NCBI GenBank assembly: GCA_964593885.1
Contig: CAZQKK010000001.1
Location: forward strand, 361,929 to 425,928
From: an uncultured Candidatus Saccharibacteria bacterium
Lineage (GTDB): Bacteria > Patescibacteriota > UBA1384 > CAILIB01
Reading direction: 5' to 3'
DNA: 64,000 bases
Shown here: positions 1-64,000 of the stretch, piece after piece
Numbering within the stretch: position 1 is the stretch's first letter
How the letters are laid out: every line of letters begins with the position of its first letter
Position numbers and translations under genes: made by a program
The notes under the pieces: model-generated
Seen by the model: only the letters and a program-made list of their open reading frames with translations
The model's database searches: none
What the model was told of the DNA's origin: nothing

Positions 1-2436
1 TTCCCACACGCACGTACAGATACCCCGAAAGCGCTACAGGTTGGCAAGCAGACGTCTGTTGCCAGGTTTGTCAGGGTTACCCTCCTGGCAGGTTTTTTGG
101 TGCTCAGTTCACTGGTTGGGAGTGCTCCTCTCCAGGTTCAAAAGGCTCAGGCAGCTGCAGGGGTTCCTTACGCTTTCTCCTACCAGGGTAGGCTCTACGA
201 CAGCTCGGGCAACCTCCTTGGAGGATCTGGAACAACCTACTGTTTCAAGTTCTCTCTCTGGGACCACACCACACCTGGATCTGGCTCACGTATTTGGCCA
301 ACAGGAGCGCCTGGGGCGGCTCAACTCACCGTGAAGTACGGGGTATTTACCGCAAATGTGGGTATTGACACCCCAGACCCGCTCACCTTCAACTTCTACG
401 ACAACGATGCTGTCTACCTCCAGGTTGAGGTTGCTGCGTACAGTGGTGGTTGTGGAACGTACGAGACACTTTCGCCACGTAAGCGAATGGTTGCTTCAGG
501 GTACGCTATCAACTCAGATCTCCTAGATGGTGCCACTTCTGGTACGGCCGCAAACAACATCCTCAAGCTCGATGCTAGTGGAAATGTGGGCCTAACTGCT
601 ACCAACCCAAGTGTGCGGGCAAGCAGTACCAATACCCTCACTATCCAGGGAGGTGGTGCTACGGGTGATCTCCAGTTCTTCAGCTCATCAAACAAAATTA
701 CCTCAGCTGGCGCGCTCACCCTTGCTGGTGGTGCTACATTGGGAGGTGGGCTCTCAGCTACCACAGGTGGCTTCTCTGGAGCGATTACCGGTACTAGCGC
801 AAGCTTTAGTTCTGCAAGTGGTATTACCCTTGGTACCGCCTCTTCGGCAAACGGAACGATTGTCCTTCAAAACTCCACCAACGCAAATACCCTCACCATT
901 GCCAGTGGGGCAACCAGTACCAGCTACGCACTCAGCCTGCCAGCGGCGCAGGGAACATCCAACACCGTCCTCAGAAACGACGGTAGTGGAAACCTCACAT
1001 GGGTAACCCTCTCAGCCACCGCCTGTAGCAACTGTATTCTGAACGATGGAACTGCTACCAATGTCACCAACAGCATCGCACCAACCAGCGATATTGTTTC
1101 ACTCCAGGTGAAGCAGACCACAGCAGGGAGTCCTACTAGCAACATCTTTGAGGTTGAGGATAGTGCCGGAAGTGCCCAGTACCTGAAGGTTGATAGCGCA
1201 GGCTCAGTGGTAATGGCTCCAACCGCTGGACAGGCGCTCTTCATGAACATTGCCGCCGGTGCCTACTCAAGGGTGGCAGCAACTGCGGCGCCCACCACCA
1301 GTCTCTTTCAAGTCACCAACACTGGCCAAGCCACCACAACCGCAAATGCCAACGGCATTAGTGTTGACTACGTTGGGGGAGCGGCAGCAGTTGAGGGATC
1401 TGGTGTGAGAATAGATGTGAACCCAGGTAGTACTAGTGGGGGAACCTGGAACGGCATGCGGTTTGTCGCAAACTCAACTGGACCGGTATCAGGGGTTGCC
1501 CTCAACGGGTTGAAGCTTGATGGACCATCTAGTCCAGGTGCCGGAACTGAGACAGCTATCAATATTGGGACTGGCTGGGATGTGGGGTTGAGTATCCAGT
1601 CTGGAGGGATAAAACTAACTGAAATTGCTGATCCAGGTACACCTGCTGCGAATGACCTGCTTGTGTACGCAAGTGACTTTGGCGGAAGAACAATGCTTAA
1701 AGTGAAAAGCTCCTCAGGGGTGCAGTACAGCCTCCAGCCAAGTTTGTTTGAGAACAACGTAGCAATGATCTCGCCAAACACTACTACCTCTGTTTCTACA
1801 ATCGGAACAGCAGTTACCTCAACAGGTACGCTTTCTCACCCAGCGGCAACCGAAGCAACAGGGTTCATGACCAACTTTGTTAGTGGTGCGGTGGCAGGAA
1901 ACACGGCTGGTACCGGTACCGCTGCAACAAACTTCTTTAGAGGTTCTACTGCTGGAGCAAATGGCTGGTTCTTCTTTGCAAGGCTCTACTTCCCGGATTC
2001 ACTCGCAAGCTACGCTCACCTCACGACAGGGTCTCGTATCTTTGTTGGTCTCACCAACCAGACCATGGCAACTGCAGTAGGTGCTGATAACCCAGTGGGA
2101 CACCGAGCTGGTTTCTCCTTAGTTCCTGCTCGTGATACCACCGCCTTCAACTGGAAGTTTAGTACCAAGGATAACACCACAGAGAGCGTTGCAGACCTGG
2201 GTGTCGCCTTTGCAGCTTCCAAGGTCTATGACTTCTACATCTACGTAGCGCCTCAGGGGTCAACCATCTACTACAGGCTTGATAATCTCACCGATAGCGT
2301 TACCACTAACGGTTCAACCTCAAGTAACCTGCCAGGGACCACCACTGCGCTCAGAGCAGGGTTCCAAATTGCAACCCTCAATGCTGTCGCTAAGAACGTG
2401 AGGATGCAGCGTGTCTACGTCGGAACAGATAGGTAG
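1..2436 (+). CDS. Large Gly/Ser/Thr/Ala-rich secreted surface protein (5' partial, >810 aa).
   Basis: The reading frame is open from nt 1; the TTG at 97 in the ORF track lies inside a hydrophobic signal-like segment (RFVRVTLLAGFLVLSSLVGSAPLQVQKAQA), so the true start is upstream of the window. The protein has low-complexity G/S/T/A repeats and a C-terminal beta-rich region. Confidence 0.5.
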   Translation, partial: FPHARTDTPKALQVGKQTSVARFVRVTLLAGFLVLSSLVGSAPLQVQKAQAAAGVPYAFSYQGRLYDSSGNLLGGSGTTYCFKFSLWDHTTPGSGSRIWPTGAPGAAQLTVKYGVFTANVGIDTPDPLTFNFYDNDAVYLQVEVAAYSGGCGTYETLSPRKRMVASGYAINSDLLDGATSGTAANNILKLDASGNVGLTATNPSVRASSTNTLTIQGGGATGDLQFFSSSNKITSAGALTLAGGATLGGGLSATTGGFSGAITGTSASFSSASGITLGTASSANGTIVLQNSTNANTLTIASGATSTSYALSLPAAQGTSNTVLRNDGSGNLTWVTLSATACSNCILNDGTATNVTNSIAPTSDIVSLQVKQTTAGSPTSNIFEVEDSAGSAQYLKVDSAGSVVMAPTAGQALFMNIAAGAYSRVAATAAPTTSLFQVTNTGQATTTANANGISVDYVGGAAAVEGSGVRIDVNPGSTSGGTWNGMRFVANSTGPVSGVALNGLKLDGPSSPGAGTETAINIGTGWDVGLSIQSGGIKLTEIADPGTPAANDLLVYASDFGGRTMLKVKSSSGVQYSLQPSLFENNVAMISPNTTTSVSTIGTAVTSTGTLSHPAATEATGFMTNFVSGAVAGNTAGTGTAATNFFRGSTAGANGWFFFARLYFPDSLASYAHLTTGSRIFVGLTNQTMATAVGADNPVGHRAGFSLVPARDTTAFNWKFSTKDNTTESVADLGVAFAASKVYDFYIYVAPQGSTIYYRLDNLTDSVTTNGSTSSNLPGTTTALRAGFQIATLNAVAKNVRMQRVYVGTDR

Positions 2437-2439
2437 GCT

Positions 2440-2856
2440 ATGAAGGCAGCGAGTATCTCCACATTCCTGATGGTTGCAGGAGCTGCCGTGCTTGGTGCAG
2501 GGTTAGTTATTGGAGCCGGTTACCTTGATCTCCTACCAAAGAACCAGCAAATTGCAGGCGTTACCCCTTCTCCTAAGCTTGAGATTGACCAAATCCTCGA
2601 GAAGCTAGAGGCTTCGCTTGAGCTCCCAAAAAGTGAGGTACCTTCGCTAGCCACGGTGACCGATCCCACCAAGCTCACTGATCAACCTTTCTTTAAGCGG
2701 GCTGAGGTAGGTGATAAGGTACTCCTCTACACAGAAGCAGGGAGAGCCGTTCTCTATCGCCCAAAAACGGGTAAGGTGATAGAGATAGGTCCATTTGTGC
2801 TCACCAACCCCTCCAGCAACCCACTCCTCACCGCAACTCCTCCAACGGGGAAATAG
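2440..2856 (+). CDS. Small N-terminally membrane-anchored hypothetical protein.
   Basis: ATG start 4 nt after the upstream stop, and one N-terminal TM helix (FLMVAGAAVLGAGLVIGAGYL). Confidence 0.4.
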   Translation: MKAASISTFLMVAGAAVLGAGLVIGAGYLDLLPKNQQIAGVTPSPKLEIDQILEKLEASLELPKSEVPSLATVTDPTKLTDQPFFKRAEVGDKVLLYTEAGRAVLYRPKTGKVIEIGPFVLTNPSSNPLLTATPPTGK

Positions 2857-2857
2857 C

Positions 2858-3937
2858 ATGCATACCAGGAAGATCCTCAGTACTCTCGCTGCAATCCTCC
2901 TCCTCACCATGGGGAGTGTTGCGGTTGCTGAAGATTTCTCTTCCGGTAGCTTTACAGTGAAGGACCCAGTTATCGGGCAGGGAGCACTAAATAACGCGAG
3001 TAGCTCAAGCTACCAAAACTCAGGTGGGAGTGGTGATGCTGCCTCTGGTAATAGCAGCTCGGGAAGTTTTGGAGCTGAATCTGGAGGGCAAGAGTTTGAT
3101 ACCACCGAACCAGTTACGGGTACGGTAAGTGACGGTGCAGGAGCAGATGTTGATTCCCAGACGAGCATGACCACCATCCAGGCAAACTGGAGCGGTTGGA
3201 GTGATCCGGAATCAGGTATCTCCCTGTATGAGTATAAGCTCCAACGAGAGGTTGATAACCAGTGCTGGGATGCAACGGGGAACAGCTGGTCAGCCTGCAA
3301 CGTCTGGAACGCAAATGGTACCAGTACCAGCTACAGTTCAAGTCACGCAAACCTCGCTCTGAGGACTGGGACAAACTACATCACCTGTGTGAGGGCGACC
3401 AACAACGCCAACCTCGTGAGTAGCGCCGTCTGCTCGGATGGGGTAGGAATTAGCCCAAGTACCACCCTTTCGTACAGCACCACAGCAAACATCCCAGCTC
3501 TCAACCCGGCAAACAGCTGGAACGCCACCGCAAATACGGTGATTACCATCGTTACCAACGCCTACAATGGGTACATTGTGTACGGCTCAAAGACAGACCT
3601 GCTTCGCTCCCTTTCCTCACCCTCTAAGACCATTTCAGACATCTCTGATGGTGGCTGTAGCGGGTCTGCGGTGCCTTGGCCAGGAGGTGGGGGGTTTGGC
3701 TTCACCAGTTCAGATGACATTGACGGCAACAAGTTCACCACCGCTACCAAGTACTGCAACTTTCCTACCACCATCACTCCAACGCTCGGTAGGCAGGTGG
3801 CAGACAGGGTTTCGGCAATTACCGGCGCAGCAGCTACCGACAACCACACCATTACCTACCGAACCCAGGTAACCACGGCTCAGGAATCTGGTCAGTACCA
3901 GACCGGTATCATTTACACCATTATCCCGCAGTACTAA
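2858..3937 (+). CDS. Secreted Ser/Gly-rich Cys-containing hypothetical protein.
   Basis: ATG at 2858 preceded by GGGGAAA. Signal peptide MHTRKILSTLAAILLLTMGSVAVA. The stop overlaps the next start (TAATG). Confidence 0.5.
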   Translation: MHTRKILSTLAAILLLTMGSVAVAEDFSSGSFTVKDPVIGQGALNNASSSSYQNSGGSGDAASGNSSSGSFGAESGGQEFDTTEPVTGTVSDGAGADVDSQTSMTTIQANWSGWSDPESGISLYEYKLQREVDNQCWDATGNSWSACNVWNANGTSTSYSSSHANLALRTGTNYITCVRATNNANLVSSAVCSDGVGISPSTTLSYSTTANIPALNPANSWNATANTVITIVTNAYNGYIVYGSKTDLLRSLSSPSKTISDISDGGCSGSAVPWPGGGGFGFTSSDDIDGNKFTTATKYCNFPTTITPTLGRQVADRVSAITGAAATDNHTITYRTQVTTAQESGQYQTGIIYTIIPQY

Positions 3938-4899
3938 TGCTCCTACTTCGCCCAGCAAGCGCCATCGTAGGGGTTCTGCTGGTTTTGGGTCTCTTCGCCC
4001 CGTACCGCGCCCCACAGCGCGCCCATGCTGAAGGTAGGGTGAACCTGAGGATAGCGCCGGTACTGATAGAGGATGAGGCAAATCCAGGCGAGACCATTAC
4101 CCGGATGATCAGCGTTGAGAACCTCTCAAACGAGATTCTCCCTGTTCAGGCATTTGCGGCAGATGTCTACAGTATTGATGAAGCAGGGAGGCTTGGGGTA
4201 GATGGCTCAGCAGGGAGTAGCTCGGCTAAAGATTGGTTCAGGTTTGATAGGGAAATGATTCTCGATCCAGGCGTCGAGCGGCAAATTGAAGTAGCAATTG
4301 TCATCCCAAAGAATGCCCAGCCTGGTGGGAGGTACGTCTCGGTGTTTGTGAATCCACTTGCCGACAACGTAACCGAGAGTGGGACCAGTAAGCTCAACGT
4401 TCAATCCCAGATTGGGGTGCTCTTCTTCCTCACCGTGAAGGGAGACGTGCTGAAACGAGGGGAGATCAGTTCCTTCAGTATCCCTTGGGTGAACATCGGG
4501 GGCGAAGTACCAATGAAGGCATCGCTCAAGAATACTGGAAACGTCCACCTGAGACCTCACGGGGTAATTGTGGTCAGGAACATCCTGGGGCTCACCACCG
4601 ATGAGGTGAACATTGAAGACTACGGATCAATCTCAGCGTTACCAGGAAAAGTTCGTACAACTACTGCTAGGTGGGAGGGTGCTTTCCCCATAGGCATTTA
4701 CCGGGCAGAGCTAACGCTCACCAATGGCCCGGGGTTCAGGCTCACTGCGTCTAGGTGGTTTGTGGTTTGGAACATCTGGCTCCTTGTTGTGATGCTGCTT
4801 GCGGGGTTCTTTGGGTGGTTGTACTGGTACACAAACGGCAAGGCATACCGTAGGAGGAGGGTAGCAAAGCGACAGATTTCCCGACACAGACGGATTTAG
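3937..4899 (+). CDS. Cell-surface protein with signal peptide and C-terminal TM anchor plus polybasic tail.
   Basis: N-terminal signal peptide, beta-rich ectodomain, and C-terminus WNIWLLVVMLLAGFFGWLYWY followed by RRRRVAKRQISRHRRI. A resemblance to the DUF916/DUF3324 'DufA' architecture is tentative. Confidence 0.5.
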   Translation: MLLLRPASAIVGVLLVLGLFAPYRAPQRAHAEGRVNLRIAPVLIEDEANPGETITRMISVENLSNEILPVQAFAADVYSIDEAGRLGVDGSAGSSSAKDWFRFDREMILDPGVERQIEVAIVIPKNAQPGGRYVSVFVNPLADNVTESGTSKLNVQSQIGVLFFLTVKGDVLKRGEISSFSIPWVNIGGEVPMKASLKNTGNVHLRPHGVIVVRNILGLTTDEVNIEDYGSISALPGKVRTTTARWEGAFPIGIYRAELTLTNGPGFRLTASRWFVVWNIWLLVVMLLAGFFGWLYWYTNGKAYRRRRVAKRQISRHRRI

Positions 4900-4922
4900 T
4901 GTTTAGTGTATTAAACTTACCA

Positions 4923-4953
4923 AATATACGCTCCAGTAAGCGTATATTTTTTG
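4923..4953 (+). terminator. Rho-independent terminator after the surface-protein operon.
   Basis: AATATACGCT-ccagta-AGCGTATATT hairpin followed by TTTTTTG. Confidence 0.6.
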
Positions 4954-5119
4954 TTTATAGCTAAGAACAGCAATTTACAGGTTCAAACTTCCACTTTTCA
5001 GGTTAACTATCTAGCTCAATTTCACCTTAGACTAAAGACTACTCCTAGAGCAGGTTATCCCTCTCTGCAAACCTGCGGGGGGTTAAAATGCTCGATTTTG
5101 CAGGTTCGTTCTCGGTATA

Positions 5120-8100
5120 ATGACAGAGATGCGAAGTTCAGACACGATTTTCGAGGTTCAGGCACTCCCGCCAAAGCACCGTCCGCTCAAGCGAGCGCAC
5201 CATCTTTTGATGTCCAAGGGTGGTACTTATCACCGCTGGCACCAGCACCCTCACCACAAGAAAATTCACTGGGCCATCTTCGGACACTACGTAGCTGCCA
5301 TTGCCATAGTTGGGGCCCTCGTTCTCCAGGGTGGCTTTGGGTCTACCGCCCTTGCAGCTCCGCTCACCTACACGGTTTCAAACAAGGATGCCTGGAACCA
5401 GGGAACCCTAAGTAATACTGACAGTGAAACTACCGCTGGAGACCTCAAGGTTGCCCCAGATGGTGCTTGGACAGCCAGAACCTGGAAAACCCCACCAGAA
5501 ACCCTCACGCTAGGGGCGGCATTTGCCACTGATGACACTGACGTTTTTGTCCTCAAGGGTAACGGAGACAACGCTTTCTGGAAGTACTCGCCAACCCTCA
5601 ACACTTGGTCGGTGCTCACAAACGCTCCATACGGTGCCTACGGTTCAAGCTTGCGGATGGGCGGAGCAGATACGCTCTACGCCATCTTTGGTGGCTACAT
5701 CGCAAAGTTTGCCAAGTACACCATCTCAACTAACACCTGGACGCTACTAGCAGATCTACCTGATACCGTGTTCAACGGCTCAACACTCGGGTGGACTGGG
5801 TCTGCCCTCTACCTGCTGCGCGCCGGTGGCACCCAAGATTTCTGGCTCTATGATACGGCACTTGATTCTTGGTCTTCGGTGGCAGGTCCTCCAGCCACGG
5901 TTGGCTACGGAGCTGACCTAATTTGGGATGGTTCAACGTACTTCTACACCCCAAGGGGGGCTGGTACTAACACCATCTACCGGTTCGCTCCTGGTACCAG
6001 CACGTGGTCAACCATGAGTACCAACTACAGTACCACCATCAGTGAAACCTCGTTTGGGGTCTACTACTCAGGTGCCCTCTACTTCATGCGCGGTACCAAT
6101 ACCGCAAACTTTGACAGGTGTACTATTAGCGCGCTCACCTGTAGTGGGGGAGCATGGACGGCGCTCACCGCGTTTCCAGCGGCAACCCGCTACGCCGGCA
6201 TGGTCTACATCCCAAGTCTCACCCAGTTCCTCGTATTCAGAGGAAATACCACTATGGAGCACTGGCGGTACAACATTGCCGGCAACAGCTTTGTTGGACC
6301 AGCAGCGTACCCAGCAACAACCGGTACCGGGAATGATTTACTCTGGGATGGATCAGATACGGTGTACAGTCTGCGAGGAGGGAATACCAATAACTTCTAC
6401 AAGTACACAATCTCTACCAATACCTGGGCAGCCCTGACGGTTACTGGTCTTGGCACCATCAACAGTGATAGTACCAACCTGGCAAAGAGCGGAAACTACG
6501 TTTATGCCCTGAGAGGTAACGGTACCAATACGCTCTACCGGTACGATGTCACTAACGATGCAGGTGGCTGGACAACCATGACCAACGCCCCAGCTACCAT
6601 CGCTGATGGTGGTGACTTTGTGTACCCGGGGAGTGGGAGCTACATCTACGCAACGAGAGGTACAAATACGGTAAGCTTCTACGCCTACCACATTGGGAAC
6701 AACAACTGGACCACCCTAGATCCAACTGATCCGGGAGTTGCGGTGAGTACGGGGGGAAGGCTTGTGAGCGATGGTACCAACGTCTACATGAACCCAGGCT
6801 TGGGTAACACCAATCTCTACCGCTATAACGTTGCAGGCAACAACTGGACTACCCTCAGTAGGATGCCATTTGCTCCCTACTACGGTTTTGATTTTGCGTA
6901 CAACAGCGGCAAAATCTACGCCACCGCGGGCAACTACGCTAACACCTTCTGGGAGTACAACATTGCGGGCGGCACCTGGAGGCAGCTCAAGTCAACCCAG
7001 AACGATACCACCAACGAACGCGGTTTCTACAACGGTGCTGCCATTGAGTACATTGGTTCAAACACCATCTTGGCAACCAGGGGAGCAGGGAGTTCCGAGG
7101 TCCTCAGCTTTAGTACGGGAAGCTACGAGTACGCAGCAACCGGAACCTACGTTTCGCAAACTTTAGACCTCTCCTACGTCGCCAGCTGGAATAGCCTGAC
7201 CCTTTCCACCTCAATTCCAAGTGGAGCTGCGGTAAGCTCGGATACCCGCACCAGTGCCGATGGGAGTACCTGGTCTTCGTGGGCTGCCGTCAGTGGTACC
7301 ACCATTAGTTCGCCCACCAACCGCTACCTCCAGATTAGAATAAATCTCACCGCCGGAACGGGAAGGTCTACTACTCCTACGGTTAGTGATTACGTACTCT
7401 CGTACAATACTGATGAAGCGCTTCCTACTAACCCGGCCACCTTTACCTGTAACTCGCAGGATGTGGGGGGTGTTGCGCTTACCTCTGGTAATACCTATAC
7501 CTACCCTAAACCATCGTGTAGCTGGACTGCTGGGAGCGATGGGGAGTCTGGTTTGGCTGGCTACTACGTCTACTTTGGTACCAACGCAAGTGCCGATCCA
7601 GCATCACTTGGGTGGCAGCAAACGGCTACTACCTATACGGTAGAGCAGCCAATTAGTGCAGGAACCTACTACCTGAGGGTTGCTTCTGTAGATGCTAAGA
7701 ACAACGTAGCAACAGCAACCACTGGCTTTACCTACGTCTATGCTGGTGTTTCACCCCCAACAACGGTAACTAAAACGCTTACCGCAGACTTTAGTGGGGG
7801 AACCGAGTCAAACGTAGTTACCACTTCAGACCAAATTAGGCTCACCAGTAAGGCTGGTTTCTGGCAGGAAGAGCGGCTCACCGCGGTACCTGCTGGTGTG
7901 GGAGCTGGAGCTGGGATGGTCTACAAATCAACCACTGGGCTCATCTACGTGCTACGTGGAAACGGTACCAACACCTTCTACTCGTACAACCCAACCACTG
8001 ACGCATGGGTAACGCTCAGTAGTACCAACTTGCCAGTGGTAAACGTCGGAGGCATGCTCGTTAACGGACCAGGAAACTACCTGTACGCTCATGCCGGTAA

Positions 8101-11100
8101 CAGTACCCAGAAGATGTATCGGTACGATATCACCAACGACGCCGCGGGGTGGGATGACCTGAGCGCCGAAGATTCTCCTTCTGCCTTTTCTACAGGCGGG
8201 TTCATGGTCAGTAATGGTACCTACATCTACGCCATGCGTGGAAACAACGATGATGCCTTCTATCGCTACGATCCTGCAACCACCAGCGATGGACAGTGGA
8301 CTACCATGGCAAACGTGGACTTTGGTTTCCCAACGGTGGGCCAAAACAACATTCCAACCACTGGTGCCGGTCTGGCATTTGATGGTGCCAGTAGCATCTA
8401 TGCAATTCAAGGTAATGGTCAATCTGGTGGGTTTGCTAAGTACAACATTGGGAGCAACACCTGGACACAGCTCTACAGTACGCCTCTCCCAATCATGCCA
8501 AATGCCGGAGCTTTCATTGCCTGGGATCCAGATCTCCAGAAGCTGCTCTACAACGCTGGAGCAATCTCAACCAAGACCTACCTCTACGACCCTGCTAACC
8601 CAGGTTGGACGGCGGTAGCTTCCGCTCCTGCCCAGATGAGTACCGGTGCCTTTGCCTTCAAGCAGGGGACGAAGTTCTACGTCTTGAGGGGTGGAAATAA
8701 CACCCAGATGTACACCTACAACTCAGCCAAGAACACCTGGCGTGTACCTGCAGCCGGCCTCTTCGGCTACAACTACGCAAGTGGTAGCAACTTTGGGGTT
8801 GGGTACGGAGCTGACATGATTACTGCTTCAGATGGCACTGTCTATGCTACCAGGGGTAACTACTCTTCAGACTTCATTAAGTACAACCCAACCACAGGGG
8901 CGGTTACCCGTTTGAGTAACCTACCTTCGGGTGTCTACCTAGGAGGTTCGCTGGTCTACCGGGCAAATACCCAGCAAATCTATGCAACTGTGGGAACTGG
9001 TACCAACAATGGTACTGCCTTCTTCATCTACACCATCTCCACCGATACGTGGGCAGAGCAAACCTCAGACCCACTTCCTATCATTGCTGGGGCGGGCTCT
9101 TCTATGGCTTACGACGGTTCACGCTACATCTACTACACGCGAGCAGGTACCTCTACCGGTTGGTACCGCTACGATACCTCTGCTTCAGTTGGGGCAAGGT
9201 GGTCAGCGGCCCTCCCTACCACTAACTTGCTCAACCTAGACTACGGTTCAGACCTCGTGTACCGCAGCGGCTACATCTACACACTTCGTGGTAGCAACGT
9301 CAATCCAAACATTCTCTACAGGTTTGATACCACCGCTCTTCCTGGTGGAACCTGGACAGCGCTTGCCTCAATTCCAAACCCAGTCTACAACGATGGCTTC
9401 ATGGTTGATGGTGGAAACGGTTACCTCTATGCAGCACGTGGTATCAACACTAACAGCGTCTATCGTTACGACATTGTAGGAAACACGTGGGCAACCGTAG
9501 CAAACTTCCCAGGTCAGGTTTCTATCGGAGGTGAGGGAACCACTAATGGTACTAGCAAGATCTACTCCTTCGCTGGGCAGGGAACCGCTACCTGGACAGA
9601 CGCTATCTACAGCTACGTTATTCAGAGCAGTAACTCTAGCTTTGAAGAAACTGGTTCATACACCTCACCTTCAATAGACCTCTCAACTGTCTACAAGTGG
9701 GCAAACCTCACGGTGGACTACACGGTGCCAAGTAACGGTGGGGTAACCATCGAAACCCGTAGTTCTGCTGATAATAGTTCATGGTCAGGTTGGGCAAGTA
9801 CCGGTACTGGTCAGCGCAACGGTACAACCTACACCTACGCCATTTCATCTCCTTACAACCGCTACATCCAGGTGAGATTCAGTCTCAGCTCCACCGATGG
9901 TGTCTTCAGTCCTACGGTGAGTAGCTTCCAGGTTAACTACTACCAAGATACTACTGCTCCTACTAACCCTACTGCTCTTGCGCTGGCAAAGTCACAGGCT
10001 TCTGGCGGAGTGAACATCACATCTGATACCTGGTACAACTACAGCGCCCCGTACTTTGAGTGGCCTGCCGCTGGCGACGTGAACGGTGCCGCAGATACAG
10101 CAGGTGGCAGTGGAGTAGCTAACTACTACGTCTACTACGGCACAGATAACACGGCAGTTCCAAGTACTGCTGGGGTGCTCCAGAGTGGGCGAAGCTACAC
10201 GGCGGGAGCAATGAGTAGCGGGCAGACGTACTACCTGAGAATCCAGACTGTAGACGATGCGGGTAACATTCAGGGAGCTATTTGGGATGCCTACACCTAC
10301 AAGCTTGATACTACGGCACCTACGAACCCAGGAAGTATTGGGGTAAATCCAGTTGGCTACACCAACGTAGACTCGTACACGTTTACCATTTCAGGTGGAG
10401 CTAGTGACGCAAACTCTGGTCTCCTCAAGTACCAGTACCGCACTGGGGCAGATGGTGCCAATACCTGGTACGACGTCTCGCCAGCTCTCAGTGCAACGGT
10501 AACACTCCCAGATGGTGCCCATACCCCCGCCCACTATGTAGACGGGGCAAATGTCTTCTACTTGAGAACTGTTGATGCTGCAGGCAACGTCGCTCCAACC
10601 CCAATTTCGGTGCAGTACTACTTTGGGAGCAGCGCTCCTTCGCCACCAACAAACCTTCAGGTAACACCAGCTACCAACACTACCAACTCGTTTACCTTTG
10701 AGTGGGAAGATCCAGCTGCCTTCATTGGTGAAGCCAATAAGCTTACCTACTACTACAGCGTCAACACCCTTCCAAATGAGTTCAATACCAATAGTACTAC
10801 TGCAAAGGCTGTGGGGCCTGCTCCATTTGCCAGCCAGCGTGGCACTAACCGCTTCTACGTTGTTGCTAAAGATGAGGCAGGTAACATTGACTACGACCAG
10901 TACGCCTATGTAGACTTCACCGCTGATACCTCAGCTCCTCCTGCACCTACTGCGGTTACCGCAAGTGATATCTCAAACAAAGAGGGAGGCGAGTTTAGGC
11001 TGGTTATCTCTTGGCTGGTTCCTACCATTACCGACCCTAACAACTTCAACGGGTACGACATTTACGCTGCCTCTGACGAAGCCGGTCCTTACACAAAGAT

Positions 11101-12463
11101 TGCAAACACTAGCGGTACCGCTTACGTACACACAGACCTGGTGAAAGATGGTGAGTACTTCTACTACGTCCAGTCTATTGATAAGACCGGAAACCACTCA
11201 GCATCTTCCTCAACTGCTTCAGCCATTGCCACAGGTAGGTACACCAAGGCGCCAGCCATCGTTTCTGAGCCGTCAGCAGTGTCACAGGCACGATCAGCCA
11301 AGGTAAGTTGGGCAACTGCTCGCCAGGCCACATCTGCAGTTGAGTACGGAACCACTGAAGAATTTGGTAATACCACAGGTAATTCACCTACCCAGCTGGT
11401 TACCAGCCACGAGGTGCTCTTGGGTAACCTACAGCCAGACACCGTCTACTTCTACCGTGCGGTATTCTTGGATGAAGATGGAAACACGGGAGTTTCTCCA
11501 GTTGCCTCCTTCCTTACCAAGCCAGCACCAGTTGTGGCAGGCCTCGAGGTAACCGACATTACCCTCAGCAGCTTCTGGGTAAGTTGGCAGTCAAATGTAC
11601 CTTCCCAGGGTGAGGTTGTCTACGGTGCTACCCAGGCATTTGGGGGAACAGTGAAAGAAGATCCTTTCTACACCACCACCCACCGGGTAAAACTTGAAGG
11701 GCTGCCAAGTGACACCATCCAGAACTTCCAGATTAAAGCTACGGATGAAGAGGGCAACATCTTCACCTCAGACATCTACACCCAAAGTACCTTGGCACTT
11801 CCTAAGGTGAGCAACGTGAAGCTTGAGAACAAGGTAGGGGTTGATACACCTACGGTGATCGTTCAGTTCTCTACCAACGTTGATGCAACCACCATCGTGA
11901 GGTACAGCACTGAGGGAAGCACTGAGAAGATCTACAGCGGTGTGGATTACTCTCTCGAACACGAACTTATTCTGGATGGCCTCCTACCTACCAAACCTTA
12001 CGTTCTGAAGATCAGTGGTAGAGATAGGTACGGAAACGAGTCAGCCCAGCAGCTCCACACCATTACCACCAAGTCTGATACCCTCCCTCCTAAGGTAGAG
12101 GCAATTACCGAGCGCCAAAGGGTTAGTGGAGAAGGTGCGGCGGCAGAAGCACAGCTTACCGTTAGGTTGACCACCAATGAGCCTGCTAAAGTAGTAGTTG
12201 AAGCAGCTCAGGGTACCGGGGCAACCCAGTTCACCATTGTTTCTCCTGAGCAGGCACTCAGTAGGGAGCACACCGTCCTCCTTCGCCTCGGAAAGCCAAA
12301 CGCCGCCTACACCTACAGGGTTACGGTGACAGATGAAGCAGGTAACCAGGCACAGACAGAAACCAAGACAATTGTGGTAGGTAGGGCAAACAAGGGAGCC
12401 TTTGAGCAGATTCTGGCTATCTTCAGCAGGAGCTTTGGCTGGCTCGGTTCAGTATTCAAGTAA
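5120..12463 (+). CDS. Giant surface protein (about 2447 aa): N-terminal TM, multiple Kelch-like beta-propeller repeats, a repeated beta-sandwich domain, and multiple FN3-like domains.
   Basis: Long ORF with one N-terminal TM helix (IHWAIFGHYVAAIAIVGALVL). It carries many '..GTNT.YRYD....W..L' Kelch-like repeats and repeated 'TAPTNP' FN3-like linkers. An alternative ATG start at 5210 is possible because TATAATG overlaps the 5120 ATG. Confidence 0.75.
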   Translation: MTEMRSSDTIFEVQALPPKHRPLKRAHHLLMSKGGTYHRWHQHPHHKKIHWAIFGHYVAAIAIVGALVLQGGFGSTALAAPLTYTVSNKDAWNQGTLSNTDSETTAGDLKVAPDGAWTARTWKTPPETLTLGAAFATDDTDVFVLKGNGDNAFWKYSPTLNTWSVLTNAPYGAYGSSLRMGGADTLYAIFGGYIAKFAKYTISTNTWTLLADLPDTVFNGSTLGWTGSALYLLRAGGTQDFWLYDTALDSWSSVAGPPATVGYGADLIWDGSTYFYTPRGAGTNTIYRFAPGTSTWSTMSTNYSTTISETSFGVYYSGALYFMRGTNTANFDRCTISALTCSGGAWTALTAFPAATRYAGMVYIPSLTQFLVFRGNTTMEHWRYNIAGNSFVGPAAYPATTGTGNDLLWDGSDTVYSLRGGNTNNFYKYTISTNTWAALTVTGLGTINSDSTNLAKSGNYVYALRGNGTNTLYRYDVTNDAGGWTTMTNAPATIADGGDFVYPGSGSYIYATRGTNTVSFYAYHIGNNNWTTLDPTDPGVAVSTGGRLVSDGTNVYMNPGLGNTNLYRYNVAGNNWTTLSRMPFAPYYGFDFAYNSGKIYATAGNYANTFWEYNIAGGTWRQLKSTQNDTTNERGFYNGAAIEYIGSNTILATRGAGSSEVLSFSTGSYEYAATGTYVSQTLDLSYVASWNSLTLSTSIPSGAAVSSDTRTSADGSTWSSWAAVSGTTISSPTNRYLQIRINLTAGTGRSTTPTVSDYVLSYNTDEALPTNPATFTCNSQDVGGVALTSGNTYTYPKPSCSWTAGSDGESGLAGYYVYFGTNASADPASLGWQQTATTYTVEQPISAGTYYLRVASVDAKNNVATATTGFTYVYAGVSPPTTVTKTLTADFSGGTESNVVTTSDQIRLTSKAGFWQEERLTAVPAGVGAGAGMVYKSTTGLIYVLRGNGTNTFYSYNPTTDAWVTLSSTNLPVVNVGGMLVNGPGNYLYAHAGNSTQKMYRYDITNDAAGWDDLSAEDSPSAFSTGGFMVSNGTYIYAMRGNNDDAFYRYDPATTSDGQWTTMANVDFGFPTVGQNNIPTTGAGLAFDGASSIYAIQGNGQSGGFAKYNIGSNTWTQLYSTPLPIMPNAGAFIAWDPDLQKLLYNAGAISTKTYLYDPANPGWTAVASAPAQMSTGAFAFKQGTKFYVLRGGNNTQMYTYNSAKNTWRVPAAGLFGYNYASGSNFGVGYGADMITASDGTVYATRGNYSSDFIKYNPTTGAVTRLSNLPSGVYLGGSLVYRANTQQIYATVGTGTNNGTAFFIYTISTDTWAEQTSDPLPIIAGAGSSMAYDGSRYIYYTRAGTSTGWYRYDTSASVGARWSAALPTTNLLNLDYGSDLVYRSGYIYTLRGSNVNPNILYRFDTTALPGGTWTALASIPNPVYNDGFMVDGGNGYLYAARGINTNSVYRYDIVGNTWATVANFPGQVSIGGEGTTNGTSKIYSFAGQGTATWTDAIYSYVIQSSNSSFEETGSYTSPSIDLSTVYKWANLTVDYTVPSNGGVTIETRSSADNSSWSGWASTGTGQRNGTTYTYAISSPYNRYIQVRFSLSSTDGVFSPTVSSFQVNYYQDTTAPTNPTALALAKSQASGGVNITSDTWYNYSAPYFEWPAAGDVNGAADTAGGSGVANYYVYYGTDNTAVPSTAGVLQSGRSYTAGAMSSGQTYYLRIQTVDDAGNIQGAIWDAYTYKLDTTAPTNPGSIGVNPVGYTNVDSYTFTISGGASDANSGLLKYQYRTGADGANTWYDVSPALSATVTLPDGAHTPAHYVDGANVFYLRTVDAAGNVAPTPISVQYYFGSSAPSPPTNLQVTPATNTTNSFTFEWEDPAAFIGEANKLTYYYSVNTLPNEFNTNSTTAKAVGPAPFASQRGTNRFYVVAKDEAGNIDYDQYAYVDFTADTSAPPAPTAVTASDISNKEGGEFRLVISWLVPTITDPNNFNGYDIYAASDEAGPYTKIANTSGTAYVHTDLVKDGEYFYYVQSIDKTGNHSASSSTASAIATGRYTKAPAIVSEPSAVSQARSAKVSWATARQATSAVEYGTTEEFGNTTGNSPTQLVTSHEVLLGNLQPDTVYFYRAVFLDEDGNTGVSPVASFLTKPAPVVAGLEVTDITLSSFWVSWQSNVPSQGEVVYGATQAFGGTVKEDPFYTTTHRVKLEGLPSDTIQNFQIKATDEEGNIFTSDIYTQSTLALPKVSNVKLENKVGVDTPTVIVQFSTNVDATTIVRYSTEGSTEKIYSGVDYSLEHELILDGLLPTKPYVLKISGRDRYGNESAQQLHTITTKSDTLPPKVEAITERQRVSGEGAAAEAQLTVRLTTNEPAKVVVEAAQGTGATQFTIVSPEQALSREHTVLLRLGKPNAAYTYRVTVTDEAGNQAQTETKTIVVGRANKGAFEQILAIFSRSFGWLGSVFK

Positions 12464-12471
12464 GGAGGGGA

Positions 12472-13398
12472 ATGGCTACGAAGAAACACGAAAAGAAAGG
12501 GGGGTTGAGCATTGCAGAGCTTGCAAAGTCTGCTGCTACTTTTCGTGCAACTGGAATGGAGTCTGTCGCCCCACGAAGGCATGAGCGAGGCCTGAGAGAT
12601 GACAAGGAGCACACCCCAAAGCCAGGTGCTCCTGCTATTGAGGCTAAAAACATTGTGAAGAACTTTAAAACAGGGGATGGAAGTACCGTGAGCGTTCTTA
12701 AAGATATTGATGTCACCATTCAGCCTGGCGAATTCATCATGATCCAGGGTCAGTCCGGTAGTGGTAAGTCTACATTCCTCAACGTCATGAACGGCTGGGA
12801 GCAGCCAACAGGAGGAAAACTGCTCATTGAGGGGCAGAACATCTACGAGTGGACTGAAGATGAAAGGGCACGTTTGAGGTGGGATGCCATCGCTCTCGTA
12901 CACCAGACGCCAAACTGGGTGAAGGCACTCAACGTGATTGATAACATTGCCATCCCTCACATGCTGGCTCGGCATACCCAGATTGAAGCTAGAAAACGCG
13001 CCTATGAGCTCTTGAGACTCCTGGAGTTTGAGCGGTTTGCCTACTACAAGCCGGTAGATCTCTCGGGAGGACAGCAGCAGCGTATGAGTTTCCTACGAGG
13101 CCTCATCAACAACCCCCGGATTATCATGGCAGACGAGCCAACGGGAAACCTTGACTCTGTGTCTTCAGATATTGTCATGGAGTTCTTTGACAGGATTAAT
13201 AAAGAGCTTTCGCGCACTATCATCATGGTTACCCACAACCTTGATCTCCTTCACTACGCCGATAGGGTGATCCACATTAAGGATGGAAAGGTAGATAAGA
13301 TTGCCGTGAATCGAAAGCGCAAGATTGAACCTCCTAAGTACCGAGATGTCCTTGAAATGGTCTTCTCAGACAACATCAAGCGGGAGGATCTCAAATGA
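12472..13398 (+). CDS. ABC transporter ATP-binding protein (MacB/LolD/FtsE family).
   Basis: Strong SD (AAGGAGGGG) before the ATG. Walker A GQSGSGKST, signature LSGGQQQR, Walker B IIMADEP. It has an N-terminal extension of about 60 aa. Confidence 0.9.
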   Translation: MATKKHEKKGGLSIAELAKSAATFRATGMESVAPRRHERGLRDDKEHTPKPGAPAIEAKNIVKNFKTGDGSTVSVLKDIDVTIQPGEFIMIQGQSGSGKSTFLNVMNGWEQPTGGKLLIEGQNIYEWTEDERARLRWDAIALVHQTPNWVKALNVIDNIAIPHMLARHTQIEARKRAYELLRLLEFERFAYYKPVDLSGGQQQRMSFLRGLINNPRIIMADEPTGNLDSVSSDIVMEFFDRINKELSRTIIMVTHNLDLLHYADRVIHIKDGKVDKIAVNRKRKIEPPKYRDVLEMVFSDNIKREDLK

Positions 13399-14597
13399 GG
13401 TGGCGCTACATCCTCGCTATTAGCTGGAAGAGCCTGATGGACAGTAAGATCAGGTCTATCCTTACCATCATGGGAGTTATTATTGGCGTGAGCGCGGTAA
13501 CCTTTCTAATCGCACTTGGGTACGGTTTTGAGAAGATGACCACTAGCCAGGTGAGTACCGAGAACGCTCTCAGAAGCTTTGATGTAAACCTTGATGATAG
13601 TGACCTTGTGGCAATTAGCCCCGAGGACCTTTCACGTTTCAAGGGAATCTCAGGTGTAGAGGATGTTGAGGCTGCCGTTAACCTTGCCGGCAAGGTGCTC
13701 TACAAGAACGTCAAGAGCGACATTGTAATCAATGGGTACAGCAAGAAGTTCTTTGAGATGAGCAACCTTAGGCTCCTGCGAGGTGAGGTGTACCAGGACG
13801 ACGCAAAGAGTGATGGCGTTGTGGTGAGTACTGCCCTCCTCACCACCCTCAACATTGCGGTGAACGATTTTGCCGGTACCACCCTGGGGGTGGAGGTGCA
13901 GGCAAGTAAGTCACTCTCACCTTCGCTCAAGGATGGTGAGAAGCGCACCATTGAGAACCTCAAGATTGTAGGGGTTATCGATGAGAATGAATCTCCGTTT
14001 ATTGTCCTGCCGTATGAGCGAATTAAAGCGGATGTGTTAGTAGCAAACTACAACACCGCAAAGTTGGTGACTACAAGCGAAGAGAAGGTGCCAGATATTC
14101 GTGAGCAGGTGAGTAGGGATGGGTTCTTCACCAGCTACGTAGGGGATACCATCGCCCAGATTAACTCGTTCTTTACCATCTTCAGGTACGTGGTAGCTGG
14201 ATTTGGCCTGATTGGAATGCTCGTTGCCGTACTTGGCATGTTCAATACCCTTACCGTTTCGCTTTTGGAGAGAACGAGGGAAATTGGTGTTCTCAAGTCT
14301 AACGGCGCTACTAGCCAGGATATCTGGAGGATGTTCCTCACCGAGGCAATGATCATTAGTACAGTAGGAGGTATTGCCGGCCTCGTGATGGGAGCCATTA
14401 TTGGCGAGACCATCAACTTCATCTTCAACGTCTACGCCAACCGCAACGGAGCCCTGCCAGTAGACTTCTTCTACGTGCCATTCTTCTTTGTGGTTGCAAT
14501 GGTTCTCTTCGTCCTCTTGATGGGAATTGGTACGGGGTACTACCCATCCAAGCGGGCAAGTAGGATTAGAGTTCTCGACGCACTTAAGTACGAGTGA
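13395..14597 (+). CDS. ABC transporter permease, FtsX/MacB-like.
   Basis: 4-nt ATGA overlap with the ATPase gene. N-terminal TM, large extracytoplasmic domain, three C-terminal TMs, about 400 aa. Confidence 0.8.
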   Translation: MRWRYILAISWKSLMDSKIRSILTIMGVIIGVSAVTFLIALGYGFEKMTTSQVSTENALRSFDVNLDDSDLVAISPEDLSRFKGISGVEDVEAAVNLAGKVLYKNVKSDIVINGYSKKFFEMSNLRLLRGEVYQDDAKSDGVVVSTALLTTLNIAVNDFAGTTLGVEVQASKSLSPSLKDGEKRTIENLKIVGVIDENESPFIVLPYERIKADVLVANYNTAKLVTTSEEKVPDIREQVSRDGFFTSYVGDTIAQINSFFTIFRYVVAGFGLIGMLVAVLGMFNTLTVSLLERTREIGVLKSNGATSQDIWRMFLTEAMIISTVGGIAGLVMGAIIGETINFIFNVYANRNGALPVDFFYVPFFFVVAMVLFVLLMGIGTGYYPSKRASRIRVLDALKYE

Positions 14598-14920
14598 TGC
14601 TCTCAGAAGCCCAACTCCTCCAGCAACGTAAACGCGAGAAGCAGTTCCACAGCCTGCTCCACAACGTGTGGTTTATCAGGTTTACCTCTGTTGTCGCCTT
14701 TGGCCTCTCAACAGTTCTCTTTGGAGCGATGCAGAGCTACCAGTCTGGTGGCTACTCGCTCCTGATCATTATCTTTGGTGCACTCCTCAACTTCATCTTC
14801 TCCTTCAGTAAGAACGTCGATATTAGGGAGGCAGTTCACGTACTCACCTTTGTGCTGTACTTGGGTATTCTCTACGCGGGTGGGATTAGCTTCTTCTTTT
14901 TCCTTGTGATAAGAGGGTAG
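14594..14920 (+). CDS. Small 3-TM membrane protein, hypothetical.
   Basis: ATGA overlap with the permease gene; hydrophobic segments. Confidence 0.4.
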   Translation: MMLSEAQLLQQRKREKQFHSLLHNVWFIRFTSVVAFGLSTVLFGAMQSYQSGGYSLLIIIFGALLNFIFSFSKNVDIREAVHVLTFVLYLGILYAGGISFFFFLVIRG

Positions 14921-14924
14921 GAAC

Positions 14925-15668
14925 GTGGGAGGCGCGGCCAAAAACCGGCGAGGGATAGGGTTTGCTGCAGCACTGATTGTGAGTGCTATTTCAGGTTTTT
15001 TTGCAGCTGCAGTGCCTTTTGGAGGTGAGCTCTCAGCAGTATCAAACCTGGCTGTCATAGTTTTTGCACTCCCAGCGCTCGTAGCCCTCTACCGTGTGGT
15101 GTCGCCGCAAAAGCTCTGGATACTCTTGGTACTAGCCTCATTCGCCATCCTAGTTGAGGCACTTTCAATTACCACGGGGTTTCCCTACGGTTTTTTCACC
15201 TACGGCTCAAAGATGGGGTGGCGGCTCGGAGGATTGGTGCCGTGGACGGTACCTTTTGCCTGGGTACCACTGGTGGTTGGTGCCGTGGCAATCTCTGCAA
15301 AGGTTGTGCCTAGGGGTGCCGCCAGGTTTGTCCTGGCCGTGTTGCTTCTCGTATTCACTGATCTCCTCCTAGATCCAGTTGCCGTTAAGCTTGGTTTTTG
15401 GAGCTACACATCTCCGGGTAGCTACTTTGGGGTACCCTTGAGTAACTTCATTGGGTGGGTTGTAAGCGGCGCCATTGGCGTGTTCCTCCTCAACCAGATG
15501 CTTCGTGGTAAACAAATGGGCAACCTCGCCACCAAGGGCTTCATCGCCATCCTCATCTTCTGGTCTGCAGCAGCCTGTACCCTTGGTCTGTACCTACCAC
15601 TACTCGTGGGCTGTGCCCTCATCCTCTTCACCTGGGGGACACAGGAGCAACAATTTAGGCTATTCTGA
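14925..15668 (+). CDS. Polytopic membrane protein; a link to the DUF422/carotenoid-biosynthesis-associated family is tentative.
   Basis: GTG start. Multi-TM with GFPYGFFTYG and LDPVAVKLGFWSY motifs. Confidence 0.45.
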   Translation: MGGAAKNRRGIGFAAALIVSAISGFFAAAVPFGGELSAVSNLAVIVFALPALVALYRVVSPQKLWILLVLASFAILVEALSITTGFPYGFFTYGSKMGWRLGGLVPWTVPFAWVPLVVGAVAISAKVVPRGAARFVLAVLLLVFTDLLLDPVAVKLGFWSYTSPGSYFGVPLSNFIGWVVSGAIGVFLLNQMLRGKQMGNLATKGFIAILIFWSAAACTLGLYLPLLVGCALILFTWGTQEQQFRLF

Positions 15669-15692
15669 AGGGGTAACTGTAACATACAACCT

Positions 15693-16574
15693 ATGGCTAT
15701 TCGTACCGCTCTCATTACGGCAAGTGGATTTGGCAGCAGGTTCTTTCCTGTTTCAAAGAGTGTTCAGAAGGAAATGCTCCCTGTACTCAATCGCCCCGTA
15801 CTGGACTACCTGGTAGACGACTGTATCGCTGCAGGGATCACCAACATCATCCTTACGGTGCGAGAAGGCCAGCCTTTAGTTCCTTACTACTACACCGAGC
15901 AACCCGCGGTGAAGCAGTTCTTTGATGAGCGTGGTTGGGGCGAAAAGTACGCAGCCCTTGAGACCCTCCACAACAAGGCTACCTTCACCTTTGTCACCCA
16001 GAGTCACGAAGATGGCTACGGAACAGGGGTGCCGGTGAGACTTGCCCAGAAGTACCTGGAGAACGAGGAAGCCTTCCTCTACCTCACTGGTGATGACTTT
16101 ACCTACAGCGGCCAGGGAAGTAGCAGTGCCTCTCAACTCATGTCGGTATGGGAGGAGACGAGAGCTGCTGCAGTTTTGAGTTGCCGAGAAGTTGAGTCAG
16201 AGCTAACCCACAAGTATGGCATTGTAGAGACCAGGGAAGAGGGTGGTAAGCAGTTCCTCACTACCTTCATTGAAAAGCCTGCCCAGGGAACTACCGCCTC
16301 TCGTCTAGCAAACATCAGTAAGTACGTCTTTACCCCAAGCATCTTCCCACTCCTTGAGAACCAGGGAGTTGATCAGAAGTCTGGTGAGCTCTACGTCACC
16401 GATACGGTACTCTCGCTATCAAAACAGCAGCCAGTAGCCGTGCACGTCCCACAGGGAGACTACCTGGACTGTGGTAACGTAGCGGGTTGGTTGAAAGCAA
16501 ACCTGAAGCTAGCATCCGCAGATCCAGCGCTCTGGGGTGAGCTTTCAGCCTACGTGTCTGAGCTGAATAAGTAG
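15693..16574 (+). CDS. galU: UTP--glucose-1-phosphate uridylyltransferase (GalU family nucleotidyltransferase).
   Basis: N-terminus AIRTALITASGFGSRFFPVSKSVQKEMLPVLNRPVLDY matches the GalU motif G-x-G-T-R-x-L-P-x-T-K-x-x-P-K-E-M-L-P. Confidence 0.75.
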   Translation: MAIRTALITASGFGSRFFPVSKSVQKEMLPVLNRPVLDYLVDDCIAAGITNIILTVREGQPLVPYYYTEQPAVKQFFDERGWGEKYAALETLHNKATFTFVTQSHEDGYGTGVPVRLAQKYLENEEAFLYLTGDDFTYSGQGSSSASQLMSVWEETRAAAVLSCREVESELTHKYGIVETREEGGKQFLTTFIEKPAQGTTASRLANISKYVFTPSIFPLLENQGVDQKSGELYVTDTVLSLSKQQPVAVHVPQGDYLDCGNVAGWLKANLKLASADPALWGELSAYVSELNK

Positions 16575-16575
16575 C

Positions 16576-17535
16576 ATGCAGGTACGAAAGCTACTGTACT
16601 GGGCTCTTGCGGGTCTCCTCGTTTTTTACCTGGTTAACCACCGTAACGAGCTTCTCCGTGTGGTTGAGGTTATGCTCCACGGAACGTGGTACTGGATGGC
16701 TTTTGCCGTAGTGTTCCAATCGTTTCACTACATCTTTCACGCAAATTCGCTTCGTGAGAGCTTTGCCTGCATGGGGATGGAGAGGAGGAGGCGGGAGTAC
16801 CTCCCAATTACCCTGGCTTCCCTTGCGGTAAACGTGGTGGCTCCAAGCCTCAATGTGTCGGGTGCCGCCTTTGTGGTAGATGAGATGAGGAAGAAGGGCT
16901 ACAAAGCAGTGGGAAGTGTCGTTGCAACGGCCATTGCGGTACTTTCTGACGGAGTGGCTTTCGTGGTTGGGGCCCTCTTAGTTGCCTGTTTCCTCTTCAT
17001 TAAACAGGAACTTTCAGCCCCAGTACTCCTCGGAGTACTCTTCCTCACCTCAACGGTTCTTACCCTGGTAGGACTGATTCTCTACTTCTGGAAGCGACCA
17101 AACTCTCTCAACTGGCTGTTTGCAATTATCGGGAAGAAGCGTGCTCACACCTGGAAAGAGGAGTGGCACAAGATTACCGAAGTGGCACTACCTTTCAAAA
17201 AGATTACCCCTGTAGTGATGTACGAGGGGCTTTCCCACCTCTCAAACTTTATTTCCCTCTGCTGCGCCTTCTTGGCATTTGGTGTGGATCCGGTGAGCCT
17301 CGTTCCGGCAACCGCCTACGTGGTAGCGGTGATCTTCATCATTTTTTCGCCAACCCCCATGGGCATTGGCTTTGCGGAGGGTGGAATGGCGCTGGCAATG
17401 GTAGGGCAGGGGGTGCCAGAGGCCGAAGCTACAGCCATAACCATCGCCTTTCGAGGTGTAAGTTTCTGGTTACCTTTCCTGATTGGGACCTTCTTTTTAC
17501 ACAAGATTCAGCAAGGAGCAGGACATGAAGCCTAA
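16576..17535 (+). CDS. Flippase-like integral membrane protein (UPF0104/LPG-synthase TM-domain-like).
   Basis: About 8 TM helices; the architecture resembles the lysylphosphatidylglycerol synthase TM region. Tentative. Confidence 0.45.
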   Translation: MQVRKLLYWALAGLLVFYLVNHRNELLRVVEVMLHGTWYWMAFAVVFQSFHYIFHANSLRESFACMGMERRRREYLPITLASLAVNVVAPSLNVSGAAFVVDEMRKKGYKAVGSVVATAIAVLSDGVAFVVGALLVACFLFIKQELSAPVLLGVLFLTSTVLTLVGLILYFWKRPNSLNWLFAIIGKKRAHTWKEEWHKITEVALPFKKITPVVMYEGLSHLSNFISLCCAFLAFGVDPVSLVPATAYVVAVIFIIFSPTPMGIGFAEGGMALAMVGQGVPEAEATAITIAFRGVSFWLPFLIGTFFLHKIQQGAGHEA

Positions 17536-18685
17536 CAGTAGAGACCAATCCAAAGACCTCATTTGGCTGGAGGTGAGCAAGTCAGCTTTCGCCCACAACC
17601 TTTCTCAAATACGTAAGCTAGTGGGGGACGAGGTATTAATTGCAGCCTGTGTGAAGGGGAATGCCTACGGTCACGGAATCATCGAGAGCTCAAAGCTACT
17701 CGCTGAGCTTGGGGTTGATTGGCTGTGCGTCTTTAACCCTGATGAGGGCTTGGCACTTCGGGAGGAGGGGATTACTAAGCCTATCCTAGTGCTGGGGTAC
17801 ATTCCACACGCCAGAATGGCAGAGGTTGTCCAGGCAGATTTGGTGCCGTTTCTCTCGAGCATTGAAGATGCCCTCTCGCTTGCCAGGGTGGCCAAGGAGG
17901 TGGGTAAGCGTGCGAAGGTACACCTGAAGCTGGATAGCGGATTAACACGCTTTGGTGTGCGTCCTGAAGCGTTTCAGGAGTTTGCCCTTGGCGTCCTTGC
18001 GCTCAAAGACCTGGAGGTAACCGGTGTAGGTACCCACTTTGCAACCTCTGATGCAGTAGGTGCAAACCCATACTTTGAAGATCAGCTTGGGGTGTTTGAA
18101 CACGCGCTCATGGAGCTCTCAGAGGCTGGCTTCGTCCCGCAGATCAGGCACGCCGCAAACAGCGCTGCCATCTTGCGCTACCCAGAGAGCCACTACGAGA
18201 TGGTGAGACCAGGGCGTGCCCTGTACGGCTACCTTCCCCACCCTACCGATGTCGCTCACTACGAGGCGAAGGGGGTTACTCTCAAGCAGGTGCTTCGGGT
18301 AAAGTCTCGGGTGGTGCAGCTCAAAAAGGTGCCAAAAGGTACAGCGGTGAGCTACGGTGGGACCTTCGTGACAGAGCGGGAAACAACGTTGGCAATGCTT
18401 CCGGTTGGCTACGCTGATGGGTACAGCCGATTTCTCAGCAACTGTGGCTCGGTGATTGTGAGCGGAAAGCGGGCGCCAATCAGGGGGAAGGTCTGCATGA
18501 ACGTGACGATAGTTGATGTGACAGATATTCCCCACGTAGAGGTAGGCGATGAGGTGGTACTCTTGGGCGAACAGGATGGTGAGCTCCTCAGTACCTACGA
18601 GATGGCAGAGCTCTGCATGCAAACCCTCCCGTACAACGTGATTACCGCCTTTCAAGAGACGCTGCCACGTTTCGTTGTAGATTAG
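17525..18685 (+). CDS. alr: Alanine racemase.
   Basis: PLP-lysine motif CVKGNAYGHG, typical length, and a C-terminal beta domain. The start was chosen at the ATG at 17525 (MKPNS..). Confidence 0.85.
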   Translation: MKPNSRDQSKDLIWLEVSKSAFAHNLSQIRKLVGDEVLIAACVKGNAYGHGIIESSKLLAELGVDWLCVFNPDEGLALREEGITKPILVLGYIPHARMAEVVQADLVPFLSSIEDALSLARVAKEVGKRAKVHLKLDSGLTRFGVRPEAFQEFALGVLALKDLEVTGVGTHFATSDAVGANPYFEDQLGVFEHALMELSEAGFVPQIRHAANSAAILRYPESHYEMVRPGRALYGYLPHPTDVAHYEAKGVTLKQVLRVKSRVVQLKKVPKGTAVSYGGTFVTERETTLAMLPVGYADGYSRFLSNCGSVIVSGKRAPIRGKVCMNVTIVDVTDIPHVEVGDEVVLLGEQDGELLSTYEMAELCMQTLPYNVITAFQETLPRFVVD

Positions 18686-18689
18686 GAAA

Positions 18690-18720
18690 TAAAAAAAGGT
18701 AGAACTGGTGTTCTACCTTG
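18690..18720 (-). terminator. Intrinsic terminator for the minus-strand plsY-fusion gene; the hairpin overlaps its stop codon.
   Basis: AGGTAGAAC-tggt-GTTCTACCT hairpin with a T-run on the minus strand. Confidence 0.5.
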
Positions 18721-20497
18721 TGAAGGTGATCTCGCGGTCGGTGTGGGGGTCGTAGAAAGCATCTACGGTGATTCCCAGCTGTCCAGCCAGGTTTCGGAGC
18801 TCTTCTGCATACTCACGATTTGGGGCGCCAACGTAGGCGTCATCCCTGGCATCTCGCCACATGGCGGTGAGGCCAGTGGCGTGGATGATGGTCTCGGCGC
18901 AGCAGGCAAAGACCACGTGACCAAAGAGGCCGATGATCTTGCCCATGCCCATCCCTTTACCAGGGAGCTTCACGTGACCGCCGGCTACCAGGGTGGCATC
19001 CGGGAGGATATCCTTAAGGTTCTTGGGGCTGTTGGCAGGTTTGCCGACATCCACAATCTTCAGGCGCTTCCTGCAGTGAGCCGGGTCGAAGGCCAACCCG
19101 CCACTTGCGTTGGTACACAGGAAGAGGGTAGCGGCTTCAGTAGTTGCCTGGTTGAGGCTCACGATCCTTACGGGTTTCTCGGGGTTGATGGCTTGCCAGT
19201 CGAGGAGGAGGCGATCAAGACCGCCACCTTCCTTGTCAGGGTTGCCTACCACCAAGAGCTCAGCGCAGTCGGGGTTGCGGAGCTGCTGCTCCACTACCTT
19301 CCTACCAACCGAGCCGGCGGCTCCAACCACTGCCTTAACCTCAGCTTCGCCACGGCGCAACCTGTCGGTATCAACCGTCTGCTGGAGCCTTGCTTCGGTG
19401 AGGGTGGCGGCAACCTCAGTGAAGGTGTTGCCGTTGGTCACCTTAAGGTCTGGGTGTTTCTCCCGGATGCGCTTGAGGTAGTCGTAGCCGTTCTTGTGGG
19501 TGATACCTGTGCCTGCACCCTGACCAACTACCTCAAGCTCTGGGATGAGCACCATGTAGTAGTCAGTGAGATCTAGCATGTGCACGAAAGCAACCTCGTA
19601 ATGAGGGTGCTTCGGGTCAACGAAAGCGCTCATCTCGTAGGGAATACCCACAGAGTGGCAGATGATGGGTTGTCCGTTGAGCATGGTGATGCCCTTGGAG
19701 TGACCCATGTAGCTCATCCACTTTGGCATGTGGGGCATTGCCTTCTGAATCAAGGTTGCCGGGAGAAACCTCGCCCACCAGATGCGATTAACTGCTGCTT
19801 CCTTGCACGCCTCGGCGGTGTCGCCAGGAACGTGGATGAAGAACAGACAGTGCCTCGCGTTTTCTGGGAACTTACGTAACCCTAACCTCCAGTGGAAGAT
19901 CGGTTTCTCTTCGTCCCGAAGGATTCTGAGAATGTTCTTCTTGTGGAGTAGGGCAACCGTAATACCGAGAAGTACCCCTGTTACGGTGTAGGTGAGATTT
20001 CCCATCATGAAGGGTGAGAGAACCACCAGTGCTACCGCAGCAAGGACAGACCCTACCGTCACAATCCCTGTTGGCACGAAGCCGAGCAAGAATATGACAA
20101 GGCAGATGAGTGCTAGGACTGGTTGGAGAGCCAGGAGGACGCCGAGGCCGGTGGCCACAGCTTTTCCTCCCTTTCCACCAAACGGATAGGTGTGACCAAG
20201 AACGGCGAGAGCAGCAACTACCAGGGTTTCCCCAGGGTTGAGCTGGAGCTTGTGGGCGAAGTAGACGGGTAGGTACCCCTTCAACACATCCCAGGCAAAG
20301 GCTAATCCGGTGAAGGAAAACCTTTGCACGCGGGAGTGGTGCTTGAGGGCTCTGAAAAGGTTGGTTGCACCAACGCTGCCGCTTCCGATTCGTACTAGGT
20401 CTACACCTAGCAAGCGGGCAAACATGCGAGCGAGCGAGGCACAGCCAAGGACGTAGGCCACAAGGGCCAAAGGAATAACGAGAGGATTGATGAGCAT
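18713..20497 (-). CDS. plsY: Glycerol-3-phosphate acyltransferase PlsY fused to a C-terminal acyl-ACP reductase (AAR)-like NAD(P)-binding domain.
   Basis: N-terminal 200 aa carry the PlsY motifs GSGSVGATN, VLKG and LGHTYPFGGKGGKAVAT. The C-terminal 380 aa match cyanobacterial AAR blocks (TNGNTFTE, AVVGAAGSVG, GGHV, FACCAE with a Cys at the catalytic position). No stop codon separates the two parts. Confidence 0.8.
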   Translation of the reverse strand: MLINPLVIPLALVAYVLGCASLARMFARLLGVDLVRIGSGSVGATNLFRALKHHSRVQRFSFTGLAFAWDVLKGYLPVYFAHKLQLNPGETLVVAALAVLGHTYPFGGKGGKAVATGLGVLLALQPVLALICLVIFLLGFVPTGIVTVGSVLAAVALVVLSPFMMGNLTYTVTGVLLGITVALLHKKNILRILRDEEKPIFHWRLGLRKFPENARHCLFFIHVPGDTAEACKEAAVNRIWWARFLPATLIQKAMPHMPKWMSYMGHSKGITMLNGQPIICHSVGIPYEMSAFVDPKHPHYEVAFVHMLDLTDYYMVLIPELEVVGQGAGTGITHKNGYDYLKRIREKHPDLKVTNGNTFTEVAATLTEARLQQTVDTDRLRRGEAEVKAVVGAAGSVGRKVVEQQLRNPDCAELLVVGNPDKEGGGLDRLLLDWQAINPEKPVRIVSLNQATTEAATLFLCTNASGGLAFDPAHCRKRLKIVDVGKPANSPKNLKDILPDATLVAGGHVKLPGKGMGMGKIIGLFGHVVFACCAETIIHATGLTAMWRDARDDAYVGAPNREYAEELRNLAGQLGITVDAFYDPHTDREITFTR

Positions 20498-20622
20498 AGA
20501 GCACCGTGTTGTCAGGGGACGCGTGCTTCCTTCGGTGTAACCACAATTGGTACGGCGAATTTAGCGTCGCAAAAATACCTGAAATCAGGTAAAAAGTCAA
20601 TCACAATGGGAGTAAAACCAGC

Positions 20623-21705
20623 CTATTCTTCGTCGGCAAGGTGCTTCTCAAGGAAGAGGTGGAGGGCAACGATGAACATGCTCTCAGACCAGCCCAAAGG
20701 TGAGTTCTCGTTGTGGACCTCACTGTGCGAGAAGTAGAGCTCGGGGATATCGCCTACAGAGTTAATGGTAGCCATAGAGCGCTGCATGAACTCTTTTGCC
20801 TTTTCAGTGTTGCCAAGCTGCTGGTAGATGATGGCAAGCCAAGAGAGGCCAAAGGTCCACTCCGCTTCCTGCGACGTGCCGTCTACGTTGTCTCGGTTGT
20901 AGTACCTATCACCTTTGTACCTGAGGACTCCTAGGTCTTTCACCAGGTGGTACTCAACGTTTGAGAGGATTTGATCGCGCTCCTTGGCGGGCACGATGTT
21001 GTAGGGGAAGATCAGCGAGAGTAGCGCCAAATCTACAAACTTCTGCTGTGATTCCCTCGGGAGGAGCTTAGCCAGTACCGCTTCACCCTTGGCGATGAGT
21101 CCACGTGGTACCCTGATGTACGAGAGCTTTGAGACCTTCTTGAGGCCAGCTACACACGCTCCAACCGATGAGGCGTGCACTTCCTCGTTCTCTTCCCACA
21201 TCCCGTTGTCTGGCTCTAGCCAGTACTCAATGCTTGAGAGGTAGTTGACCAGCTTCTGGATGATCCGTTTGTCAGCCGCACTGCTCACAATGTGGAAGCC
21301 AGGCTTCTGCTCTAACTCGCCAATCCTGAAGAGGATGGCGCCAACGGCGTCGTGCTGTTTGTTGCCCCAGTCCTCCCAGAACTGATCAAAGCTGTCTGGG
21401 TGGTACCTCGGGTGGATGAAGTCGTTACGGTCTACTGGTTTCTCAGCAATGGCGGCATCAATCTTTGCCTCGTGCTTGAGGAAGATATCCAGGATGGCGC
21501 GGTACGTTTTGGCAACTACATCCCACCTGTCTACATACTCAAAGGCGAGGCATTCGTAGAAGTTATCGCGCAGCCAGGCTTTGTCGTAGCCAGTTTTGAC
21601 CGAGTGGGCAGATGCCATGAAGAGCCCCGAGGATTTCTGGAGCTTTTCGAGGTTTTTTACGTGGCGCCTGAGAACCTTCTCGTAGTCAATCCTGATCCGA
21701 GGCAT
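20623..21705 (-). CDS. Glycoside hydrolase family 15-like (glucoamylase-like) protein.
   Basis: YDKAWLRDNF and GMWEENEEV motifs typical of the GH15 (alpha/alpha)6 catalytic domain. Confidence 0.6.
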   Translation of the reverse strand: MPRIRIDYEKVLRRHVKNLEKLQKSSGLFMASAHSVKTGYDKAWLRDNFYECLAFEYVDRWDVVAKTYRAILDIFLKHEAKIDAAIAEKPVDRNDFIHPRYHPDSFDQFWEDWGNKQHDAVGAILFRIGELEQKPGFHIVSSAADKRIIQKLVNYLSSIEYWLEPDNGMWEENEEVHASSVGACVAGLKKVSKLSYIRVPRGLIAKGEAVLAKLLPRESQQKFVDLALLSLIFPYNIVPAKERDQILSNVEYHLVKDLGVLRYKGDRYYNRDNVDGTSQEAEWTFGLSWLAIIYQQLGNTEKAKEFMQRSMATINSVGDIPELYFSHSEVHNENSPLGWSESMFIVALHLFLEKHLADEE

Positions 21706-21708
21706 GGG

Positions 21709-23502
21709 TTACTTCGCTCCGTACATCTTACTGACGTACTCGTTGACCATACGGGTGCTTGAGAACATTGGTGAGATGGTGGCCATGGTGTCGCGCATCA
21801 TTGCTACCCAGAGGCGAGGGATGCCGTTCTTGTCGTGCTTGTAGAAGGTTGGGATGATCTTCTTCTCGAAGAGGCTGTAGATGTGGGTTTCAGCCTTGTG
21901 GATAGGGAGGGCGTAGCCAAGGCCGTACCAGTCTACTTCGTATGCCCAACCATCAGGGGTGGTGAACTGGATGGCGCCGTTTGCCGCTGCTTTCATGCCA
22001 CTGGTTCCCGAAGCCTCAAGTCCAAAGATTGGGGTGTTGAGCCAGATGTCGGCACCAGCAACAAGGTACTTTGCCAGGGTGATGGAGTAGTCATCTACGA
22101 ATACTGCGCGACGCTTGAGGTCGTAGTTGGCGAGGTACTCAATGTGGGCGATGATGTCTTTGCCCTGCTGATCAGCTGGATGTGACTTTCCTGCTACAAT
22201 AATTTGTATTGGCTTGTCAGAGCTGAAAACTAGCTCTTTTAGTTTTTCAATATCGTTGAACAACAGGTCTGGGCGCTTGTACGTGGCAAACCTACGAGCC
22301 CATACAATGGTGAGTACATCTTCCTCAAGTCTGACGCCTGTTTCGTCGTACACCTTACCCAAGAGCTTGCGCTTGAGTTCCATGTGCGTGCCCCAGAGGT
22401 CGGCATCCGAGAGCTTGCTGAGGGCGCGCCACATCTTTGGGTCTGAGGTGGTAGTCTTCCAGGTTGGCATCAGCTTAGTCCAGTGGTCTTGCCACTCTTT
22501 CGCTACCCACTGGGGGAGGTGGACACCGTTGGTAACTGCCTCAAGCTTGAAGTCTGGCCAGAGGTCCTTTGCCTTCTTGGCGTGGAGCTTGGAAACGGCG
22601 TTGCTCTTGCGTGACATACGGAGTGCCAGCATGGTCATGGAGAAGTTGCCTGGCTTTTCAGGGGCGTCTCCTAGGGAGATTACGGTATCAATGCCAACTC
22701 CTGAGTCAAAGGCGTACTTCCCGAGGAGGGTTTTCACCATGTCGTGGGGGAAGGCGTCATTTCCAGCTGCAACCAGGGTGTGGTTGGTGAAGATGAGCTG
22801 CTGCCTAGCTGCTGCTTTGGCGGCCTCAAGGCTCATTCCCGATTTCATGTGCTTGCTGATGAGCTCAAGACTGAGGAAGGCCGAGTGACCTTCGTTCATG
22901 TGGAAGATGGTAGGGACAATGCCAAGTCTCTCCAGGGCGCGGTAGCCACCCACAGCGAGAACGAGCTCTTGCTGGATGCGCTTTGCCTGGTCTCCAGCGT
23001 AGAGCTGGTCGGTGATGTTACGGTCAGCATCACTGTTCTTCCAGTGGTCGGTATCGAGGAGGAAGAGCGAGGTGCCATCGATGTTGAATCTCCAGATCTG
23101 GGCGTAGACAATTCGCTCCTGAACGGGAACCTCAATGAGGACGGTCTCGCCCTTCTCATCTACGGCGAGGTGGAGGGGTACCTTGGCGGGGGTGATGAGC
23201 GTGGTGCTCTCGTGCTGGCCTGAGGTATCTACAAACTGGTGGAAGTACCCCTTCTTGTAGAAGAGGCCAACCGCTACAAACGGCAGCTTCTGGGCAGCTG
23301 CTTCCTGGACAATATCTCCAGCAAGAACTCCAAGACCTCCTGAGTAGATGGGTAGCTTGTCAGTAATGCCGTACTCGGCACAGAAGTAGGCAACGTAATC
23401 GTGGGCACCCAAACCAGAAGCCCCTCTTTTTGGTGTGGAAGATGTAAACATGGTACCTACAGTATAGAAGCTGAAGCACACCTTGAGCAACAGGTGGAGC
23501 AT
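21709..23502 (-). CDS. glgP: Alpha-glucan (glycogen/maltodextrin) phosphorylase, GT35 short form.
   Basis: FCAEYGITDKLPIYSGGLGVLAGD and the PLP-site motif EASGTSGMKAAANG. Confidence 0.85.
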   Translation of the reverse strand: MLHLLLKVCFSFYTVGTMFTSSTPKRGASGLGAHDYVAYFCAEYGITDKLPIYSGGLGVLAGDIVQEAAAQKLPFVAVGLFYKKGYFHQFVDTSGQHESTTLITPAKVPLHLAVDEKGETVLIEVPVQERIVYAQIWRFNIDGTSLFLLDTDHWKNSDADRNITDQLYAGDQAKRIQQELVLAVGGYRALERLGIVPTIFHMNEGHSAFLSLELISKHMKSGMSLEAAKAAARQQLIFTNHTLVAAGNDAFPHDMVKTLLGKYAFDSGVGIDTVISLGDAPEKPGNFSMTMLALRMSRKSNAVSKLHAKKAKDLWPDFKLEAVTNGVHLPQWVAKEWQDHWTKLMPTWKTTTSDPKMWRALSKLSDADLWGTHMELKRKLLGKVYDETGVRLEEDVLTIVWARRFATYKRPDLLFNDIEKLKELVFSSDKPIQIIVAGKSHPADQQGKDIIAHIEYLANYDLKRRAVFVDDYSITLAKYLVAGADIWLNTPIFGLEASGTSGMKAAANGAIQFTTPDGWAYEVDWYGLGYALPIHKAETHIYSLFEKKIIPTFYKHDKNGIPRLWVAMMRDTMATISPMFSSTRMVNEYVSKMYGAK

Positions 23503-23581
23503 TCCTGGGACGAAACTACCCAGTGAGAAGTGGTCTCAGGGGGAGTTTTGCGTGAAGCCTTTCTTGGTGTAGCATGTACGT

Positions 23582-24136
23582 ATGTACGACGAGACCCACC
23601 CAGACTACAGTCACAAGATTACAAAAGATCTCTCACGCGAGCACCTCCTCCACAGGCTGGTTGCGGGGAGTGCTTTCATCTTTGCCCTCTGCATTCTCCC
23701 TGTTGCCCAGTACTTCCTCGTCCAGAGCAGAACTGAGGTTACAACAACTCAGGAGAAGGGTGAGGTTGCAGGTGTGAGTACCTCAAACAAGGACGCTGAT
23801 CCTGAAGTGCTCGGTGTCGCTGCTACCCCTGAAGCTTCACCAAAGACAAAGGCCGAGTGTGAGGCGAAGAAGACTAAAGACCTCGCAGACCTCCAGCGTT
23901 TCATTGACGGGAAGAAAAAGGCCATGCTTACCGGCTACGAGGTAAAGGTGCAGCCTTACCGCTACGCGCTCTCTGCCATCGATCCAAATAGTCCTTCAGC
24001 CTCAGCCGAGAGATCAGAGCTCACCAGCCTCATTGATGCCGAGTACCAGCCATACCTCAAAGAGTTAGCTACGGTTGAACAGCTAGTTGTAGATGAGAGC
24101 GCAAGAATTAACGGTACTGCCTGTCCGCTAGAGTAG
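23582..24136 (+). CDS. Hypothetical membrane-anchored protein.
   Basis: One TM helix followed by a charged/Lys-rich region; followed by a bidirectional terminator. Confidence 0.4.
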   Translation: MYDETHPDYSHKITKDLSREHLLHRLVAGSAFIFALCILPVAQYFLVQSRTEVTTTQEKGEVAGVSTSNKDADPEVLGVAATPEASPKTKAECEAKKTKDLADLQRFIDGKKKAMLTGYEVKVQPYRYALSAIDPNSPSASAERSELTSLIDAEYQPYLKELATVEQLVVDESARINGTACPLE

Positions 24137-24151
24137 TCCTCGGTAGGGGCG

Positions 24152-24186
24152 ATGAAAAAATGAGGCTTTAGGCCTCATTTTTTGTT
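24152..24186. terminator. Bidirectional intrinsic terminator.
   Basis: AAAAAATGAGGC-ttta-GGCCTCATTTTTTG. Confidence 0.6.
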
Positions 24187-25925
24187 TCGGTGAGCAGTTT
24201 CACCAGTGGACCTCCGGCAAAGCCTTGGATACCACATCCCCAGGAAGCGCCACTCTCAGCCGATGCAATTTCGCCAGGTGTTCCTAGGTAGTGCTGCCAG
24301 AGGAGTTCACTGCAGGCACTGTCGGTGAGCATGGCGATGACGCTGTGGTAGAGCTCCTTGTTGTGCCTGTGGAGGGATATGGCGGCGAGACAGTTGATGT
24401 GGAACCAGCTATCTCCTTGGTGGTAGCTCAGGTTATTTTCGCCGGTACTCTGTTTCTGGAACTCAGGATCCTGCCAGTTGAGCGAGGTAATTCCTCCCCA
24501 GCGGGTCCAGCAGTTATCTAGGACGGTGGTGAAGGTGGCATCCCACTGATCTCTGGTGAGGAGATCGGGTTGGATGAGGTATGCCAGGAAGACATTTGGG
24601 CGTTTCTGGTTTGAGAGCGAGAGATCTTCCTCAAGACCATCACGCAGGTACTCTTGGAAGAGGGTGTGCCTGATTGTCCCAAGGTGTGCTTCGCGATCGG
24701 TTTCAAACTGCTGGCTACCGGTGAGCTCAGCTAAGAGCTGGAGGCAGAGGCCGTACATTGCCTGAATCTCAATGCGGCAGCCAACCCTCCCGATGGTGTC
24801 CATCCAGGTTGTGTTGTGTCCAGACCAGATGAGACCAGTAGGGGTTTTTCGAGACTGGTTGAGTCCTGAGATTGCACCCTGGAGGAACGTGGTGATTTCG
24901 CCCCGCATAGCCTCAGGGATGTTTGAGATGCCTACCTCGCGGATGAGGAGGGAGAGCCAACCTACGCCATCAGAGCAGTAGGTGCCAGACCCAGCGTAGG
25001 TGGGAAGCTCACCCATGTAGGTTGAGGTGTTGAGGTAGCGGGAAATGAGGGTGAGCTGCTGATCAAGGGGGAGTCCAAGACCTGTAATCAGTTCATCCCT
25101 GCTCCAGTGCTGGTGGAACCAAGGGAAGCCAGCGTAGTAGCCGGTACTGACGTGGAGGTACTGGAGGGAAGTTTCTGCAAGGTAGAGGCTAACCTGGTGG
25201 GGAGTTGCAGAAGGCATGGTCTCAAAGCTTGCAGGTTTGAGGCTAGAAGCTGCTCTGGCACCCGCACGTGCCTGCTCCTCACTGAAACCAATGCCCAGGT
25301 AAAGGTTAGTAGTCTCAACCGTGCCAAGGCTGACAATGTGGAGGTTAGATGGCTCGGAGTTTCGCTGGGAGTCCCTCCCGTACCTCACAGGCTTCCAGGT
25401 AATTTCAGGTTTATTGAGACGGTCACCCGAGGTAACGCAGAGGTAGAGGGTGGTACCAGCGAGAGTTGGATCGGTGTAGCTTACCATGTAGCCGCCACGT
25501 TCTGTGGCTACCTCGTAAGTTCGCCCCTCATCTGGCTGCAGGTAGATACCGCGCATATCCAGGTTGAGTTCTAGCTCAGCGGGCTTGCTGCAGGTGATAC
25601 GCATACCGCCAGCACTTGGAAGGTCTGTAACCAGTTGGAAGGTAACATCACGACCGTTTGAGTACTGGTGCTTCACAGCTCCCGGGGTTGCATGAATGCT
25701 CTCGGGGAGCTCTGGTTTGCTAGGGAATATCTCAACTCTCTCGAGGAACTTCCAGAACTGGTGAGGCTCATCCTGCTCGTTGGTGAGGAACCAGCCCTCG
25801 TACCGGGTGGCTCTGCCAAAGTTAAACTGGCTGAACCAGTCACGTTTTCCGCGCAGGAAAGAAGCGGAGTAGCCGGTGGGCTCTCCCGAGGCTTCTCCTA
25901 CAGCAGTAACGTGCCTGATGATCAT
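24168..25925 (-). CDS. Amylo-alpha-1,6-glucosidase / glycogen debranching enzyme-like (GDE_C) protein.
   Basis: An approximately 585-aa (alpha/alpha)6-type protein with a WSRDE motif, in alpha-glucan context. Confidence 0.55.
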   Translation of the reverse strand: MIIRHVTAVGEASGEPTGYSASFLRGKRDWFSQFNFGRATRYEGWFLTNEQDEPHQFWKFLERVEIFPSKPELPESIHATPGAVKHQYSNGRDVTFQLVTDLPSAGGMRITCSKPAELELNLDMRGIYLQPDEGRTYEVATERGGYMVSYTDPTLAGTTLYLCVTSGDRLNKPEITWKPVRYGRDSQRNSEPSNLHIVSLGTVETTNLYLGIGFSEEQARAGARAASSLKPASFETMPSATPHQVSLYLAETSLQYLHVSTGYYAGFPWFHQHWSRDELITGLGLPLDQQLTLISRYLNTSTYMGELPTYAGSGTYCSDGVGWLSLLIREVGISNIPEAMRGEITTFLQGAISGLNQSRKTPTGLIWSGHNTTWMDTIGRVGCRIEIQAMYGLCLQLLAELTGSQQFETDREAHLGTIRHTLFQEYLRDGLEEDLSLSNQKRPNVFLAYLIQPDLLTRDQWDATFTTVLDNCWTRWGGITSLNWQDPEFQKQSTGENNLSYHQGDSWFHINCLAAISLHRHNKELYHSVIAMLTDSACSELLWQHYLGTPGEIASAESGASWGCGIQGFAGGPLVKLLTETKNEA

Positions 25926-27694
25926 TTGGTGGCGAGGGCGTACGCCTCGTGGTACCTATCGTAGAGCTCGTGCCAGTCAAACTTCTGGATCACCTGGTAG
26001 GCTCTCATTCTATCCAGCATGTGGACGCGGGGATCTAGGTTTACCGCAGTCTTGAGCATCTTGGTGAGGGTGGCAGCAACTTCTGAGTCACTTAGCCCTT
26101 CACGTTCTAGGATGAGCGAACCTCTCTCGTCTTTGGCGCGCTCTGAAGCGGCAAGGCCAAACCCGGCAAGGTTACTGGTGATTCCTGGTACTCCCATGGC
26201 AAGGCTCTCCATAGGGGTGTAGCCCCAAGGCTCGTAGAGGGAAGGGAAGACGCCGAGGTCACAGCCGGAGATGAGCTGGTAGAGGGAGCGATTAAAGATG
26301 CCGTCAAAGCCATCAAAGTAGGCAGGGAAAAAGATAACCTTTACCCGGTCTTCTTCTCTGTTGGTAAGGCCGGCTGCCTTGGCGGCATTGAGGATACCGT
26401 CTTGATCGGGGTTTCTCAGGTCAAATGGTGAGATAGGAGGTTGCTCGTACACGGGGAGCTTCACGATGAGCTGCTTGAGCTGCTCGATAACCTGGGCAGG
26501 CAAGATGGTAATGTTGGCGCAGTGCTCGCCCTCTTCCCACAGTGACTGGTAGAGCTCACGCTGCTGGCGGGCGCTGTAGGTGTGGAGGGTGTGGGTGAGG
26601 TGGTTGTTTACCGCAAGCTGGAAGGTAACCTCGGGTCTAATTCTCAAGGCATCACCTGGGACGAAGAAAAAGGCGACAACAGTCTTGGGCGAGTTCTCAG
26701 CAATGAGCTCCTTGTTGAGAGTACCGAGGGACTGGAGGTAGAGGTCGTAGCCCTTGTTGTGGGTTTCGTACCTCCCCATGGTGAACTGGTAGGTGGTGCT
26801 ACTGAGGTCAAAACGGTAGCTAGAGAAGAAGTAGGCACTGACGAAATCGTGGAGAACCTCGCGATTTTCATCGTGCATATCGCAGAGCGCATCAAAGGCA
26901 GGGAAGAGCTTACTATCTACCCCATTCTCAGTGATGATGTCTGGTTTTCGCCCAAGGAACTGCGAAGCTTCGCGCCCGGTAAGGTGCGAGACGGTGGTGA
27001 AAACCGTTGAGAGCTGGGCTGAGAGGGCTTCAAGCTGGTGCTTGGCAATTACGTTGTGGCTCTCTGAAGCCTCGGTTGGGTCTATCTTTTCGATGTGGGT
27101 GTAGATGTCTTCGCCACCAGAAGAGAGAGCTCTTCCAAGGACGGTGGCGTGGGTGGTGAACACCGTTTTTACCGCAGGGTAGTCGTGGAGGACGAGGAAG
27201 GCACCAGCAGCCAGCCACTCGTGGCCATGGAAGAGGGTGCTCTCACCAGTCTCAGCTTGGTACTCGGCTACCAGGTGACCTACCGCGATAGACCAGAGGA
27301 GTGGGGTGTCTACATCAAAGAAGTCGGTGTTCAGGGTGTTGAGCTTGTGGTGCTCCCAGAAGCTTGCCTTGTAGGTATTGAGCGAACTAGCAAGACCGCC
27401 CCATCCAAGGAGGATGCAGGGTGGGTGACCCTCGGTGATCCAGTACCCGTACTGGGCTTCTATGCCGCGTTCAGCGAGCTTGGCGAACACCTTGGCAAAC
27501 ACCTCTGGGGTGTCTTCCTGGTGGAAGTTTGGGTTGCTAGAGAGGAGTGGTCCTACGGTGGTGTAGGAATCAGGAAACTTGGCTTGCGCGTAGGCAAGCT
27601 TTGTGGTGAGAACGGTGTGGATGCCGCCTACCTTATTGCAAACTTCCCAACTAGCCTCGAAGAGGTGGGCTGATGTTGGCTTCACGTGAGCCAA
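25922..27694 (-). CDS. Glycogen synthase, GT3 (eukaryotic-type) family.
   Basis: N-terminus LFEASWEVCNKVGGIHTVL is the hallmark of GT3 glycogen synthases. Confidence 0.8.
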   Translation of the reverse strand: MAHVKPTSAHLFEASWEVCNKVGGIHTVLTTKLAYAQAKFPDSYTTVGPLLSSNPNFHQEDTPEVFAKVFAKLAERGIEAQYGYWITEGHPPCILLGWGGLASSLNTYKASFWEHHKLNTLNTDFFDVDTPLLWSIAVGHLVAEYQAETGESTLFHGHEWLAAGAFLVLHDYPAVKTVFTTHATVLGRALSSGGEDIYTHIEKIDPTEASESHNVIAKHQLEALSAQLSTVFTTVSHLTGREASQFLGRKPDIITENGVDSKLFPAFDALCDMHDENREVLHDFVSAYFFSSYRFDLSSTTYQFTMGRYETHNKGYDLYLQSLGTLNKELIAENSPKTVVAFFFVPGDALRIRPEVTFQLAVNNHLTHTLHTYSARQQRELYQSLWEEGEHCANITILPAQVIEQLKQLIVKLPVYEQPPISPFDLRNPDQDGILNAAKAAGLTNREEDRVKVIFFPAYFDGFDGIFNRSLYQLISGCDLGVFPSLYEPWGYTPMESLAMGVPGITSNLAGFGLAASERAKDERGSLILEREGLSDSEVAATLTKMLKTAVNLDPRVHMLDRMRAYQVIQKFDWHELYDRYHEAYALATK

Positions 27695-27695
27695 C

Positions 27696-28052
27696 CTACG
27701 CTTGTGGGGTAGCTGAATCGCCTACGGTGAACTGCGGTGTTTCAGCGGCAGGGGCTGCTGGGGTGTTTCCCATGCGCAGGAACTTCTCAATGCTTACCAT
27801 CATCCTGAGAGGAGTAGGGTGCTCGCGGAGGCGTGAGGCAAGCTCAGGCTCTTCAAACACACCCTCTACCCAACTGGCGAAGTCATTCTTGTGCTCGTTG
27901 ACGTGGTTGTGGAATACCTCAGGCTCAATGAGATTGATGGCTTCTGAGAGCTCATCGAGGGTAAAAAGTTTGTCTCCGTTGACGAGGGTGAAAGACTTTT
28001 CTTCAGCAACCCTAAAGTTTCGCTTGTCTTCAACACTGCTTAGTATTCCCAT
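27696..28052 (-). CDS. Hypothetical protein (118 aa).
   Basis: ATG at 28052 preceded by AAAGGAGGAG SD; 2 nt upstream of the GT3 gene on the same strand. Confidence 0.45.
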   Translation of the reverse strand: MGILSSVEDKRNFRVAEEKSFTLVNGDKLFTLDELSEAINLIEPEVFHNHVNEHKNDFASWVEGVFEEPELASRLREHPTPLRMMVSIEKFLRMGNTPAAPAAETPQFTVGDSATPQA

Positions 28053-28224
28053 GTCTCCTCCTTTGCTAACCGGTGAATGATAGTTTGTTGAAATGTATGA
28101 ACATTTTATGTAAGTATTGTACACCCGCTGCAACCTTTTTTGCAATAGTTTGCGCGGTGGTACTAGGCTTCTTTGCAGGGGTTCATGTTTTGTAACAGGT
28201 TACGCGAAAGGGTATACTTTTGGT

Positions 28225-30189
28225 GTGGATCAGTCACGTCGAAAACGAATTTTCGCTCACCTCGCCATTCTTACACTGATTGGTGGGTGTACTTCAGCTG
28301 CAGCAGGTCTGTGGTACTCAGGTATGTCTGGAGAATTCTCACCAAAACGTGTTGCAAATGTGGGAGAGACACTTGGTGCGAGGAGCTTTGCTTCTAACCC
28401 TGTTGCGGTAACTCCAAAATCATCTGACAGCTTTGTTGAAGGTATCGGGGTGGATACCCACCTAACCTACAGTACCTATCAGGCTCAGTTGGGAACCATA
28501 AAAACACTCTTGAGCCAGAGTGGTATTAGGTTTATTCGGGATGGACTGCCGGGCACCGATAACACCTCCACCGGCTTTAAGGTATTTACTGACAACCTTT
28601 CCCAGTTGGTTACACCTCAGGGAAACCGAGTGAAACTCCTCCTGAGTACTTCATACGGCGAGGATATCTCTTCCAGCAACTACCCAACCCACCACTGCTT
28701 CATTGTACGCGTGAAACGGATTGTCCAGGCCGGAACGATAACGTGCGGGAACGAGCAGATGCACTCTACTGTGGGGGGAACGCCTCTGGTTGCGGTGGAG
28801 GGTCCAAATGAGGTTGATCACTGTGGATCCTTTGAAACAGCGTGTCAGACAGGTGGAGGCACATGGTACGATAAGTCGCTCCGAAAGAGTCCAAACTGGC
28901 CAGTTGTGCTACCAACCTACATGCAGGATTTAAAGACGGTACTTGCAAGTGAACCTGCCACGAGTGGGGTGAGCATTCTAGCGCCATCGCTCGTACATAT
29001 AGAAGAGTACTCAGCGGTTGCAACAGCTGGGCCCTCTAACCTGTACGCCGATATGAAGGCTTCGTTCCAACCAAGTATTAGCTACGGAAACCTGCATGCG
29101 TACTGTGATGATTTTCCACTGAGCACCTGCCTTACTAACCCTGCTAACCTACCGCTCTACCAGCTAAACTCTCCTAAAGACTTCTTCTCCAACAAGCCGC
29201 TCATTGTCAGTGAGACTGGATACTCCAGGTACAATGCATCTGGTAACGACAGCGTGACGCAGGTTGAGCAGTCAAAGATGGGGCTGCGCAGCATAGTTGA
29301 TCTCTTTGACCTAGGTGCATCGCGCTACGTCTTCTACGAGTTCTACGACCAAGGAGCAGGTGCTGCAACACCAAGAGAAGGTAACTTTGGTTTGGTAGGG
29401 AATAACGGCACGCCAAAGCTTGCCTACACCTCGCTCAAAAATACCATTTCACTCCTCCAGGAGACACCAGGAACTTCAATTACCGCAACACCACTGAGCT
29501 ACGCAATTACCAGTACCGGTTCTGCGGTGAAAGGAACGCTGCTGCGAAAGTCTACTGGTACGTACTACCTCCTCCTCAGGAATGAGGTTGCCAGCGTTTC
29601 TGATGCAGACCAAAACCTATCAGCAACCCTAGACTTTGGCACAGCAATCGAAAGCTTGAAAACCTACCGTCCAAGCCTGGGGACTGGGGTGCAGGGGACA
29701 TTCACCGGTCAGTCTATTACACTCACAGTTCCAGATGACCTCCTCATTGCAGAGGTGACGTTGGCATCTGCCTCAAGCGCTTCCTCAGGTCAATCTGGTG
29801 GTTCTACCACTACCGCTACCCCAAAAGCTGGGTCAACCGCAAAGAGCACCGCAAAGGCTACCACATCGCCTGAGGCTACAGCGGTTGGTGGCACAAGTGG
29901 CACCGGTAACGATGAAGGTCAGGGAAGTACCGGAGGCGGCACTGCCGGCGGAGAAACAACTATCGCTCCAGGTGCTACCCCAGGTAGTACTCCGGCGGTA
30001 GAAGAATTTGTTGCAGCGCTGAGTAGTGGCCAGTACGCGGGGATGCTTGGCGGCTCAGCTACGGTACTAGCAGGGATTATCCTAGGAGTTATTGAGCGCG
30101 TGAGGAGGTTACGGAGACTTGCCAATCTCCACGCTGCAACCAGCTACCCGCCCCACCTCCCAGGTGGAGGAGGGTTACTTCCTCACTAA
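28225..30189 (+). CDS. Secreted/lipoprotein-like clan GH-A TIM-barrel glycoside hydrolase with Ser/Thr-rich linker and C-terminal TM anchor.
   Basis: Signal/lipobox-like LTLIGGC. NE acid/base motif in EGPNEVD and nucleophile-like IVSETGYS. C-terminus TVLAGIILGVIERVRRLRRL. Start uncertain (GTG 28225 or TTG 28117). Confidence 0.5.
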   Translation: MDQSRRKRIFAHLAILTLIGGCTSAAAGLWYSGMSGEFSPKRVANVGETLGARSFASNPVAVTPKSSDSFVEGIGVDTHLTYSTYQAQLGTIKTLLSQSGIRFIRDGLPGTDNTSTGFKVFTDNLSQLVTPQGNRVKLLLSTSYGEDISSSNYPTHHCFIVRVKRIVQAGTITCGNEQMHSTVGGTPLVAVEGPNEVDHCGSFETACQTGGGTWYDKSLRKSPNWPVVLPTYMQDLKTVLASEPATSGVSILAPSLVHIEEYSAVATAGPSNLYADMKASFQPSISYGNLHAYCDDFPLSTCLTNPANLPLYQLNSPKDFFSNKPLIVSETGYSRYNASGNDSVTQVEQSKMGLRSIVDLFDLGASRYVFYEFYDQGAGAATPREGNFGLVGNNGTPKLAYTSLKNTISLLQETPGTSITATPLSYAITSTGSAVKGTLLRKSTGTYYLLLRNEVASVSDADQNLSATLDFGTAIESLKTYRPSLGTGVQGTFTGQSITLTVPDDLLIAEVTLASASSASSGQSGGSTTTATPKAGSTAKSTAKATTSPEATAVGGTSGTGNDEGQGSTGGGTAGGETTIAPGATPGSTPAVEEFVAALSSGQYAGMLGGSATVLAGIILGVIERVRRLRRLANLHAATSYPPHLPGGGGLLPH

Positions 30190-31482
30190 CTTTTTTGCGG
30201 GGTGCTTTACCTTTGTAGGGGTGGTAACACGTGCTGTCTTTGGTGTTACACTGACCTTTTTCTTGACTGCTGGGGGAACTGGCAGGCTTGTGGTGGGCTC
30301 AGCAAGTTTCAACCTAATCTCAAGGTCGGTGAGGACGTTGCTCATGATGACGTAGGAGTCATGGGGCGAATCGTACACTGAGAAGTACTTGTGCACGTCA
30401 CCGTCAGACCAGTACTTGGTACACATGTAGTAGAAGTGGTCTGAAGTCTGCAGTTTGCGCCAGGTGTGCAGGAGGTGGGCATCGTTGAGCGCCTTCAACC
30501 TTTTTTCAAAGGTGTAGACCCAGGCAATAGAGTTATCCTGCATGGGGTTACCTAGCCAGGCGGAGAGGTCGCGCTCGGTGTCTGCCCAAGAGACAGCGTC
30601 AGGCATGTCAACCTTGGCTACTGGAGGGTACATGGTAGCAACCTCTGATGGAGTGTTGAAGCTAAACGAGGGGTGCTGCCAGATGGCTTCAGGGAGGTTT
30701 CTAAAGAAGTCAAAGATGCCGGTTTCCACCCACTGGTGCTCACCAATAGTCTCGTAGTCCATGAAGAGGTTGATGGTATCGCCACCACCTGCAACCTGGT
30801 GTACCCACTTGGCAAACTTTTCAGTAGTGAGCGGGTAGTCACCCCAAGTTCTCTGGGAAAACCTGAAGGCAATGTCGTCTGAGAGCTTGTAGTTCTTGAG
30901 GAGGAGCTTCATCCCTCTGCCGTTCTGGGGCTCGTAGACAAAGTTAGGTGATCTCCAGTCTAGGATCCTGTCTACACCTTCGGTGAGCATGGTCTTGAAA
31001 CCAAGGTCTTCAACCATGTCAGCAATACCGTTGCTGTAGATGAGCTCGGTGTTCCTGAAAGTGGTAGGGGTGATACCAAAGAAGTGCTTGGTGGTCTCCT
31101 GGTGCTTCTTCACCTGCTCTCTAAACTCGGTGGCGTTGAAAAGGGCAGCGAGGGAGTGGTAGTAGGTCTCGGTAATGAACTCCACGCAGCCGGTGGCCGC
31201 AAGCTTCTTGAAACTCTCGAGGACGTCTGGGGCATACTCCTCAAACTGTTCCAGGGCTACCCCTGAAATTGAGTAGGCTACCTTGAACTTTCCCTGGTGC
31301 TTGTTAATGAGCTCCAACATGAGCGCGTTGGCGGGGAGGTAGCACTTTTCAGCAACTTTTCGGCAAATTTCTCGATTTACCTTATCGTCAAAGTAGGGCT
31401 TATTTTCGCCAATATCAAAGACGTGGAAGTGCCGCATTCGGTACGGCTGGTGTACCTGAAAGTAGAAACAGACGCTTGGCAT
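30175..31482 (-). CDS. Glycoside hydrolase family 57 protein (alpha-amylase/branching enzyme family).
   Basis: N-terminus FYFQVHQPYR and overall GH57 features. Confidence 0.8.
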   Translation of the reverse strand: MPSVCFYFQVHQPYRMRHFHVFDIGENKPYFDDKVNREICRKVAEKCYLPANALMLELINKHQGKFKVAYSISGVALEQFEEYAPDVLESFKKLAATGCVEFITETYYHSLAALFNATEFREQVKKHQETTKHFFGITPTTFRNTELIYSNGIADMVEDLGFKTMLTEGVDRILDWRSPNFVYEPQNGRGMKLLLKNYKLSDDIAFRFSQRTWGDYPLTTEKFAKWVHQVAGGGDTINLFMDYETIGEHQWVETGIFDFFRNLPEAIWQHPSFSFNTPSEVATMYPPVAKVDMPDAVSWADTERDLSAWLGNPMQDNSIAWVYTFEKRLKALNDAHLLHTWRKLQTSDHFYYMCTKYWSDGDVHKYFSVYDSPHDSYVIMSNVLTDLEIRLKLAEPTTSLPVPPAVKKKVSVTPKTARVTTPTKVKHPAKKLVRK

Positions 31483-31484
31483 AC

Positions 31485-32798
31485 CTACACTACCCCGGCA
31501 ATTGCAGGTTGGAGTTGGAGAGTGGCTGGGGTGAGGCTACCCAAGATATCACGGTAAACGTCATGCATTTTAGCCGCAGCGTGATCCCAGGTGAGGTGTA
31601 GGAGATCCTGGTGACCACCGGCTTTGAGGGCAGCGTGGTGCTCTGGGTGTTTCAGGGTGTGGAGTACTGATGCCGCCATTTCCTCAATGTTCCAGAAGTC
31701 TACCTTCATCACGTTGTCTGATACCTCAGCAACCCCTGACTGCTTTGAGACAAGGGTAGGGGTGCCGTTCTGCATTGCTTCAAGAGCGACGATACCAAAT
31801 GGCTCTGATACTGAAGGCATCACGAAGAGGTCTGCTAGTTGATAGGCACGGTCAACATCGCTCCCTCGGAGGAATGAGCTGAAGAGCATCTTACCGGTGA
31901 GGCCGGTACGCGCGGCGTCTTCAATGCAGCGCTTTTCCATGTCACCACTTCCTACCATGACAAACCTGATGCTTGGGTCTTGGTCTGTAACCGCCTTTGC
32001 AAGCTGAACAAAGTACTCAGGTCCTTTCTGCATGGTGATTCTTCCCATGAAGAGGACGATCTTGTGGTGTGCCTTGAGGGCAGCAAGGTTGAAACGAGCT
32101 GGCTGGCGGTGCTTTGGGATGCCGTTGTGAACCACAGAAATCTTGGCGAGGGGAATTTGGTAGTAGCGGTGGATGATTTCTTTGGTGTAGTGGCTTACCG
32201 CAATGACCCTGTCTGCTTCCTGGAGGCCACGACGTTCAATTTCGATGATGGCTGGATCGCCAAACTCACCACACCTGTCGTACTCGGTTGCGTGAACGTG
32301 GGCGATGAAGGGAACTGTCCTACCGGCGGCCTTAGCCACGGCGCGGGCGGCAATGCCACCATAGTACGTCATCCAATCGTGAGCGTGAACAACCTGGAAG
32401 GATTTGTCTTTCTTGGCAATTGCCTCAGCCTGCTGTGCATACCAAACGGCCTGGGTATTAGGTGAGACGGGAAGGCTCTGGCTAAGGTGTTCAACGAGGA
32501 GACGCTTCTGTTCATCAACAGAGACTCTGGCTCCGTAGGCGAGCTGGTGGGTGATGAGTTCTTTCTGGATATCCTCACGCTCTAATAGCTGTTTCAGGAG
32601 GCTGTCATCGCCAAAATCTACGGCACTAACTACCTCCATGTGGTTGAAGGGAAGTGGACCGAAAATTTTAGGGACAACAAACCTGATGTTGATGTCTTGG
32701 GATGACAAACCTTCAGTCAAACCCAAACATGCGGTACCAAGACCGCCAGAATTGTAGGGAGGTAACTCCCAGCCAAGCATGAGAACGTTGATGGCCAC
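31485..32798 (-). CDS. Glycosyltransferase, GT4/GT5 (glycogen-synthase-like) family.
   Basis: SGGLGTACLGL, HAHDWMT and E..G motifs (FGIVALEAMQNG); 3 nt upstream of GH57 on the same strand. Confidence 0.7.
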   Translation of the reverse strand: MAINVLMLGWELPPYNSGGLGTACLGLTEGLSSQDINIRFVVPKIFGPLPFNHMEVVSAVDFGDDSLLKQLLEREDIQKELITHQLAYGARVSVDEQKRLLVEHLSQSLPVSPNTQAVWYAQQAEAIAKKDKSFQVVHAHDWMTYYGGIAARAVAKAAGRTVPFIAHVHATEYDRCGEFGDPAIIEIERRGLQEADRVIAVSHYTKEIIHRYYQIPLAKISVVHNGIPKHRQPARFNLAALKAHHKIVLFMGRITMQKGPEYFVQLAKAVTDQDPSIRFVMVGSGDMEKRCIEDAARTGLTGKMLFSSFLRGSDVDRAYQLADLFVMPSVSEPFGIVALEAMQNGTPTLVSKQSGVAEVSDNVMKVDFWNIEEMAASVLHTLKHPEHHAALKAGGHQDLLHLTWDHAAAKMHDVYRDILGSLTPATLQLQPAIAGVV

Positions 32799-33115
32799 TC
32801 CTTATAATCTCTTGGGTGGTAGGTGCTTTCTAACTCGCAACCACTATAATCTATACACACCTGGCACGCAACTAGTACAAAAGGCTGTAGGAGCACGCAA
32901 ACAGAAAAACTCTTTCTAGTAGTACTTTTCTCTTTTGTTTAGTGATTCCAACAGTACTACTGGCAACAAATTGCAGTAACAAAAAAATCGGTCTACCGGC
33001 ATCATTCGACTTCCAAGTTATGCTGTGCCGGTAGAATTGGCGCTGAGAGGCCTATGCTGGACTAACGAGATACTTCTGGATACGATACAAGTACTAGTCC
33101 CTAGATGTAACCACC

Positions 33116-34198
33116 ATGCGTAACCGTCCTTTCTGGACCGCGGCAGTAGCACTCCTTGCCTCTCTGGTCTTTGGTGCTTCGCCAATTCTTGCCTCAGGTC
33201 CTGTTCTTGATACTGGAAAACAGCTTGATTCTGAGAAGCCATACGAAACAGCGCAGGTTGTTAGCGATGTCTACTCAAACACCGCAATCTACGGAAAGCT
33301 GGTTGGGGATATCCCTATTGATATCTACAAGTTTGTTCCTGAGAGAGATGGCGAACAAACTATTTCACTCCTCACGGTAAAGCAGGAAGTGAGTGCTAAC
33401 AGCGATCCAATCCTCATTTTGATGGACCCAACTGATGCTACTGAATCTCGTGAGCTAGGTCTTCCGCTACCAAACGATACCTACCACTCAGCACTCATTG
33501 CCCAAGACACAACCGGTAGGAGTATGAGTGAGCCGCTGCTCCTCCAGAGCTACACCGTTGCTTCAGAACAGAGGATTAACCTCAAGAAAGATAAGGAGTA
33601 CTACCTCATCGTCCTTGATCCAGGTCGTCAGGCAGTTCACTACGTTGTGAAGTTTGGTGATGCAAAGTCATGGGGAGCCAAGACGCTATTCAGTAACTTC
33701 GGAACCTGGTTCAAGGTAAAAACTGACAGTTTTGCAGGCACCACTCCTTTCTACTTCAACCCTTCTGTGCTGGGCATTCTCCTCCTGATGCTAGGGCTTG
33801 CTGCAACCTTTGGGATGTGGCTGGTACTCCAGGTGTTTAGCCTCGGTGCAAATCGTTCCAAGAGTGCAGCCTACCTCCTAGTTAAGCTGCAGCCATTCAG
33901 TAGGATTGTAACCTGGGCTGGACTCTGGTTTGTCCTCATTGGAACCTACATCTACTTCTCACGCACTAGTTGGTTTGGCATTCCTTTCGCTGCTATTGTC
34001 TGTTTCATCCCAGCATTTATCACCCAGCTAGTTGAGACCTTTGTGCTCAACCCTCAGCTCCAGAAGATTGATGTTGCTAAGCGCGAGGCTGTTATCCCAC
34101 TTACCCTCAGAAAGAAGCTCTTCGTTGCCTTCGTGATCAACACGCTCAGCTTTGCGGCAACAATCACTTTCCTCAGCATGTACTTCGTTAAGAACTAA
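33116..34198 (+). CDS. Hypothetical secreted-domain plus 4-TM membrane protein.
   Basis: Signal peptide, approximately 200-aa ectodomain, C-terminal TM bundle. Confidence 0.45.
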   Translation: MRNRPFWTAAVALLASLVFGASPILASGPVLDTGKQLDSEKPYETAQVVSDVYSNTAIYGKLVGDIPIDIYKFVPERDGEQTISLLTVKQEVSANSDPILILMDPTDATESRELGLPLPNDTYHSALIAQDTTGRSMSEPLLLQSYTVASEQRINLKKDKEYYLIVLDPGRQAVHYVVKFGDAKSWGAKTLFSNFGTWFKVKTDSFAGTTPFYFNPSVLGILLLMLGLAATFGMWLVLQVFSLGANRSKSAAYLLVKLQPFSRIVTWAGLWFVLIGTYIYFSRTSWFGIPFAAIVCFIPAFITQLVETFVLNPQLQKIDVAKREAVIPLTLRKKLFVAFVINTLSFAATITFLSMYFVKN

Positions 34199-34214
34199 CT
34201 AGTAACGGATCTGT

Positions 34215-34538
34215 ATGGCAAAAATTGCAGCAGCAAAAGGGATGATGGGAGGATTCATGGACTTTGTGCACAAGTACAACGTTCTGCCGCTGGCAGTAGG
34301 TGTGGTGATTGGTGTGGCAGTCAATGATTTGGTAAAGGTTATCGTTGATGGGTTGGTTTCACCTCTCGTATCTTTGGTTACACCAGATGGCGTACTCTCG
34401 AAACTGACCTTTCAAGTAGGAGATTCAGTATTCATGTATGGGGCGGTGATTGATGCCTTCATTAGGTTCCTCTCAGTAGCATTTGTGGTCTACATTGTGG
34501 TGAAGATGGTGCTCCGCAAGAATCCTCAAGAGCTCTAG
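34215..34538 (+). CDS. mscL: Large-conductance mechanosensitive channel MscL.
   Basis: FMDFVHKYNVLPLAVGVVIGVAVNDLVKVIV matches the MscL TM1 core. Confidence 0.8.
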   Translation: MAKIAAAKGMMGGFMDFVHKYNVLPLAVGVVIGVAVNDLVKVIVDGLVSPLVSLVTPDGVLSKLTFQVGDSVFMYGAVIDAFIRFLSVAFVVYIVVKMVLRKNPQEL

Positions 34539-34556
34539 GAATCCTTAGGTGGGTAA

Positions 34557-34595
34557 CGAAAAAAGGACCGGCAGCAATGCCTGGTCCTTTTGAAA
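34557..34595 (+). terminator. Intrinsic terminator after mscL.
   Basis: AAAGGACC-loop-GGTCCTTTT. Confidence 0.6.
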
Positions 34596-34703
34596 ATGGC
34601 GGAGAATGTAGCTTTGGCGAGGCTACCTTGTGCTAAACAGACTGTTCAACACGTCCTTTCACGACTGACTTTGGACGGCGCCGTGAACCTAGAATTCTCC
34701 ATG

Positions 34704-34799
34704 TGGAGCGGGAAAGGGGATTTGAACCCCTGGTGTCCTCAGACACATGGCCTATCGAGTTGCAATATGGGTTGAGCAAAACGAAACACAACTTCCCGC
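34704..34799 (-). tRNA. tRNA-like element (possible class II tRNA or tRNA-derived pseudogene) with encoded CCA.
   Basis: Canonical T-arm AGGGGTTCAAATCCCCT, 3' acceptor strand TTCCCGC plus T plus CCA, and a perfectly complementary 5' strand GCGGGAA 96 nt upstream. The D and anticodon arms could not be folded canonically by eye. Confidence 0.3.
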
Positions 34800-34853
34800 A
34801 CGAGGAAGAAAATACCAAAAGTATAAGGGTTGGTCAAGTAAGTTTATGTCGTC

Positions 34854-35186
34854 CTAGAGAACCGGCCAAATCTGGTTACCTGCTTCGTCTTTCACGATAA
34901 TTGCGTTGAAGGGGCAAATTTGAGCTGATTCAAGGACCCGTTCCTGCATTTCTGCAAGGGAGACATCCTCGGTGTTGAGTAGGTCATTCACGAGCACGGT
35001 ACCATCAGGCGTGGTGAGCAGGTTTCCTGGGTCATCAGAGTTACTACCGTTGTTGGTGAGGAGAACTGCTTTAGATTCATCGTCTAATTCGTAGATATTC
35101 CAGGCGAGGCAGGTCATAGCAGATTGGCAGAGCTCGCGGTCTACCTGCACACTGTGGGGTCTCCCAGTAGGGTTAACTTCGCTCAT
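34854..35186 (-). CDS. Ferredoxin-like protein (single 4Fe-4S cluster domain family) with a degenerate Cys motif.
   Basis: VDRELCQSAMTC...AQICPFNAI aligns with the mono-cluster ferredoxin pattern VD..TC..C..C....CP but lacks the middle Cys. Confidence 0.45.
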   Translation of the reverse strand: MSEVNPTGRPHSVQVDRELCQSAMTCLAWNIYELDDESKAVLLTNNGSNSDDPGNLLTTPDGTVLVNDLLNTEDVSLAEMQERVLESAQICPFNAIIVKDEAGNQIWPVL

Positions 35187-36742
35187 GACGAGGCGGGACT
35201 AAAGACAGAAGCAACACTTCCGGGGGTGAGATCTGAAGGAGGGGTATCTTGCCCGCTCTGGCTACTTGAGATCTGGCGCTTTGGCTGAGGCTTTGGGATT
35301 GCCTGGTTTACGAGGTACTTCACTGCCCACGTGAAGCCTGTGGCCTCTTTCAGAGCATCTTGCACAAGGTAAAGGTTTTTCTTCTCTGAGAGCTTGTCTG
35401 CGTGAAACTTATACTTCACGTAGATGGTGATGGTATTTGCCTCGGCTACGTGGAAAACGGTCTGCCTGAGCAGCTGGCTGATAGGGTAGTTTACCACGGC
35501 TATTGCTTCGCAGCAGGCTTTCCAAGCTTTACGAACATCTACGCTTGCCGGAGCAGGTTCAGCCTCTCGTAGCTCTACCACGGGCACACTTGCAGGAGCT
35601 TTTGCTGGTGAGCTAGTTGGTTTGACGGTAACAATTTGAGGGGTAGCTGCTTCAACCGGGGAAACTGGCTCTTGTGAGGTTTTCTTTGGGGCAACTATTG
35701 GTTTTGGAGAGCTCATACTTTCACCGGAGCCTGCAGAAATTGCCTCAGCGCTCTCTAAACAGGCAATGGTGAGGGGAAGGTTCTGGACAGGAGAGCTCTT
35801 TTGGAGGATGTGTGCCTCGAGGAGGTTCTTGAGAAAGGTGAGGTGGGATGGTTCCAGCTTTACTGAAGTTCTAACCTGGGTAATTGCCTCCTGGATGATC
35901 CAGCTGTACCTCAGGCTTTGGTCAGAGAAGTGCTTGGAGAGGATACTACTAGTAGCATCAGAGGATCCGGAAAGGACCGCTTCACAGAGGCTGCTAATGT
36001 GGTTTGCTGAAACGGTGCCTAGGGCTTCCTCGGCGAGTGCTGTGGTGACGTGAGGGTGTTGGGTGGTGAGCTGCTCGAGGATGGTTTCAGCATCGCGGAA
36101 GCTTCCGTCTGCAGCAGCCGCGATAATCTGGAGAACCTGTGCATCGACCTTCAAAGTATTAGCTGCCGTAATCTTCTCAAGCTTGGTAACGATGCTCTCA
36201 ATGCTGGCTCTTTCAAACCTGATGAGCTGGCAGCGCGACCTAACCGTAGCTGGTAGCTTATGCACATCTGTTGTGGCGAGAATGAAGAGGCAGTGAGAAG
36301 GGGGTTCCTCGAGAGTTTTAAGGAGTGCGTTAAATGCCTCGTTGGTCAACATATGAACCTCATCCACGATGTATATTTTGCGTGGAAGTTGAATTGGTCC
36401 GTACTGTGCCTGCTCGCGCAAGCTCCTCATTTCCTCAATGCCCCTATTTGAGGCAGCATCAATTTCAAGGAGGTCTGGGGTGTGGCCGTTGGTGATAGCT
36501 ATGCAGTTTGGACAGGTACCACACGCCTCAATGCTAGTTTTTGTGAGAACAGGGGAGGTGCAGCAGATGGTTCTGGCAAATACCCTTGCAGTGCTTGTCT
36601 TACCAGTTCCCCTTGGTCCGCTGAAAAGGTAGGCATGGGAGACCCTATCCTTCAAAATAGCCTGTTGGAGGATGTTTCTCGCTTGGTTTTGACCGATGAG
36701 ATCTTTGAACTGGGTAGGGCGGTGCTGGCGGTAGAGTGTCAT
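35183..36742 (-). CDS. dnaX: DNA polymerase III subunit gamma/tau.
   Basis: MTLYRQHRPTQFKDLIGQ..., Walker A GPRGTGKTS and a Zn-module CxxC. Start set at the internal ATG at 36742. Confidence 0.85.
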   Translation of the reverse strand: MTLYRQHRPTQFKDLIGQNQARNILQQAILKDRVSHAYLFSGPRGTGKTSTARVFARTICCTSPVLTKTSIEACGTCPNCIAITNGHTPDLLEIDAASNRGIEEMRSLREQAQYGPIQLPRKIYIVDEVHMLTNEAFNALLKTLEEPPSHCLFILATTDVHKLPATVRSRCQLIRFERASIESIVTKLEKITAANTLKVDAQVLQIIAAAADGSFRDAETILEQLTTQHPHVTTALAEEALGTVSANHISSLCEAVLSGSSDATSSILSKHFSDQSLRYSWIIQEAITQVRTSVKLEPSHLTFLKNLLEAHILQKSSPVQNLPLTIACLESAEAISAGSGESMSSPKPIVAPKKTSQEPVSPVEAATPQIVTVKPTSSPAKAPASVPVVELREAEPAPASVDVRKAWKACCEAIAVVNYPISQLLRQTVFHVAEANTITIYVKYKFHADKLSEKKNLYLVQDALKEATGFTWAVKYLVNQAIPKPQPKRQISSSQSGQDTPPSDLTPGSVASVFSPASS

Positions 36743-36797
36743 GCCCCTAGTATAGCGAAAAGCATGGTACAATGAACCTGTTACAAAGCGAGGGGCA

Positions 36798-38765
36798 ATG
36801 ATCACATCACCAGACATTATTGAACACATTGTGAGTACCGCAGAGCTCAGCAAAGCAGAAGCTGAGCGTCTTGAAGGCGCACTCTGGGAAGTGATTGGGA
36901 GGGAGATCTCCGTTGGTGAAGAAGTTGAAGTGCCGGGTCTCGGGCACTTTTTCACGGTGAAGTACCCTGGCCACGAGTCTGAATCTGGTGAAATTGGCCT
37001 TCCAACGGTTGAGCCAGAGTTTGAGCCGTCATCAGAGCTTGTTGGAGTGGTGAAGAAAGCCATGGAAGACCACGCAGAGCTGTTTGAGGAGGAGCATGGT
37101 GAGGGTGAACCAGATGAAGCGCCGCTCCGAGAGGTATCTCCTCCTGATCCTTCAGAGCCAGAAGCCGAAAAGCCTGTAAAGAAAGAGCGTCCTCTGGGGC
37201 GGGCCTCAACGGTAACCTACGTTGATATTTCAAAGCTGAAGGTTGAGAAGGATATTCTCTCACTCCTCCCACTTCCGCTCGCCCAAAAGTACAGCGCTGT
37301 CCCAATTGATCTGAAAGAAGGAGAGCTTACTGTTGCGATGATTAACCCTGAGGACTTCGATGCAGTGCAGCTGCTTCGCAAGGAGACAGGGCTCTCTATC
37401 AAGCCAGTGCTTACTTCAAGAGATGACCTCCAGTTTGTCCTTGACCAGTACACGGGTCTGCAAGCAGAGGTGCAAGAAGTTATTGCAAGCTCAGAGTTTG
37501 GCATTTCAAAGCAGGATTTGGCTGCAGCCAAAGAGGAGCAGGCAACCCTCGAGGAAGATAATGAGGATGCTCCAACTGCCAAGATTGTTGGTTCGCTCCT
37601 GAAACGGGCGGTAAAAGAGCGTGCTTCAGACATCCACATTGAGCCCTACGAGCACAAGGTGGTGGTGAGGTTCAGGATTGACGGCATCCTCATGGTGAGG
37701 GTTGAACTTCCTAAGGAGATCCAAGATGCCATGGCGGCACGTCTCAAAATCCTCGCAAACCTCAAGATTGACGAGCAACGTCTTCCGCAAGACGGTAGGT
37801 TCAGTATGAACCTGGACAGGAGGGAGGTAGACTTCCGTATCTCAACCATTCCGGTGGTATTTGGCGAGAAGGTGGTTATGCGTATCCTCGATAAACAGCA
37901 AGGAATCAGGGACCTTTCAGAGGTAGGACTCCAGGGAAGTGGCCTTGAAATTCTCAAGAAAAATATTGAGCGAAGCCACGGGATGATCTTGGTTACCGGA
38001 CCTACGGGATCGGGTAAAACTACCACGCTCTATGCAGTACTCGGGCGTCTCATGAAGCCAGATGTGAACATCCTCACCCTCGAGGATCCTGTTGAGTACC
38101 GCATTGAGAGCATCAACCAGAGCCAGGTGCACAACGATATTGGCTACAGCTTTGCAAACGGGCTTCGAGCAGTGGTAAGGCAAGACCCAGATGTGGTGAT
38201 GCTTGGAGAGATTAGGGATAAAGAGACAGCTGAAATGGCGGTGCAGGCTGCCCTTACTGGTCACGTTGTGCTTTCAACCCTCCACACCAACGATGCTGCG
38301 GGAGCCTTCCCAAGGTTGATTGATATGGGAATTGAGCCATTCCTGATCACTTCATCAATTCACACCGTTATCGCCCAACGTTTGGCACGAAAGTTAGACC
38401 CCGAACATCGCCAGGAGCGAAAACTCACCGGGGATGAGCTTGACGAGGTTGTGGCTGAGATTGAGAAGATGCCAGAAGCCGTGCAGAAGCAGCTGAAGGA
38501 CGAAGGGGTGGATCTCAAGAACCCTGTGGTCTACCAGCCAAAGGAGGAGAATGGGAGCAGTGGCTACATTGGGAGAATGGGAATCTTTGAAGTCCTCGAC
38601 ATGACTGAAAAGATTAGAGCCCACATTCTGGAGCGAAAGTCAGGCTCGATTATCAGGGATGAAGCGGTGAGTAACGGCATGCTGACCATGGTCCAAGATG
38701 GTATCGCAAAAGCTGTCACCGGGCAGATTAGCCTAGAAGAGGTCTGGCGAGTAACCAGAGAGTAG
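36798..38765 (+). CDS. pilB: Type IV pilus assembly ATPase PilB/GspE with an N-terminal HU/IHF-fold domain.
   Basis: SD GAGGGG before the ATG. Residues 1-90 align to HU (AELSKAEAERLE..VPGLGHFFTVK...). Then a T2SSE_N domain and the ATPase with Walker A GPTGSGKTT. Confidence 0.85.
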   Translation: MITSPDIIEHIVSTAELSKAEAERLEGALWEVIGREISVGEEVEVPGLGHFFTVKYPGHESESGEIGLPTVEPEFEPSSELVGVVKKAMEDHAELFEEEHGEGEPDEAPLREVSPPDPSEPEAEKPVKKERPLGRASTVTYVDISKLKVEKDILSLLPLPLAQKYSAVPIDLKEGELTVAMINPEDFDAVQLLRKETGLSIKPVLTSRDDLQFVLDQYTGLQAEVQEVIASSEFGISKQDLAAAKEEQATLEEDNEDAPTAKIVGSLLKRAVKERASDIHIEPYEHKVVVRFRIDGILMVRVELPKEIQDAMAARLKILANLKIDEQRLPQDGRFSMNLDRREVDFRISTIPVVFGEKVVMRILDKQQGIRDLSEVGLQGSGLEILKKNIERSHGMILVTGPTGSGKTTTLYAVLGRLMKPDVNILTLEDPVEYRIESINQSQVHNDIGYSFANGLRAVVRQDPDVVMLGEIRDKETAEMAVQAALTGHVVLSTLHTNDAAGAFPRLIDMGIEPFLITSSIHTVIAQRLARKLDPEHRQERKLTGDELDEVVAEIEKMPEAVQKQLKDEGVDLKNPVVYQPKEENGSSGYIGRMGIFEVLDMTEKIRAHILERKSGSIIRDEAVSNGMLTMVQDGIAKAVTGQISLEEVWRVTRE

Positions 38766-38770
38766 CCATC

Positions 38771-39973
38771 ATGCCAACATTCAAGTTTGTTTTCAAAGAT
38801 GGTGGGGTGAAGCCGGTGAAGGGCACGTTAGAGGCGCCATCGTACGCTGAGGCGCTCAGCCAGCTGCGCAAGCGTGACGGGATTATCGTTGAGCTAGCTG
38901 AGGCAAAATCAGGAGGGTTGAGCAGAATATTTGGCAAAAAAGGTCTCAACCTCAAAGAGAGGATCATCTTTACCGAGCAGCTTGCGGTAATGCTTAATGC
39001 TGGAATTACGCTACTCCAGGCACTGAAGAGTCTGGAGGAAGAAGCCCAAAACAAGAAGTCAAAACGTCTGTTTGGGGCACTTGCAACAGAGCTAGAGGGG
39101 GGAACTCCTTTCTCAAAGATTCTCGAGAAGTACCCTGAGTCATTCTCCGAGGTGTACTCACACATGGTGAAGTCTGCAGAGAAGAGTGGAAACCTCGCTG
39201 ATATCCTCCTGAAACTCACCGACCAGCAACGCAAAGAGTACGACCTCAAGGGTAAAGTGAAGGGAGCACTCATCTACCCGGCGGTAGTTTCGGTACTCCT
39301 GGTAGGAGTTATCACCTTGGTTATCACCTTCGTTATCCCAAGGCTGTCTAGTCTCTTCACTGAAACTGGTACCGCACTTCCGCTCAGTACCAGGATTGTC
39401 TTGGCACTCTCCAACTTCATGACAACCAAGTGGTACGTCCTTGTTATCATCATTGGTGGGATCATTTTTGGCCTCAAGGCGATGTACAAAACCTACCGGG
39501 GTAGGCGAATTCTAGATGGTATTAAGCTCAAAGTTCCGATTATTGGAGGCTTCACCAGTAAGGCTATCATCGCACGGTTTGCCCAGACCTTCAGCTTTCT
39601 CTCGCAGGCAGGGGTGCCGGTGCTCGAGATTTTTGAAACCCTCAAAGGGGTTATGGGTAATGCTATTTACGCAGATGAAATTGAGCGAATGTCTAGGGAA
39701 GTTGAGAACGGCACACCTCTCTCAACCTCAATTAGGAAGAGCAAGCACTTCCCAGCCATGGTGGGACAGCTGGTTAAGGTGGGGGAACAGTCAGGAGACC
39801 TGGCAGGGATGTTCAAGGTGCTAGGGAACTTCTTTGAAAAGGAGGTTGATACCATGGCCAAGAACCTCTCAACACTCTTGGAGCCAATCATCATGATTAT
39901 CATGGGTGTGGTAATTGGCTTCATCTTGATTGCCGTTCTCCAGCCAATCTATGGTTTAATTAATGCAGTCTAG
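38771..39973 (+). CDS. pilC: Type IV pilus inner-membrane platform protein PilC (GspF family).
   Basis: Two T2SSF repeats, three TMs, typical N-terminus MPTFKFVFKD. Confidence 0.9.
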   Translation: MPTFKFVFKDGGVKPVKGTLEAPSYAEALSQLRKRDGIIVELAEAKSGGLSRIFGKKGLNLKERIIFTEQLAVMLNAGITLLQALKSLEEEAQNKKSKRLFGALATELEGGTPFSKILEKYPESFSEVYSHMVKSAEKSGNLADILLKLTDQQRKEYDLKGKVKGALIYPAVVSVLLVGVITLVITFVIPRLSSLFTETGTALPLSTRIVLALSNFMTTKWYVLVIIIGGIIFGLKAMYKTYRGRRILDGIKLKVPIIGGFTSKAIIARFAQTFSFLSQAGVPVLEIFETLKGVMGNAIYADEIERMSREVENGTPLSTSIRKSKHFPAMVGQLVKVGEQSGDLAGMFKVLGNFFEKEVDTMAKNLSTLLEPIIMIIMGVVIGFILIAVLQPIYGLINAV

Positions 39974-39992
39974 CTAAACGGAGCACCAAAGG

Positions 39993-41021
39993 ATGGGACT
40001 CTTCCAGAAAACTGTTGTCGGGGTAGAAGCAATTGCCGCAGGGGTGCGGGTGGTTGAGGTTGAGCTTTCGCGTAGTCCCAGGGTGGTAAGCATTGGTGAA
40101 GCTCTCATTCCAGCTGAAGAACAACACCACGGCACCGGCTTGGATATTATCGCTATGGGGGGAAAGCTTGATGAGGCACTCACAGCCGCAAAACCTAAGC
40201 GAATTACTACACGCGATGCCTACCTCTCCGTTCCAGAAGATAAGGTTTTCAGGAAAATTCTCGAGATACCTGCCAGCGTAACTGATGCGGAACTTGCAGG
40301 GGTGGTGAGGTCTGAGGTCTCAAGCTACCTGCCTAGTGAGCTTGATACCATGGAAATTGATTTCCAGGTGCTCCCTCGTCGTGCCAACCAGGCAACTCAA
40401 CCTGAGCGAGATCCAAAAGAAAAGAAGCGTGAAGATAAAGGAGATAAGGATGAGAAGGAAGACAAAGAAGACAAAGAAGAGAAAGCACCTGCTCAGCCTC
40501 CACTTTACGTTTCGGTGGTTGCCGTTGATAAACAGGTTGTGCACGAGATCATTGCCCTCTGTGAGCATGCAAAACTGAGGCCTGTGAGCATTGATACCCG
40601 CCCAGCGGCTATTTCACGTGCCGTGGTGCCACCAAAAGATCAGAATGTTGCCATTGTGGTGGAGTGGCACGGGGGCGAAGCGATGGTTGCCGTGGTTGAG
40701 CGAGGTGTTGTTTGGGTGACAGGTATGACCAAAGCAGGCGAAGATACTGATGTTGCGGCTTCAGCAATTGCCGACGAAATTGAGCACGCGGTGAAGTTTT
40801 TCACCAATCGAACGGGAAGTAGCACCTCAATTTCGCAAGCCTACGTTGTCTCAGCCAACCCAGAGGCTGCAGAGCTTAGGAAGAAGCTCGAGAAGCTCAT
40901 GGATAGCGACATTGCCGTAGTTGAGGGGGTTCCTGTGGTACCTCTTCCTGGGGGAAGCGATGCCCGCTACAGCGCTGCTCTCGGTGCAGCTCTCTACTCG
41001 CTGTATAGTACCCTTGTATGA
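39993..41021 (+). CDS. pilM: Type IV pilus assembly protein PilM (actin-like).
   Basis: N-terminus LFQKTVVGVEAIAAGVRVVEV and a PilM-like fold; contains a K/D/E low-complexity insert. Confidence 0.75.
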   Translation: MGLFQKTVVGVEAIAAGVRVVEVELSRSPRVVSIGEALIPAEEQHHGTGLDIIAMGGKLDEALTAAKPKRITTRDAYLSVPEDKVFRKILEIPASVTDAELAGVVRSEVSSYLPSELDTMEIDFQVLPRRANQATQPERDPKEKKREDKGDKDEKEDKEDKEEKAPAQPPLYVSVVAVDKQVVHEIIALCEHAKLRPVSIDTRPAAISRAVVPPKDQNVAIVVEWHGGEAMVAVVERGVVWVTGMTKAGEDTDVAASAIADEIEHAVKFFTNRTGSSTSISQAYVVSANPEAAELRKKLEKLMDSDIAVVEGVPVVPLPGGSDARYSAALGAALYSLYSTLV

Positions 41022-41596
41022 AGCAGATAAACCTCCTCCCACCCGAACTTGCATCACAGCGTTCAAGGCAGCGCGCCGTTCCTGCACTAGTATTGGCTGT
41101 TCTGATGGCATCAGGAACCATCCTGCTTCCGTGGTGGATGCTCAGGGGAGTAGAGGCTTCGCTGGATGAGCAGATCGTTCACCAGCAGGAGGTGCTTGGG
41201 ATTAGTACAGGCACCGGAAAGGTAGTTGATGAGAGCTTTGAGGTACTTTCAGTGGGTGAGATTGGGGGTAAGGTAGCGGCACTCAACCAGCTGGCAGCAA
41301 GGGAGCTCTCTTGGTTAGACGTTCTGACTTCGGTAGGTAATTTGGTGCCAAAAGATATTACACTCTCTACCTACTCAGTTAGCACTAACCCAACCGACGT
41401 GAATATTAGGTTGGTAGGTGAAGCCCCCTCAAACTTGAGTTTTGCCACATTCGTAGAGTCTCTCAGGCAGAATAAAACAGTGTCAAAAGTGGTGGTTGAG
41501 GGCTTTCAGTTCTCACCAACTAAGGGCACGGTAAGCTTTGTGGTTCAGGTTTCAAGTCCAATCAAGAATTACCGGTACAGTGAGGTGGCAAAGTGA
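41018..41596 (+). CDS. pilN: Type IV pilus assembly protein PilN.
   Basis: MKQINLLPPEL hallmark and a single TM helix. Confidence 0.75.
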   Translation: MKQINLLPPELASQRSRQRAVPALVLAVLMASGTILLPWWMLRGVEASLDEQIVHQQEVLGISTGTGKVVDESFEVLSVGEIGGKVAALNQLAARELSWLDVLTSVGNLVPKDITLSTYSVSTNPTDVNIRLVGEAPSNLSFATFVESLRQNKTVSKVVVEGFQFSPTKGTVSFVVQVSSPIKNYRYSEVAK

Positions 41597-42231
41597 AGAA
41601 AATAGCACCAGCAGTAGTAGTGATTTTCGTTTTCTGTGTCGTTTTTGCTGGTGGCTTCTTTGGTCTGGTGTACCCTTCAATTAAGCCAATTGGGAGGAAG
41701 CTTTCAAAACTTGCGGCGTACAGTCAGCAATCAACAAAAGCGGTGGCTCCTAGCTCTCGGAGTGCTGAACTAGAGGCGCAACGTCAGCAACTTGAACTCG
41801 AGAAGGATAAGATTTCAAAGCTCCTTCCAGACGAGAGCAACGTGTACGATCTTTCTATCCAGATTGAGGCGTTGGCAAAGAGTACCGGGGTTACCATGAC
41901 ATCGGTAAGTCTGCTTCCAGCCGCTGAAACAACCGTAGCAAAGACAAAGAGCACCACGGCAATAGCTACGGTACAGGCGCCTCCAGCTGGTACCGCTACT
42001 TCGACAATTGCCGTCAGTCTCTCCGGGAGCTACGATGCCCTCAGGAGTTTCTTGGATGGCATAACCCAACTTGAGCGGTACATAGAGGTAGTAGATGTAT
42101 CCTTTGCATCGGGGACTTCAGGAGTGAGCATGACGCTCAGTGCTGTGGCATTCTCTGCTCAAAAGGCACCTGCGGCAACCCCTGCACCAGCTGCAACTTC
42201 CAAGCCAACAACAGGAGGGAAAGATGAGTAG
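41593..42231 (+). CDS. pilO: PilO-like pilus assembly protein.
   Basis: N-terminal TM, coiled-coil, translational coupling with pilN. Confidence 0.5.
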   Translation: MKKIAPAVVVIFVFCVVFAGGFFGLVYPSIKPIGRKLSKLAAYSQQSTKAVAPSSRSAELEAQRQQLELEKDKISKLLPDESNVYDLSIQIEALAKSTGVTMTSVSLLPAAETTVAKTKSTTAIATVQAPPAGTATSTIAVSLSGSYDALRSFLDGITQLERYIEVVDVSFASGTSGVSMTLSAVAFSAQKAPAATPAPAATSKPTTGGKDE

Positions 42232-42529
42232 CGTGAAACGTCAGGCAAAGAGGATTGCTCTCGTTGAGCCGATCAACTGGGTGCTACTCATCCTCTCACT
42301 CATGCTCTTGAGTGGTGCAACGGCAATTACCTGGATTGGTTTGCAGCCTGCTACCTATGAGACTGCCGTTACCAAAGAAGTCCAGGATGAGGTGCAGGCA
42401 TCCCTGGCTAAGCAAATTGATAGCCCAGAGATACCTACCTTAAATCTCAACAAGAAGAATAAGCGTCAGGGACCAGAGGTAACGGTAGATCCAAACAACA
42501 TTGGCAAAACCAATCCTTTCGTAAAGTAG
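42224..42529 (+). CDS. Small TM protein in the pilus operon (PilP-like or accessory).
   Basis: Strong SD AGGAGGG before the ATG at 42224; one TM helix. Confidence 0.4.
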   Translation: MSSVKRQAKRIALVEPINWVLLILSLMLLSGATAITWIGLQPATYETAVTKEVQDEVQASLAKQIDSPEIPTLNLNKKNKRQGPEVTVDPNNIGKTNPFVK

Positions 42530-42543
42530 TGTTGATAGGCTAT

Positions 42544-42572
42544 GAAAAAACCACCCGGGCGGGTGGTTTTTC
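42544..42572. terminator. Bidirectional intrinsic terminator.
   Basis: AAAAAACCACCC-gggc-GGGTGGTTTTTC. Confidence 0.6.
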
Positions 42573-42591
42573 TGTGTCTCGTTACTAGAGC

Positions 42592-43101
42592 TTAGGCTGC
42601 GGCAGGAGGCTCTGAAGAAACGGTATCCTCTGCTGGTACCTCTAGAGGCTGCTGAGGGCCTCCACCGCCTTCGTACACGCCGAGAGGGGATGGTGATGCG
42701 CTTGCGTCTGGGGTGCCAGCAGCGTTATTCAGGCGCTTCTTTACCTCCTCAATAATTTCTCCTGGGAGAACCTCAGATTTCACAACGTAGGCATCAGCTT
42801 GAGTCATGATCTTGTTGAGCTTCTCAATTTCCTGCACCAGGGCGGTGACAATAATGACAGGGATTTTGGCGGTTTCAGGGTTCTCTTTGAGGCTCTTCAA
42901 GACATCGAGGCCGTTCATCTTTGGCATCATGATGTCCAGGATGATGAGGGAGGGGTTGTACTCCTTCACAAACTCCAGGGCCTCTTCACCATTTCCAGCA
43001 TGTACAACGGTAAAACCCTCTTGCTTTAAGCGCTCAGTGTAGAGCTCTGAAAGGATGATGTCATCTTCTGCCAGGAGAATGGTTGTGCCTTCGTACGCCA
43101 T
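42592..43101 (-). CDS. Single-domain response regulator (CheY-like receiver) with disordered C-terminal tail.
   Basis: TILLAEDD...ILDIMMPKMNG...VIIVTA receiver motifs. Confidence 0.8.
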   Translation of the reverse strand: MAYEGTTILLAEDDIILSELYTERLKQEGFTVVHAGNGEEALEFVKEYNPSLIILDIMMPKMNGLDVLKSLKENPETAKIPVIIVTALVQEIEKLNKIMTQADAYVVKSEVLPGEIIEEVKKRLNNAAGTPDASASPSPLGVYEGGGGPQQPLEVPAEDTVSSEPPAAA

Positions 43102-43203
43102 AGGTGTGAGGTGCTGGTGAAATGTAACAGGTTCATTGTAGCATCGAAAGAATGACACGCAAGGACTGCGAGGTCTTGTGGAACGATGACCAGAGGTGGC
43201 TGA

Positions 43204-45411
43204 CTACGTAGCGAGAGACTTTTCAACCTCGAGGAGGGGTAGGGTGAAGGTAAAGGCGCTACCTTTGCCTGGGGTACTCTGCACCACAATGGAGCCACCC
43301 ATTCGCTCAACAATAGACTTGGTGATGTAGAGCCCAAGCCCCGTTCCGATGATCCCAACCGTCTCTTTTGAATCTGCTCGGTAGAACTTTTCAAAGAGGT
43401 GTGACATTTGCTCTTTATCCATCCCTAGGCCGTTATCGGCAACCGTAATGCTGACCATACGCTCCTTCTTGAGGAGCTCGGTGGTTACTGAAACTTCGCC
43501 ACCAGATCTGTTGTACTTAATGGCGTTACTCACCAGGTTAATGAGTACCTGCGAGGTCCTATCTGGGTCTGCCAGTACTGGTGGGAATGCAACTTCTGGC
43601 TTCTTGAACTTCAGGGTGATGTTCTTTTCCTGAGCGATGAACCTTAGCTGATCGATGGTGTCCTGGATAGACTTGATGCTATCGAGCTGCTGGGCGGTAA
43701 ACTTCATCTTGCCAGACTCAATGCGTGAAACTGAGAGGAGGTCTTTCACCAGCATCGAGAGGCGTTTTGCAGAAGAGAAACACTTGCTCAGGTAGTCGGT
43801 GGTTTGAGGATCTAGTCCCTTTCCGGCAATCTTCTCGTCTAGGATCATGCTGAGGTACCCCTCAATAGCCGAGATAGGGGTGAGGAGCTCGTGTGAGGCA
43901 ATGGAGACAAACTCGCTCTTCATCTGGTCGCCCTCGTAGAGCTTTGCTTTCTGGATAGACGAAATGGCCTGGTCTCCCACCAGCTCAAGGAGGGTGAGGT
44001 CTTGCTTACTGTAGCTCTCGTTGGACTGCTTGCTTGAGAGAAGGATGAGCCCAATTGGCTGGTCTTTGAGGATGAGTGGCATGGCCACGGCTACCTCAAG
44101 CTGTTCCAGCTTCTTGGCAACGGCAGACCTAATGGCGTGCTCCCGGATGAACTCGGCTTGCGTTTTGCCAGCCTCCAGCTTTCGCTTACCCTCAATGAGG
44201 AGTTTTTCATGGGCGAGTTCAGCAGCCAGGCTTTCAGTGAAGAGAATCTTTGGGTGGTTGCAGAAGTAGTGCATCACAAAGTCGCGTTCTTCCAGAATGA
44301 GCCTCTGGGTGGTTGAGTAGCCAATCTGTTTGATGCGCTTGATGGCTTGTTCGCCCCGGTCAGCCTGCTGGAAAACGTAGGTAACGGCATGGTGGAGGTG
44401 GAGGGCCTTGGCGGTTGTCTGCATCACTACCTCCAGGGCTTCGTCTAGGGCAATAACGTTGTTGAGCTTCTGGGAGAGCTCTTTAATGACCACCTCTTGC
44501 TCGTACTCTTTCTTGAAGAGCCACTTGTCGGTTCGCTCCGAGACCCAAACTTTTAGTGGCTGGAAGCTGTAGCCAATGATCAGAGCGGCAATGAGGTTAA
44601 CAATGAAAGAAGCACTGTTGAGGCTATCAAGCTGGAAGAGCTGGGCGAAGAGGGTAAGTACGGTGGCGTATACCACAAAGATGAAGGTAAGGAGCGATGC
44701 AAAAATTACCGTTCGCCTGATGAATAGCCTGATATCAAAGAGGTGCTGGGTTACGATGGCGTACGTGGTGAACCCAACGAAGATAACGGTGAAGAGAGGG
44801 CTGAGAGCGATACCCGCATTTGTTGAATTGAGGAGCGGGAGGAAGAGGTTGAAAATAATAATGAGCCCAAACATGAGGCCGAGTCCTAAGAGGAGGAGGA
44901 AGATTTGGTGGCGTTTTGTACCCCGTGATGAGAGGTACTTCTTGATGAGGACGTAGAGACCACTAAAGACGAGCCCTAGTGCGTAGGGGAGGAAGGCGGC
45001 AAAGCCAGGACCTGGGGTTGGGCTGTAGCTACCATCGGCTGCAGTGGTGAGACCAGTGAAGAGGTAGGGGCTCATCGTGATGAATCCTACAATCGCTCCA
45101 ATAACTAAGAGGAGCTGGTAGCGGGAGCTCTTGAGAGGCTGTCTCTGGTCTGGGAAGGTGATCACCAGCAGGTAGACAAAGAGGGATTGGGCTGTAGCGG
45201 TGAGCATCACGGCTCTCGTCCAGAAGAGGGCTACCTCGATGGTGGTAGCATGGAGCGAAAGGTATGTTGCGATAATCCAGGATGCAATGGAGAGGCAGAG
45301 GTAGAAGAAGAACTTGTTGGTGGCACTCTGCTTGTTAAAGATGAACACAACAAGTCCCATTGCCACATTTGCAATGGCAGCGATACTCGCAATGTAGAGC
45401 TCTAGTCCCAT
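43204..45411 (-). CDS. Sensor histidine kinase with N-terminal multi-TM sensor region.
   Basis: H-box SIASHELLTPISAIEGY; N-box LINLVSNAIKYN; G-boxes DNGLGMD and GTGLGLYI. Confidence 0.85.
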   Translation of the reverse strand: MGLELYIASIAAIANVAMGLVVFIFNKQSATNKFFFYLCLSIASWIIATYLSLHATTIEVALFWTRAVMLTATAQSLFVYLLVITFPDQRQPLKSSRYQLLLVIGAIVGFITMSPYLFTGLTTAADGSYSPTPGPGFAAFLPYALGLVFSGLYVLIKKYLSSRGTKRHQIFLLLLGLGLMFGLIIIFNLFLPLLNSTNAGIALSPLFTVIFVGFTTYAIVTQHLFDIRLFIRRTVIFASLLTFIFVVYATVLTLFAQLFQLDSLNSASFIVNLIAALIIGYSFQPLKVWVSERTDKWLFKKEYEQEVVIKELSQKLNNVIALDEALEVVMQTTAKALHLHHAVTYVFQQADRGEQAIKRIKQIGYSTTQRLILEERDFVMHYFCNHPKILFTESLAAELAHEKLLIEGKRKLEAGKTQAEFIREHAIRSAVAKKLEQLEVAVAMPLILKDQPIGLILLSSKQSNESYSKQDLTLLELVGDQAISSIQKAKLYEGDQMKSEFVSIASHELLTPISAIEGYLSMILDEKIAGKGLDPQTTDYLSKCFSSAKRLSMLVKDLLSVSRIESGKMKFTAQQLDSIKSIQDTIDQLRFIAQEKNITLKFKKPEVAFPPVLADPDRTSQVLINLVSNAIKYNRSGGEVSVTTELLKKERMVSITVADNGLGMDKEQMSHLFEKFYRADSKETVGIIGTGLGLYITKSIVERMGGSIVVQSTPGKGSAFTFTLPLLEVEKSLAT

Positions 45412-45443
45412 ATTGCCCCTGCTATGCTACTTCTCGTTCAAGT

Positions 45444-46598
45444 TTACAGTTTACCCAGGGTCTCCACAAATGTTTGGGTCATCGCCTGGCGCTCTTTAAC
45501 CTGTTCGTCGCTCATGAAGTCTGGGATGAGCAGCTCATCGAGGGAGAGGTGAATTCGCCCAGACACTACGGGGAGACCTAGGATGAGCCTCCTGGCGATG
45601 TATGCACCCGCAGCTCCGGTAAGGGTGGTGGCAGTGCCAAGCTGGGGAACTGAGGGAATGGTTCTGCCCATTTCAAGGAGGGACTTTTGCATCCTCGGGG
45701 TGCTGTTTTCGGCACTGATGATCTTGAGTGCCATCTTTACCCTGGTAGGTGGGTCAATGATGGGAGCTGAGAAGAGGCGTTGAGCCTCGTGCTCCTCAAG
45801 GGCGCCATGGAAGAGGGTGGTGATACCTTGGTCAAACCTTTCAATGTCAATCATGACGTTGTCGCCGTTATCGGTAACCATGACAACGGGGATCTTGCTC
45901 TCTCGGGCGTGGAGGCGGAGGTCAATTTTTATCTTGAGGTCATCTATCTCATCAAAGAGTACGTTGATTGGGTGCTCGCCCCCCAAGAATTCATTGATGT
46001 TTTCGGTGGTGATTCCTTCAGGGAAGACCTCAACTTGGGCAAAGGGGTTGAGCTCGTAGATTCTGCGCGCGGTGATTACTACCTTGCTAAGCCCTAGGTT
46101 AGCAACTGAGTTGTTGATCCTATTTAGGTTGGTGATGGCGAGGGTATCAAAGTCTGCAATTTTAATTACCTCAGAGCCGTTGGTGAGGGCGATAACAGTG
46201 GCAATGCTTGAGCCTACACTCATACCTGCAATACCAACTACACCTCTCTCGTACTGGTGTTGCTCGTCCTCAAGAATGATGTAGCGGTTTCTCGCAGTCC
46301 TCAAGCGGTAGAAAATCTCTTTTGGAGCAACCTTGATTGCCTTGAAGAGCCACGGGTAGATTACCCAAACGCCAGCGTCTTCTAGGGAAGGACCAAAATG
46401 CTCGGTAGTAAAGGCTGCAAAGTGGGATTCGTCGCGGTTGCGGCTAGCGGCGGTATGGGTGACCTCGTACAGCTCTTCTACCTGCTCCATGAGGTTGTCT
46501 ACCCGGTCAGAAACGCTGTACTGAGAGCATGCAGCATCAAAACCTGCCTTGTCAGTTGCTTGGATGAGGATGGGTTGGTAGAGCTTGCTGGTGTCCAT
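45444..46598 (-). CDS. ThiF/MoeB/E1-like adenylyltransferase-family protein with an approximately 110-aa N-terminal extra domain.
   Basis: GVVGIAGMSVGS Rossmann motif plus IADFDTLAITNLNRI and ELNPFAQVEV E1 signature blocks. Confidence 0.7.
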   Translation of the reverse strand: MDTSKLYQPILIQATDKAGFDAACSQYSVSDRVDNLMEQVEELYEVTHTAASRNRDESHFAAFTTEHFGPSLEDAGVWVIYPWLFKAIKVAPKEIFYRLRTARNRYIILEDEQHQYERGVVGIAGMSVGSSIATVIALTNGSEVIKIADFDTLAITNLNRINNSVANLGLSKVVITARRIYELNPFAQVEVFPEGITTENINEFLGGEHPINVLFDEIDDLKIKIDLRLHARESKIPVVMVTDNGDNVMIDIERFDQGITTLFHGALEEHEAQRLFSAPIIDPPTRVKMALKIISAENSTPRMQKSLLEMGRTIPSVPQLGTATTLTGAAGAYIARRLILGLPVVSGRIHLSLDELLIPDFMSDEQVKERQAMTQTFVETLGKL

Positions 46599-46600
46599 GG

Positions 46601-48127
46601 CTATGGTTTCTTTACGTACTGCACTTTGATCCGGCTTGGGAAGTGTTTGGGGTGGGCGTAGGTGTGAAACTTGACCCGCGGCTTTGCTCGCTTGGGGAAG
46701 GTATCGCTCAAGACCTTAAACTCAGCGTTCATCTCCCTGATTGTCTCGTAGATGATTTTCCTGATTCTCGTATGGGTTCTACGGTCAAGGTTTGCACCTT
46801 TCTTCAGCTCTAGTCTCAGGGAGAGGTACTGGTCATGGGAGCGATTGTACTCTGTTGCCAAGAGGAACTTTCCTGAAAGGTGGGGGAATACCTCATCGTG
46901 TTCAAGAGCCATCTTGATATTTTCTGGGTAGATGTTGAGTCCGTAGATGGTTGCAGCTGCATTTGTCCTACCAAAGAGGTACACGAAAGGTAGTTTCCAG
47001 TTGAGTGACTTTCTTGGGAGCTTGCTGGTGATGCTATTTTCGGTGTAGCCGTGTTTCTTGAGGATGGCCATTATCTCTCTGTGGGTGTAGGTTCCGCCTC
47101 TATCCTCAATGTTGTAGCGGGTGAGGGGTAGGCCAGCATCTGTGGTGAAGCAGAGCTCATTGTCTTCGGTGGTGGAAACCTGTTTCCAGAAAGGGTAGTA
47201 CTGGTGGAACGAAGGGACGGTTACCCTACCAAAGAGTTCCTTGCAGAGATCTTTATCATCACTTGCCAGTTTCCTAATCAGGATGCTCAAAGGGGTTTCA
47301 TGCCCAAGAATGGCGGCATCAGCCGAGCCGTAGGTGTTTACCGATGAGGTGAGGTAGCGTTCTTCTGGAACCCCAGCGCTCTTGTAGAGGTGGTTTCGCC
47401 ACTTCTCGCTGTAGGCTTCGCCCCCAGAAATGAAGTGCATATTGTATTTTTCCCAGTTGATACCGAGTATCTTTCCCTCATCAATAATATCTTTTGCCAG
47501 GGGTGGGTAGGCGCAGAGGACAATTTGGTCGAAGCTATCGCCAATTTTCTGAACAATCTTGAGGACATCATCTTTGTTGATACCAGGAGTAATGACGGTT
47601 AGCGGGTAGCCTTTCTTGGCGATGGTAATGCAGCTGTTGAGGGTGAAGGTTCCCGCAACGTAGAGACCCATGGAGTAGGCGTTGATGACGAGAGTTTTTT
47701 TGTGTTCGAGGTTAAAAAACTCTCTGAATAGAATCTCGTACGCGAGTGACGTTTCCGTTTCCAACTTGTCGCCCCGTGGCCAGAACTGTGGCTCACCAGA
47801 TGATCCTGAGCTTGTTGAGAGCATTACCGCATCAACCTCTCCATCCCAGCTGAGCTCTTTCAGGGTGTACTGCTTGATGTAGTTTTCTTTTGTGGTTGGA
47901 GGAACCTTCAGGAAGTCATCGTAGGTAACGATACTCTTTGGGTCTACTCCATTTCTTGCGAGGAAGTCTCGGTAGGCTGGAACCCGCTTAGCCATTGCAT
48001 GAAACAGATCAACTGCCTGTGCCTCTTCCTGTTTCTTGAGGTTAGCTGAACTACGCCAGCTGAATGACGAAATGAGGTTAATAACCTTGAGGTGTTTTTT
48101 CCGAGGAAGAGCATCTGAGAACGACAT
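46601..48127 (-). CDS. Adenylate-forming enzyme, PaaK/coenzyme-F390-synthetase-like (ANL superfamily).
   Basis: P-loop-like LSTSSGSSGEP and ISGGEAYSE motifs. Confidence 0.65.
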   Translation of the reverse strand: MSFSDALPRKKHLKVINLISSFSWRSSANLKKQEEAQAVDLFHAMAKRVPAYRDFLARNGVDPKSIVTYDDFLKVPPTTKENYIKQYTLKELSWDGEVDAVMLSTSSGSSGEPQFWPRGDKLETETSLAYEILFREFFNLEHKKTLVINAYSMGLYVAGTFTLNSCITIAKKGYPLTVITPGINKDDVLKIVQKIGDSFDQIVLCAYPPLAKDIIDEGKILGINWEKYNMHFISGGEAYSEKWRNHLYKSAGVPEERYLTSSVNTYGSADAAILGHETPLSILIRKLASDDKDLCKELFGRVTVPSFHQYYPFWKQVSTTEDNELCFTTDAGLPLTRYNIEDRGGTYTHREIMAILKKHGYTENSITSKLPRKSLNWKLPFVYLFGRTNAAATIYGLNIYPENIKMALEHDEVFPHLSGKFLLATEYNRSHDQYLSLRLELKKGANLDRRTHTRIRKIIYETIREMNAEFKVLSDTFPKRAKPRVKFHTYAHPKHFPSRIKVQYVKKP

Positions 48128-48182
48128 AGGTACATCATAGAATAATCTGTTCGCACCTGCTAGCCTGTGCTACTATTCTTTC

Positions 48183-49262
48183 ATGCATCGTCATAAGAAG
48201 TACCTCATTCTCGGTGGGGCAGGGTTAGTTGGGAGTACCTTCGCGCGTGCTGTTGCCAAGCACGGGGCAACTGTTGTGGTGGTTGACCTCCCAAGTAAGC
48301 TATCTGAGACTGAGTTCCCAAAAGTGGTGAAGAAGGTTGAAGCAGATATTCTCGTGCCCGGGTTTCTGGATAAGCTAGTGCAGAAAGAGGAGCCAAGCGT
48401 CATCCTCAATACGGTGAACCTGGCAACCATTTTCTCGGGGAACGAAGGTGAGGGCTACAACTCGCTCATCTCTTTCTACACCAGGTTGTACGAGGTACTC
48501 TCTCACGTAACCACACCACTCCACTACGTTCAGGTAGGAACCACAGGATCGGGTGGTCTTGGGTTCAACATTCCCTTCACCCACGGTGAGAACCTTGAGC
48601 ATCGGCCAATTATTCACAAGGCAGCATTTTCAGGGATCACATCACAGCTCTTGGTGATGCTCTCGCGCTCATTTCCAGAAGGAAACGTGAGGGTTTCAGA
48701 GTTAAAGCCTGGGCTTGCCATCTTTGACGACACCTTCCACCAATCAAAGATTGCAGGAGCTAACTGCGTCACCCTTGATGGCGGCGAGAGCGGGCACTAC
48801 ACCTACAACGAGGTTGCCCTCCTCATGAAAATGATGGGCTTCACCACCGCCTCAATGGTGGTAGAGAAAATCATCGGAATCATCACCAGTGAGAAGGGCT
48901 TCAGCCACGCCAACGGCTACGATCTCACTGCTGCCATGAACCGAGCAATTGTTTCTGAGGGGAGAAGCGATAGCGCTAAGCGGAAGAAGATTCTCGATGA
49001 GATGAAGAAACGACAGGGGACTTACAACGTGATTGCAACCGGTAACCTGGGACCACGTAGCATTACGGCAGCCCTCCTCCAGGCGTACATGCGTCTCAAC
49101 GGGGTAACGATGATGGATCCAGATCCATCGGTGAGGGCAACCCTCGCGTACCTGGCACAGAAGGATATCGCTCTCGCAGAGTACGTTGAGAAGTGCTGCC
49201 AGCAGCTCCCACCAATCGAGAGTTCTCGTGAGCAGCGAGAGCCATGGCAACTAGTGATGTAG
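48183..49262 (+). CDS. NAD(P)-binding Rossmann-fold protein, function unknown.
   Basis: ILGGAGLVGS dinucleotide-binding motif at the N-terminus. Confidence 0.5.
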   Translation: MHRHKKYLILGGAGLVGSTFARAVAKHGATVVVVDLPSKLSETEFPKVVKKVEADILVPGFLDKLVQKEEPSVILNTVNLATIFSGNEGEGYNSLISFYTRLYEVLSHVTTPLHYVQVGTTGSGGLGFNIPFTHGENLEHRPIIHKAAFSGITSQLLVMLSRSFPEGNVRVSELKPGLAIFDDTFHQSKIAGANCVTLDGGESGHYTYNEVALLMKMMGFTTASMVVEKIIGIITSEKGFSHANGYDLTAAMNRAIVSEGRSDSAKRKKILDEMKKRQGTYNVIATGNLGPRSITAALLQAYMRLNGVTMMDPDPSVRATLAYLAQKDIALAEYVEKCCQQLPPIESSREQREPWQLVM

Positions 49263-49263
49263 C

Positions 49264-49725
49264 ATGAAACGTTTCGACGACTTCGATCCAGAGGATCTCG
49301 AGGACCCAGATAGCAAGCGGCTAGGAAAAACCGGCCGCAAGCTGCTCAAACAGGCGCGCGCTGAAAACTTCAGGTGCCAGCACTGTGGGTTTGACGTACC
49401 TATGCAGGCGGTTGGCTCAACCCAGCGCAACCACTGCCCGCGCTGCCTCTGGTCTCGCCACGTGGATGAGGAGGTTGGTGATAGGCGTGCTACCTGCCTA
49501 GCTTCCATGGAGCCCATTGCACTTTCGCTCAAATCAAACGGGGGCGAACTGATGCTCGTGCACCGCTGCTGTGGGTGCGGGAAGGTGGGGAGGAACCGTC
49601 TTTCTGGTGATGACGATACCAAGGTGGTAGAGGAGGTATTTGGAGCATCGCTCCACACTCATGATTTGCCAGGCGGGATTGAGTACCTACGCGACGCCGA
49701 GGAGCTCAGGCGGCAGTTGGGCTAG
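49264..49725 (+). CDS. RNHCP domain-containing Cys-rich (Zn-binding) protein.
   Basis: RNHCPRCLWSRH motif plus additional CxxC pairs. Confidence 0.6.
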   Translation: MKRFDDFDPEDLEDPDSKRLGKTGRKLLKQARAENFRCQHCGFDVPMQAVGSTQRNHCPRCLWSRHVDEEVGDRRATCLASMEPIALSLKSNGGELMLVHRCCGCGKVGRNRLSGDDDTKVVEEVFGASLHTHDLPGGIEYLRDAEELRRQLG

Positions 49726-50139
49726 ATCTTGGTTTGCCTGTTCTAAAAGTTTTCTGGCTGAGGCGAAGGTGAGCTGCTGGTAGCATGGGGCAAAGGGCAG
49801 CCACTTAGCGTCCTTCACCTCTTCATCTTGGAGGGTCAGCTCTTTGGATGGGATGATGCCGAGGAAAAAGTCTACCTGCTTCACAATTGGCACACCTCCG
49901 TCGCCGGTAAACTGGTAGGTGACGCTGTACTCGCAGTTTGGAATGAGTTTACAGCTTTCAACACCAGTCTCTTCTTGGAGCTCTCTTAGAGCTGCACGCT
50001 TTGGGTCTTCACCATCTTCTGGGTGACCTTTGGGAAAATCCCAGTGTCCTCCAGTGAGGTTTTGGATGGTTAAAAAGTGAGCCTCTCCTGAGGCTTCTAG
50101 GTGGAAGGGAATGATTCCGTATGAGTGATCGTGCTGCAT
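49687..50139 (-). CDS. NUDIX hydrolase.
   Basis: Nudix box GHWDFPKGHPEDGEDPKRAALRELQEETGV. Confidence 0.8.
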   Translation of the reverse strand: MQHDHSYGIIPFHLEASGEAHFLTIQNLTGGHWDFPKGHPEDGEDPKRAALRELQEETGVESCKLIPNCEYSVTYQFTGDGGVPIVKQVDFFLGIIPSKELTLQDEEVKDAKWLPFAPCYQQLTFASARKLLEQANQDLAQLPPELLGVA

Positions 50140-50201
50140 ACTTCCACTCTAGCATTGCCAGGTTGAGACTGCTACCATGACAGGAGACTAATTCACCTCC
50201 T

Positions 50202-51170
50202 ATGGCAGCAAAACGCTTGGTTACTGGCATCCGTCCAACTGGGGATATTCACCTTGGTAACTACTTTGCGGCCATTAAACCCACGGTGGCGCTGCAAGAT
50301 GCTTACGAGTGTTTCATTTTTGTTGCCGATCTCCATGCCCTCAACCAAGTTTCTGATCCAGTAGTCCTCAATAAGGCAATCTTGGAGATTACCAAGGCCT
50401 ACCTTGCCGCCGGTCTTAACCCAGAGAAGGTCCACCTCTTCCAGCAGTCAGCTCTCCCTCACCCAGAGCTTGCCTGGATGGTTGGTGCACAGGTTGGTAT
50501 TGGGGTGCTTGAGCGGGCACACGCTTTTAAAGACTCGGTTGCCAACGGGAGCGATATCAACTTTGGCCTATTTAGCTACCCTGTGCTCATGGCCGCAGAT
50601 ATCCTGATGTACCAGGCTGAGGTAGTACCTGTTGGGAAAGATCAACAGCAGCACGTTGAGTTTGCAAGAGACTGGGCTGAGCGGTTCAATAACCTGTACG
50701 GTCAGACATTTACCCTACCAAAAGCCATCCACCCTGAGGGCATTGAGACGGTACCCGGTATTGATGGGCGAAAGATGAGCAAGCGTTACGATAACGTTAT
50801 TGGCCTCTTTGATAGCGCTGAGGTACTCGAGAAGAAGATCATGAGAATTACCACAGACTCAAAGCGCCCAGAAGAGCCAAAGGATAGTAACGATGTTATC
50901 GCTCAGCTCTTCACCCTCGTTGCCTCAGAAGAGAGCTCACGCTCGTTTACCGAGAGGTACACCTCAGGCGGCATGGGCTACAAGGAGGCCAAGGAGCTCC
51001 TCTTGGGAGCTGTGGTTGAGTTCCTTCGCCCTATCCAGGAGCGCAAAGCCTCACTAGATCAGAACGAACAAGAGGTGAGAGATATCCTCCACAGAGGAGC
51101 AGAAGCGGCGCGCAAGGTGGCAGCTGAAACTATCGCTGAAGCTCGTCAACACTTGGGACTGGTAATCTAG
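50202..51170 (+). CDS. trpS: Tryptophan--tRNA ligase.
   Basis: Class I HIGH-type HLGN motif, KMSKR motif, and a length of about 322 aa. Confidence 0.9.
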   Translation: MAAKRLVTGIRPTGDIHLGNYFAAIKPTVALQDAYECFIFVADLHALNQVSDPVVLNKAILEITKAYLAAGLNPEKVHLFQQSALPHPELAWMVGAQVGIGVLERAHAFKDSVANGSDINFGLFSYPVLMAADILMYQAEVVPVGKDQQQHVEFARDWAERFNNLYGQTFTLPKAIHPEGIETVPGIDGRKMSKRYDNVIGLFDSAEVLEKKIMRITTDSKRPEEPKDSNDVIAQLFTLVASEESSRSFTERYTSGGMGYKEAKELLLGAVVEFLRPIQERKASLDQNEQEVRDILHRGAEAARKVAAETIAEARQHLGLVI

Positions 51171-51174
51171 ATTC

Positions 51175-52581
51175 ATGGCAGATCAGAAGAAAACATCACG
51201 GCGAGACGCCTCAAGCCAGGACAGCTCTCCTCGCCCTGTTTTGGCGGGGAGAATTCCTCCACAGAACCTTGATGCTGAGGTTTCTACCCTAGGCTCCCTC
51301 CTCCTAGATCCTGAGGCGGTGATGAAGGTGGCAGATTCCCTGCACGCTGAGGATTTCTACATGCCCGAGCACCAGATGATCTACGAGGCAATGCTCGCCC
51401 TCTTCGAGAAGCGTACCCCTATTGATCTCCTCACCGTTAGTGAGGAGCTCACCAACCAGAAGCGTCTCGATATTGCGGGTGGTCCTGCTAAGATCTCGTC
51501 ACTGGTGAGCGCTGTTGCTAGCGCAACCAACGTTTCCTACTACGCCCAGATTATTAGGCAGAAATCGCTCCTACGAAAGCTCATTGGGGCAGCAAACCAG
51601 ATTGGGGATCTAGCGTACCAGGAGGACAGAACCTCGGAGGAGATTTTGGATGAAGCCGAGAGGAACCTCTTCAACGTAACCCAGCGCTACCTCAAGCAGA
51701 ACTTCGTCTCAATCAGGAGCGTCCTTGATGACAGCTTTGAGCGGCTTGGCATGCTGGCAAAGAACGATGGTTCGCTTCGCGGGATTCCTACAGGGTTTAG
51801 CCAGTTGGATAGGCTCATGGGTGGCCTGCAGCGTTCTGATTTGGTGATTATCGCCGCCCGTCCTTCCATGGGAAAAACAACCTTTGCCCTCAACATTGCT
51901 GAGGCAGTTGCTCTTGAGGGGAAGACGGTGGGTATCTTCTCTCTCGAGATGGCAAAAGAGCAGCTGGTTGATAAGCTGGTTTCTTCAATTGGGCGAGTAG
52001 ACTCCTGGAAGCTACGTAACGGCCAGCTGAGCGAAATTGACATGGGCAACCTGATTCAGGCCCAGGCTCAACTAGCTGAAGTGCCACTCTTCATTGACGA
52101 TGCTGGAATGGCAACGGTTATGGAGGTACGAGCAAAAGCTAGGAGGCTGCAGGCTGAGCACGGCCTGGATCTGATTGTGATTGACTACCTCCAGCTCATG
52201 TCGGGCTCGGGGAGGGCTAGCCAGGACAACCGTGTGCAGGAGGTCTCAGAGATCTCACGCTCCTTGAAGGCGCTTGCTAAGGAGCTCAACTGCCCGGTAG
52301 TGGCTCTGTCGCAGCTCTCACGTGCTGTAGAGGCCAGGAACGACAAGCGACCAATGCTCTCAGACCTTAGGGAATCAGGATCCATTGAGCAGGACGCAGA
52401 TGTGGTAATGTTCCTCTACCGTGATGACTACTACAACAAGAACAAGGAAGAGCACGATCACCTCGTAGAAATCATCGTTTCTAAGCACCGTAACGGACCA
52501 ACAGGGGACGTAAAGCTCTCTACTCAGTTGCAGTACAGCCGTTTCTACGACCTAGACCTGAGGAATCAACAGCAAGGGTAG
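51175..52581 (+). CDS. dnaB: Replicative DNA helicase DnaB.
   Basis: N-terminal PPQNLDAEVSTLGSLL and Walker A ARPSMGKTTFALN. Confidence 0.9.
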   Translation: MADQKKTSRRDASSQDSSPRPVLAGRIPPQNLDAEVSTLGSLLLDPEAVMKVADSLHAEDFYMPEHQMIYEAMLALFEKRTPIDLLTVSEELTNQKRLDIAGGPAKISSLVSAVASATNVSYYAQIIRQKSLLRKLIGAANQIGDLAYQEDRTSEEILDEAERNLFNVTQRYLKQNFVSIRSVLDDSFERLGMLAKNDGSLRGIPTGFSQLDRLMGGLQRSDLVIIAARPSMGKTTFALNIAEAVALEGKTVGIFSLEMAKEQLVDKLVSSIGRVDSWKLRNGQLSEIDMGNLIQAQAQLAEVPLFIDDAGMATVMEVRAKARRLQAEHGLDLIVIDYLQLMSGSGRASQDNRVQEVSEISRSLKALAKELNCPVVALSQLSRAVEARNDKRPMLSDLRESGSIEQDADVVMFLYRDDYYNKNKEEHDHLVEIIVSKHRNGPTGDVKLSTQLQYSRFYDLDLRNQQQG

Positions 52582-52677
52582 AGGGGCGATGTATATGCCC
52601 CAAAAAGTAAATATTTGAGAAAGTGGCACTGGTGGCTTTTTTCGCCCATAGGCAGCCTCCCAACAGGTTACAACTGA

Positions 52678-52706
52678 TTGACCTAGAGCCTAAAAAATCA
52701 TATAAT
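52678..52706 (+). promoter_or_regulatory. Consensus sigma70-type promoter.
   Basis: TTGACC - 17 nt - TATAAT. Confidence 0.6.
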
Positions 52707-52713
52707 GATTGCG

Positions 52714-52980
52714 TTGAGAGGTTACACATATAGCGCCTCTCAAAAGTTCCGCACCACAAAACAAAAAGAAATTAATAGTTTTGTACCTTTACTAGCGGAG
52801 CGAACGTCAGGATGCCTGCCATCCTAAGTAAGACTCAATGTTTTGTTTGGAATAAGCAAGACACCTGGCGAGTCATCAAGCAGTCTACACGCAACGGTTT
52901 ATACACACACAGACCCGAGCGTCCTAATATGTAGACTGCTTTTTGTTTTACCTGAGAAGCCCTACGGAGGGGCTTTTTTT
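52714..52980 (+). ncRNA. Candidate structured sRNA, or riboswitch/attenuator leader, ending in tandem intrinsic terminators.
   Basis: Downstream of the consensus promoter there are internal hairpins (GAGAGG..CTCTC, GGATG..CATCC), a 12-bp stem (52878-52889 with 52930-52941) plus TTTTTG, and AGCCC-tacggag-GGGCT plus T7 (52956-52980). No protein-like ORF. Confidence 0.4.
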
Positions 52981-53044
52981 GGTACCAGGTAGGGGCAAAG
53001 TGTGCTACTGTTTCACTAATTGGCCTTTGTCAATTTGAGTTGAT

Positions 53045-53944
53045 ATGAAGCAAGAACCTGATGTCTTTACCCCAGATGAGGGGGAAGTTCACTTTCCCTT
53101 TGTGTGGTTTGTCGTTTCGGTGGTGGTGAATCTCGCCGCTGCCATCTATCTCTACTGGCTATGGGCAAACAAGGCCTTAACGGCCGAGTACGTCATGCCA
53201 AGCTACAGTGTCCTTGGCTGGACGGTTGTCTTGGGGCTGCCACTGAGCCTCTTTGAGTACCTCTACCACAGGTACCTCTTACACCACCCAACCCTTCCTT
53301 ACCTTGAGCGCATGTGCAATTCACACAAGAACCACCATGGGCTCACCAACGTCACTACCAGTGTCAAAAAGGCGGAAGGCGGTCTGGTTCCGGTAGATAA
53401 CCGGTACCCGATTGAATGCAAAGAGCAAGAGGCATCAATGCACTTCCCGCTGTACAGCATGGTAATCTTCCACGGTGTCTTCGGGATTCTCTTGGCCCTG
53501 CCGCTTAAGCTGATCTTCCCAGGTCAGCCGATACTCCTAGCCACCATCACCGCGGTAACGGTGTACTTCGTTTGGTACGAAGTCTGGCACATGGTTCAGC
53601 ACCTTCCGTACTCCAAGTACTGGGAGCCTCTGCTGGCCAGGTCAGCCATTATCAGGAGGGTCTACAACTTCCACCTGGTGCACCACTTTAGGCAGAACAT
53701 GAACATGGCCGTGGTGGGCTTCTACGGATTCGCCATCTGGGACCACGTGTTCAGGACCTGCTACCGCATGGCAAAGCTGCCCGTGAAGGGTGCTCGCGTC
53801 CCGCTTGGGGATGCAATTAGCAAGCTGGAACCCCGTTGGCCAATCAGCATGGTAGATAGCTGGAAGGCACCGATGCAACGCTGGTCACGAAGGGTAGAGG
53901 AGAGGACGAGGAAACTCTTCGGCATCAAAAAGACGGCTCTCTGA
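53045..53944 (+). CDS. Fatty acid hydroxylase / sterol desaturase superfamily membrane enzyme.
   Basis: His boxes HRYLLHH, HKNHH and HLVHH in a 4-TM protein. Confidence 0.75.
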   Translation: MKQEPDVFTPDEGEVHFPFVWFVVSVVVNLAAAIYLYWLWANKALTAEYVMPSYSVLGWTVVLGLPLSLFEYLYHRYLLHHPTLPYLERMCNSHKNHHGLTNVTTSVKKAEGGLVPVDNRYPIECKEQEASMHFPLYSMVIFHGVFGILLALPLKLIFPGQPILLATITAVTVYFVWYEVWHMVQHLPYSKYWEPLLARSAIIRRVYNFHLVHHFRQNMNMAVVGFYGFAIWDHVFRTCYRMAKLPVKGARVPLGDAISKLEPRWPISMVDSWKAPMQRWSRRVEERTRKLFGIKKTAL

Positions 53945-54059
53945 GCATGTTCAAGCTCCTCAACTCACATTCCCTTACCACCCGCTCTGGGTGGTTTTTT
54001 TGTGGGTTGTAACCTGTAGGTAGGTTGACATTATCAGTGGATTATGCTAGGTTGGTTGC

Positions 54060-54323
54060 GTGATGACTGCTACTGGAATGACGCCAACTGGTTCTGCGAT
54101 TTACAATAAGCTTCAGGGAAGGGTCCGCGAAATCCGCGCTGGCGGAGACGCTGAGACAGCTGCTCGTTTGAGTAGCGATATCGCGGCCATTCTGGCCGAG
54201 TTTCCTGGGGTTAGAGGAGAAATGGCACTTGTTCATTTCGATCGGTACTTCGAGACTGACGGCCAGTTCCTTAGGGAACAGGTCACATCCTTCAGGATGA
54301 TCAAACTGGTTGTACACGCCTAA
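54060..54323 (+). CDS. Hypothetical small protein.
   Basis: ORF followed by the terminator AAGCCTCCC-gcg-GGAGGCTTTTTT (54343-54370). Confidence 0.4.
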   Translation: MMTATGMTPTGSAIYNKLQGRVREIRAGGDAETAARLSSDIAAILAEFPGVRGEMALVHFDRYFETDGQFLREQVTSFRMIKLVVHA

Positions 54324-54389
54324 CGCGTGCTCACCTCAAATTCAAAAGCCTCCCGCGGGAGGCTTTTTTCGTACCTGTAACACCGCGTT

Positions 54390-54809
54390 TTACGCTGCTA
54401 GTCTGTTCTCTGCGTTGGCAAATTGCTCTGGGTTGGTTACCGTCATGCCGTGAGAGTTTACCTCTGGTCCACCCTCAAGTTGGGTGCGCATAATTTGGTC
54501 ATAGAGTGCGCGATCTGCTTCCATTCTGGAAACTACAGAGGCTGCAGCGTTTGCTCGCGCCTTTGCCTCTAGTTCCTTAATCTCAGCTGGTGAGAACTTT
54601 TCAAGCATGAGCTTCTGCATCTCTTCGTCAACGAGACGAGCTGCCTCTCCTCTGCTCTTGCCTTCACCAACGTGAGTTTCAAAGCTGTCAGCTGCCGATT
54701 CTCTGACCACAGCAACTTCATCAGGACTGGCGCTTCCACCCATAATAGTGTCGGCCACACCTTGGGCGACGGTTGTATCTACGAGTACTGCAGGTTGCTC
54801 TAGAGGCAT
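54390..54809 (-). CDS. Hypothetical protein (140 aa, helical/charged).
   Basis: Internal ATG at 54809; the longer ORF would overlap the groES promoter and coding region on the opposite strand. Confidence 0.4.
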   Translation of the reverse strand: MPLEQPAVLVDTTVAQGVADTIMGGSASPDEVAVVRESAADSFETHVGEGKSRGEAARLVDEEMQKLMLEKFSPAEIKELEAKARANAAASVVSRMEADRALYDQIMRTQLEGGPEVNSHGMTVTNPEQFANAENRLAA

Positions 54810-54888
54810 ATAACTCTCACTTACTTGTGTAACCAGTATAGGTGCAGGAGTGTCACAAGCGCAAGCGATGGTTTCATTACGTTTCAAC

Positions 54889-54928
54889 AGGTTAAATGTC
54901 AAGTATACTTGACATTTTTTTTGAGGCT
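54889..54928 (+). promoter_or_regulatory. groESL promoter with a 16-bp perfect palindromic operator overlapping the -35 box.
   Basis: GTCAAGTATACTTGAC (54889-54904); TTGACA (54900-54905), 17 nt, then TAACGT (54923-54928). No CIRCE element is visible. Confidence 0.5.
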
Positions 54929-54972
54929 CAGTAACGTGAGAAGCGAAAGATTTAGCCGTAACCAGTACTGCT

Positions 54973-56906
<1,934 letters not shown>

Positions 56907-56927
56907 CTCATGTAAGTTACGGGACGA

Positions 56928-56960
56928 AGAAAACCAGGTTAGAGTGACCTGGTTTTCTTG
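56928..56960 (+). terminator. Intrinsic terminator after groEL.
   Basis: GAAAACCAGGT-tagagtg-ACCTGGTTTTC. Confidence 0.6.
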
Positions 56961-57004
56961 ATGTGGCGGAAGTTTTTTGCTAGGTTACCAGTGTTAGGTG
57001 CTAC

Positions 57005-57232
57005 ATGCATGGGAAAGATGGAGAAAGCATTGAAGACCTTCTAGGTCTTGAGAACCCCTCGTCAACTGAAATGATGCCAGCAGCCTGGTACGGTGCTGGA
57101 GAGCCAAGCTACTTTGGCAGGATTGGCCTCGGGCTACTTGCTCTGGGGACGGTGCTTGCCATTGGGGCAGTTGCAGTACTCCACGCTAGAGAAAAGCGTT
57201 CGAAACAGGATTCCGATTTTACGGGAATCTAA
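57005..57232 (+). CDS. Small membrane protein, hypothetical.
   Basis: One TM helix; followed by a bidirectional terminator (57237-57266). Confidence 0.35.
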   Translation: MHGKDGESIEDLLGLENPSSTEMMPAAWYGAGEPSYFGRIGLGLLALGTVLAIGAVAVLHAREKRSKQDSDFTGI

Positions 57233-57284
57233 ATCACAAAACCAGGTTTTCACCTGGTTTTTTTCGTCCCGTTTCTGAACGTAG

Positions 57285-58337
57285 CTACAGTGCTGAAATA
57301 TCCTTTACAACCTTGTCTAGAGTGGTGAGTGCTTCCTGCTTCTTGAACTCCCAGCCTGTCTTTGACCTCTCAACCTGAACCTGTTCGTTCTCAAGCTTGA
57401 GCTTCTTAGCCATGAGCTCTTGCTGCTCACGCTCCACATCAACGAGGGCTCCGCTAATCTCAGCATGGCGCTTCTCTAGCTTGCTGAGCTCACTGTTTGC
57501 CAAGGTAATCCAGCGTTCCTGGAGGATGCGCTTAATGTCGCCCGAAACGTCTGGGAGATCTGGGCTATCTGCTGGCTCGATAGGTGTTGCTACAGGCTCT
57601 GCAGCTTTCTCTGCCGTAAACACAACCTCTTCAGGCTTTGGTGTTTCTGGGACCACAACTTCTTCCTTTGGCTCTACCTTTGCTACTACTGGTTCCTGGA
57701 CAGGTGCTACGGGATTTTCAGGTTTAGGAGTCTCAGGTGCCGGAGTTGAAGGGACTACAAAGGTAGCGGGTTCATGACTTTCAACTGAAGCTGGTTCAGA
57801 AGCGGTAGGAGCTACCTGCTCTACAACAGGAGCTTCCTCTACCTTTACAGCTTCTGGGCTGGCTGGCTCACTGTCTACAGAACTTGGGGCTGGGGTAAAC
57901 GAGAAGGATGGCTCCTGGGGAGCTGGTTGCTCCATTGAACTGCTGAGGGCTTCACTGAGGAGGTCACCGGCGTTACCAAGCCTATCGCTCATGGTAATGG
58001 TTGCACCTTGATCCTGTGGGGTAGCTGGTGCTTCTGCTGCCTTTTCCTCAACCTTCTCTACTACAGGCTGAGCAGTTGGGGTTACTGGGATTTCAGGGAG
58101 CTGTGGCAGAGGTGGAGCAGGAGGGGTAGGTGGAACTGGGGTGGCTACTGGAGCAGGTTCTTTGGCTTCAACAAAGACTACCCTGGCTGGCTGGCTGGCA
58201 GCAACAGGAGGAGTTGGTGCAGGGGCTGCTGGCGTTGGTGGTGGTGGAGGTGTGGGGAGTGAACCTGAAGAACCTCCTGCAGCTGGTACAGGTGGTGGAG
58301 TTGTCTGCTGGTCTCCCATTAGCCACTTCATGATCAT
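57285..58337 (-). CDS. Pro/Ala/Glu-rich protein with C-terminal coiled-coil, hypothetical.
   Basis: Extended PPxP/TPxP repeats and a C-terminal heptad-like region. Confidence 0.5.
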   Translation of the reverse strand: MIMKWLMGDQQTTPPPVPAAGGSSGSLPTPPPPPTPAAPAPTPPVAASQPARVVFVEAKEPAPVATPVPPTPPAPPLPQLPEIPVTPTAQPVVEKVEEKAAEAPATPQDQGATITMSDRLGNAGDLLSEALSSSMEQPAPQEPSFSFTPAPSSVDSEPASPEAVKVEEAPVVEQVAPTASEPASVESHEPATFVVPSTPAPETPKPENPVAPVQEPVVAKVEPKEEVVVPETPKPEEVVFTAEKAAEPVATPIEPADSPDLPDVSGDIKRILQERWITLANSELSKLEKRHAEISGALVDVEREQQELMAKKLKLENEQVQVERSKTGWEFKKQEALTTLDKVVKDISAL

Positions 58338-58404
58338 GGTACTGCCCCTCTTGAGTTAACCACTAGTGTAAAACAAGTATAGCATTGTATGTGGGGACGA
58401 TTCA

Positions 58405-58440
58405 ACAAAAAAACCGGCTAGTTTGGGGCCGGTTTTTTTA
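58405..58440. terminator. Bidirectional terminator downstream of efp.
   Basis: AAAAAAACCGGC-loop-GCCGGTTTTTTT. Confidence 0.55.
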
Positions 58441-58455
58441 TCTGACCTACCTGGG

Positions 58456-59016
58456 CTACTTTGCGCGCTCTACGTACGTTCCCTCGTCGGTGTTAACCCT
58501 GATCTTTTCGCCAATCTTGATGAAGAGTGGAACGGTAATGACGGCTCCAGTTTCAAGGGTGGCAGGTTTGGTGCCACCAGTGGCGGTGTCTCCTTTTACA
58601 CCTGGCTCGGTGTGGGTGACCTCAAAGTCCATCTTGATGGGGAATACGACACTCACCGGTTTATCTTCGTAGAAGAGAATCTGGATGTCGCTACCTTCCT
58701 TGAGGAAGCGAGACTTTGGTCCTACTTCTTCAGGGGAGAGGGTGAACTGTTCAAAGCTGGTGCTATCCATGAATGCGTAGCCATTTCCCTCTTGGTAGAG
58801 GTAGGTGCAAGCACGTCTATCGAGGACGGCTTCTTCAAACTTATCGCTGCTCTTGAAGGTAATATCTACTACAGCACCAGTTTTGAGGTTGCGGAGCTTG
58901 GTTCTGAGAACAGCTCCACCACGCCCCATTTTACTGTGCTGGTAGTCCAGGACAACAAACGGACTTCCGTCCATGTCGATGCTGGTACCGGTTTTGAGGT
59001 CCGTAATACTCAACAT
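58456..59016 (-). CDS. efp: Elongation factor P.
   Basis: Three-domain EF-P pattern with the ..GDTATGGTKPATLETGA.. motif. Arg occupies the loop position that is Lys34 in E. coli. Confidence 0.9.
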   Translation of the reverse strand: MLSITDLKTGTSIDMDGSPFVVLDYQHSKMGRGGAVLRTKLRNLKTGAVVDITFKSSDKFEEAVLDRRACTYLYQEGNGYAFMDSTSFEQFTLSPEEVGPKSRFLKEGSDIQILFYEDKPVSVVFPIKMDFEVTHTEPGVKGDTATGGTKPATLETGAVITVPLFIKIGEKIRVNTDEGTYVERAK

Positions 59017-59026
59017 ACAACGGAGC

Positions 59027-59272
59027 TTAGCGCTTTACGAAAGGCAGGAGGGCGAGGTGACGGGCACGCTTGATAGCGGTACCAATCATTCGCTGGGTAA
59101 CAGGAGCGTTTCCGCTTCGGCGGCGAGACTCAATCTGGCCGAACTCGTTGGTGTAACGCTTGATGAGCGCAAGGTTCTTGTGGTCAATTTCCTTGACGGC
59201 TCTGGTTACGGTTGCGCGACGGGTTCGCTTGATAGGGTAGCCACCCTTGAGAACAGGTTTACGTGGAGGCAT
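59027..59272 (-). CDS. rpsR: 30S ribosomal protein S18.
   Basis: Conserved S18 core (RRSGNAPVTQRMIGTAIKRARHLALLPF). Confidence 0.85.
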   Translation of the reverse strand: MPPRKPVLKGGYPIKRTRRATVTRAVKEIDHKNLALIKRYTNEFGQIESRRRSGNAPVTQRMIGTAIKRARHLALLPFVKR

Positions 59273-59281
59273 GAAAGTTGG

Positions 59282-59761
59282 TTAAAATGGAATGTCGTCA
59301 ATGTTGATTTCCTCTTCTGGGTTTGCCTTCTTTGGGGCTTTGCCAGCTGCAGGCTTGCTAGAAGAAACAGGGCTGCTTGGAGCGAAATCGTCACCTGAGG
59401 CTGAGGCGCCTCCGCTGAGATTCTTGTTTACCGCATCTGGTCCGATGACCGTGTCTGCGACAATCTCAGTCTTGTACTTTTTCTGACCGTCTGGGGCTTC
59501 CCATGAACGGGTCTGAAGTCTTCCGGCGATGAATACTCGCTCACCTTTGTGGAGTACCTGGCTGCAACGTTCTCCGATCTGGCCCCAGACAACGATGTCG
59601 TGGTACTCAGGTGGGGAGTCTACCCAGTTGCCGGTTTGGTCCTTGTAGCGCCTGTTGGTGGCGACGGCAAACGAGGTGACAGCCTGCTGGCTAGGGGTAA
59701 AACGGAGCTCAGGATCTCTGGTAAGGTTTCCGATGACTTCAACGCGGTTGAGATTCTGCAT
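59282..59761 (-). CDS. ssb: Single-stranded DNA-binding protein.
   Basis: OB-fold N-terminus and acidic C-terminal tip DDIPF. Confidence 0.9.
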   Translation of the reverse strand: MQNLNRVEVIGNLTRDPELRFTPSQQAVTSFAVATNRRYKDQTGNWVDSPPEYHDIVVWGQIGERCSQVLHKGERVFIAGRLQTRSWEAPDGQKKYKTEIVADTVIGPDAVNKNLSGGASASGDDFAPSSPVSSSKPAAGKAPKKANPEEEINIDDIPF

Positions 59762-59777
59762 GGTGCGAAATTAAGAT

Positions 59778-60326
59778 TTACGCTTCGTCCTTGAGAATGT
59801 CGCCGAGAGCGGCGTCTAGCTTTTCCATACGCTCTTCTTCGCTCTGATCGTCCTCTGCAACTACCTCAGTTTTAGCAGCCTTCTTAGCAGGCTTGCTTGA
59901 GGTGCGGCGGAGCTCTTCTTCAGCTCCAGCGGCTTCAGTTGATTCTGCTGCTGCACCACGCTTGTTACCTCTAGCTGGCTTCTCGTCTTCTTCCTTTACA
60001 GGGTAGAGACTGCCAGGCTGGGCTGAGGTGTAGGCGATGGTAACGAGACTGCGAAGAATCTTTTCATCAAACCTGAGGAGTTTTTCAAGAGCGTTCACCT
60101 TGTCTGCTGGGAGTTCAAACCAGAAGGTGGTGTAGAAACCGTTGAGGTTTCGTTTGATAGGGTAGGCGAGCTCGCGCTTGCCCCAGAGCTCTGATTTGCT
60201 GACGCTTCCACCAAAACCCTTAACGGTTTCAGTGAGGGTAGCCAACTTTTCTTTGGCTGTGGTCTCGGTTGCATCTTCTCCGAGGAGGAAGGTGGCTTCG
60301 TAGTTTTTTAGTGAGGGGGTACGCAT
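59778..60326 (-). CDS. rpsF: 30S ribosomal protein S6 with acidic C-terminal extension.
   Basis: YEATFLL...LAYPIKRNLNGFY; start at the ATG at 60326. Confidence 0.85.
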   Translation of the reverse strand: MRTPSLKNYEATFLLGEDATETTAKEKLATLTETVKGFGGSVSKSELWGKRELAYPIKRNLNGFYTTFWFELPADKVNALEKLLRFDEKILRSLVTIAYTSAQPGSLYPVKEEDEKPARGNKRGAAAESTEAAGAEEELRRTSSKPAKKAAKTEVVAEDDQSEEERMEKLDAALGDILKDEA

Positions 60327-60433
60327 ACACAAAAGAGCGGACTGCTCAGAGTAGTTTAGCTAGATACAATGTTGGTGGAGCAATAACCAATGGCTTCGCT
60401 ACTGTACCAGATTAGATTGGGCTGGGCAAGTAG

Positions 60434-60826
60434 CTAAAGTTGGTTGGGTTCACTGTGTGCGTTAAGCCACACGGCCATTTGGGTTTCATCTACCTTATCG
60501 GTGGCAACTTTGAGGGCGAAATCAACGATTTCCCCTGTTGCTGCCTTGAAAGTGTGCCCATTACTTTCCAAGAAAAAAATAGTGGTTACGATGCCGGTTC
60601 GCTTATTTGCATCTCGAAAAGGGTGATTTTTGATTAATGAATGACAGAGCACTGCAGCCTTCATAAAAATATCTGTATATGTCTCATAGTCACCGAAACC
60701 AGCAGCAGGTCTAGCGAGTGCTGATTCCAAAAGTCCTATGTCACGTACGCCAGGTAACCCACCAAATTTGGAGAGTTGTTCTTCATGAATATAGTGGACA
60801 GTTTCGATTGTGACGTACGTTACCAT
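60434..60826 (-). CDS. doc: Doc/Fic-family toxin (death-on-curing).
   Basis: Fic/Doc motif HPFRDANKRTG. Confidence 0.8.
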   Translation of the reverse strand: MVTYVTIETVHYIHEEQLSKFGGLPGVRDIGLLESALARPAAGFGDYETYTDIFMKAAVLCHSLIKNHPFRDANKRTGIVTTIFFLESNGHTFKAATGEIVDFALKVATDKVDETQMAVWLNAHSEPNQL

Positions 60827-60829
60827 TAT

Positions 60830-61063
60830 CTACTTATCTGCAAGGGTGCGCAGATCCTCCTGAAATCTTTTTGTAATTGAGTTTACTTGAGCAATTATCT
60901 CCGGTGTAATCGTAGGGGATGTATTAGCGTCTGTACCAGTAATTTTCGCTGTGTTCTTCCCATGTTTCATAACAATGTATTCTGTCTCAGAAAACGAGAC
61001 TTCGTCTATGATCTCAGCAAAACGCTTCCTGGCTTCAGCGGCAGAGATAGTTTTAGTTGTCAT
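60830..61063 (-). CDS. phd: Phd/YefM-family antitoxin.
   Basis: 77 aa, N-terminus TISAAEARKRFAEIIDEV, immediately upstream of doc. Confidence 0.75.
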   Translation of the reverse strand: MTTKTISAAEARKRFAEIIDEVSFSETEYIVMKHGKNTAKITGTDANTSPTITPEIIAQVNSITKRFQEDLRTLADK

Positions 61064-61084
61064 AGAGACTAATGGTGAATAATT

Positions 61085-61099
61085 TGTACAAATTGTACA
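61085..61099. promoter_or_regulatory. Putative phd-doc operator: two TGTACA palindromes spaced by AAT.
   Basis: TGTACAAATTGTACA lies 22 nt upstream of the phd start in an AT-rich promoter region. Confidence 0.4.
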
Positions 61100-61234
61100 T
61101 AATTAAACCTCACTAGTCAAGAAGTACCAGCTCACGCACCTTACTCACCAGGTTTGCATACTTGACAAAAGTGCCGTTTAGCCGTATACTTATATAATTT
61201 CTTGAAACAAAAAAACAAAAAGAAAAGAGGTGAC

Positions 61235-61420
61235 ATGGCCACAGTAACAACCACAACTCAAACCGAGGCAAGCATCGTTCAAAAGAAGCTCGAGAGTCTT
61301 AGGGGACTTACCAAGCAGCACGAGGCACGCATTAAGCAGATTAAGGACTTTGTAGGTCAGCCAGTAGACGTAAATAAGCCAATCCCACTCTTCCAGCAGC
61401 TGAAGCGTTGGACTACCTAA
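61235..61420 (+). CDS. Small hypothetical protein (61 aa).
   Basis: Strong SD AAGAGGTGAC before the ATG. Confidence 0.35.
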   Translation: MATVTTTTQTEASIVQKKLESLRGLTKQHEARIKQIKDFVGQPVDVNKPIPLFQQLKRWTT

Positions 61421-62454
61421 GCCTCAACGTCCTGGATAGTATTGCTACTAGTAGCCTCTCCCTCTGGAGAGGTTTCTTTGTGGTCGGGGGAACCTTCGTG
61501 GAGCTGTTTACCGTGAAACTTACTGTGCACCTCGTGGAGCTGGCTGTTGGTGATGTGGGTGTAGATCTGGGTGGTGGTGATTGAAGCGTGCCCGAGGAGG
61601 GTTTGGACGCTACGGATGTCGGCACCATTGAGGAGGAGGTCGGTGGCGAAGGAGTGTCTCAGGGTGTGGGGAGTAACCTTCTTCACGAGACCCGCAACCA
61701 CTGCGTGTTTCTCGATTGCCCTCTCGATACTACGAGGGGTGAGGGCTGTTGCTTGAGATTCAACCTTGGGTGAAGGCTGGTCTCCAACACCTTTTCCTCG
61801 GTACCCAACAAAGGCTGAGTTTAGGTCATCGCATCGCCTATCGATGTATGCCTGGTACCACTCGGCAGCGCGGGGAGAGATGAAGACAATTCTCTCCTTT
61901 CGTCCCTTACCAACAACCCTCATTTCACCTGTGGAAGTGTTGATTCGCTCCCGGGTGAGGGAGGCAAGCTCACTGACTCGCAAACCTGTTGAGAAGAAGA
62001 GCTCCATGATCGCCCTGTCGCGCAAACCTGTCATGGTGGTCTCGTCAGGGGTGGTGAGGAGAGTCTCAAGCTCATCGGCAGTCATGAAGGAAACCTCACG
62101 CGGATCTAGTTTGGGGAGCTCAAGCTGATCTGCTGAGAGGGTGGCGAGACCACGCTTCCTGGCGTACCTGAAGAGAGACCTGAGGGCTACCACGTGGTAG
62201 CTCTGGGTTTGAAGCTCGAGGGGATCGTTTCGTTCATCTAGGTAGTTGTGGAGGTAGAGCCTGAACTTTCGTACCTGATCCAGGGTGATACTCTCAATTT
62301 CTACGTCTTTCTTGACCCAGGTGGCAAACCGGTTGAAGTAGTGCTGGTAGAGGGCGATGGTTCTTGGGGAACGGTTCTTCTCAACAGCGAGGTGCTCGAG
62401 GAAATCAGATATGGCGGTGGAGAGCTGCATACCAGCATGATACACTGGATGCAT
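61417..62454 (-). CDS. xerC: Tyrosine site-specific recombinase (XerC/XerD family).
   Basis: Catalytic blocks GLRVSEL and HTLRHSFATDLLLNGADIRSVQTLLGHASITTTQIYTH. Confidence 0.8.
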   Translation of the reverse strand: MHPVYHAGMQLSTAISDFLEHLAVEKNRSPRTIALYQHYFNRFATWVKKDVEIESITLDQVRKFRLYLHNYLDERNDPLELQTQSYHVVALRSLFRYARKRGLATLSADQLELPKLDPREVSFMTADELETLLTTPDETTMTGLRDRAIMELFFSTGLRVSELASLTRERINTSTGEMRVVGKGRKERIVFISPRAAEWYQAYIDRRCDDLNSAFVGYRGKGVGDQPSPKVESQATALTPRSIERAIEKHAVVAGLVKKVTPHTLRHSFATDLLLNGADIRSVQTLLGHASITTTQIYTHITNSQLHEVHSKFHGKQLHEGSPDHKETSPEGEATSSNTIQDVEA

Positions 62455-63022
62455 GTTTCCCGCAGTACATGCCCTAGACTATAACGTCTCAAAATGGCTG
62501 GTAGACTTTGGGATTAGTCACCAGTGGTTTGGCTTTGCTTCCTACGTTTGTGCACAGCTCATCATCTACGTGATGGCGGCTAACTTAGCGCTCATGTGGT
62601 ACCAGCGTGGTGGTAACGGGGCACCTCGCCAGTTGGGGAGTAGGAAGGCTGTGGTCTTGGCGCTTATGGGAGTGGTGTTTGTAGTAGCGCTCAAGAGCGC
62701 CATCGTGATGTTTCTCTTTAGGGAACGTCCTTTTGTTTCGCACCCAGATATCTTTGCGCTCCCTATTCCTGTAGACCCAGGTAGTTTCCCATCGGCTCAT
62801 GCCATGGTTGCGGCGGTGATTGCGTGCTCACTCTGGTTCAGTAAGATGCCAGGTAGGGCAGCTGTAGCCACAGTACTGGCTCTCCTTGTAGGATTTGGGA
62901 GGGTGGCAGTTGGGGTGCACTACACCACAGATGTGTTAGGAGGCTTCCTTCTGGCTTTCCTGGTTGCCTACTTCCTCCACAGTGAATCAAGTAGCATTAA
63001 GCACTACCTACCTAACGAGTAG
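62453..63022 (+). CDS. PAP2-family membrane phosphatase.
   Basis: PSAHA and SRVAVGVHYTTDV motifs. Confidence 0.7.
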   Translation: MFPAVHALDYNVSKWLVDFGISHQWFGFASYVCAQLIIYVMAANLALMWYQRGGNGAPRQLGSRKAVVLALMGVVFVVALKSAIVMFLFRERPFVSHPDIFALPIPVDPGSFPSAHAMVAAVIACSLWFSKMPGRAAVATVLALLVGFGRVAVGVHYTTDVLGGFLLAFLVAYFLHSESSSIKHYLPNE

Positions 63023-63032
63023 GTTGCCACCT

Positions 63033-63179
63033 ATGCCCAACCGAAAACTTCGCTACGTCATTGGTATCCTCCTCCTAGCCCTGATTGGCTACGGGATAGG
63101 GTTTGTTGTAGGAAAGCTGATCGATAAACCCAGCGACGCCCAGATTCAGGCTGAGAGTCAGCCCATTCCTTCTTTCTAA
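63033..63179 (+). CDS. Small TM protein (48 aa), hypothetical.
   Basis: ATG start and a single TM helix. Confidence 0.3.
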   Translation: MPNRKLRYVIGILLLALIGYGIGFVVGKLIDKPSDAQIQAESQPIPSF

Positions 63180-63194
63180 GCCACCTGGCATACT

Positions 63195-64000
63195 GTGGAG
63201 GTGTCTACCCTCCTCCAAGACCTCAACGAACAGCAGCAGCTAGCCGTCACCACCATTCAGGGTCCGGTGCTCATTTTGGCAGGAGCGGGGAGTGGTAAAA
63301 CCAAGGCTCTCACCCACCGCTTCGCCTACCTCATGCAGGAACAGGGTGTCAGCCCACTCCAGATGCTCTGTGTGACTTTCACCAACAAAGCGGCAAACGA
63401 GATGCGAATCAGGGTAGCTAGGCTCTTAGGGGGCGATGATGCGCCAGGGCGCTTTCCGTGGCTTGGTACCTTCCACTCGGTGTGCGGCAGAATCCTCAGG
63501 CGCGAGCTAGACCTGGCGGGGATGGGAATCAGCTCACGGTTTGTGATCTTTGACGAAGGAGATTCGCTCTCGGCGGTGAAGCGGGCTATGACTGAGCTCA
63601 ACCTAGACCCGAAGCAGTTCAACCCTCGCGCAATCCTTGGACAAATTGGCGGAGCGAAGAACGAGATGCTCAGCCCTCAAGACTATGCCAAGTTTGCCAC
63701 AGGTTTTTTCCAGCAGGTGGTGCACAAGGTGTACGTGAGGTACCAAGAGCTCCTGAAGGCTGGTAATGCCCTAGATTTTGACGACATCCTCCTCACCACC
63801 ATCAGGCTCTTCGACAAGAACCCAGAAATCCTCAGGAAGTACCAAGAGCGTTTCAGGTACATCATGGTTGATGAGTACCAGGACACCAACAAGGCACAGT
63901 ACCGCTTGGTGAAAATTCTGGCAGCTGCCCACCGTAACCTCTTTGTGATTGGGGATGACTGGCAGTCTGTCTACTCTTGGCGCGGTGCAGACTTTAGGAA
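63195..64000 (+). CDS. ATP-dependent DNA helicase, UvrD/PcrA/Rep family (3' end beyond the window).
   Basis: Q-motif region and Walker A LILAGAGSGKT, then TFTNKAANEM and DEYQDTN motifs. GTG start at about 63195-63201; the frame is open to the window end. Confidence 0.8.
   Translation, partial: MEVSTLLQDLNEQQQLAVTTIQGPVLILAGAGSGKTKALTHRFAYLMQEQGVSPLQMLCVTFTNKAANEMRIRVARLLGGDDAPGRFPWLGTFHSVCGRILRRELDLAGMGISSRFVIFDEGDSLSAVKRAMTELNLDPKQFNPRAILGQIGGAKNEMLSPQDYAKFATGFFQQVVHKVYVRYQELLKAGNALDFDDILLTTIRLFDKNPEILRKYQERFRYIMVDEYQDTNKAQYRLVKILAAAHRNLFVIGDDWQSVYSWRGADFR

Follow-up and report, generated by a model that had tools for sequence, protein, structure and literature searches.

A giant Kelch and FN3 protein adjoining a MacB-like ABC pair in Patescibacteria

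The window analysed here, a stretch of 64,000 nucleotides from an uncultured Candidatus Saccharibacteria bacterium, contains a giant protein gene followed by the genes of an ABC ATPase, a permease and a small membrane protein. The origin from a CPR (Patescibacteria) cell, an ultra-small bacterium, supposed in the initial annotation is confirmed. The features of the locus are:

4922..4949, + strand: terminator-like hairpin (11-bp stem, then a T-run)
5120..12463, + strand: giant protein gene, 2,447 aa (ORF list and sequence)
12464..12470, + strand: Shine-Dalgarno sequence GGAGGGG, inside the 8-nt giant/ATPase gap
12472..13398, + strand: ABC ATPase gene, 308 aa
13395..14597, + strand: permease gene, 400 aa
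14594..14920, + strand: gene of a small protein with three TM segments, 107/108 aa

The giant open reading frame and all junctions, read from the sequence, are exactly as initially annotated. The stop codon of the giant gene (TAA, 12461-12463) and the ATPase start codon (ATG, 12472) are separated by 8 nt with a strong Shine-Dalgarno sequence, the ATPase and permease genes overlap (GGGAGGA, then ATGA at 13395-13398), and the permease gene overlaps that of the small protein (GAGTGATG at 14592-14599), whose start is GTG at 14594 or, going by the homologue in locus L001, ATG at 14597. The hairpin divides the giant gene from an upstream cluster of secreted-protein genes, so the module probably begins its own transcription unit. 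Tight gene packing runs on through four unrelated downstream genes (to 18685), so spacing in the window alone is little proof and the evidence for linkage rests on comparative synteny. An alanine racemase gene sits in the same gene string as the giant module.

The giant protein belongs to a Patescibacteria family that is conserved from end to end and occurs in at least 504 species-level genomes. In round figures, members measure about 2,370-2,670 aa at 37-45% identity. Among the 120 family matches listed, complete members are 2,345-2,747 aa long, share 36-94% identity and cover 84-100% of the query; three shorter ones look truncated. Median identity among relatives is 40% for the giant, 47% for the ATPase and 37% for the permease. 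That the giant is as conserved as the ABC proteins encoded beside it speaks against a host-specific adhesin; by this sequence measure it is no fast-evolving adhesin. Its parts are arranged as follows:

5120..5356, + strand: N-terminal export signal, residues 1-79 (hydrophobic core and cleavage-site pattern)
5492..7114, + strand: first Kelch set, ~12 blades, residues ~125-665 (motif scan, AlphaFold2, Foldseek)
7892..9634, + strand: second Kelch set, ~12 blades, residues ~925-1505 (motif scan, conserved alignment columns)
9962..12379, + strand: C-terminal stalk of FN3 / Pur_ac_phosph_N-like beta-sandwiches, residues ~1615-2420 (Pfam fn3 and PhoD_N matches)
12398..12460, + strand: conserved C-terminal tail, residues 2427-2447, AFEQILAIFSRSFGWLGSVFK (AlphaFold2 helix, family motif)

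Whole-protein Pfam scores of the giant exceeded the gathering cut-offs for Kelch_1 (48.8 bits), Kelch_6 (49.5), Kelch_3 (44.8) and fn3 (50.4). Kelch repeats had been recognised initially, with their number (at least 12 blades) put too low: a blade motif scan found about 24, in two sets of about 12. The best Foldseek matches of an AlphaFold2 model of residues 82-700 (pLDDT 84.3, pTM 0.78) were the two-propeller proteins Aip1 (1nr0, TM 0.57) and GH74 (6p2l, TM 0.52), and the prediction for blades 1-12 is a tandem double beta-propeller. The giant has two beta-sandwich domains, and each Kelch set is trailed by a beta-sandwich and an FN3-like domain, with repeated NRYIQVR (sandwich) and GYYVYFG motifs, a shared succession that suggests an internal duplication. 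The last 330 aa were modelled by AlphaFold2 as three FN3-like sandwiches (pLDDT 88.5); Foldseek matched this stalk model to tandem FN3 arrays, SiiE being among the fold matches. No hydrolase, coiled-coil or wall-binding domain was found in the giant with Pfam or in the AlphaFold2 models of residues 82-700 and the last 330 aa, nor any known wall-binding or sorting motif with Pfam and NCBIfam models.

The N-terminus, initially described as a TM segment, looks less like a permanent anchor than like a Sec-type signal peptide whose n-region is long. This n-region is basic and His-rich (YHRWHQHPHHKKIHW) and leads into a hydrophobic core (residues 51-69), the sole N-terminal hydrophobic segment, and then a small-x-small site (ALA|AP). 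Core and site recur in 66 of the 67 evaluable family members, cleavage being a prediction by simple rules alone. The export signal region has no Cys and hence no lipobox; across the giant, searches for a second TM segment, a lipobox or LPXTG found none. Given this and a signal peptide that looks cleavable, the tail is the only candidate attachment point. The order of N-terminal head, stalk and conserved C-terminus is that of C-terminally anchored surface proteins.

The tail is a predicted 20-residue amphipathic helix (fragment residues 310-329 in the AlphaFold2 model of the C-terminal 330 aa). It contains an invariant Phe and, 2-9 residues from the C-terminus, an F-G-W/F-[LIVM] motif, which is present in 114 of the 120 listed family members. 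With a mean hydrophobic moment of 0.35 and a mean hydrophobicity of 0.06, under the TM threshold, it is amphipathic and not TM-like; an amphipathic helix by itself can suffice to tether a protein to the outer leaflet, as in PBP5-type anchors. When ~2 Mb of DNA were scanned with a tail HMM, matches fell at the extreme C-termini of giants only. The same terminal FN3 domain and tail occur on other giants of 962-6,321 aa with quite different heads, and FN3 giants of other phyla carry a T9SS-type C-terminal sorting domain in the tail's position. The W variant of the motif goes with a short extracytoplasmic domain of the permease in 31 loci and the F variant with a long one in 44 (one exception), a correlation confounded by phylogeny, namely two large clades.

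In the ATPase (Pfam ABC_tran 98.4) the Walker A, Q-loop, LSGGQ, Walker B with its Glu, and H-loop are all intact, behind a lineage-specific N-terminal extension of 55 aa; the nearest solved chains are MJ0796, Spr0694, the MacB NBD, LolD and YtrE. The permease (Pfam FtsX 78, MacB_PCD 62.6) has four TM segments, TM1 being followed by an extracytoplasmic MacB_PCD of ~225 residues and then TM2-TM4; across relatives the size of this domain ranges from ~225 to ~650 aa, via insertions. All domains initially listed for checking, namely Kelch, fn3, FtsX and MacB_PCD, score above the Pfam gathering cut-offs, as does ABC_tran. Among solved chains YtrF and MacB lie nearest to the permease, LolF and LolC are also relatives, and no FtsX chain was among the matches. 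Its best full-length NCBIfam match was MacB (77 bits; equivalog cut-off 966), FtsX models reached 30-40 bits (cut-offs 225-255) over the C-terminal TM region only, and the lolCE model scored 53 bits (cut-off 362), all equivalog scores of the pair lying far under their cut-offs. By these sequence comparisons, the pair is MacB/YtrEF-like type VII and, in keeping with the initial interpretation, distinct from housekeeping FtsEX and LolCDE. An assignment to either of the latter is excluded by the sub-cut-off NCBIfam scores, the TM-only FtsX match and the lack of an FtsX chain among the solved matches.

Gene order is conserved among relatives. In the 80 best of the species-level genomes (at least 504), from many Patescibacteria classes, the ATPase lies directly behind the giant in all 74 relatives with downstream DNA (74/74) and the permease comes next in all those extending far enough (73/73). 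These two are the only conserved neighbours of the giant, every other neighbour family varying. When the search started from the permease, eight of nine distinct relatives (33-83% identity) adjoined a giant FN3 protein; one permease of 33% identity (L009) has no giant within 10 kb. Linkage extends to CPR3, where a LysM protein precedes the ABC pair, and to L005/6, where the order is rearranged (ABC, permease, response regulator, giant, second giant). It tracks the C-terminal module: giants with DUF2341/Gly_rich_2, LamG or other non-Kelch heads end in the same terminal FN3 and tail, with the same ABC pair coming next (L090, L092, L094 and L095), as it does behind most non-Kelch tail-bearing giants; four or five lack it within 2-8 kb downstream (L104, L106, L108 and L109) or within 1.2 kb (L093). 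Among 14 loci of a metagenome scan with at least 1 kb downstream, eight had both ABC genes, one had the ATPase before the contig end and one a permease match only. What determines the pairing is the C-terminal FN3 and amphipathic tail, found on non-Kelch giants as well, and not the Kelch head. Good support for an ABC pair dedicated to an extracytoplasmic partner comes from the conserved synteny together with the distinctness of the pair from FtsEX and LolCDE. We found no account of such a giant/tail/ABC module in the accessible literature. Conserved operons can mirror co-regulation alone.

Proteins of the MacB superfamily, among them FtsEX, LolCDE, MacB and BceAB, work by mechanotransmission on partners located beyond the cytoplasmic membrane. 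We propose that the module is a conserved envelope unit of Patescibacteria, with three core genes and one lineage-specific small membrane protein. The giant would be exported by Sec via its signal peptide, four Kelch-type propellers would form a head at its N-terminal end and the FN3 string a stalk, and the MacB-type ABC complex would be its dedicated membrane partner, which, like other type VII systems, probably moves nothing across the membrane. The tail helix and last FN3 domain may dock on the permease, at its extracytoplasmic domain or in an outer-leaflet groove between TM helices, and, once docked, the complex would keep the giant at the cell surface and transmit ATP-driven movement to it. 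Our best, though tentative, reading, which is quite possible, is that on the outer side of the membrane the complex docks or anchors the tail or handles it mechanically. The dedicated machine of ABC pair and giant propeller protein envisaged in the initial annotation is in this way partly supported. Synteny bears out the dedicated pairing, and neither the linkage nor the comparison with FtsEX and LolCDE came out against the idea, so it is not refuted by them; export by the ABC pair is unlikely given the Sec-type signal peptide, and the propeller head is not what determines the pairing, the tail being found on non-Kelch giants.

Synteny and tail evidence apply equally to a Lol-like release, in which the tail (or an uncleaved signal anchor) is embedded in the outer leaflet and pulled out by the MacB-type complex with ATP, the giant then being set free towards the wall or surface layer, or else passed on, and the ABC pair acting as a maturation factor, not as a lasting anchor. 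The tail's properties are those of an in-plane membrane helix, the solved relatives of the permease include LolF and LolC, one pair beside two giants (L005) fits a shared machine with several substrates, and tail-bearing giants without an adjoining pair fit a shared catalytic machine. We nevertheless consider such release somewhat unlikely, given that a freed giant would have no recognisable means of staying on the cell, that no LolA-like acceptor lies nearby, and that giant and ABC pair, from their translational coupling and their strictly one-to-one adjacency in the Kelch family, look like stoichiometric partners, not enzyme and substrate. Type I-like secretion, with the tail read by the ABC pair as a secretion signal, is disfavoured as highly improbable: the layout, in which a repetitive giant with a conserved C-terminus adjoins an ABC system, recalls LapA and SiiE, but the permease fold is FtsX/MacB and not T1SS ABC_membrane, no membrane-fusion or outer-membrane partner is among the neighbours, and the giant has a Sec-type signal peptide.

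FtsEX is a precedent for a type VII pair activating an extracytoplasmic protein, and the module is conserved in many CPR lineages as a housekeeping function would be. A regulator of wall remodelling or division, in which the pair would stand in for FtsEX in Patescibacteria and the giant would serve peptidoglycan or envelope enzymes as their scaffold or activator, would also suit the LysM protein ahead of the pair in CPR3 and the alanine racemase in the gene string of the window. It is improbable, however, as the permease fails all FtsX models and matches no FtsX structure, the giant has no hydrolase, coiled coil or wall-binding domain, wall-related neighbours vary among relatives, and non-Kelch giants with lectin-like heads are unsuited to such a role. 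There is an equally slender chance that the pair exports, or confers resistance to, a small molecule, peptide or lipid and is merely co-transcribed with the giant. Its JGI annotation is 'antimicrobial peptide transport system', MacB-family pumps often have such roles, and the tight packing of the window reaches into unrelated genes; against this, adjacency holds in 74/74 relatives over deep divergence while all else changes, recurs with unrelated heads having only the terminal module in common, and outlasts the gene-order change in L005/6.

Several known systems resemble parts of the module. MacB of MacAB-TolC shares the ATPase motifs and the four-TM permease with MacB_PCD between TM1 and TM2, whereas the module here lacks an adaptor and TolC, has ATPase and permease as two polypeptides (fused only in L042) and is partnered by a giant protein in place of a small substrate. 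FtsEX with EnvC, PcsB, CwlO or RipC is alike in concept, a non-transporting type VII pair acting mechanically on a dedicated extracytoplasmic protein, but the FtsX ectodomain is small compared with the full MacB_PCD here, and our partner lacks a coiled coil or hydrolase, the proposed contact being a short C-terminal helix. LolCDE and LolDF have the MacB_PCD architecture in common, and their target is a protein lodged in the cytoplasmic membrane's outer leaflet; the giant, in contrast, has no lipobox or Cys, and LolA/LolB are absent. Lol serves double-membraned bacteria, and the Patescibacteria lineage is generally described as single-membraned. YtrEF from Bacillus subtilis has no known giant partner. 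Among solved permeases its sequence (PDB 9o9x) comes nearest (E = 1.4e-22), matching over TM2-TM4 only. A published account ties this MacB-type pair of a Gram-positive to cell-envelope phenotypes (PMC8060467).

LPXTG/sortase, PEP-CTERM/exosortase and the T9SS C-terminal domain likewise place a short conserved motif at the end of many otherwise unrelated large surface proteins, often with the cognate machinery next door. Here, however, a TM helix with a basic tail is lacking, neither a protease nor a transpeptidase lies nearby, none of the NCBIfam sorting-signal models matches the giant, and the candidate machinery is the ABC complex. LapA and SiiE (type I) and Aat (MacB-like, dispersin) also have a repetitive giant of the cell surface, or a dedicated cargo protein, encoded beside an ABC system, but T1SS uses a different ABC fold with a fusion protein and an outer-membrane protein, and Aat requires N-terminal acylation and TolC, whereas the giant has a Sec signal and no such genes lie nearby. 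Linkage tracking the C-terminal helix suggests a so far undescribed way to hold or handle giant surface proteins.

The small protein with three TM segments follows the permease in the window and in L001, L002 and L003/4 (motif SKN..RE) and is absent in more distant relatives, the distribution of a putative lineage-specific accessory.

Giant secreted proteins ending in a common FN3 domain and amphipathic helix are established genomic partners of a subfamily of MacB-type ABC pairs. In the window, the giant Kelch/FN3 protein is encoded directly upstream of such a pair:

4922-4949, terminator-like hairpin 5' of the giant gene
5120-12463, + strand, giant ORF, 2,447 aa (ORF table)
12472-13398, + strand, ABC ATPase, 308 aa (ORF table)
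13395-14597, + strand, permease, 400 aa (ORF table)
14594-14920, + strand, small ORF, membrane protein with three TM segments (ORF table, TM prediction)
18696-18719, terminator closing the downstream gene string

Direct reading of the sequence places GGAGGGG after the giant's stop codon (TAA, 12461-12463) and the ATPase ATG at 12472, 8 nt past the stop. ATPase and permease overlap by ATGA, preceded by GGGAGGA, and the permease stop overlaps the small-protein start as GAGTGATG; the ORF table and these junctions confirm the four-gene string described in the initial annotation, with its 8-nt gap, ATGA and further overlap. Tight same-strand packing runs on past the small ORF into a Caroten_synth-like gene, an NTP_transferase, an LPG_synthase_TM gene and an alanine racemase (14925-18685). 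Since these four genes are unrelated, spacing within the window is no evidence of a functional link. They were rejected as module members because they are co-located in the closest relative (L001) alone. The 108-aa membrane protein was likewise rejected from the module's core, being restricted to the window's own lineage. Rfam and tRNA scans of the window gave no matches, and a promoter scan gave no more hits than shuffled sequence. A TATAAT hexamer (5116-5121) overlaps the giant's annotated ATG (5120), its nearest -35-like element (TTGCAG) lying just 12 nt upstream and a second ATG (5129) ~7 nt past it; the giant mRNA may be leaderless, starting at Met4. Further 5' (97-4899, +) are four co-directional genes for secreted or membrane proteins with no Pfam match, i.e. 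a Gly/Ser/Thr-rich protein of 779 aa, one of 138 aa with an N-terminal TM segment, one of 380 aa with a signal peptide and one of 320 aa with a signal peptide, a C-terminal TM segment and a basic tail, of which at least the last two also lie 5' of the giant in L001.

The linkage was followed across relatives of the giant, at least 504 of which were confirmed by tblastn among 599 pattern matches (one genome per GTDB species). The best 80 of these formed the synteny sample, spanning Moranbacteria, Levy-, Roizman-, Woese-, Shapiro-, Collier- and Pacebacteria, Berkelbacteria, Dojkabacteria, WS6 and WS2, and all stop-to-stop ORFs of the 80 loci were searched with a permease HMM and the window's ATPase. 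In 74/74 loci with at least 400 nt downstream of the giant, a same-strand ABC ATPase has its start between -40 and +420 nt of the giant's stop codon, and a MacB_PCD/FtsX permease comes next in all 73 loci reaching far enough; the remaining 6/80 end at the giant. Gene order, which the initial annotation had proposed to check, is therefore conserved in every locus with sufficient downstream DNA among the best 80 of the at least 504 relatives. Clustering of called genes identified ATPase and permease as the sole neighbours conserved across the 80 loci, all else being variable. In a reverse search from the permease, a giant FN3 protein adjoined 8 of 9 distinct relatives (33-83% identity), the exception being L009, with a permease 33% identical. 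The giant is linked to the permease amid different flanks (L002 and L003), sits downstream of it in CPR3 (L007/8), and in L005/6 the order is ABC, permease, response regulator, a Kelch giant of 2,829 aa and a second giant with DUF2341. The regulator in L005 (11240-11704) is a stand-alone receiver protein lying between permease and giant.

The extracytoplasmic domain of the permease varies greatly in size between lineages. Sub-architecture A, the window's type, has a permease of 400-450 aa. In B (~700 aa) this domain carries a large insertion, and in Microgenomates-type loci (e.g. L017 19906-21352) a gene for a membrane-anchored rhodanese-like protein usually comes after the permease (23 loci), with one for a prepilin peptidase-like protein behind it (10 loci), the latter recognised from sequence alone. 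Sub-architecture C combines a permease of 830-865 aa with a 130-140-aa protein encoded between giant and ATPase (13 loci; e.g. L020 17089-17496), which has an N-terminal TM segment, one FN3-like domain and no Pfam match, and could be an adaptor. ATPase and permease are fused in L042.

Homologues of giant and permease come from metagenome-assembled genomes of Patescibacteria/CPR, and among the best 120 giant matches those with names belong to Moranbacteria, Parcubacteria, Shapirobacteria and Dojkabacteria. A few truncated entries excepted, these 120 are 2,277-2,747 aa in length and cover 94-100% of the query, with 36-53% identity once the closest relatives are set aside. An alignment of 16 giants has a mean column identity of 49% and ~200 invariant columns spread over the full length, and across 60 complete trios pairs of giants have a median identity of 40%, pairs of ATPases 47% and pairs of permeases 37%. 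By these sequence measures the giant is a conserved family, not a variable adhesin, and such strong conservation argues against a host-specific ligand for the propeller heads. Public records label many module-carrying contigs (L016, L018, L020, L023, L027, L030, L037, L051 and others) as Gammaproteobacteria, Pseudomonadales, Bdellovibrionales, Melioribacter, Weeksellaceae or Fimivivens, probably through wrong taxonomic labels or bin contamination.

Pfam annotation, as the initial reading had suggested, recovered Kelch_1, Kelch_6, Kelch_3, Kelch_4 and fn3 (50.4 bits) in the giant, ABC_tran in the ATPase, and FtsX and MacB_PCD in the permease, each exceeding its whole-protein gathering score. 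The single predicted hydrophobic segment of the giant (residues 51-69) belongs to an N-terminus with a basic His-rich n-region, a hydrophobic core and an ALA-AP site; this is a Sec-type export signal, which we infer to be cleaved between ALA and AP. A hydrophobic core followed by a small-x-small site occurs in 66/67 evaluable family members; their n-regions are 16 residues long in the median, with 19 longer than 40. Sequence reading found no Cys or lipobox in the giant's signal region, and no recognisable anchor besides the tail was found on the giants. A His-rich cytoplasmic motif, Y-x-x-W-H-x-x-P-H-H-x-K-[IV]-H-W, lies directly 5' of the signal core in the window (5222-5272), in L090 (from 4745) and in the non-Kelch tail-bearing giants P0283 and P0319. 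It was rejected as a family hallmark, as it occurs in the window lineage and some other tail-bearers but is missing from most members, which have ordinary short signal peptides.

Where at least 12 Kelch blades had been claimed, a motif scan found ~24, arranged as two sets of 12. The AlphaFold2 model of blades 1-12 (residues 82-700; pLDDT 84.3, pTM 0.78) had its best Foldseek matches in the tandem double propellers Aip1 (1nr0) and GH74 xyloglucanases, and together with the Pfam matches and blade scan this places the giant among Kelch-repeat proteins, whose ~45-residue motifs fold into beta-propellers. A beta-sandwich and an FN3-like domain come after each blade set, which points to an internal duplication. 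The stalk is a string of FN3 or Pur_ac_phosph_N-like domains, and the model of the last 330 residues (pLDDT 88.5) comprises three FN3-like sandwiches and then a helix at 2427-2446; its top Foldseek matches were tandem FN3 arrays, in keeping with the fn3 score.

This terminal helix, the tail, is conserved in the family: F-[GSK]-[WF]-[LIMVF] falls inside the last 16 residues of 114/120 members, and in the tail alignment the Phe is invariant (118/118) and an upstream Ala is present in 109/118. A role as TM anchor was rejected, since the helix does not reach the hydropathy threshold and is amphipathic, with a mean hydrophobic moment of 0.35 and a mean hydrophobicity of 0.06. Among all ORFs of ~2 Mb of Patescibacteria DNA and the whole window, tail HMM matches were confined to the extreme C-termini of giants. 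No NCBIfam family for known C-terminal sorting signals (LPXTG, PEP-CTERM, PGF-CTERM, T9SS CTD and others) matched at E <= 0.01; whereas signals of the LPXTG, PEP-CTERM and PGF-CTERM type are tripartite, with a motif, a TM segment and a basic tail, the giant's tail is amphipathic and falls short of the TM threshold. Within the Kelch family the tail residue varies with the permease domain, W occurring with the short form (31 loci) and F with the long one (44 loci), with one exception, a pattern that fits co-evolution and is confounded by phylogeny.

Other large proteins are encoded ahead of permease relatives at 35-36% identity, each adjacent to its permease: a 1,491-aa DUF2341/Gly_rich_2/FN3 protein ending in ...SVFDIIVETLNATLGWLFRL and starting with the same His-rich motif (L090), a Kelch giant of 2,923 aa with the tail (L091), and a LamG/FN3 protein of >3,000 aa with a divergent amphipathic end (L092). 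A profile of the last 115 residues (last FN3 and tail) was searched exhaustively against 1.84 billion representative proteins. Among the best 150 matches, at least 45 by HMM (~57 by eye) carry the same tail on proteins of 962-6,321 aa with unrelated N-terminal regions; generic FN3 repeats inflate the overall counts of this search (20,465, 7,290 and 2,263), which are therefore unreadable as family size. One match cluster contains an Uhrbacteria (CPR) fragment, and cluster look-ups gave no informative names beyond it. Other FN3 giants among the best 150 end in T9SS-type C-terminal domains or other signals, so that the tail occupies the position of the sorting domains of other phyla.

The ABC genes also accompany the tail on non-Kelch giants. 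Directly downstream of L094 (4,492 aa) are an ATPase and a MacB_PCD/FtsX permease, and behind L095 (3,517 aa) come a small gene, an ATPase and the contig end; in L093 ABC genes were absent within 1.2 kb downstream. A metagenome scan with the non-Kelch tail alignment yielded 15 loci, 14 of them with at least 1 kb downstream of the tail (L107, with 0.6 kb, being uninformative). Both ABC genes lie directly downstream in 8 of the 14, an ATPase and then the contig end in one, and a permease match alone in one, with no ABC genes within 1.9-8 kb in the other 4/14. As two giants can stand beside one ABC pair (L005), lack of a downstream pair does not mean that the genome has none. Judged by gene order, pairing with ABC genes follows the tail, not the Kelch head.

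ATPases beside non-Kelch tail-bearers are 440-485 aa in length (L096 4521-5879, L100 7556-9010, L103 8328-9659), with a ~200-aa C-terminal extension of two helical repeats (…LD.P…GG.GL…); the ATPase of L009 (8574-9983) is of similar length (469 aa). Matches to 23S_rRNA_IVP or bAvd flank several tail-bearing giants (L094 1165-4037, L095 12674-12994, L092 13946-14290). Four-helix-bundle proteins of this kind can serve diversity-generating retroelements as accessory factors, a hint that some tail-bearing giants may be diversification targets. In L108 (11712-16278), several secreted proteins and a signal peptidase I-like protein (…SGSMSPAIHTG…) are encoded 3' of a tail-bearing giant without an adjacent ABC pair.

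The permease belongs to the MacB-type (type VII) superfamily by its FtsX (78 bits, cut-off 25.5) and MacB_PCD (62.6 bits, cut-off 27) domains and its four TM segments (22-40, 265-283, 318-336 and 358-376), with ~225 extracytoplasmic residues between TM1 and TM2. The cognate ATPase (ABC_tran, 98.4 bits) has all catalytic motifs intact (Walker A 93, LSGGQ 197, Walker B and Glu 217-222, H-loop 253). Together with the 74/74 and 73/73 linkage, these features uphold the earlier proposal of a type VII pair dedicated to an extracytoplasmic partner. That the pair might be housekeeping FtsEX or LolCDE, which would have spoken against that proposal, found no support in NCBIfam cut-offs or PDB sequence matches. 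FtsEX identity was rejected because FtsX_Gneg (34.9 bits, cut-off 255), FtsX_actino (40.5, cut-off 250), FtsX_Gpos (29.9, cut-off 225) and FtsE (164.6, cut-off 264.85) all score below cut-off, the FtsX models match only the TM2-TM4 region (residues ~246-385), and the PDB search returned no FtsX chain at E <= 1e-3. LolCDE was rejected since lolCE (52.8 bits, cut-off 362) and LolD (192 bits, cut-off 308) are likewise below cut-off and the giant's signal region has no Cys. The permease's best full-length NCBIfam match is to MacB (77 bits), followed by lolCE, and the ATPase scores 177 bits with MacB; the MacB exporter equivalog (PRK10535, cut-off 966) was rejected on these scores and the lack of an adaptor among conserved neighbours. 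As all NCBIfam scores lie far under the curated cut-offs and the nearest solved permeases are YtrF (9o9x), MacB, Spr0695, LolF and LolC, the pair represents a distinct MacB-superfamily subfamily.

MacB-superfamily complexes, whose extracytoplasmic domain comprises Porter and Sabre subdomains, act by mechanotransmission on partners outside the membrane; the primary papers are reportedly those of Crow and co-workers from 2017 and the work on FtsEX-EnvC/PcsB and LolCDE. Our leading reading, put forward tentatively, is that the tail would dock on the permease and the ABC complex would anchor the giant and actuate it mechanically. The main rival, which we consider rather unlikely, is a Lol-like extraction in which the tail would be pulled from the outer leaflet and the giant released or handed over; the amphipathic tail and the LolC and LolF matches speak for it. 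It is improbable that the pair has an FtsEX-like role in the wall or in division, given the partial, low-scoring matches to FtsX models. We would give equally little weight to unrelated functions, with the pair merely co-transcribed with the giant, a reading with which the tight packing in the window agrees and against which the linkage across lineages speaks. Type I-like export of the giant by the pair is very improbable and was rejected: type I secretion substrates are served by an ABC of the ABC_membrane fold and have no N-terminal signal peptide, whereas here the permease is of FtsX/MacB type, the giant bears a Sec-type signal, and no fusion or outer-membrane proteins are found among the neighbours.

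Kelch repeats, FN3 domains and the type VII ABC pair are each of a known kind; the constant association of giant and ABC pair appears to be new, as do the terminal motif and its occurrence across a superfamily of giants. Literature on Kelch, MacB, FtsX, giant and FN3 proteins of Patescibacteria/CPR yielded no description of the module, in a coverage that is incomplete and leaves absence unproven. A large part of bacterial diversity belongs to Patescibacteria, most of which live attached to other cells; to our knowledge, very little is known of how their surface is built. The giant, among the largest proteins of these small genomes, is deeply conserved and keeps a fixed ABC partner, and through the shared C-terminal motif the same kind of complex is tied to many further giants of the cell surface. 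It is conceivable, with considerable doubt, that the tail and last FN3 form a new C-terminal sorting or anchoring signal with the MacB-type pair as its dedicated ATP-powered receptor. The signal would then be common to a superfamily of giant surface proteins of Patescibacteria with Kelch, LamG/DUF2341, glycine-rich or other heads, and the whole would be a type VII ABC surface-display system with a role like that of sortase or the T9SS C-terminal-domain machinery elsewhere. If docking holds, giant stalked proteins gripped by a terminal helix would be a new partner class for mechanotransmission ABCs, and the tail a simple sequence handle for listing surface-displayed proteins of uncultured CPR bacteria.

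Elsewhere in the window, a glycogen/starch metabolism cluster (20623-32798) encodes GH15, phosphorylase, debranching enzyme, glycogen synthase, GH57 and a GT4/GT5 synthase, and a type IV pilus cluster (36798-42231, +) encodes a PilB-like ATPase, PilC, PilM, PilN and PilO. The PilB ORF matches Bac_DNA_binding (HU) over its first 57 residues and overlaps a clamp-loader gene on the opposite strand, so that a small HU gene may be merged into this ORF call.

Follow-up and report, generated by a model that had tools for sequence, protein, structure and literature searches.

The window, by which we mean the whole 64,000-nt stretch of DNA analysed here, carries on its minus strand a single gene that joins PlsY, the membrane acyltransferase with which phospholipid synthesis begins, to a domain resembling acyl-ACP reductase (AAR) and the terminal amidation domain (TAD) of nonribosomal peptide synthetases (NRPS). 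The gene, its domains and the motifs discussed below are as follows:

18713-20497, minus strand: whole fusion gene, 594 codons plus a stop codon at 18713-18715 (open reading frame list and re-translation)
19898-20497, minus strand: PlsY domain, residues 1-200, an integral-membrane glycerol-3-phosphate (G3P) acyltransferase (PF02660, TIGR00023 and 5XJ5; all-helical in the AlphaFold model)
20360-20386, minus strand: PlsY motif 1, GSGSVGATN, residues 38-46 (alignment to aaPlsY; residue roles from PMC5700162)
20150-20173, minus strand: PlsY "phosphate hole" loop, KGGKAVAT, residues 109-116 (K112 corresponds to aaPlsY K104)
19853-19915, minus strand: inter-domain linker, residues 195-215, with FHWRLGLRxFP (invariant alignment columns; low pLDDT)
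18716-19852, minus strand: AAR/TAD-fold domain, residues 216-594 (N-terminal, Rossmann dinucleotide-binding and C-terminal subdomains)
19424-19438, minus strand: TNGNT motif, residues 354-358 (TTGNT in AAR; the invariant Thr-Thr-Gly of TAD)
19304-19324, minus strand: dinucleotide-binding loop, GAAGSVG, residues 392-398 (162-GATGDIG-168 in AAR, PMC7089970)
18890-18910, minus strand: FACCAET, residues 530-536, with the predicted nucleophile C532 at 18902-18904 (C294 in AAR)

Translation of 18713-20497 on the minus strand runs from an ATG start through 594 amino acids in one frame, with no internal stops. Four close homologues (P0002-P0005; 53-90% identity, 594-601 amino acids), drawn from NCBI, JGI, ENA and Logan assemblies, have the identical architecture, and an N-terminal PlsY with an AAR-like domain is also present in at least 10 more divergent cluster representatives. 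Because P0002-P0005 come from separate assemblies, the fusion is not an artefact; the single frame, together with the same architecture in four close and at least 10 distant clusters from independent assemblies, rules out both misassembly and a frameshift. The fusion is thus a genuine gene, and the earlier note's reading of two joined halves is borne out, with no stop or frameshift between them. That note had also thought the fusion undescribed, and our literature search likewise found no published description of a PlsY-AAR-like fusion.

Between the two domains, the FHWRLGLRxFP segment is clade-invariant in the alignment of the fusion with its close homologues. The linker has low pLDDT in both structure models, and the full-length AlphaFold model, built from an alignment of five sequences, reaches a pLDDT of 64.5 and a pTM of 0.44, with a domain interface that is not readable.

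Overall, the fusion occurs in at least 15 cluster representatives from several divergent subgroups, and the AAR-like domain is also found fused behind PlsC/Aas-type acyltransferases. The recurring theme, in terms of predicted domains, is a glycerolipid acyltransferase followed by an AAR-like domain. Searching by word index with a broad alignment brought up only 11 proteins, and a scan of species-representative genomes, a collection without the window's own genome, gave only one standalone homologue, an unrelated one in a Solirubrobacterales MAG, where it lies beside a ketoacyl synthase. The N-terminal extension that marks a class of ~700 amino acids had no match in PDB, Pfam or NCBIfam. Two of the fusions are labelled "fatty aldehyde-generating acyl-ACP reductase" by IMG.

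Substrate ligands of the PlsY half

The N-terminal half covers the complete Pfam profile for G3P_acyltransf (PF02660; residues 13-192, profile positions 1-164 of 164, E = 2.7e-29, 102.8 bits against a cutoff of 24.1). It also matches the PlsY equivalog TIGR00023 at E = 4e-36, with a score of 124.6 that falls slightly below the cutoff of 137.2, and the Aquifex PlsY structure 5XJ5 at E = 1e-21. These searches support the earlier assignment of the N-terminal 200 residues to PlsY.

We then read the substrate-binding residues from an alignment to aaPlsY, taking their roles in G3P and acyl-phosphate binding from PMC5700162. The G3P clamp and 2-OH ligands (aaPlsY S35, R45, K104, N180, S142 and H177) are kept as S39, R49, K112, N188, S150 and H185, all of them invariant across the window's clade; S39 is the clamp residue within motif 1, and S150 and H185 are the 2-OH ligands. 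The acyl-phosphate ligands (aaPlsY T41, H92 and loop 104-107) are likewise kept, as T45, H102 and K112-A-V-A115, where T45, the ligand of the acyl-phosphate carbonyl, directly precedes N46, the final residue of motif 1. Purifying selection on the substrate ligands is clear in the window's clade, and the PlsY half looks catalytically competent. Since ligands for both G3P and acyl-phosphate are kept, the protein should therefore still need a donor of the acyl-phosphate type.

One position of motif 1 is substituted. The residue aligned with aaPlsY N37, a proposed oxyanion stabiliser, is S41 in the fusion and Gly in three members of its clade; Ser here is a natural minority variant, and aaPlsY with N37 changed to S keeps 18% activity with a normal Km (PMC5700162). 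Ser and Gly occupy this position in 6% and 2% of ordinary PlsY sequences, 8% together, as against 9 of 15 fusions, a count that takes the fusions regardless of kinship. In a separate subgroup (P0145/P0155), the ligand residues themselves have been lost from the PlsY half.

Fold and motifs of the AAR-like half

Structural matching to the AAR/TAD/PigE-N fold extends over the whole C-terminal domain, including its N-terminal, Rossmann and C-terminal subdomains. A generic Rossmann dehydrogenase is ruled out, as the AAR/TAD-specific fold match spans the entire domain with a large gap to other dehydrogenases. The earlier reading of this half as AAR-like therefore holds for a full-length homologue with the AAR fold and fails for an AAR orthologue: the cyanobacterial AAR equivalog TIGR04058 scores 28.3 bits against a curated cutoff of 449.7, and identity is ~19%. 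The domain belongs, as judged by sequence and fold matches, to a broader family with the PigE/TamH thioester-reductase domains and the NRPS terminal amidation domain, of which glutamyl-tRNA reductase is a more distant member.

All four motif pairs that had been drawn between this domain and AAR are present and invariant across five close homologues. Within TNGNT, whose Thr-Thr-Gly counterpart is invariant in TAD and touches the catalytic Cys, T354 is conserved in 136, G356 in 143 and N357 in 131 of 154 family members. In the dinucleotide-binding loop, G392, G395 and G398 align with AAR G162, G165 and G168 in the family HMM, each conserved in 141-145 of 154. The same HMM places C532 on C294, the thioester-forming Cys of AAR (PMC7089970), as expected from the earlier note's claim that the catalytic Cys is retained, and E535 on AAR E297. 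C532 is kept in 153/154 family members and E535 in 152/154, all fusions included; T536 is family-invariant, and C533, the second Cys of FACCAET, is specific to the clade.

Other positions differ from AAR. The arginines that contact the NADPH 2′-phosphate or the CoA 3′-phosphate are gone (R189 to N419 and R193 to G426 in the family-HMM alignment), R314 corresponds to A558 in our reading of the aligned sequences, and the Y247 position is occupied by K486. This lysine is one of four clade-specific extra residues in the window's clade, together with H508, H539 and H334. These His and Lys residues are not shared by the other PlsY-fused clades, and we found no phosphate-site signature common to all PlsY-fused AAR-like domains. 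Because the AAR cleft binds CoA and NADPH by turns (PMC7089970), conservation of the dinucleotide cleft is uninformative on function.

Pfam and NCBIfam scans of the fusion protein gave no match to PlsX (PF02504), DegV or Dak2, and the Pfam scan gave none to the catalytic domain of phosphorylating aldehyde dehydrogenases (PF02774). The Semialdhyde_dh NAD-binding profile (PF01118) matched the Rossmann part only, below its Pfam cutoff (19.1 vs 26 bits). Aspartate-semialdehyde dehydrogenase (ASADH) appeared as a marginal Rossmann-level match in the family-profile search (E about 1e-3) and is missing from the listed fold matches. Taken together, the sequence and fold comparisons show a complete AAR/TAD-fold domain in the C-terminal half, with the Cys, the adjacent Glu and the dinucleotide cleft all kept.

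Acyl-phosphate supply and the proposed role of the AAR-like domain

Only two sources of acyl-phosphate for PlsY are recognised: PlsX, which makes it from acyl-ACP, and FakAB, which uses free fatty acid and ATP. For Nealsonbacteria (Patescibacteria/CPR), one study reports PlsY and PlsC but neither PlsX nor ACP, and explicitly calls the source of the acyl-phosphate an open question (PMC7242380). GroEL places the host of the fusion in Patescibacteria too, in a lineage other than Nealsonbacteria.

Neither the 64-kb window nor ~250 kb of related loci yielded a plsX, fakA/B, ACP or acyl-ligase gene, and no partner gene (plsX, plsC, ACP, fadD or fakAB) recurred across the window and 18 related loci. 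The window also holds no ACP-like motif, and no aldehyde deformylating oxygenase was detected among its scanned open reading frames of at least 150 amino acids. Elsewhere, the P0021 fusion gene overlaps gpsA, which directly follows it, so this fusion holds the housekeeping plsY slot and its G3P supply is separate. A DAGK_cat gene lies near P0021 and another near P0119, and an ACC carboxyltransferase gene lies near P0006. The P0155 fusion is directly downstream of a Zn-alcohol dehydrogenase, and the standalone relatives P0007, P0008 and P0042 have no adjoining plsY.

Our leading interpretation, to which we assign a probability of about 40%, is a bifunctional membrane enzyme whose AAR-like domain makes acyl-phosphate for the tethered PlsY by phosphorolysis of a thioester. 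The AAR-like domain, probably cytoplasmic, would be loaded at Cys532 with a fatty acyl group as a thioester, either from an acyl-CoA or acyl-ACP type donor or by oxidation of a fatty aldehyde with NAD(P)+. The activated acyl group would then pass to PlsY in place of reduction or alongside it, most likely once inorganic phosphate has attacked the thioester and released acyl-phosphate, as in the chemistry of GAPDH and ASADH. PlsY would consume this product at once to form lysophosphatidate, and the fusion would protect and channel the labile intermediate. The outcome would be a supply of acyl-phosphate independent of PlsX and FakAB in a Patescibacteria lineage.

Phosphorolysis is plausible and chemically reasonable, with circumstantial support. 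The predicted covalent acyl-Cys machinery (C532, E535, TxGN and GxGxxG) is kept within a confirmed fold, and the fusion recurs in divergent representatives, as does fusion of the domain to PlsC/Aas-type partners. By analogy, PlsY-DegV fusions offer a precedent for the position and logic of the arrangement, TAD for non-reductive resolution of a thioester as judged by its authors, and AAR for docking on the enzyme that uses its product. Circumstantial points are the P0021-gpsA overlap, the PlsX-less Nealsonbacteria and the lack of plsX, fak and ACP genes in the examined loci. Against phosphorolysis stand the failure to find a common phosphate-site signature among the PlsY-fused clades and the standalone relatives P0007, P0008 and P0042, which are not next to a plsY. 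The host is moreover expected to lack ACP and fatty-acid synthesis, so the acyl source needs explaining. In P0145/P0155, where the PlsY half is without its ligand residues, the proposed mechanism cannot work. Acyl-phosphate is not a known substrate of the PlsC-type partners, so what the fusions have in common may instead be the handling of acyl-thioesters at the membrane.

The computed evidence does not discriminate phosphorolysis from ordinary reduction. All characterised members of the family (AAR, the PigE/TamH reductase domains and glutamyl-tRNA reductase) reduce the thioester to an aldehyde, with NAD(P)H, and acyl-phosphate release is not known for any of them, which tilts the prior towards a reductase. 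We accordingly take seriously, while considering it doubtful, the possibility that the domain is an ordinary reductase of thioester or acyl-phosphate, forming fatty aldehyde and placed at the membrane near the acyl pool by its fusion to PlsY; its aldehyde or alcohol could enter ether/alkyl lipid, wax or a signalling lipid, or serve as a drain for excess acyl-phosphate. The IMG labels, the full conservation of the GxGxxG loop and the Cys/Glu pair, and the Zn-alcohol dehydrogenase upstream of P0155 fit such an enzyme, and the degenerate PlsY half of P0145/P0155 might do no more than anchor the protein in the membrane. Purifying selection on the PlsY ligands argues against such a role in the window's clade, however, and competition with PlsY for one acyl donor gives a conserved fusion no clear rationale. 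A streamlined Patescibacteria genome also lacks an obvious use for fatty aldehyde; a cell fraction enriched in CPR bacteria had acylglycerols as its only lipids (PMC7242380), and the window offers no aldehyde-consuming partner such as aldehyde deformylating oxygenase.

The remaining explanations release neither acyl-phosphate nor fatty aldehyde. The domain might be a self-acylating carrier, an ACP substitute whose acyl-Cys532 donates directly to the fused acyltransferase without free acyl-phosphate. Its attachment behind two unrelated acyltransferase families, of which the PlsC type takes thioester donors, would suit this, as would the reported absence of ACP from Nealsonbacteria, the only CPR lineage studied (PMC7242380), and of an ACP-like motif from the window. 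The Ser/Gly enrichment at the N37 position might reflect an altered donor, although that count includes related fusions and is uncorrected for shared ancestry. We nonetheless consider a carrier improbable, given the full conservation of H102 and the phosphate-hole loop, to which the phosphate group of acyl-phosphate binds, and the position of the acyl-phosphate site of PlsY deep within the membrane (PMC5700162), probably beyond the range of a thioester carried on a protein. We give equally little weight to a catalytically silent sensor that binds NAD(P)(H) or acyl-CoA and tunes PlsY to redox state or acyl supply; the conserved dinucleotide/CoA cleft and the related TAD, which is without demonstrable activity in vitro, agree with it, whereas the near-invariance of the Cys and Glu, in all fusions too, is a pattern typical of catalysis rather than of sensing alone. 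Least probable is a reductase of DHAP or 1-acyl-DHAP that would let PlsY start from DHAP. Fusion of a Rossmann domain that binds NAD(P) to two acyltransferase families, along with weak matches to the NAD-binding domains of several dehydrogenases, could be read this way, but both the fold and the invariant Cys/Glu belong to thioester enzymes rather than ketoreductases, the G3P 2-OH ligands S150 and H185 are kept, and one fusion gene (P0021) has a gpsA of its own immediately after it.

Returning to phosphorolysis, we advance only tentatively, as a somewhat unlikely extension, that the AAR-like domain represents a third, new route to acyl-phosphate, in which inorganic phosphate accepts the acyl group from a Cys-thioester enzyme and fusion to PlsY serves to channel the labile product. 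If so, it would explain how PlsX-less, ACP-less Patescibacteria start phospholipids from scavenged acyl groups, and the AAR-like subfamily of streamlined genomes, whether fused to PlsY or PlsC or standing alone, would consist of suppliers of acyl donors and not of reductases. The fusion of PlsY with a predicted Cys-thioester enzyme is a concrete, clonable candidate for the acyl-phosphate question raised by Nealsonbacteria. Confirmation would establish a new entry step for bacterial phospholipid synthesis, show the AAR fold performing phosphorolysis and help to explain how ultra-small symbionts use host lipids to rebuild their membranes. Even a plain reductase would be a new membrane-anchored architecture, seen in several clades, within a family described chiefly from pathways to alkanes and natural products.

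Comparison with known systems

AAR itself (PDB 6JZQ/6JZU; TIGR04058) is a free, soluble cyanobacterial enzyme that shares only ~19% identity with the fusion domain, which is tied to a membrane acyltransferase in Patescibacteria. AAR docks on the enzyme that takes up its hydrophobic product, and its acyl tunnel faces the interface (PMC7089970). The TAD of the NRPS CarI (PDB 9E4S/9E56), at 12-14% identity to the fusion domain, combines the AAR fold with an invariant Cys and has NAD bound; it is partnered by a peptidyl carrier protein of secondary metabolism, and its authors, who detected no activity in vitro, favour attack on the Cys thioester by ammonia over hydride. Among sequence matches to the wider family profile, PigE/TamH ranks first (N-terminal region of 4PPM, 1.8e-64). 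As in the fusion, the domain is there naturally joined to another enzyme, an aminotransferase that uses its product; it releases aldehyde for transamination, whereas the lipid acyltransferase partner described here has no known use for an aldehyde.

A parallel in layout is provided by the PlsY-DegV (FakB-like) fusions of Bellilinea and Thermanaerothrix, in which a cytoplasmic acyl-handling protein likewise sits at the PlsY C-terminus. In the paper on the PlsY structure, FakB-like DegV proteins, which carry acyl-phosphate, are the only fusion partners reported for PlsY; its authors reasoned that so unstable a compound needs an escort to the enzyme, and the fusion is read as channelling of labile acyl-phosphate (PMC5700162). 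DegV/FakB binds fatty acid and needs the kinase FakA and ATP, whereas the fusion domain is an unrelated enzyme of the predicted Cys-thioester, dinucleotide-binding type. PlsX and FakAB would be functional analogues if phosphorolysis is right; they have no sequence or fold relationship to the AAR-like domain, and neither has been described with the Cys-thioester route proposed for the fusion. GAPDH, ASADH and ArgC interconvert a Cys thioester with acyl-phosphate and with aldehyde using NAD(P). These enzymes are the chemical model for the activity proposed here, and the fusion domain shares with them its weak Semialdhyde_dh NAD-binding match.

The fusion gene and its PlsY half

The acyltransferase PlsY and a domain resembling acyl-ACP reductase (AAR) are encoded by a single open reading frame, with no stop or frameshift between the halves and with sub-coordinates checked by translation:

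18713-20497, (-) strand: PlsY-AAR-like fusion gene, one 594-codon ORF, ATG start, no internal stops

In a search of 5.8 billion proteins, the C-terminal part matched only five clusters, with identities of 100, 90, 70, 69 and 53%. These close proteins are 594-601 aa long, carry PF02660 at the N-terminus (5/5) and derive from assemblies made independently (NCBI, JGI, ENA and Logan). The motifs quoted in the earlier note are present in the window protein, and TNGNTFT, VVGAxGSVG, GGHV and FACC.ET are invariant in the alignment of the five. Because architecture and motifs are shared across independent assemblies, a frameshift or chimeric assembly is excluded as the origin of the fusion.

The N-terminal 200 residues are confirmed as PlsY by their matches to PF02660 (E 2.7e-29, all 164 model positions covered), TIGR00023 (E 4e-36, 124.6 bits, slightly below the strict equivalog cutoff of 137.2) and the Aquifex PlsY (aaPlsY) crystal structure 5XJ5 (E 1e-21). 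With roles assigned to residues as in the paper on the PlsY structure (PMC5700162), comparison to aaPlsY shows that the ligands of the glycerol 3-phosphate (G3P) phosphate clamp and 2-OH are kept (S39, R49, K112, N188, S150, H185), as are those of acyl-phosphate (T45, H102 and the phosphate-hole loop K112-A115). The sole substitution is at Asn37, the proposed oxyanion stabiliser, which is Ser41 in the window and Gly in three clade members. At this position, Ser (6%) and Gly (2%) occur naturally in a minority of PlsY sequences, and the N37S variant retains 18% of activity and has a normal Km (PMC5700162). Such substitution is frequent in PlsY-AAR-like fusions (9/15, a raw count that ignores kinship). 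Because the substrate-ligand set is kept and the Asn37 change is a natural variant, the PlsY half looks like a working acyl-phosphate:G3P acyltransferase.

The AAR-like domain and its family

Taken alone, the C-terminal ~380 residues match TIGR04058 (cyanobacterial AAR) weakly (E 1e-6, 28 bits, curated cutoff 450), and the C-terminal part gives a sub-threshold match to the Pfam Semialdhyde_dh NAD-binding domain. When the C-terminal domains of all five were made into a profile, AAR (6JZU/6JZQ) was the only family with a solved structure to match significantly (E 6e-4), and PigE (4PPM) came next. Searching 1.84 billion representatives exhaustively with an HMM recovered 840 relatives at E <= 1e-3, the majority of which stand alone and are 340-375 aa long. 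An alignment of 75 family sequences, with the window's domain at its head, matched the N-terminal domain of PigE (1.8e-64), AAR (1e-50), the 'terminal amidation domain' (TAD) of NRPS (1e-22) and glutamyl-tRNA reductase (2.5e-12). The clade profile aligned to the AAR sequence with 95.9% probability (hhalign).

With a sequence identical to 6JZU as the AAR reference, the family HMM places C532 at AAR C294, E535 at E297, G392/G395/G398 at G162/G165/G168 and K486 at the Y247 position. R189 and R193, which hold the 2'-phosphate of NADPH and the 3'-phosphate of CoA in AAR (PMC7089970, our source for AAR residue roles), are not conserved, with N419 and G426 in their place. C532 is present in 153/154 family members and E535 in 152/154, and nearly all of the 154 also keep the glycines, TxGN motif, D483 and P487. 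Profile matches, residue correspondences and family conservation together place the domain in the AAR/TAD/PigE-N fold family, as a genuine member with its thioester machinery intact; it is not an AAR orthologue. The earlier likening of this half to cyanobacterial AAR is upheld as to family and catalytic Cys, and there is a TIGR04058 match, far under the cutoff.

A second cysteine, C533, directly follows the catalytic one (FACCAET, window 18899-18904) in the window clade and the divergent fusion P0006, where Leu or Met is usual in the family; it could relay acyl groups or work as a redox switch.

An HMM of the PlsY half retrieved ten further, much more divergent PlsY fusions, all rare (1-7 sequences per cluster) and from metagenome-derived assemblies only:

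Divergent PlsY fusions: P0006, P0021, P0026, P0032, P0043, P0048, P0077, P0119, P0145, P0155

In a neighbour-joining tree, all PlsY-fused domains fall within one family region, interspersed with standalone proteins, and active-site neighbourhoods vary among the PlsY-fused subgroups. The PlsY ligand residues of P0145 and P0155 are degenerate, most of them having been lost (S35, T41, N42, R45 and K104, aaPlsY numbering). P0155, found at two loci with Firmicute-like surroundings (SLH, Coat_F; L003 3250-5019 and L004 1586-3355), lies immediately downstream of a Zn-alcohol dehydrogenase of 410 aa, and this subgroup may have a different, aldehyde- or alcohol-related function. In P0018 (locus L016, 8001-9755) and P0104, the AAR-like domain follows a PlsC/AGPAT/Aas-type acyltransferase, a second acyltransferase family unrelated to PlsY. 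The family also includes fusions to a class-III aminotransferase, as in PigE and TamH. In a ~700-aa class (P0036, P0058, P0071, P0159 and about 10 others), the domain follows a conserved soluble N-terminal domain of ~270 residues, which had no matches in Pfam, NCBIfam or PDB sequences.

Genomic setting and lineage

The fusion gene and the rest of the window are set among the following features:

20623-32798: large cluster for glycogen metabolism, immediately upstream of the fusion gene, with GH15, glucan phosphorylase, a GDE_C debranching enzyme, a glycogen synthase of eukaryote type (PF05693, E 2e-114), GH57 and an enzyme resembling GT4/GT5 starch synthases
14925-18685: Caroten_synth (PF04240), NTP_transferase, LPG_synthase_TM (PF03706) and alanine racemase, adjoining the fusion and conserved in three genomes
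5120-12463, + strand: giant 2447-aa ORF
36798-38765, + strand: PilB/T2SSE ORF with an HU-like DNA-binding match (PF00216) at residues 3-57

Synteny is complete within the close clade (glycogen genes, fusion, convergent alanine racemase, LPG_synthase_TM, NTP_transferase, Caroten_synth); it reflects one lineage and says little about function. The glycogen cluster is syntenic in the related genomes L001 and L005, and its eukaryote-type synthase is unusual for so small a genome. Caroten_synth, NTP_transferase and LPG_synthase_TM could make up a module that modifies membrane lipids or glycolipids. GroEL of the window shares 80% identity with 'Patescibacteria group bacterium' sequences and 67-68% with those of Berkelbacteria and Portnoybacteria. 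Six GroEL clusters are at least 93% identical, some of them sharing large contigs with 4/5 close fusion proteins; the exact form of the window fusion is thus limited to a narrow lineage. Two NCBI MAG proteins, the standalone relative P0007 (L011/L012) and the GroEL P0221 (70% identical to the window's), are labelled 'Verrucomicrobiae bacterium'; their closest sequences are from Patescibacteria, and the labels may be wrong.

Divergent fusions are located among housekeeping genes. Among them P0021 is informative: its stop codon overlaps the start of gpsA, which encodes the G3P-making enzyme; this overlap puts P0021 in the classical plsY position, with backbone supply separate. The standalone relatives P0007, P0008 and P0042 have no plsY nearby and lie in housekeeping regions of streamlined genomes. 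No plsX, fakA/B, ACP, FASII or acyl-ligase genes were found in the 64-kb window (including an ACP motif scan) or in ~250 kb of related loci, which is weak negative evidence.

Elsewhere in the window, the 2447-aa ORF, whose L001 orthologue has only faint Kelch, fn3 and PhoD_N-type matches, is probably a large surface protein; an ABC/FtsX (MacB-like) pair comes after it. The PilB/T2SSE ORF overlaps the opposite-strand dnaX ORF (35183-37063) by 265 nt, reflecting either one mis-set start codon or an HU-PilB fusion. ARAGORN found no tRNA or tmRNA genes in the 64 kb, and several ORFs of 300-780 aa lack a Pfam match (97-2436, 2795-3937, 3937-4899, 28117-30189, 33116-34198, 46601-48127).

A possible acyl-donor supply to PlsY

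The fusion combines an intact PlsY ligand set with an intact AAR-fold thioester domain (Cys, Glu and dinucleotide cleft), and this covalent linkage is conserved across divergent lineages. The topology of PlsY is N-out, C-in. Together with the joining of a cytoplasmic DegV protein to the same PlsY end, it leads us to infer that the AAR-like domain is cytoplasmic. There, the domain would take an acyl group onto C532 and hand an activated acyl donor to the fused PlsY, most simply by phosphorolysis of acyl-C532 to acyl-phosphate, as the earlier note had proposed. We favour such donor supply, with phosphorolysis as its leading version, at a probability of about 0.4, in part because of what PlsY needs. 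Its acyl-phosphate substrate is labile, and the authors of the PlsY structure argue that it requires an escort; FakB-like (DegV) proteins are joined to the PlsY C-terminus (PMC5700162). Nealsonbacteria, one Patescibacteria lineage, are reported to have PlsY without PlsX or ACP, and their acyl-phosphate source has been termed an open question (PMC7242380). The recognised sources are few, namely PlsX and FakAB only.

Characterised relatives of the AAR-like domain are reductases without exception, which counts against phosphorolysis and speaks for a conventional aldehyde-forming reductase anchored to the membrane via PlsY, a reading that we consider somewhat less likely than donor supply. Also counting against phosphorolysis, no phosphate-site signature common to the PlsY-fused clades was found. 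The conserved cleft cannot separate reduction from phosphorolysis, because that of AAR binds both CoA and NADPH (PMC7089970). An account based on acyl-phosphate alone fits neither the PlsC-type fusions nor the subgroup with degenerate PlsY. Smaller weight goes to direct acyl-enzyme transfer and to a sensor or backbone-reductase role of the domain.

As the earlier note had supposed, the fusion is seemingly undescribed: full-text literature searches returned no account of a PlsY-reductase or PlsY-AAR fusion, and a Pfam search for PlsY fusions in the 2017 structure paper gave DegV only (PMC5700162). Automatic annotation names the fusion proteins 'PlsY' or 'fatty aldehyde-generating acyl-ACP reductase'. 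The families of both halves are known, and the novelty lies in the architecture and possibly in the chemistry. As one gene that can be cloned and that speaks directly to the stated question of the acyl-phosphate source, the fusion is worth experiment.

Known systems also lead us to favour acyl-donor supply. In GAPDH and aspartate-semialdehyde dehydrogenase, it is standard chemistry to convert a thioester to an acyl-phosphate and back. For the AAR-fold TAD, whose activity was not detected, its authors favour ammonia over hydride as the most plausible means of resolving the thioester. AAR itself docks on the partner that consumes its product, with its acyl tunnel directed towards the interface (PMC7089970).

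Follow-up and report, generated by a model that had tools for sequence, protein, structure and literature searches.

What is a nucleoid-protein fold doing at the head of a type IV pilus motor, and does it still bind DNA there? The question is raised by the gene for the extension ATPase PilB in the 64,000-nucleotide stretch of DNA analyzed here (the window), where a domain resembling the bacterial DNA-binding protein HU precedes the usual ATPase modules. In the Patescibacteria, which are ultra-small, host-dependent and mostly uncultured bacteria, no surface machinery is better conserved than the type IV pilus, to which host attachment, motility and DNA uptake have been attributed (PMC6744442, PMC12206443). 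A nucleoid-protein fold on the extension ATPase would be an unexpected candidate for a regulator or anchor of this machinery.

The PilB ORF (36798..38765, + strand) encodes 655 aa comprising an HU-like domain, an acidic linker, an MshEN/N1E-like domain and a T2SSE ATPase, and it runs through all of these without an intervening stop, as the preliminary description had stated. The good Shine-Dalgarno sequence claimed there is also present: GAGGGG at 36790..36795 (+ strand) lies 2 nt 5' of the ATG, is kept in one related locus (L005) and has the form GGAGGGG in two others (L009 and L001). A translation start further downstream, at about aa 140, had been named as grounds for abandoning the fusion, and is ruled out, as no in-frame ATG, GTG or TTG lies between codons 89 and 181. 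Upstream, and divergent from pilB as previously noted, is dnaX (DNA polymerase III gamma/tau, 519 aa, 35183..36742, - strand, Pfam DNA_pol3_delta2), the real start of which is 36742 and not the longest-ORF start at 37063; gene calls in relatives give 513, 468 and 512 aa, and the divergent arrangement is conserved. Neither a sigma-70-type promoter nor a terminator was found in the 55-bp dnaX-pilB intergenic region, and the 64-kb window returned no tRNA and no Rfam matches. Downstream (38771..42529, + strand) are pilC (38771-39973, Pfam T2SSF), pilM (39993-41021, PilM_2), pilN (41018-41596, PilN), pilO (about 41593-42231, PilO) and, at the end of the operon, a 101-aa protein of no assigned family (42224-42529). 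The order pilB-pilC-pilM-pilN-pilO, with pilB at the head, is the same in four related loci (L005, L007, L008 and L009).

The domain at PilB aa 1-96 (36798..37085, + strand) is identified as HU/IHF-like by Pfam, phmmer, profile, AF2 and Foldseek analyses. As a single sequence, PilB matches PF00216 (Bac_DNA_binding) at 26-30 bits (E 1e-5 to 7e-7), above the gathering threshold of 22.4 bits, but this match spans only aa 3-57, or profile positions 2-57 of 90. In phmmer searches of the PDB, aa 4-87 aligned to the HU protein 4qjn (E=1.3e-3), and a profile built from 63 homologous N-domains recovered HU/IHF chains at E 3e-20 to 1e-10, with positions 1-91 aligned to 1-90, i.e., the full length, so that the homology claimed along residues 1-90 stands. 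The AF2 model of aa 1-105 is confident (pLDDT 91.3) and has HU topology, with elements H4-15, H19-38, E43-45, E49-56, E70-77 and H79-91, giving the order alpha1-alpha2-beta1-beta2-(arm)-beta3-alpha3 of the HU/IHF fold, followed by a short extra helix at aa 93-96. When this model was compared with the PDB using Foldseek, the top 48 matches (E<=1e-3) were all members of the HU/IHF family, with target-normalised TM scores of 0.65-0.87. The HU dimer core is formed by F47, F50 and F79 together with the G48 turn. In the PilB family, whether the domain is acidic or basic (see below), the dimer-core positions L48, G49 (invariant), F51 (98-100%), L68, F75, P77 and L81 are kept.

The fusion is not a one-off. 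Of the 121 PilB homologues closest to the window protein, 85 have the same domain at their extreme N-terminus, and the few named carriers, on which the taxonomy of the family rests, belong to Patescibacteria or Berkelbacteria. A scan of GTDB genomes with the N-domain alignment gave four loci, in Patescibacteria and Berkelbacteria MAGs. One homologue from the searches is labelled Verrucomicrobiae, probably through mis-binning. The family was found by searching with full-length PilB; when the N-terminal 141 aa were used as query only one protein was returned, and only three with the 63-sequence N-domain alignment, since the word-indexed search evidently misses the N-termini of long PilBs. Against a 50%-identity library, a profile of the acidic clade gave 640 matches, most of them plain HU or unrelated proteins with several HU domains, a count that is uninformative on family size because HU-PilBs collapse into PilB clusters. 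A literature search that took in a minority of the subscription journals found no description of an HU-PilB fusion, and the large family that these proteins form in Patescibacteria is apparently undescribed.

Compared with one homologue (91% identical overall, 81% in the domain), the HU domain shows pN of 0.12 and pS of 0.62, or dN/dS of about 0.1 with synonymous sites near saturation, a pattern that indicates maintenance by purifying selection and by which the domain is neither a decaying relic nor the product of a mis-called start. The unusual architecture is the sole point in favor of an artefact, in which true PilB would begin at about aa 140 and the longer ORF would stem from a wrongly called start or from a frameshift or assembly error that joined two genes. 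This has next to no probability and is already refuted: 85 homologues, independent of one another and drawn from many samples, have the identical fusion, a stretch of more than 90 codons around the supposed start offers no initiation codon, a Shine-Dalgarno-like sequence stands ahead of codon 1, and the domain is in frame and under purifying selection. Residues 1-96 are thus a genuine HU/IHF-fold domain, fused in frame to a complete PilB.

The complete PilB behind this domain consists of two parts. An MshEN/GspE-N1-like domain at aa 139-223 (37212..37466, + strand; PF05157, E=5e-17) is followed by the T2SSE ATPase core at aa 254-651 (37557..38750, + strand; PF00437, E=6e-121), in which the Walker A motif GPTGSGKT (aa 401-408) is invariant among the aligned homologues. 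A published, relaxed form of the tandem 24-residue c-di-GMP motif of MshEN, RLGxx(L/V/I)(L/V/I)xxG(L/V/I)(L/V/I)xxxxLxxxLxxQ (PMC5013675), was absent from PilB and all 121 relatives in a search run without a positive-control sequence. All four Cys of the tetracysteine CxxC...CxxC Zn motif are missing in the window PilB and its nearest relatives (P0002-P0013 and P0018), and the motif is present in the remaining aligned HU-PilBs. The best Foldseek matches of PilB are Geobacter PilB (44-46% identity), GspE and PilF, and the NCBIfam equivalog cut-offs are not reached (TIGR02538, 515.7 against 675.65; TIGR02533, 547.5 against 630.25). Judged by these scores, the protein is a divergent member of the PilB/GspE family, as expected in Patescibacteria.

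Where the HU domain departs from its classical relatives is in the arm and in its charge. According to the preliminary description the basic arm had been replaced by an acidic stretch. The acidity holds, the PilB arm (VKYPGHESESGEIGLPTV, 18 aa) having a net charge of -2 compared with +3 for the 23-aa arm of E. coli HupA, but the account was incomplete, as the arm is also shorter than that of HU by about 5-7 residues and the domain as a whole has been acidified. The shortened beta-ribbon itself (aa 55-69, KYPGHESESGEIGLP, 36960..37004, + strand) is without the HU Arg residues and the tip proline. At the DNA-contact positions, R55 of HU has become Y56, R58 has become H59, R61 has become E62, P63 is deleted, K83 has become S79 and K86 has become V82, so the basic-arm feature set of HU is not found in the PilB domain; the residue correspondence rests on one alignment, with E. 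coli HupA and B. stearothermophilus HU as references, and the whole-domain homology is independently confirmed by HMMER alignments to PDB HU chains. The net charge of the whole domain is -13 over 85 aa, and the residues of the DNA clasp include 3 basic and 7 acidic, compared with 9-10 basic in HU. On strand beta3 there is an acidic stripe, E72-P-E74-F-E76 (37011..37025, + strand), conserved in the acidic clade, where these three positions are acidic in 98%, 85% and 98% of 47 sequences, respectively; the basic-arm relatives all (100%) have K at position 74, and half of them (50%) have K/R at position 76. Two further features are specific to the acidic clade, the residues R35/E36 and a motif, HPELF (here HAELF, aa 92-96, 37071..37085, + strand), that coincides with the short terminal helix of the AF2 model and is strongly conserved (P93 98%, D/E94 100%, F96 100%). 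Some of the conserved acidic residues may be paired with the clade-specific R35 instead of being exposed. Proteome-wide acidity, a halophile-like trait, is ruled out by a median pI of 5.8 over the 53 window ORFs.

Placed in one alignment, the HU-PilBs form a graded series from a basic, full-length arm through an acidic, full-length arm to an acidic, short arm, along which the PF00216 score falls from 54-62 bits over the full profile to 43 bits and then to about 29 bits over the N-terminal half only. The net charge of the domain is +4 to +13 in the basic clades and -4 to -19 in the acidic clade, and the clasp averages shift from 9.0 basic and 2.0 acidic residues to 4.2 basic and 8.0 acidic. The inversion is domain-specific, since the gap between the acidic and basic clades amounts to about 21 charges per 100 aa in the HU domain (-11.5 versus +9.7) and is small in the ATPase core (-3.0 versus -1.7). 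In the rest of PilB, K202, R208 and K287 are E in many basic-clade members, a weak hint of charge co-variation with the HU domain that covers one evolutionary transition only. A neighbor-joining tree of the ATPase cores, midpoint-rooted and without support values, has the acidic state, to which the window PilB belongs, as monophyletic and the basic forms as basal; inside the acidic clade the arm has been shortened at least twice independently, and one clade of 557-574 aa proteins, nested among the HU-PilBs, has no HU domain at all, indicating that the domain is dispensable in some lineages. Because the other branches of the family keep a basic, classical-looking arm, the acidic HU domain is a derived state of the fusion, and the domain was probably DNA-binding at its origin. 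This one gene family therefore holds an HU domain in two sharply different electrostatic states, and the series from basic to acidic to acidic with a truncated arm amounts to a natural experiment on DNA binding.

The reading we favor, at a probability of roughly 55%, is that the domain is a former DNA-binding HU that has been charge-inverted, still dimerises, and serves PilB as a docking or regulatory module, its function being inferred. A DNA-binding-type HU domain would have been fused to the N-terminus of PilB in the ancestor of a large Patescibacteria PilB clade and, in the sub-clade of the window, have become charge-inverted, with the arm truncated and the intercalating proline and Arg/Lys contacts lost. 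These three changes suggest that it would no longer clamp DNA in the manner of HU, and on the residues involved a loss of DNA binding is probable. HU is an obligate intertwined dimer, held together through a hydrophobic/aromatic core. Since that core is kept here, the PilB domain most likely still dimerises, so that the N-termini of PilB protomers would be paired, for example three pairs to a hexamer, or dimers formed beforehand that would favor its assembly.

Two other readings can be considered here. One is that nucleic acid is still bound, but non-canonically, with the domain using its helical body, for example, or pairing with a free, basic subunit of HU in a heterodimer; the conserved dimer core would allow this, and heterodimers are established in the family (HU alpha-beta, IHF alpha-beta), but with a net charge of -13, just 3 basic clasp residues where HU has 9-10, and K3, R55, R58, R61, K83, K86 and P63 all lost, we regard it as very improbable indeed. 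The other, that the domain is a vestige, having lost its DNA-binding role and being tolerated as a folded, soluble appendage without function, draws on the complete loss of the domain in the nested clade, the repeated arm shortening, and a linker that is fast-evolving and disordered. It is improbable nonetheless, given the purifying selection on the domain at nearly saturated synonymous sites, its retention across an acidic clade in which the ATPase cores are only about 55-65% identical, the confident AF2 fold, and the gain of conserved, clade-specific features (R35/E36, E72/E74/E76, and HPELF with its invariant F96).

Under the favored docking reading, the former DNA-facing surface would now present the conserved acidic stripe E72/E74/E76 followed by the clade-specific HPELF motif, and would be held on an acidic, disordered tether about 40 residues long. 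This linker (aa 97-138, 37086..37211, + strand) ends in ERPLGRAS and has pLDDT <50 over residues 98-137. It is the least conserved segment of PilB (64% identity to a close homologue, with the ERPLGRAS motif conserved), and its sequence varies between homologues yet stays acidic. Such behavior could be expected if domain and linker, both strongly negative, formed a charged bristle without any specific partner, keeping the PilB N-terminus off the nucleoid or the anionic membrane, or raising solubility in tiny, crowded cells. A bristle would need neither a conserved fold nor position-specific residues such as E72/E74/E76 and HPELF, and the opposite charge is found in the basic-arm relatives, which come from similar organisms, so we give this explanation little credence. 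On the favored reading the conserved surface would instead belong to an interaction or regulatory module, serving for docking or regulation with a positively charged partner located where the pilus machine has its base. Two observations count against the docking model: the operon content is the same in the acidic and basic forms, so that no partner protein emerged from the operon comparison, and the domain is absent from one clade.

A more specific version of binding to a basic partner is that the charge-inverted HU dimer acts as a DNA mimic or decoy, imitating bent DNA and binding a DNA-binding protein such as HU of the same cell or a protein of DNA uptake or recombination. The pilus motor would then be tied to the nucleoid or DNA-uptake state by protein-protein rather than protein-DNA contact. 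The charge reversal falls exactly where HU contacts DNA (E in place of K at 74 and 76, with R/K lost at 59 and 82), the negative domain is joined to an acidic tether, and the relatives with a basic arm, whose operon context is the same, look competent for DNA binding. Acidic DNA-mimic proteins that bind HU do exist, e.g., DMP19 and DMP12 of Neisseria. Type IV pili of the Candidate Phyla Radiation (CPR, another name for the Patescibacteria) have, moreover, been discussed in connection with DNA uptake (PMC6744442). However, the mimic reading is wholly inferential, the shorter arm lessens the geometric likeness to a DNA duplex, and no partner was found: neither the window nor any of nine related loci had a canonical hup, or another obvious DNA-binding gene, in linkage with the operon. 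It seems unlikely. A broader proposal is likewise unlikely, namely that throughout the family in Patescibacteria the HU domain ties DNA to the motor of the type IV pilus, with basic-arm forms clamping DNA and charge-inverted forms mimicking it. If true, the basic-arm HU would grip DNA, either chromosomal or entering the cell, where the pilus or DNA-uptake machine has its cytoplasmic base, the acidic form would capture a DNA-binding protein, and a single family would record the switch from DNA binder to DNA mimic.

The favored reading, of an HU domain that has left DNA for a docking or regulatory role, can be set against several known systems. Classical HU/IHF proteins (PF00216; PDB 1huu, 1p71, 1ihf, 4qjn) share with the PilB domain the fold, topology and length of about 90 aa, the GxGxF beta-turn, the aromatic/hydrophobic dimer core and the P of FxP (profile E ~1e-19). 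They differ in being free 90-aa proteins with a net charge of about +4, whereas here the domain begins a 655-aa ATPase, has a charge of -13, carries the extra HPELF motif after helix 3 and has an arm 5-7 residues shorter. Closer still are the basic-arm HU-PilBs (P0116, P0068 and P0111; 640-915 aa), which have the same HU-linker-MshEN-T2SSE architecture and pilBCMNO operon, with dnaX nearby, and fall in one clade with the window PilB on the ATPase tree. In these the HU domain matches the full PF00216 profile and is positively charged, its arm is full-length and keeps the tip proline, and HU positions R58, K80/83 and K86 are K/R, so the domain looks DNA-binding-competent; many also have much longer linkers.

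The HU module precedes the N2 and C-terminal ATPase domains and so occupies the position of the accessory modules MshEN, a c-di-GMP receptor (PMC5013675), and GspE N1E, the latter seen bound to GspL (PDB 4pht). Elsewhere, the N-terminal modules of PilB/GspE/MshE ATPases receive regulators or dock the motor to its platform. The MshEN/N1E fold is unrelated to HU, and in PilB the HU module has been added to the MshEN/N1E-like domain and does not replace it.

A precedent for an HU-derived domain leaving DNA binding is the HU-CCDC81 clade, in which the basic clasp residues have been lost and a switch to protein-protein interaction was predicted (Burroughs et al. 2017, PMC5499826). HU-CCDC81 domains also occur inside larger proteins, and some protists fuse them to an AAA+ motor, dynein-VII (PMC5499826). 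The partners, taxa and architectures are different from those of PilB, and none of the HU-CCDC81/HU-HIG Pfam models (PF14908, PF18289, PF18175, PF18291) matched the PilB N-domain above threshold, with HU-HIG at 14-15 bits (threshold 26.2) and no match to HU-CCDC81. Moreover, HU-CCDC81 lost positive charge without gaining negative charge, with about 2.7 acidic clasp residues compared with 7 in the window PilB and a mean of 8.0 in its clade. The PilB domain would thus join HU-CCDC81 as the second HU domain predicted to have moved off DNA binding, independently of the first, and as one in which the route appears to have been active charge reversal instead of simple charge loss.

The pilB ORF of the window (36798–38765, + strand, 655 aa) carries a Shine-Dalgarno-like GAGGGG (36790–36795, + strand) directly 5' of its ATG. 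In its product, Pfam recognizes an MshEN/GspE-N domain (aa 139–223, E=5e-17), a T2SSE ATPase core (aa 254–651, E=6e-121) and, at the N-terminus, PF00216 Bac_DNA_binding (aa 3–57, 26–30 bits), which is above the gathering threshold of 22.4. NCBIfam groups the protein with GspE/PilB, with scores under the equivalog cut-offs. The preliminary description had claimed that the N-terminus is related to HU along its whole length, and this was borne out. The single sequence aligns weakly to solved HU chains (aa 4–87, E=1.3e-3), and a profile of 63 homologous N-domains matches chains of both HU and IHF, with E between 3e-20 and 1e-10 (positions 1–91 vs 1–90). AlphaFold2, given the 63-homologue alignment, predicted the N-domain with a pLDDT of 91.3 and HU topology, in which two helices precede a three-stranded sheet bearing a hairpin arm and a further helix closes the domain at its C-terminus. 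All 48 Foldseek matches in the PDB at E<=1e-3 are HU/IHF-family proteins. In the full-length model, the HU domain (aa 1–96) is ordered, as is MshEN from about aa 140, with a disordered stretch at residues 98–137 (pLDDT <50) between them; the remainder resembles Geobacter PilB, Thermus PilF and GspE. The PilB N-terminus therefore has the HU fold, and it is a genuine part of an otherwise complete PilB.

A translational start near aa 140 was ruled out: codons 89 to 181 enclose no ATG, GTG or TTG in frame, and a protein begun at codon 181 would lack part of the MshEN domain. Comparison with the homologue in the related locus L005 (91% identical overall) gave pN 0.12 and pS 0.62 for the HU domain, and hence a dN/dS of about 0.1; of all PilB segments, constraint is weakest in the linker. 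The HU domain is under purifying selection. The lack of internal start codons, the low dN/dS and the recurrence of the fusion in independent metagenomic proteins together indicate that the domain is translated, and the idea that the fusion is an annotation artefact is refuted.

The domain was aligned with HupA of E. coli and HU of B. stearothermophilus; the alignability of the whole domain to HU was corroborated by the PDB-chain alignments. The arm of the window domain has 18 residues vs 23 in HU. Residues R55, R58 and R61 of HU are replaced by Y56, H59 and E62, K83 and K86 by S79 and V82, and P63, which intercalates in HU, is missing. The 85 residues of the domain sum to a net charge of −13, compared with +4 for HU. 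By the clasp measure of Burroughs et al. 2017 (PMC5499826), the domain has 7 acidic residues and 3 basic ones there, vs 9–10 basic in HU. The acidic replacement of the basic arm, also noted in the preliminary description, is real. Proteome-wide acidity was ruled out as its source, the median pI of the window ORFs being 5.8 and the PilB ATPase core merely mildly acidic. The charge inversion is domain-specific and lies at the former DNA-contact surface, the arm is truncated, and the tether is disordered. Judged from its sequence, the domain has probably ceased to bind DNA in the HU manner (we put this at roughly 0.85), and residual nucleic-acid binding is disfavoured by the charge of the domain.

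A full-length search returned thousands of PilBs, and among the best 121 an HU-like domain was present in 85, at the extreme N-terminus in every case. Few of these have named sources (Patescibacteria group or Candidatus Berkelbacteria). Their arms form a graded series in the alignment. Basic, full-length arms (e.g., YPSRTVRNPREPGKNIVMLAHGVPKFHPSG) occur in proteins of 640–915 aa that match PF00216 over its full length (54–62 bits), with a net charge of +4 to +13, and they still have a proline at the tip, and K/R where HU has R58, K80/83 and K86. Acidic, full-length arms (e.g., YPSETVEDPPGSGKTVITLPVIEPEFEPD) are found in proteins of about 650–740 aa (43 bits), and acidic, shortened arms, as in the window (e.g., KYPGHESESGEIGLPTVEPEFEPS), in proteins of about 625–735 aa, most 650–680, with PF00216 matched in its N-terminal half only (about 29 bits). 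Across the acidic clade, the net charge of the HU domain is −4 to −19. When the ATPase cores are placed on a neighbour-joining tree (midpoint-rooted, no support values), HU-PilBs form one clade in which basic forms are basal and paraphyletic, the acidic forms are all monophyletic, and the short arm has at least two origins inside the acidic clade. A clade of HU-less PilBs (557–574 aa in the tree; homologues P0088–P0108, 546–574 aa) is nested among the basic-arm forms, which implies secondary loss of the domain. The window PilB is a member of a broad family, other branches of which look DNA-binding-competent.

Linkers vary across the family. Basic-arm proteins P0099–P0121 (790–915 aa; in related locus L007, 5496–7997) have 200–300 aa between HU and MshEN without a Pfam match, and an LPDMP(D/E) motif recurs in many acidic-clade linkers. 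The acidic-clade HU profile also retrieved long proteins unrelated to PilB (P0123–P0136), in which 2–4 HU-like domains stand in tandem with K/E-rich repeats between them, and which are possibly of HU-CCDC81 type; in P0123 (750 aa), a TM segment lies at the N-terminus and HU occurs three times, its arm reading PAKDAVNPQT.

The acidic clade has also gained features. Positions 72, 74 and 76 are acidic in 98%, 85% and 98% of its members and, as they alternate along strand beta3, lie on one face; in the basic clade, position 74 is Lys in 100%, 76 is K/R in 50% and 82 is R/K in 100%. Only the acidic clade has R35-E36 in helix 2, and a new H-P-[ED]-L-F motif follows helix 3 (P93 98%, D/E94 100%, F96 100%; HAELF in the window). 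Beyond it the chain continues as a disordered, poly-acidic linker, and the conserved motif ERPLGRAS stands ahead of MshEN. The hydrophobic/aromatic positions of the HU dimer core are kept in both clades, so the domain would still dimerise through them. The conserved acidic face and HPELF may form a docking site for a positively charged partner, or a means of regulating motor assembly or activity; a DNA mimic would be a special case of this reading. A vestigial relic is disfavoured by the conserved gained features and the low dN/dS, and a non-specific acidic bristle by conservation that is position-specific. Three residues outside the domain, K202 and R208 (MshEN) and K287 (N2), are K/R among acidic-clade members but frequently E among basic-clade ones, a weak hint of possible intramolecular complementarity that traces to one evolutionary transition. 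Within the reach of computation, the analysis supports the first proposal of an interaction or regulatory module that does not bind DNA, its function being read from sequence.

Downstream of pilB lie pilC, pilM, pilN, pilO and a gene for a 101-aa unknown protein. Acidic and basic representatives share this content: dnaX lies upstream of HU-pilB, which is grouped with pilC, pilM, pilN, pilO and a gene for a protein of ~100 aa. In the window dnaX is divergent, and its real start at 36742 leaves an intergenic region of 55 bp (36743–36797). This region, which includes TGGTACAAT, is nearly identical in L005 (9948–10000), unlike synonymous sites of flanking genes, which are near saturation (pS 0.6–0.8); its conservation does not extend to relatives that are more distant, and promoter calling gave no sigma-70 consensus in it. 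In the PilB C-terminal domain (aa ~530–597; 38385–38590), all four Cys of the CxxC...CxxC zinc motif are lost, as in the nearest relatives (P0002–P0013, P0018), and the segment has become a longer Cys-free stretch; the other aligned HU-PilBs keep the motif. The pilM product (39993–41021) matches PilM_2 only in part and has a highly charged K/E/D-rich insertion (...RDPKEKKREDKGDKDEKEDKEDKEEK...) at aa ~140–165. Directly 3' of the operon, on the opposite strand (42592–45411), are genes for a very acidic, receiver-only response regulator (169 aa) and a 7TM-GAF histidine kinase; the pair also adjoins the operon in loci L005, L006 and L009, with a related pair in L007. Upstream is a very large ORF (5120–12463, + strand; 2447 aa, pI 5.0). 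Searches of the 64-kb window for tRNA, tmRNA and Rfam families gave no hit, and it contains no stand-alone HU/IHF ORF.

The pairing of an HU-superfamily domain with a PilB motor is undescribed, and in the window the domain is in a state that is derived and charge-inverted. Neither the HU field nor that of type IV pili would have expected it, and its acidic and basic sister clades offer a clean, testable contrast. The literature searched, of incomplete coverage, held no mention of the fusion, which is already visible in automatic annotations (JGI labels some examples 'PilB-like protein/nucleoid DNA-binding protein'). Compared with classical HU/IHF, the window domain belongs to the superfamily by fold but lacks the DNA-binding hallmark, a basic arm with proline, and so the term HU protein does not suit it in the functional sense. 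The closest described precedent for departure from DNA binding is HU-CCDC81, a clade that has lost clasp basic residues, is predicted to mediate contacts between proteins and in some cases is joined to an AAA+ motor (PMC5499826); the window domain does not match its Pfam models and, unlike it, has gained negative charge. MshEN is a c-di-GMP receptor upstream of the ATPase (PMC5013675), and a search run without a positive control found the published c-di-GMP motif (PMC5013675) absent from the window PilB and all 121 relatives. In PilB, GspE and MshE ATPases, regulators such as MshEN and GspE N1E bound to GspL act upstream of the ATPase, a position that the HU domain also occupies in the window protein.
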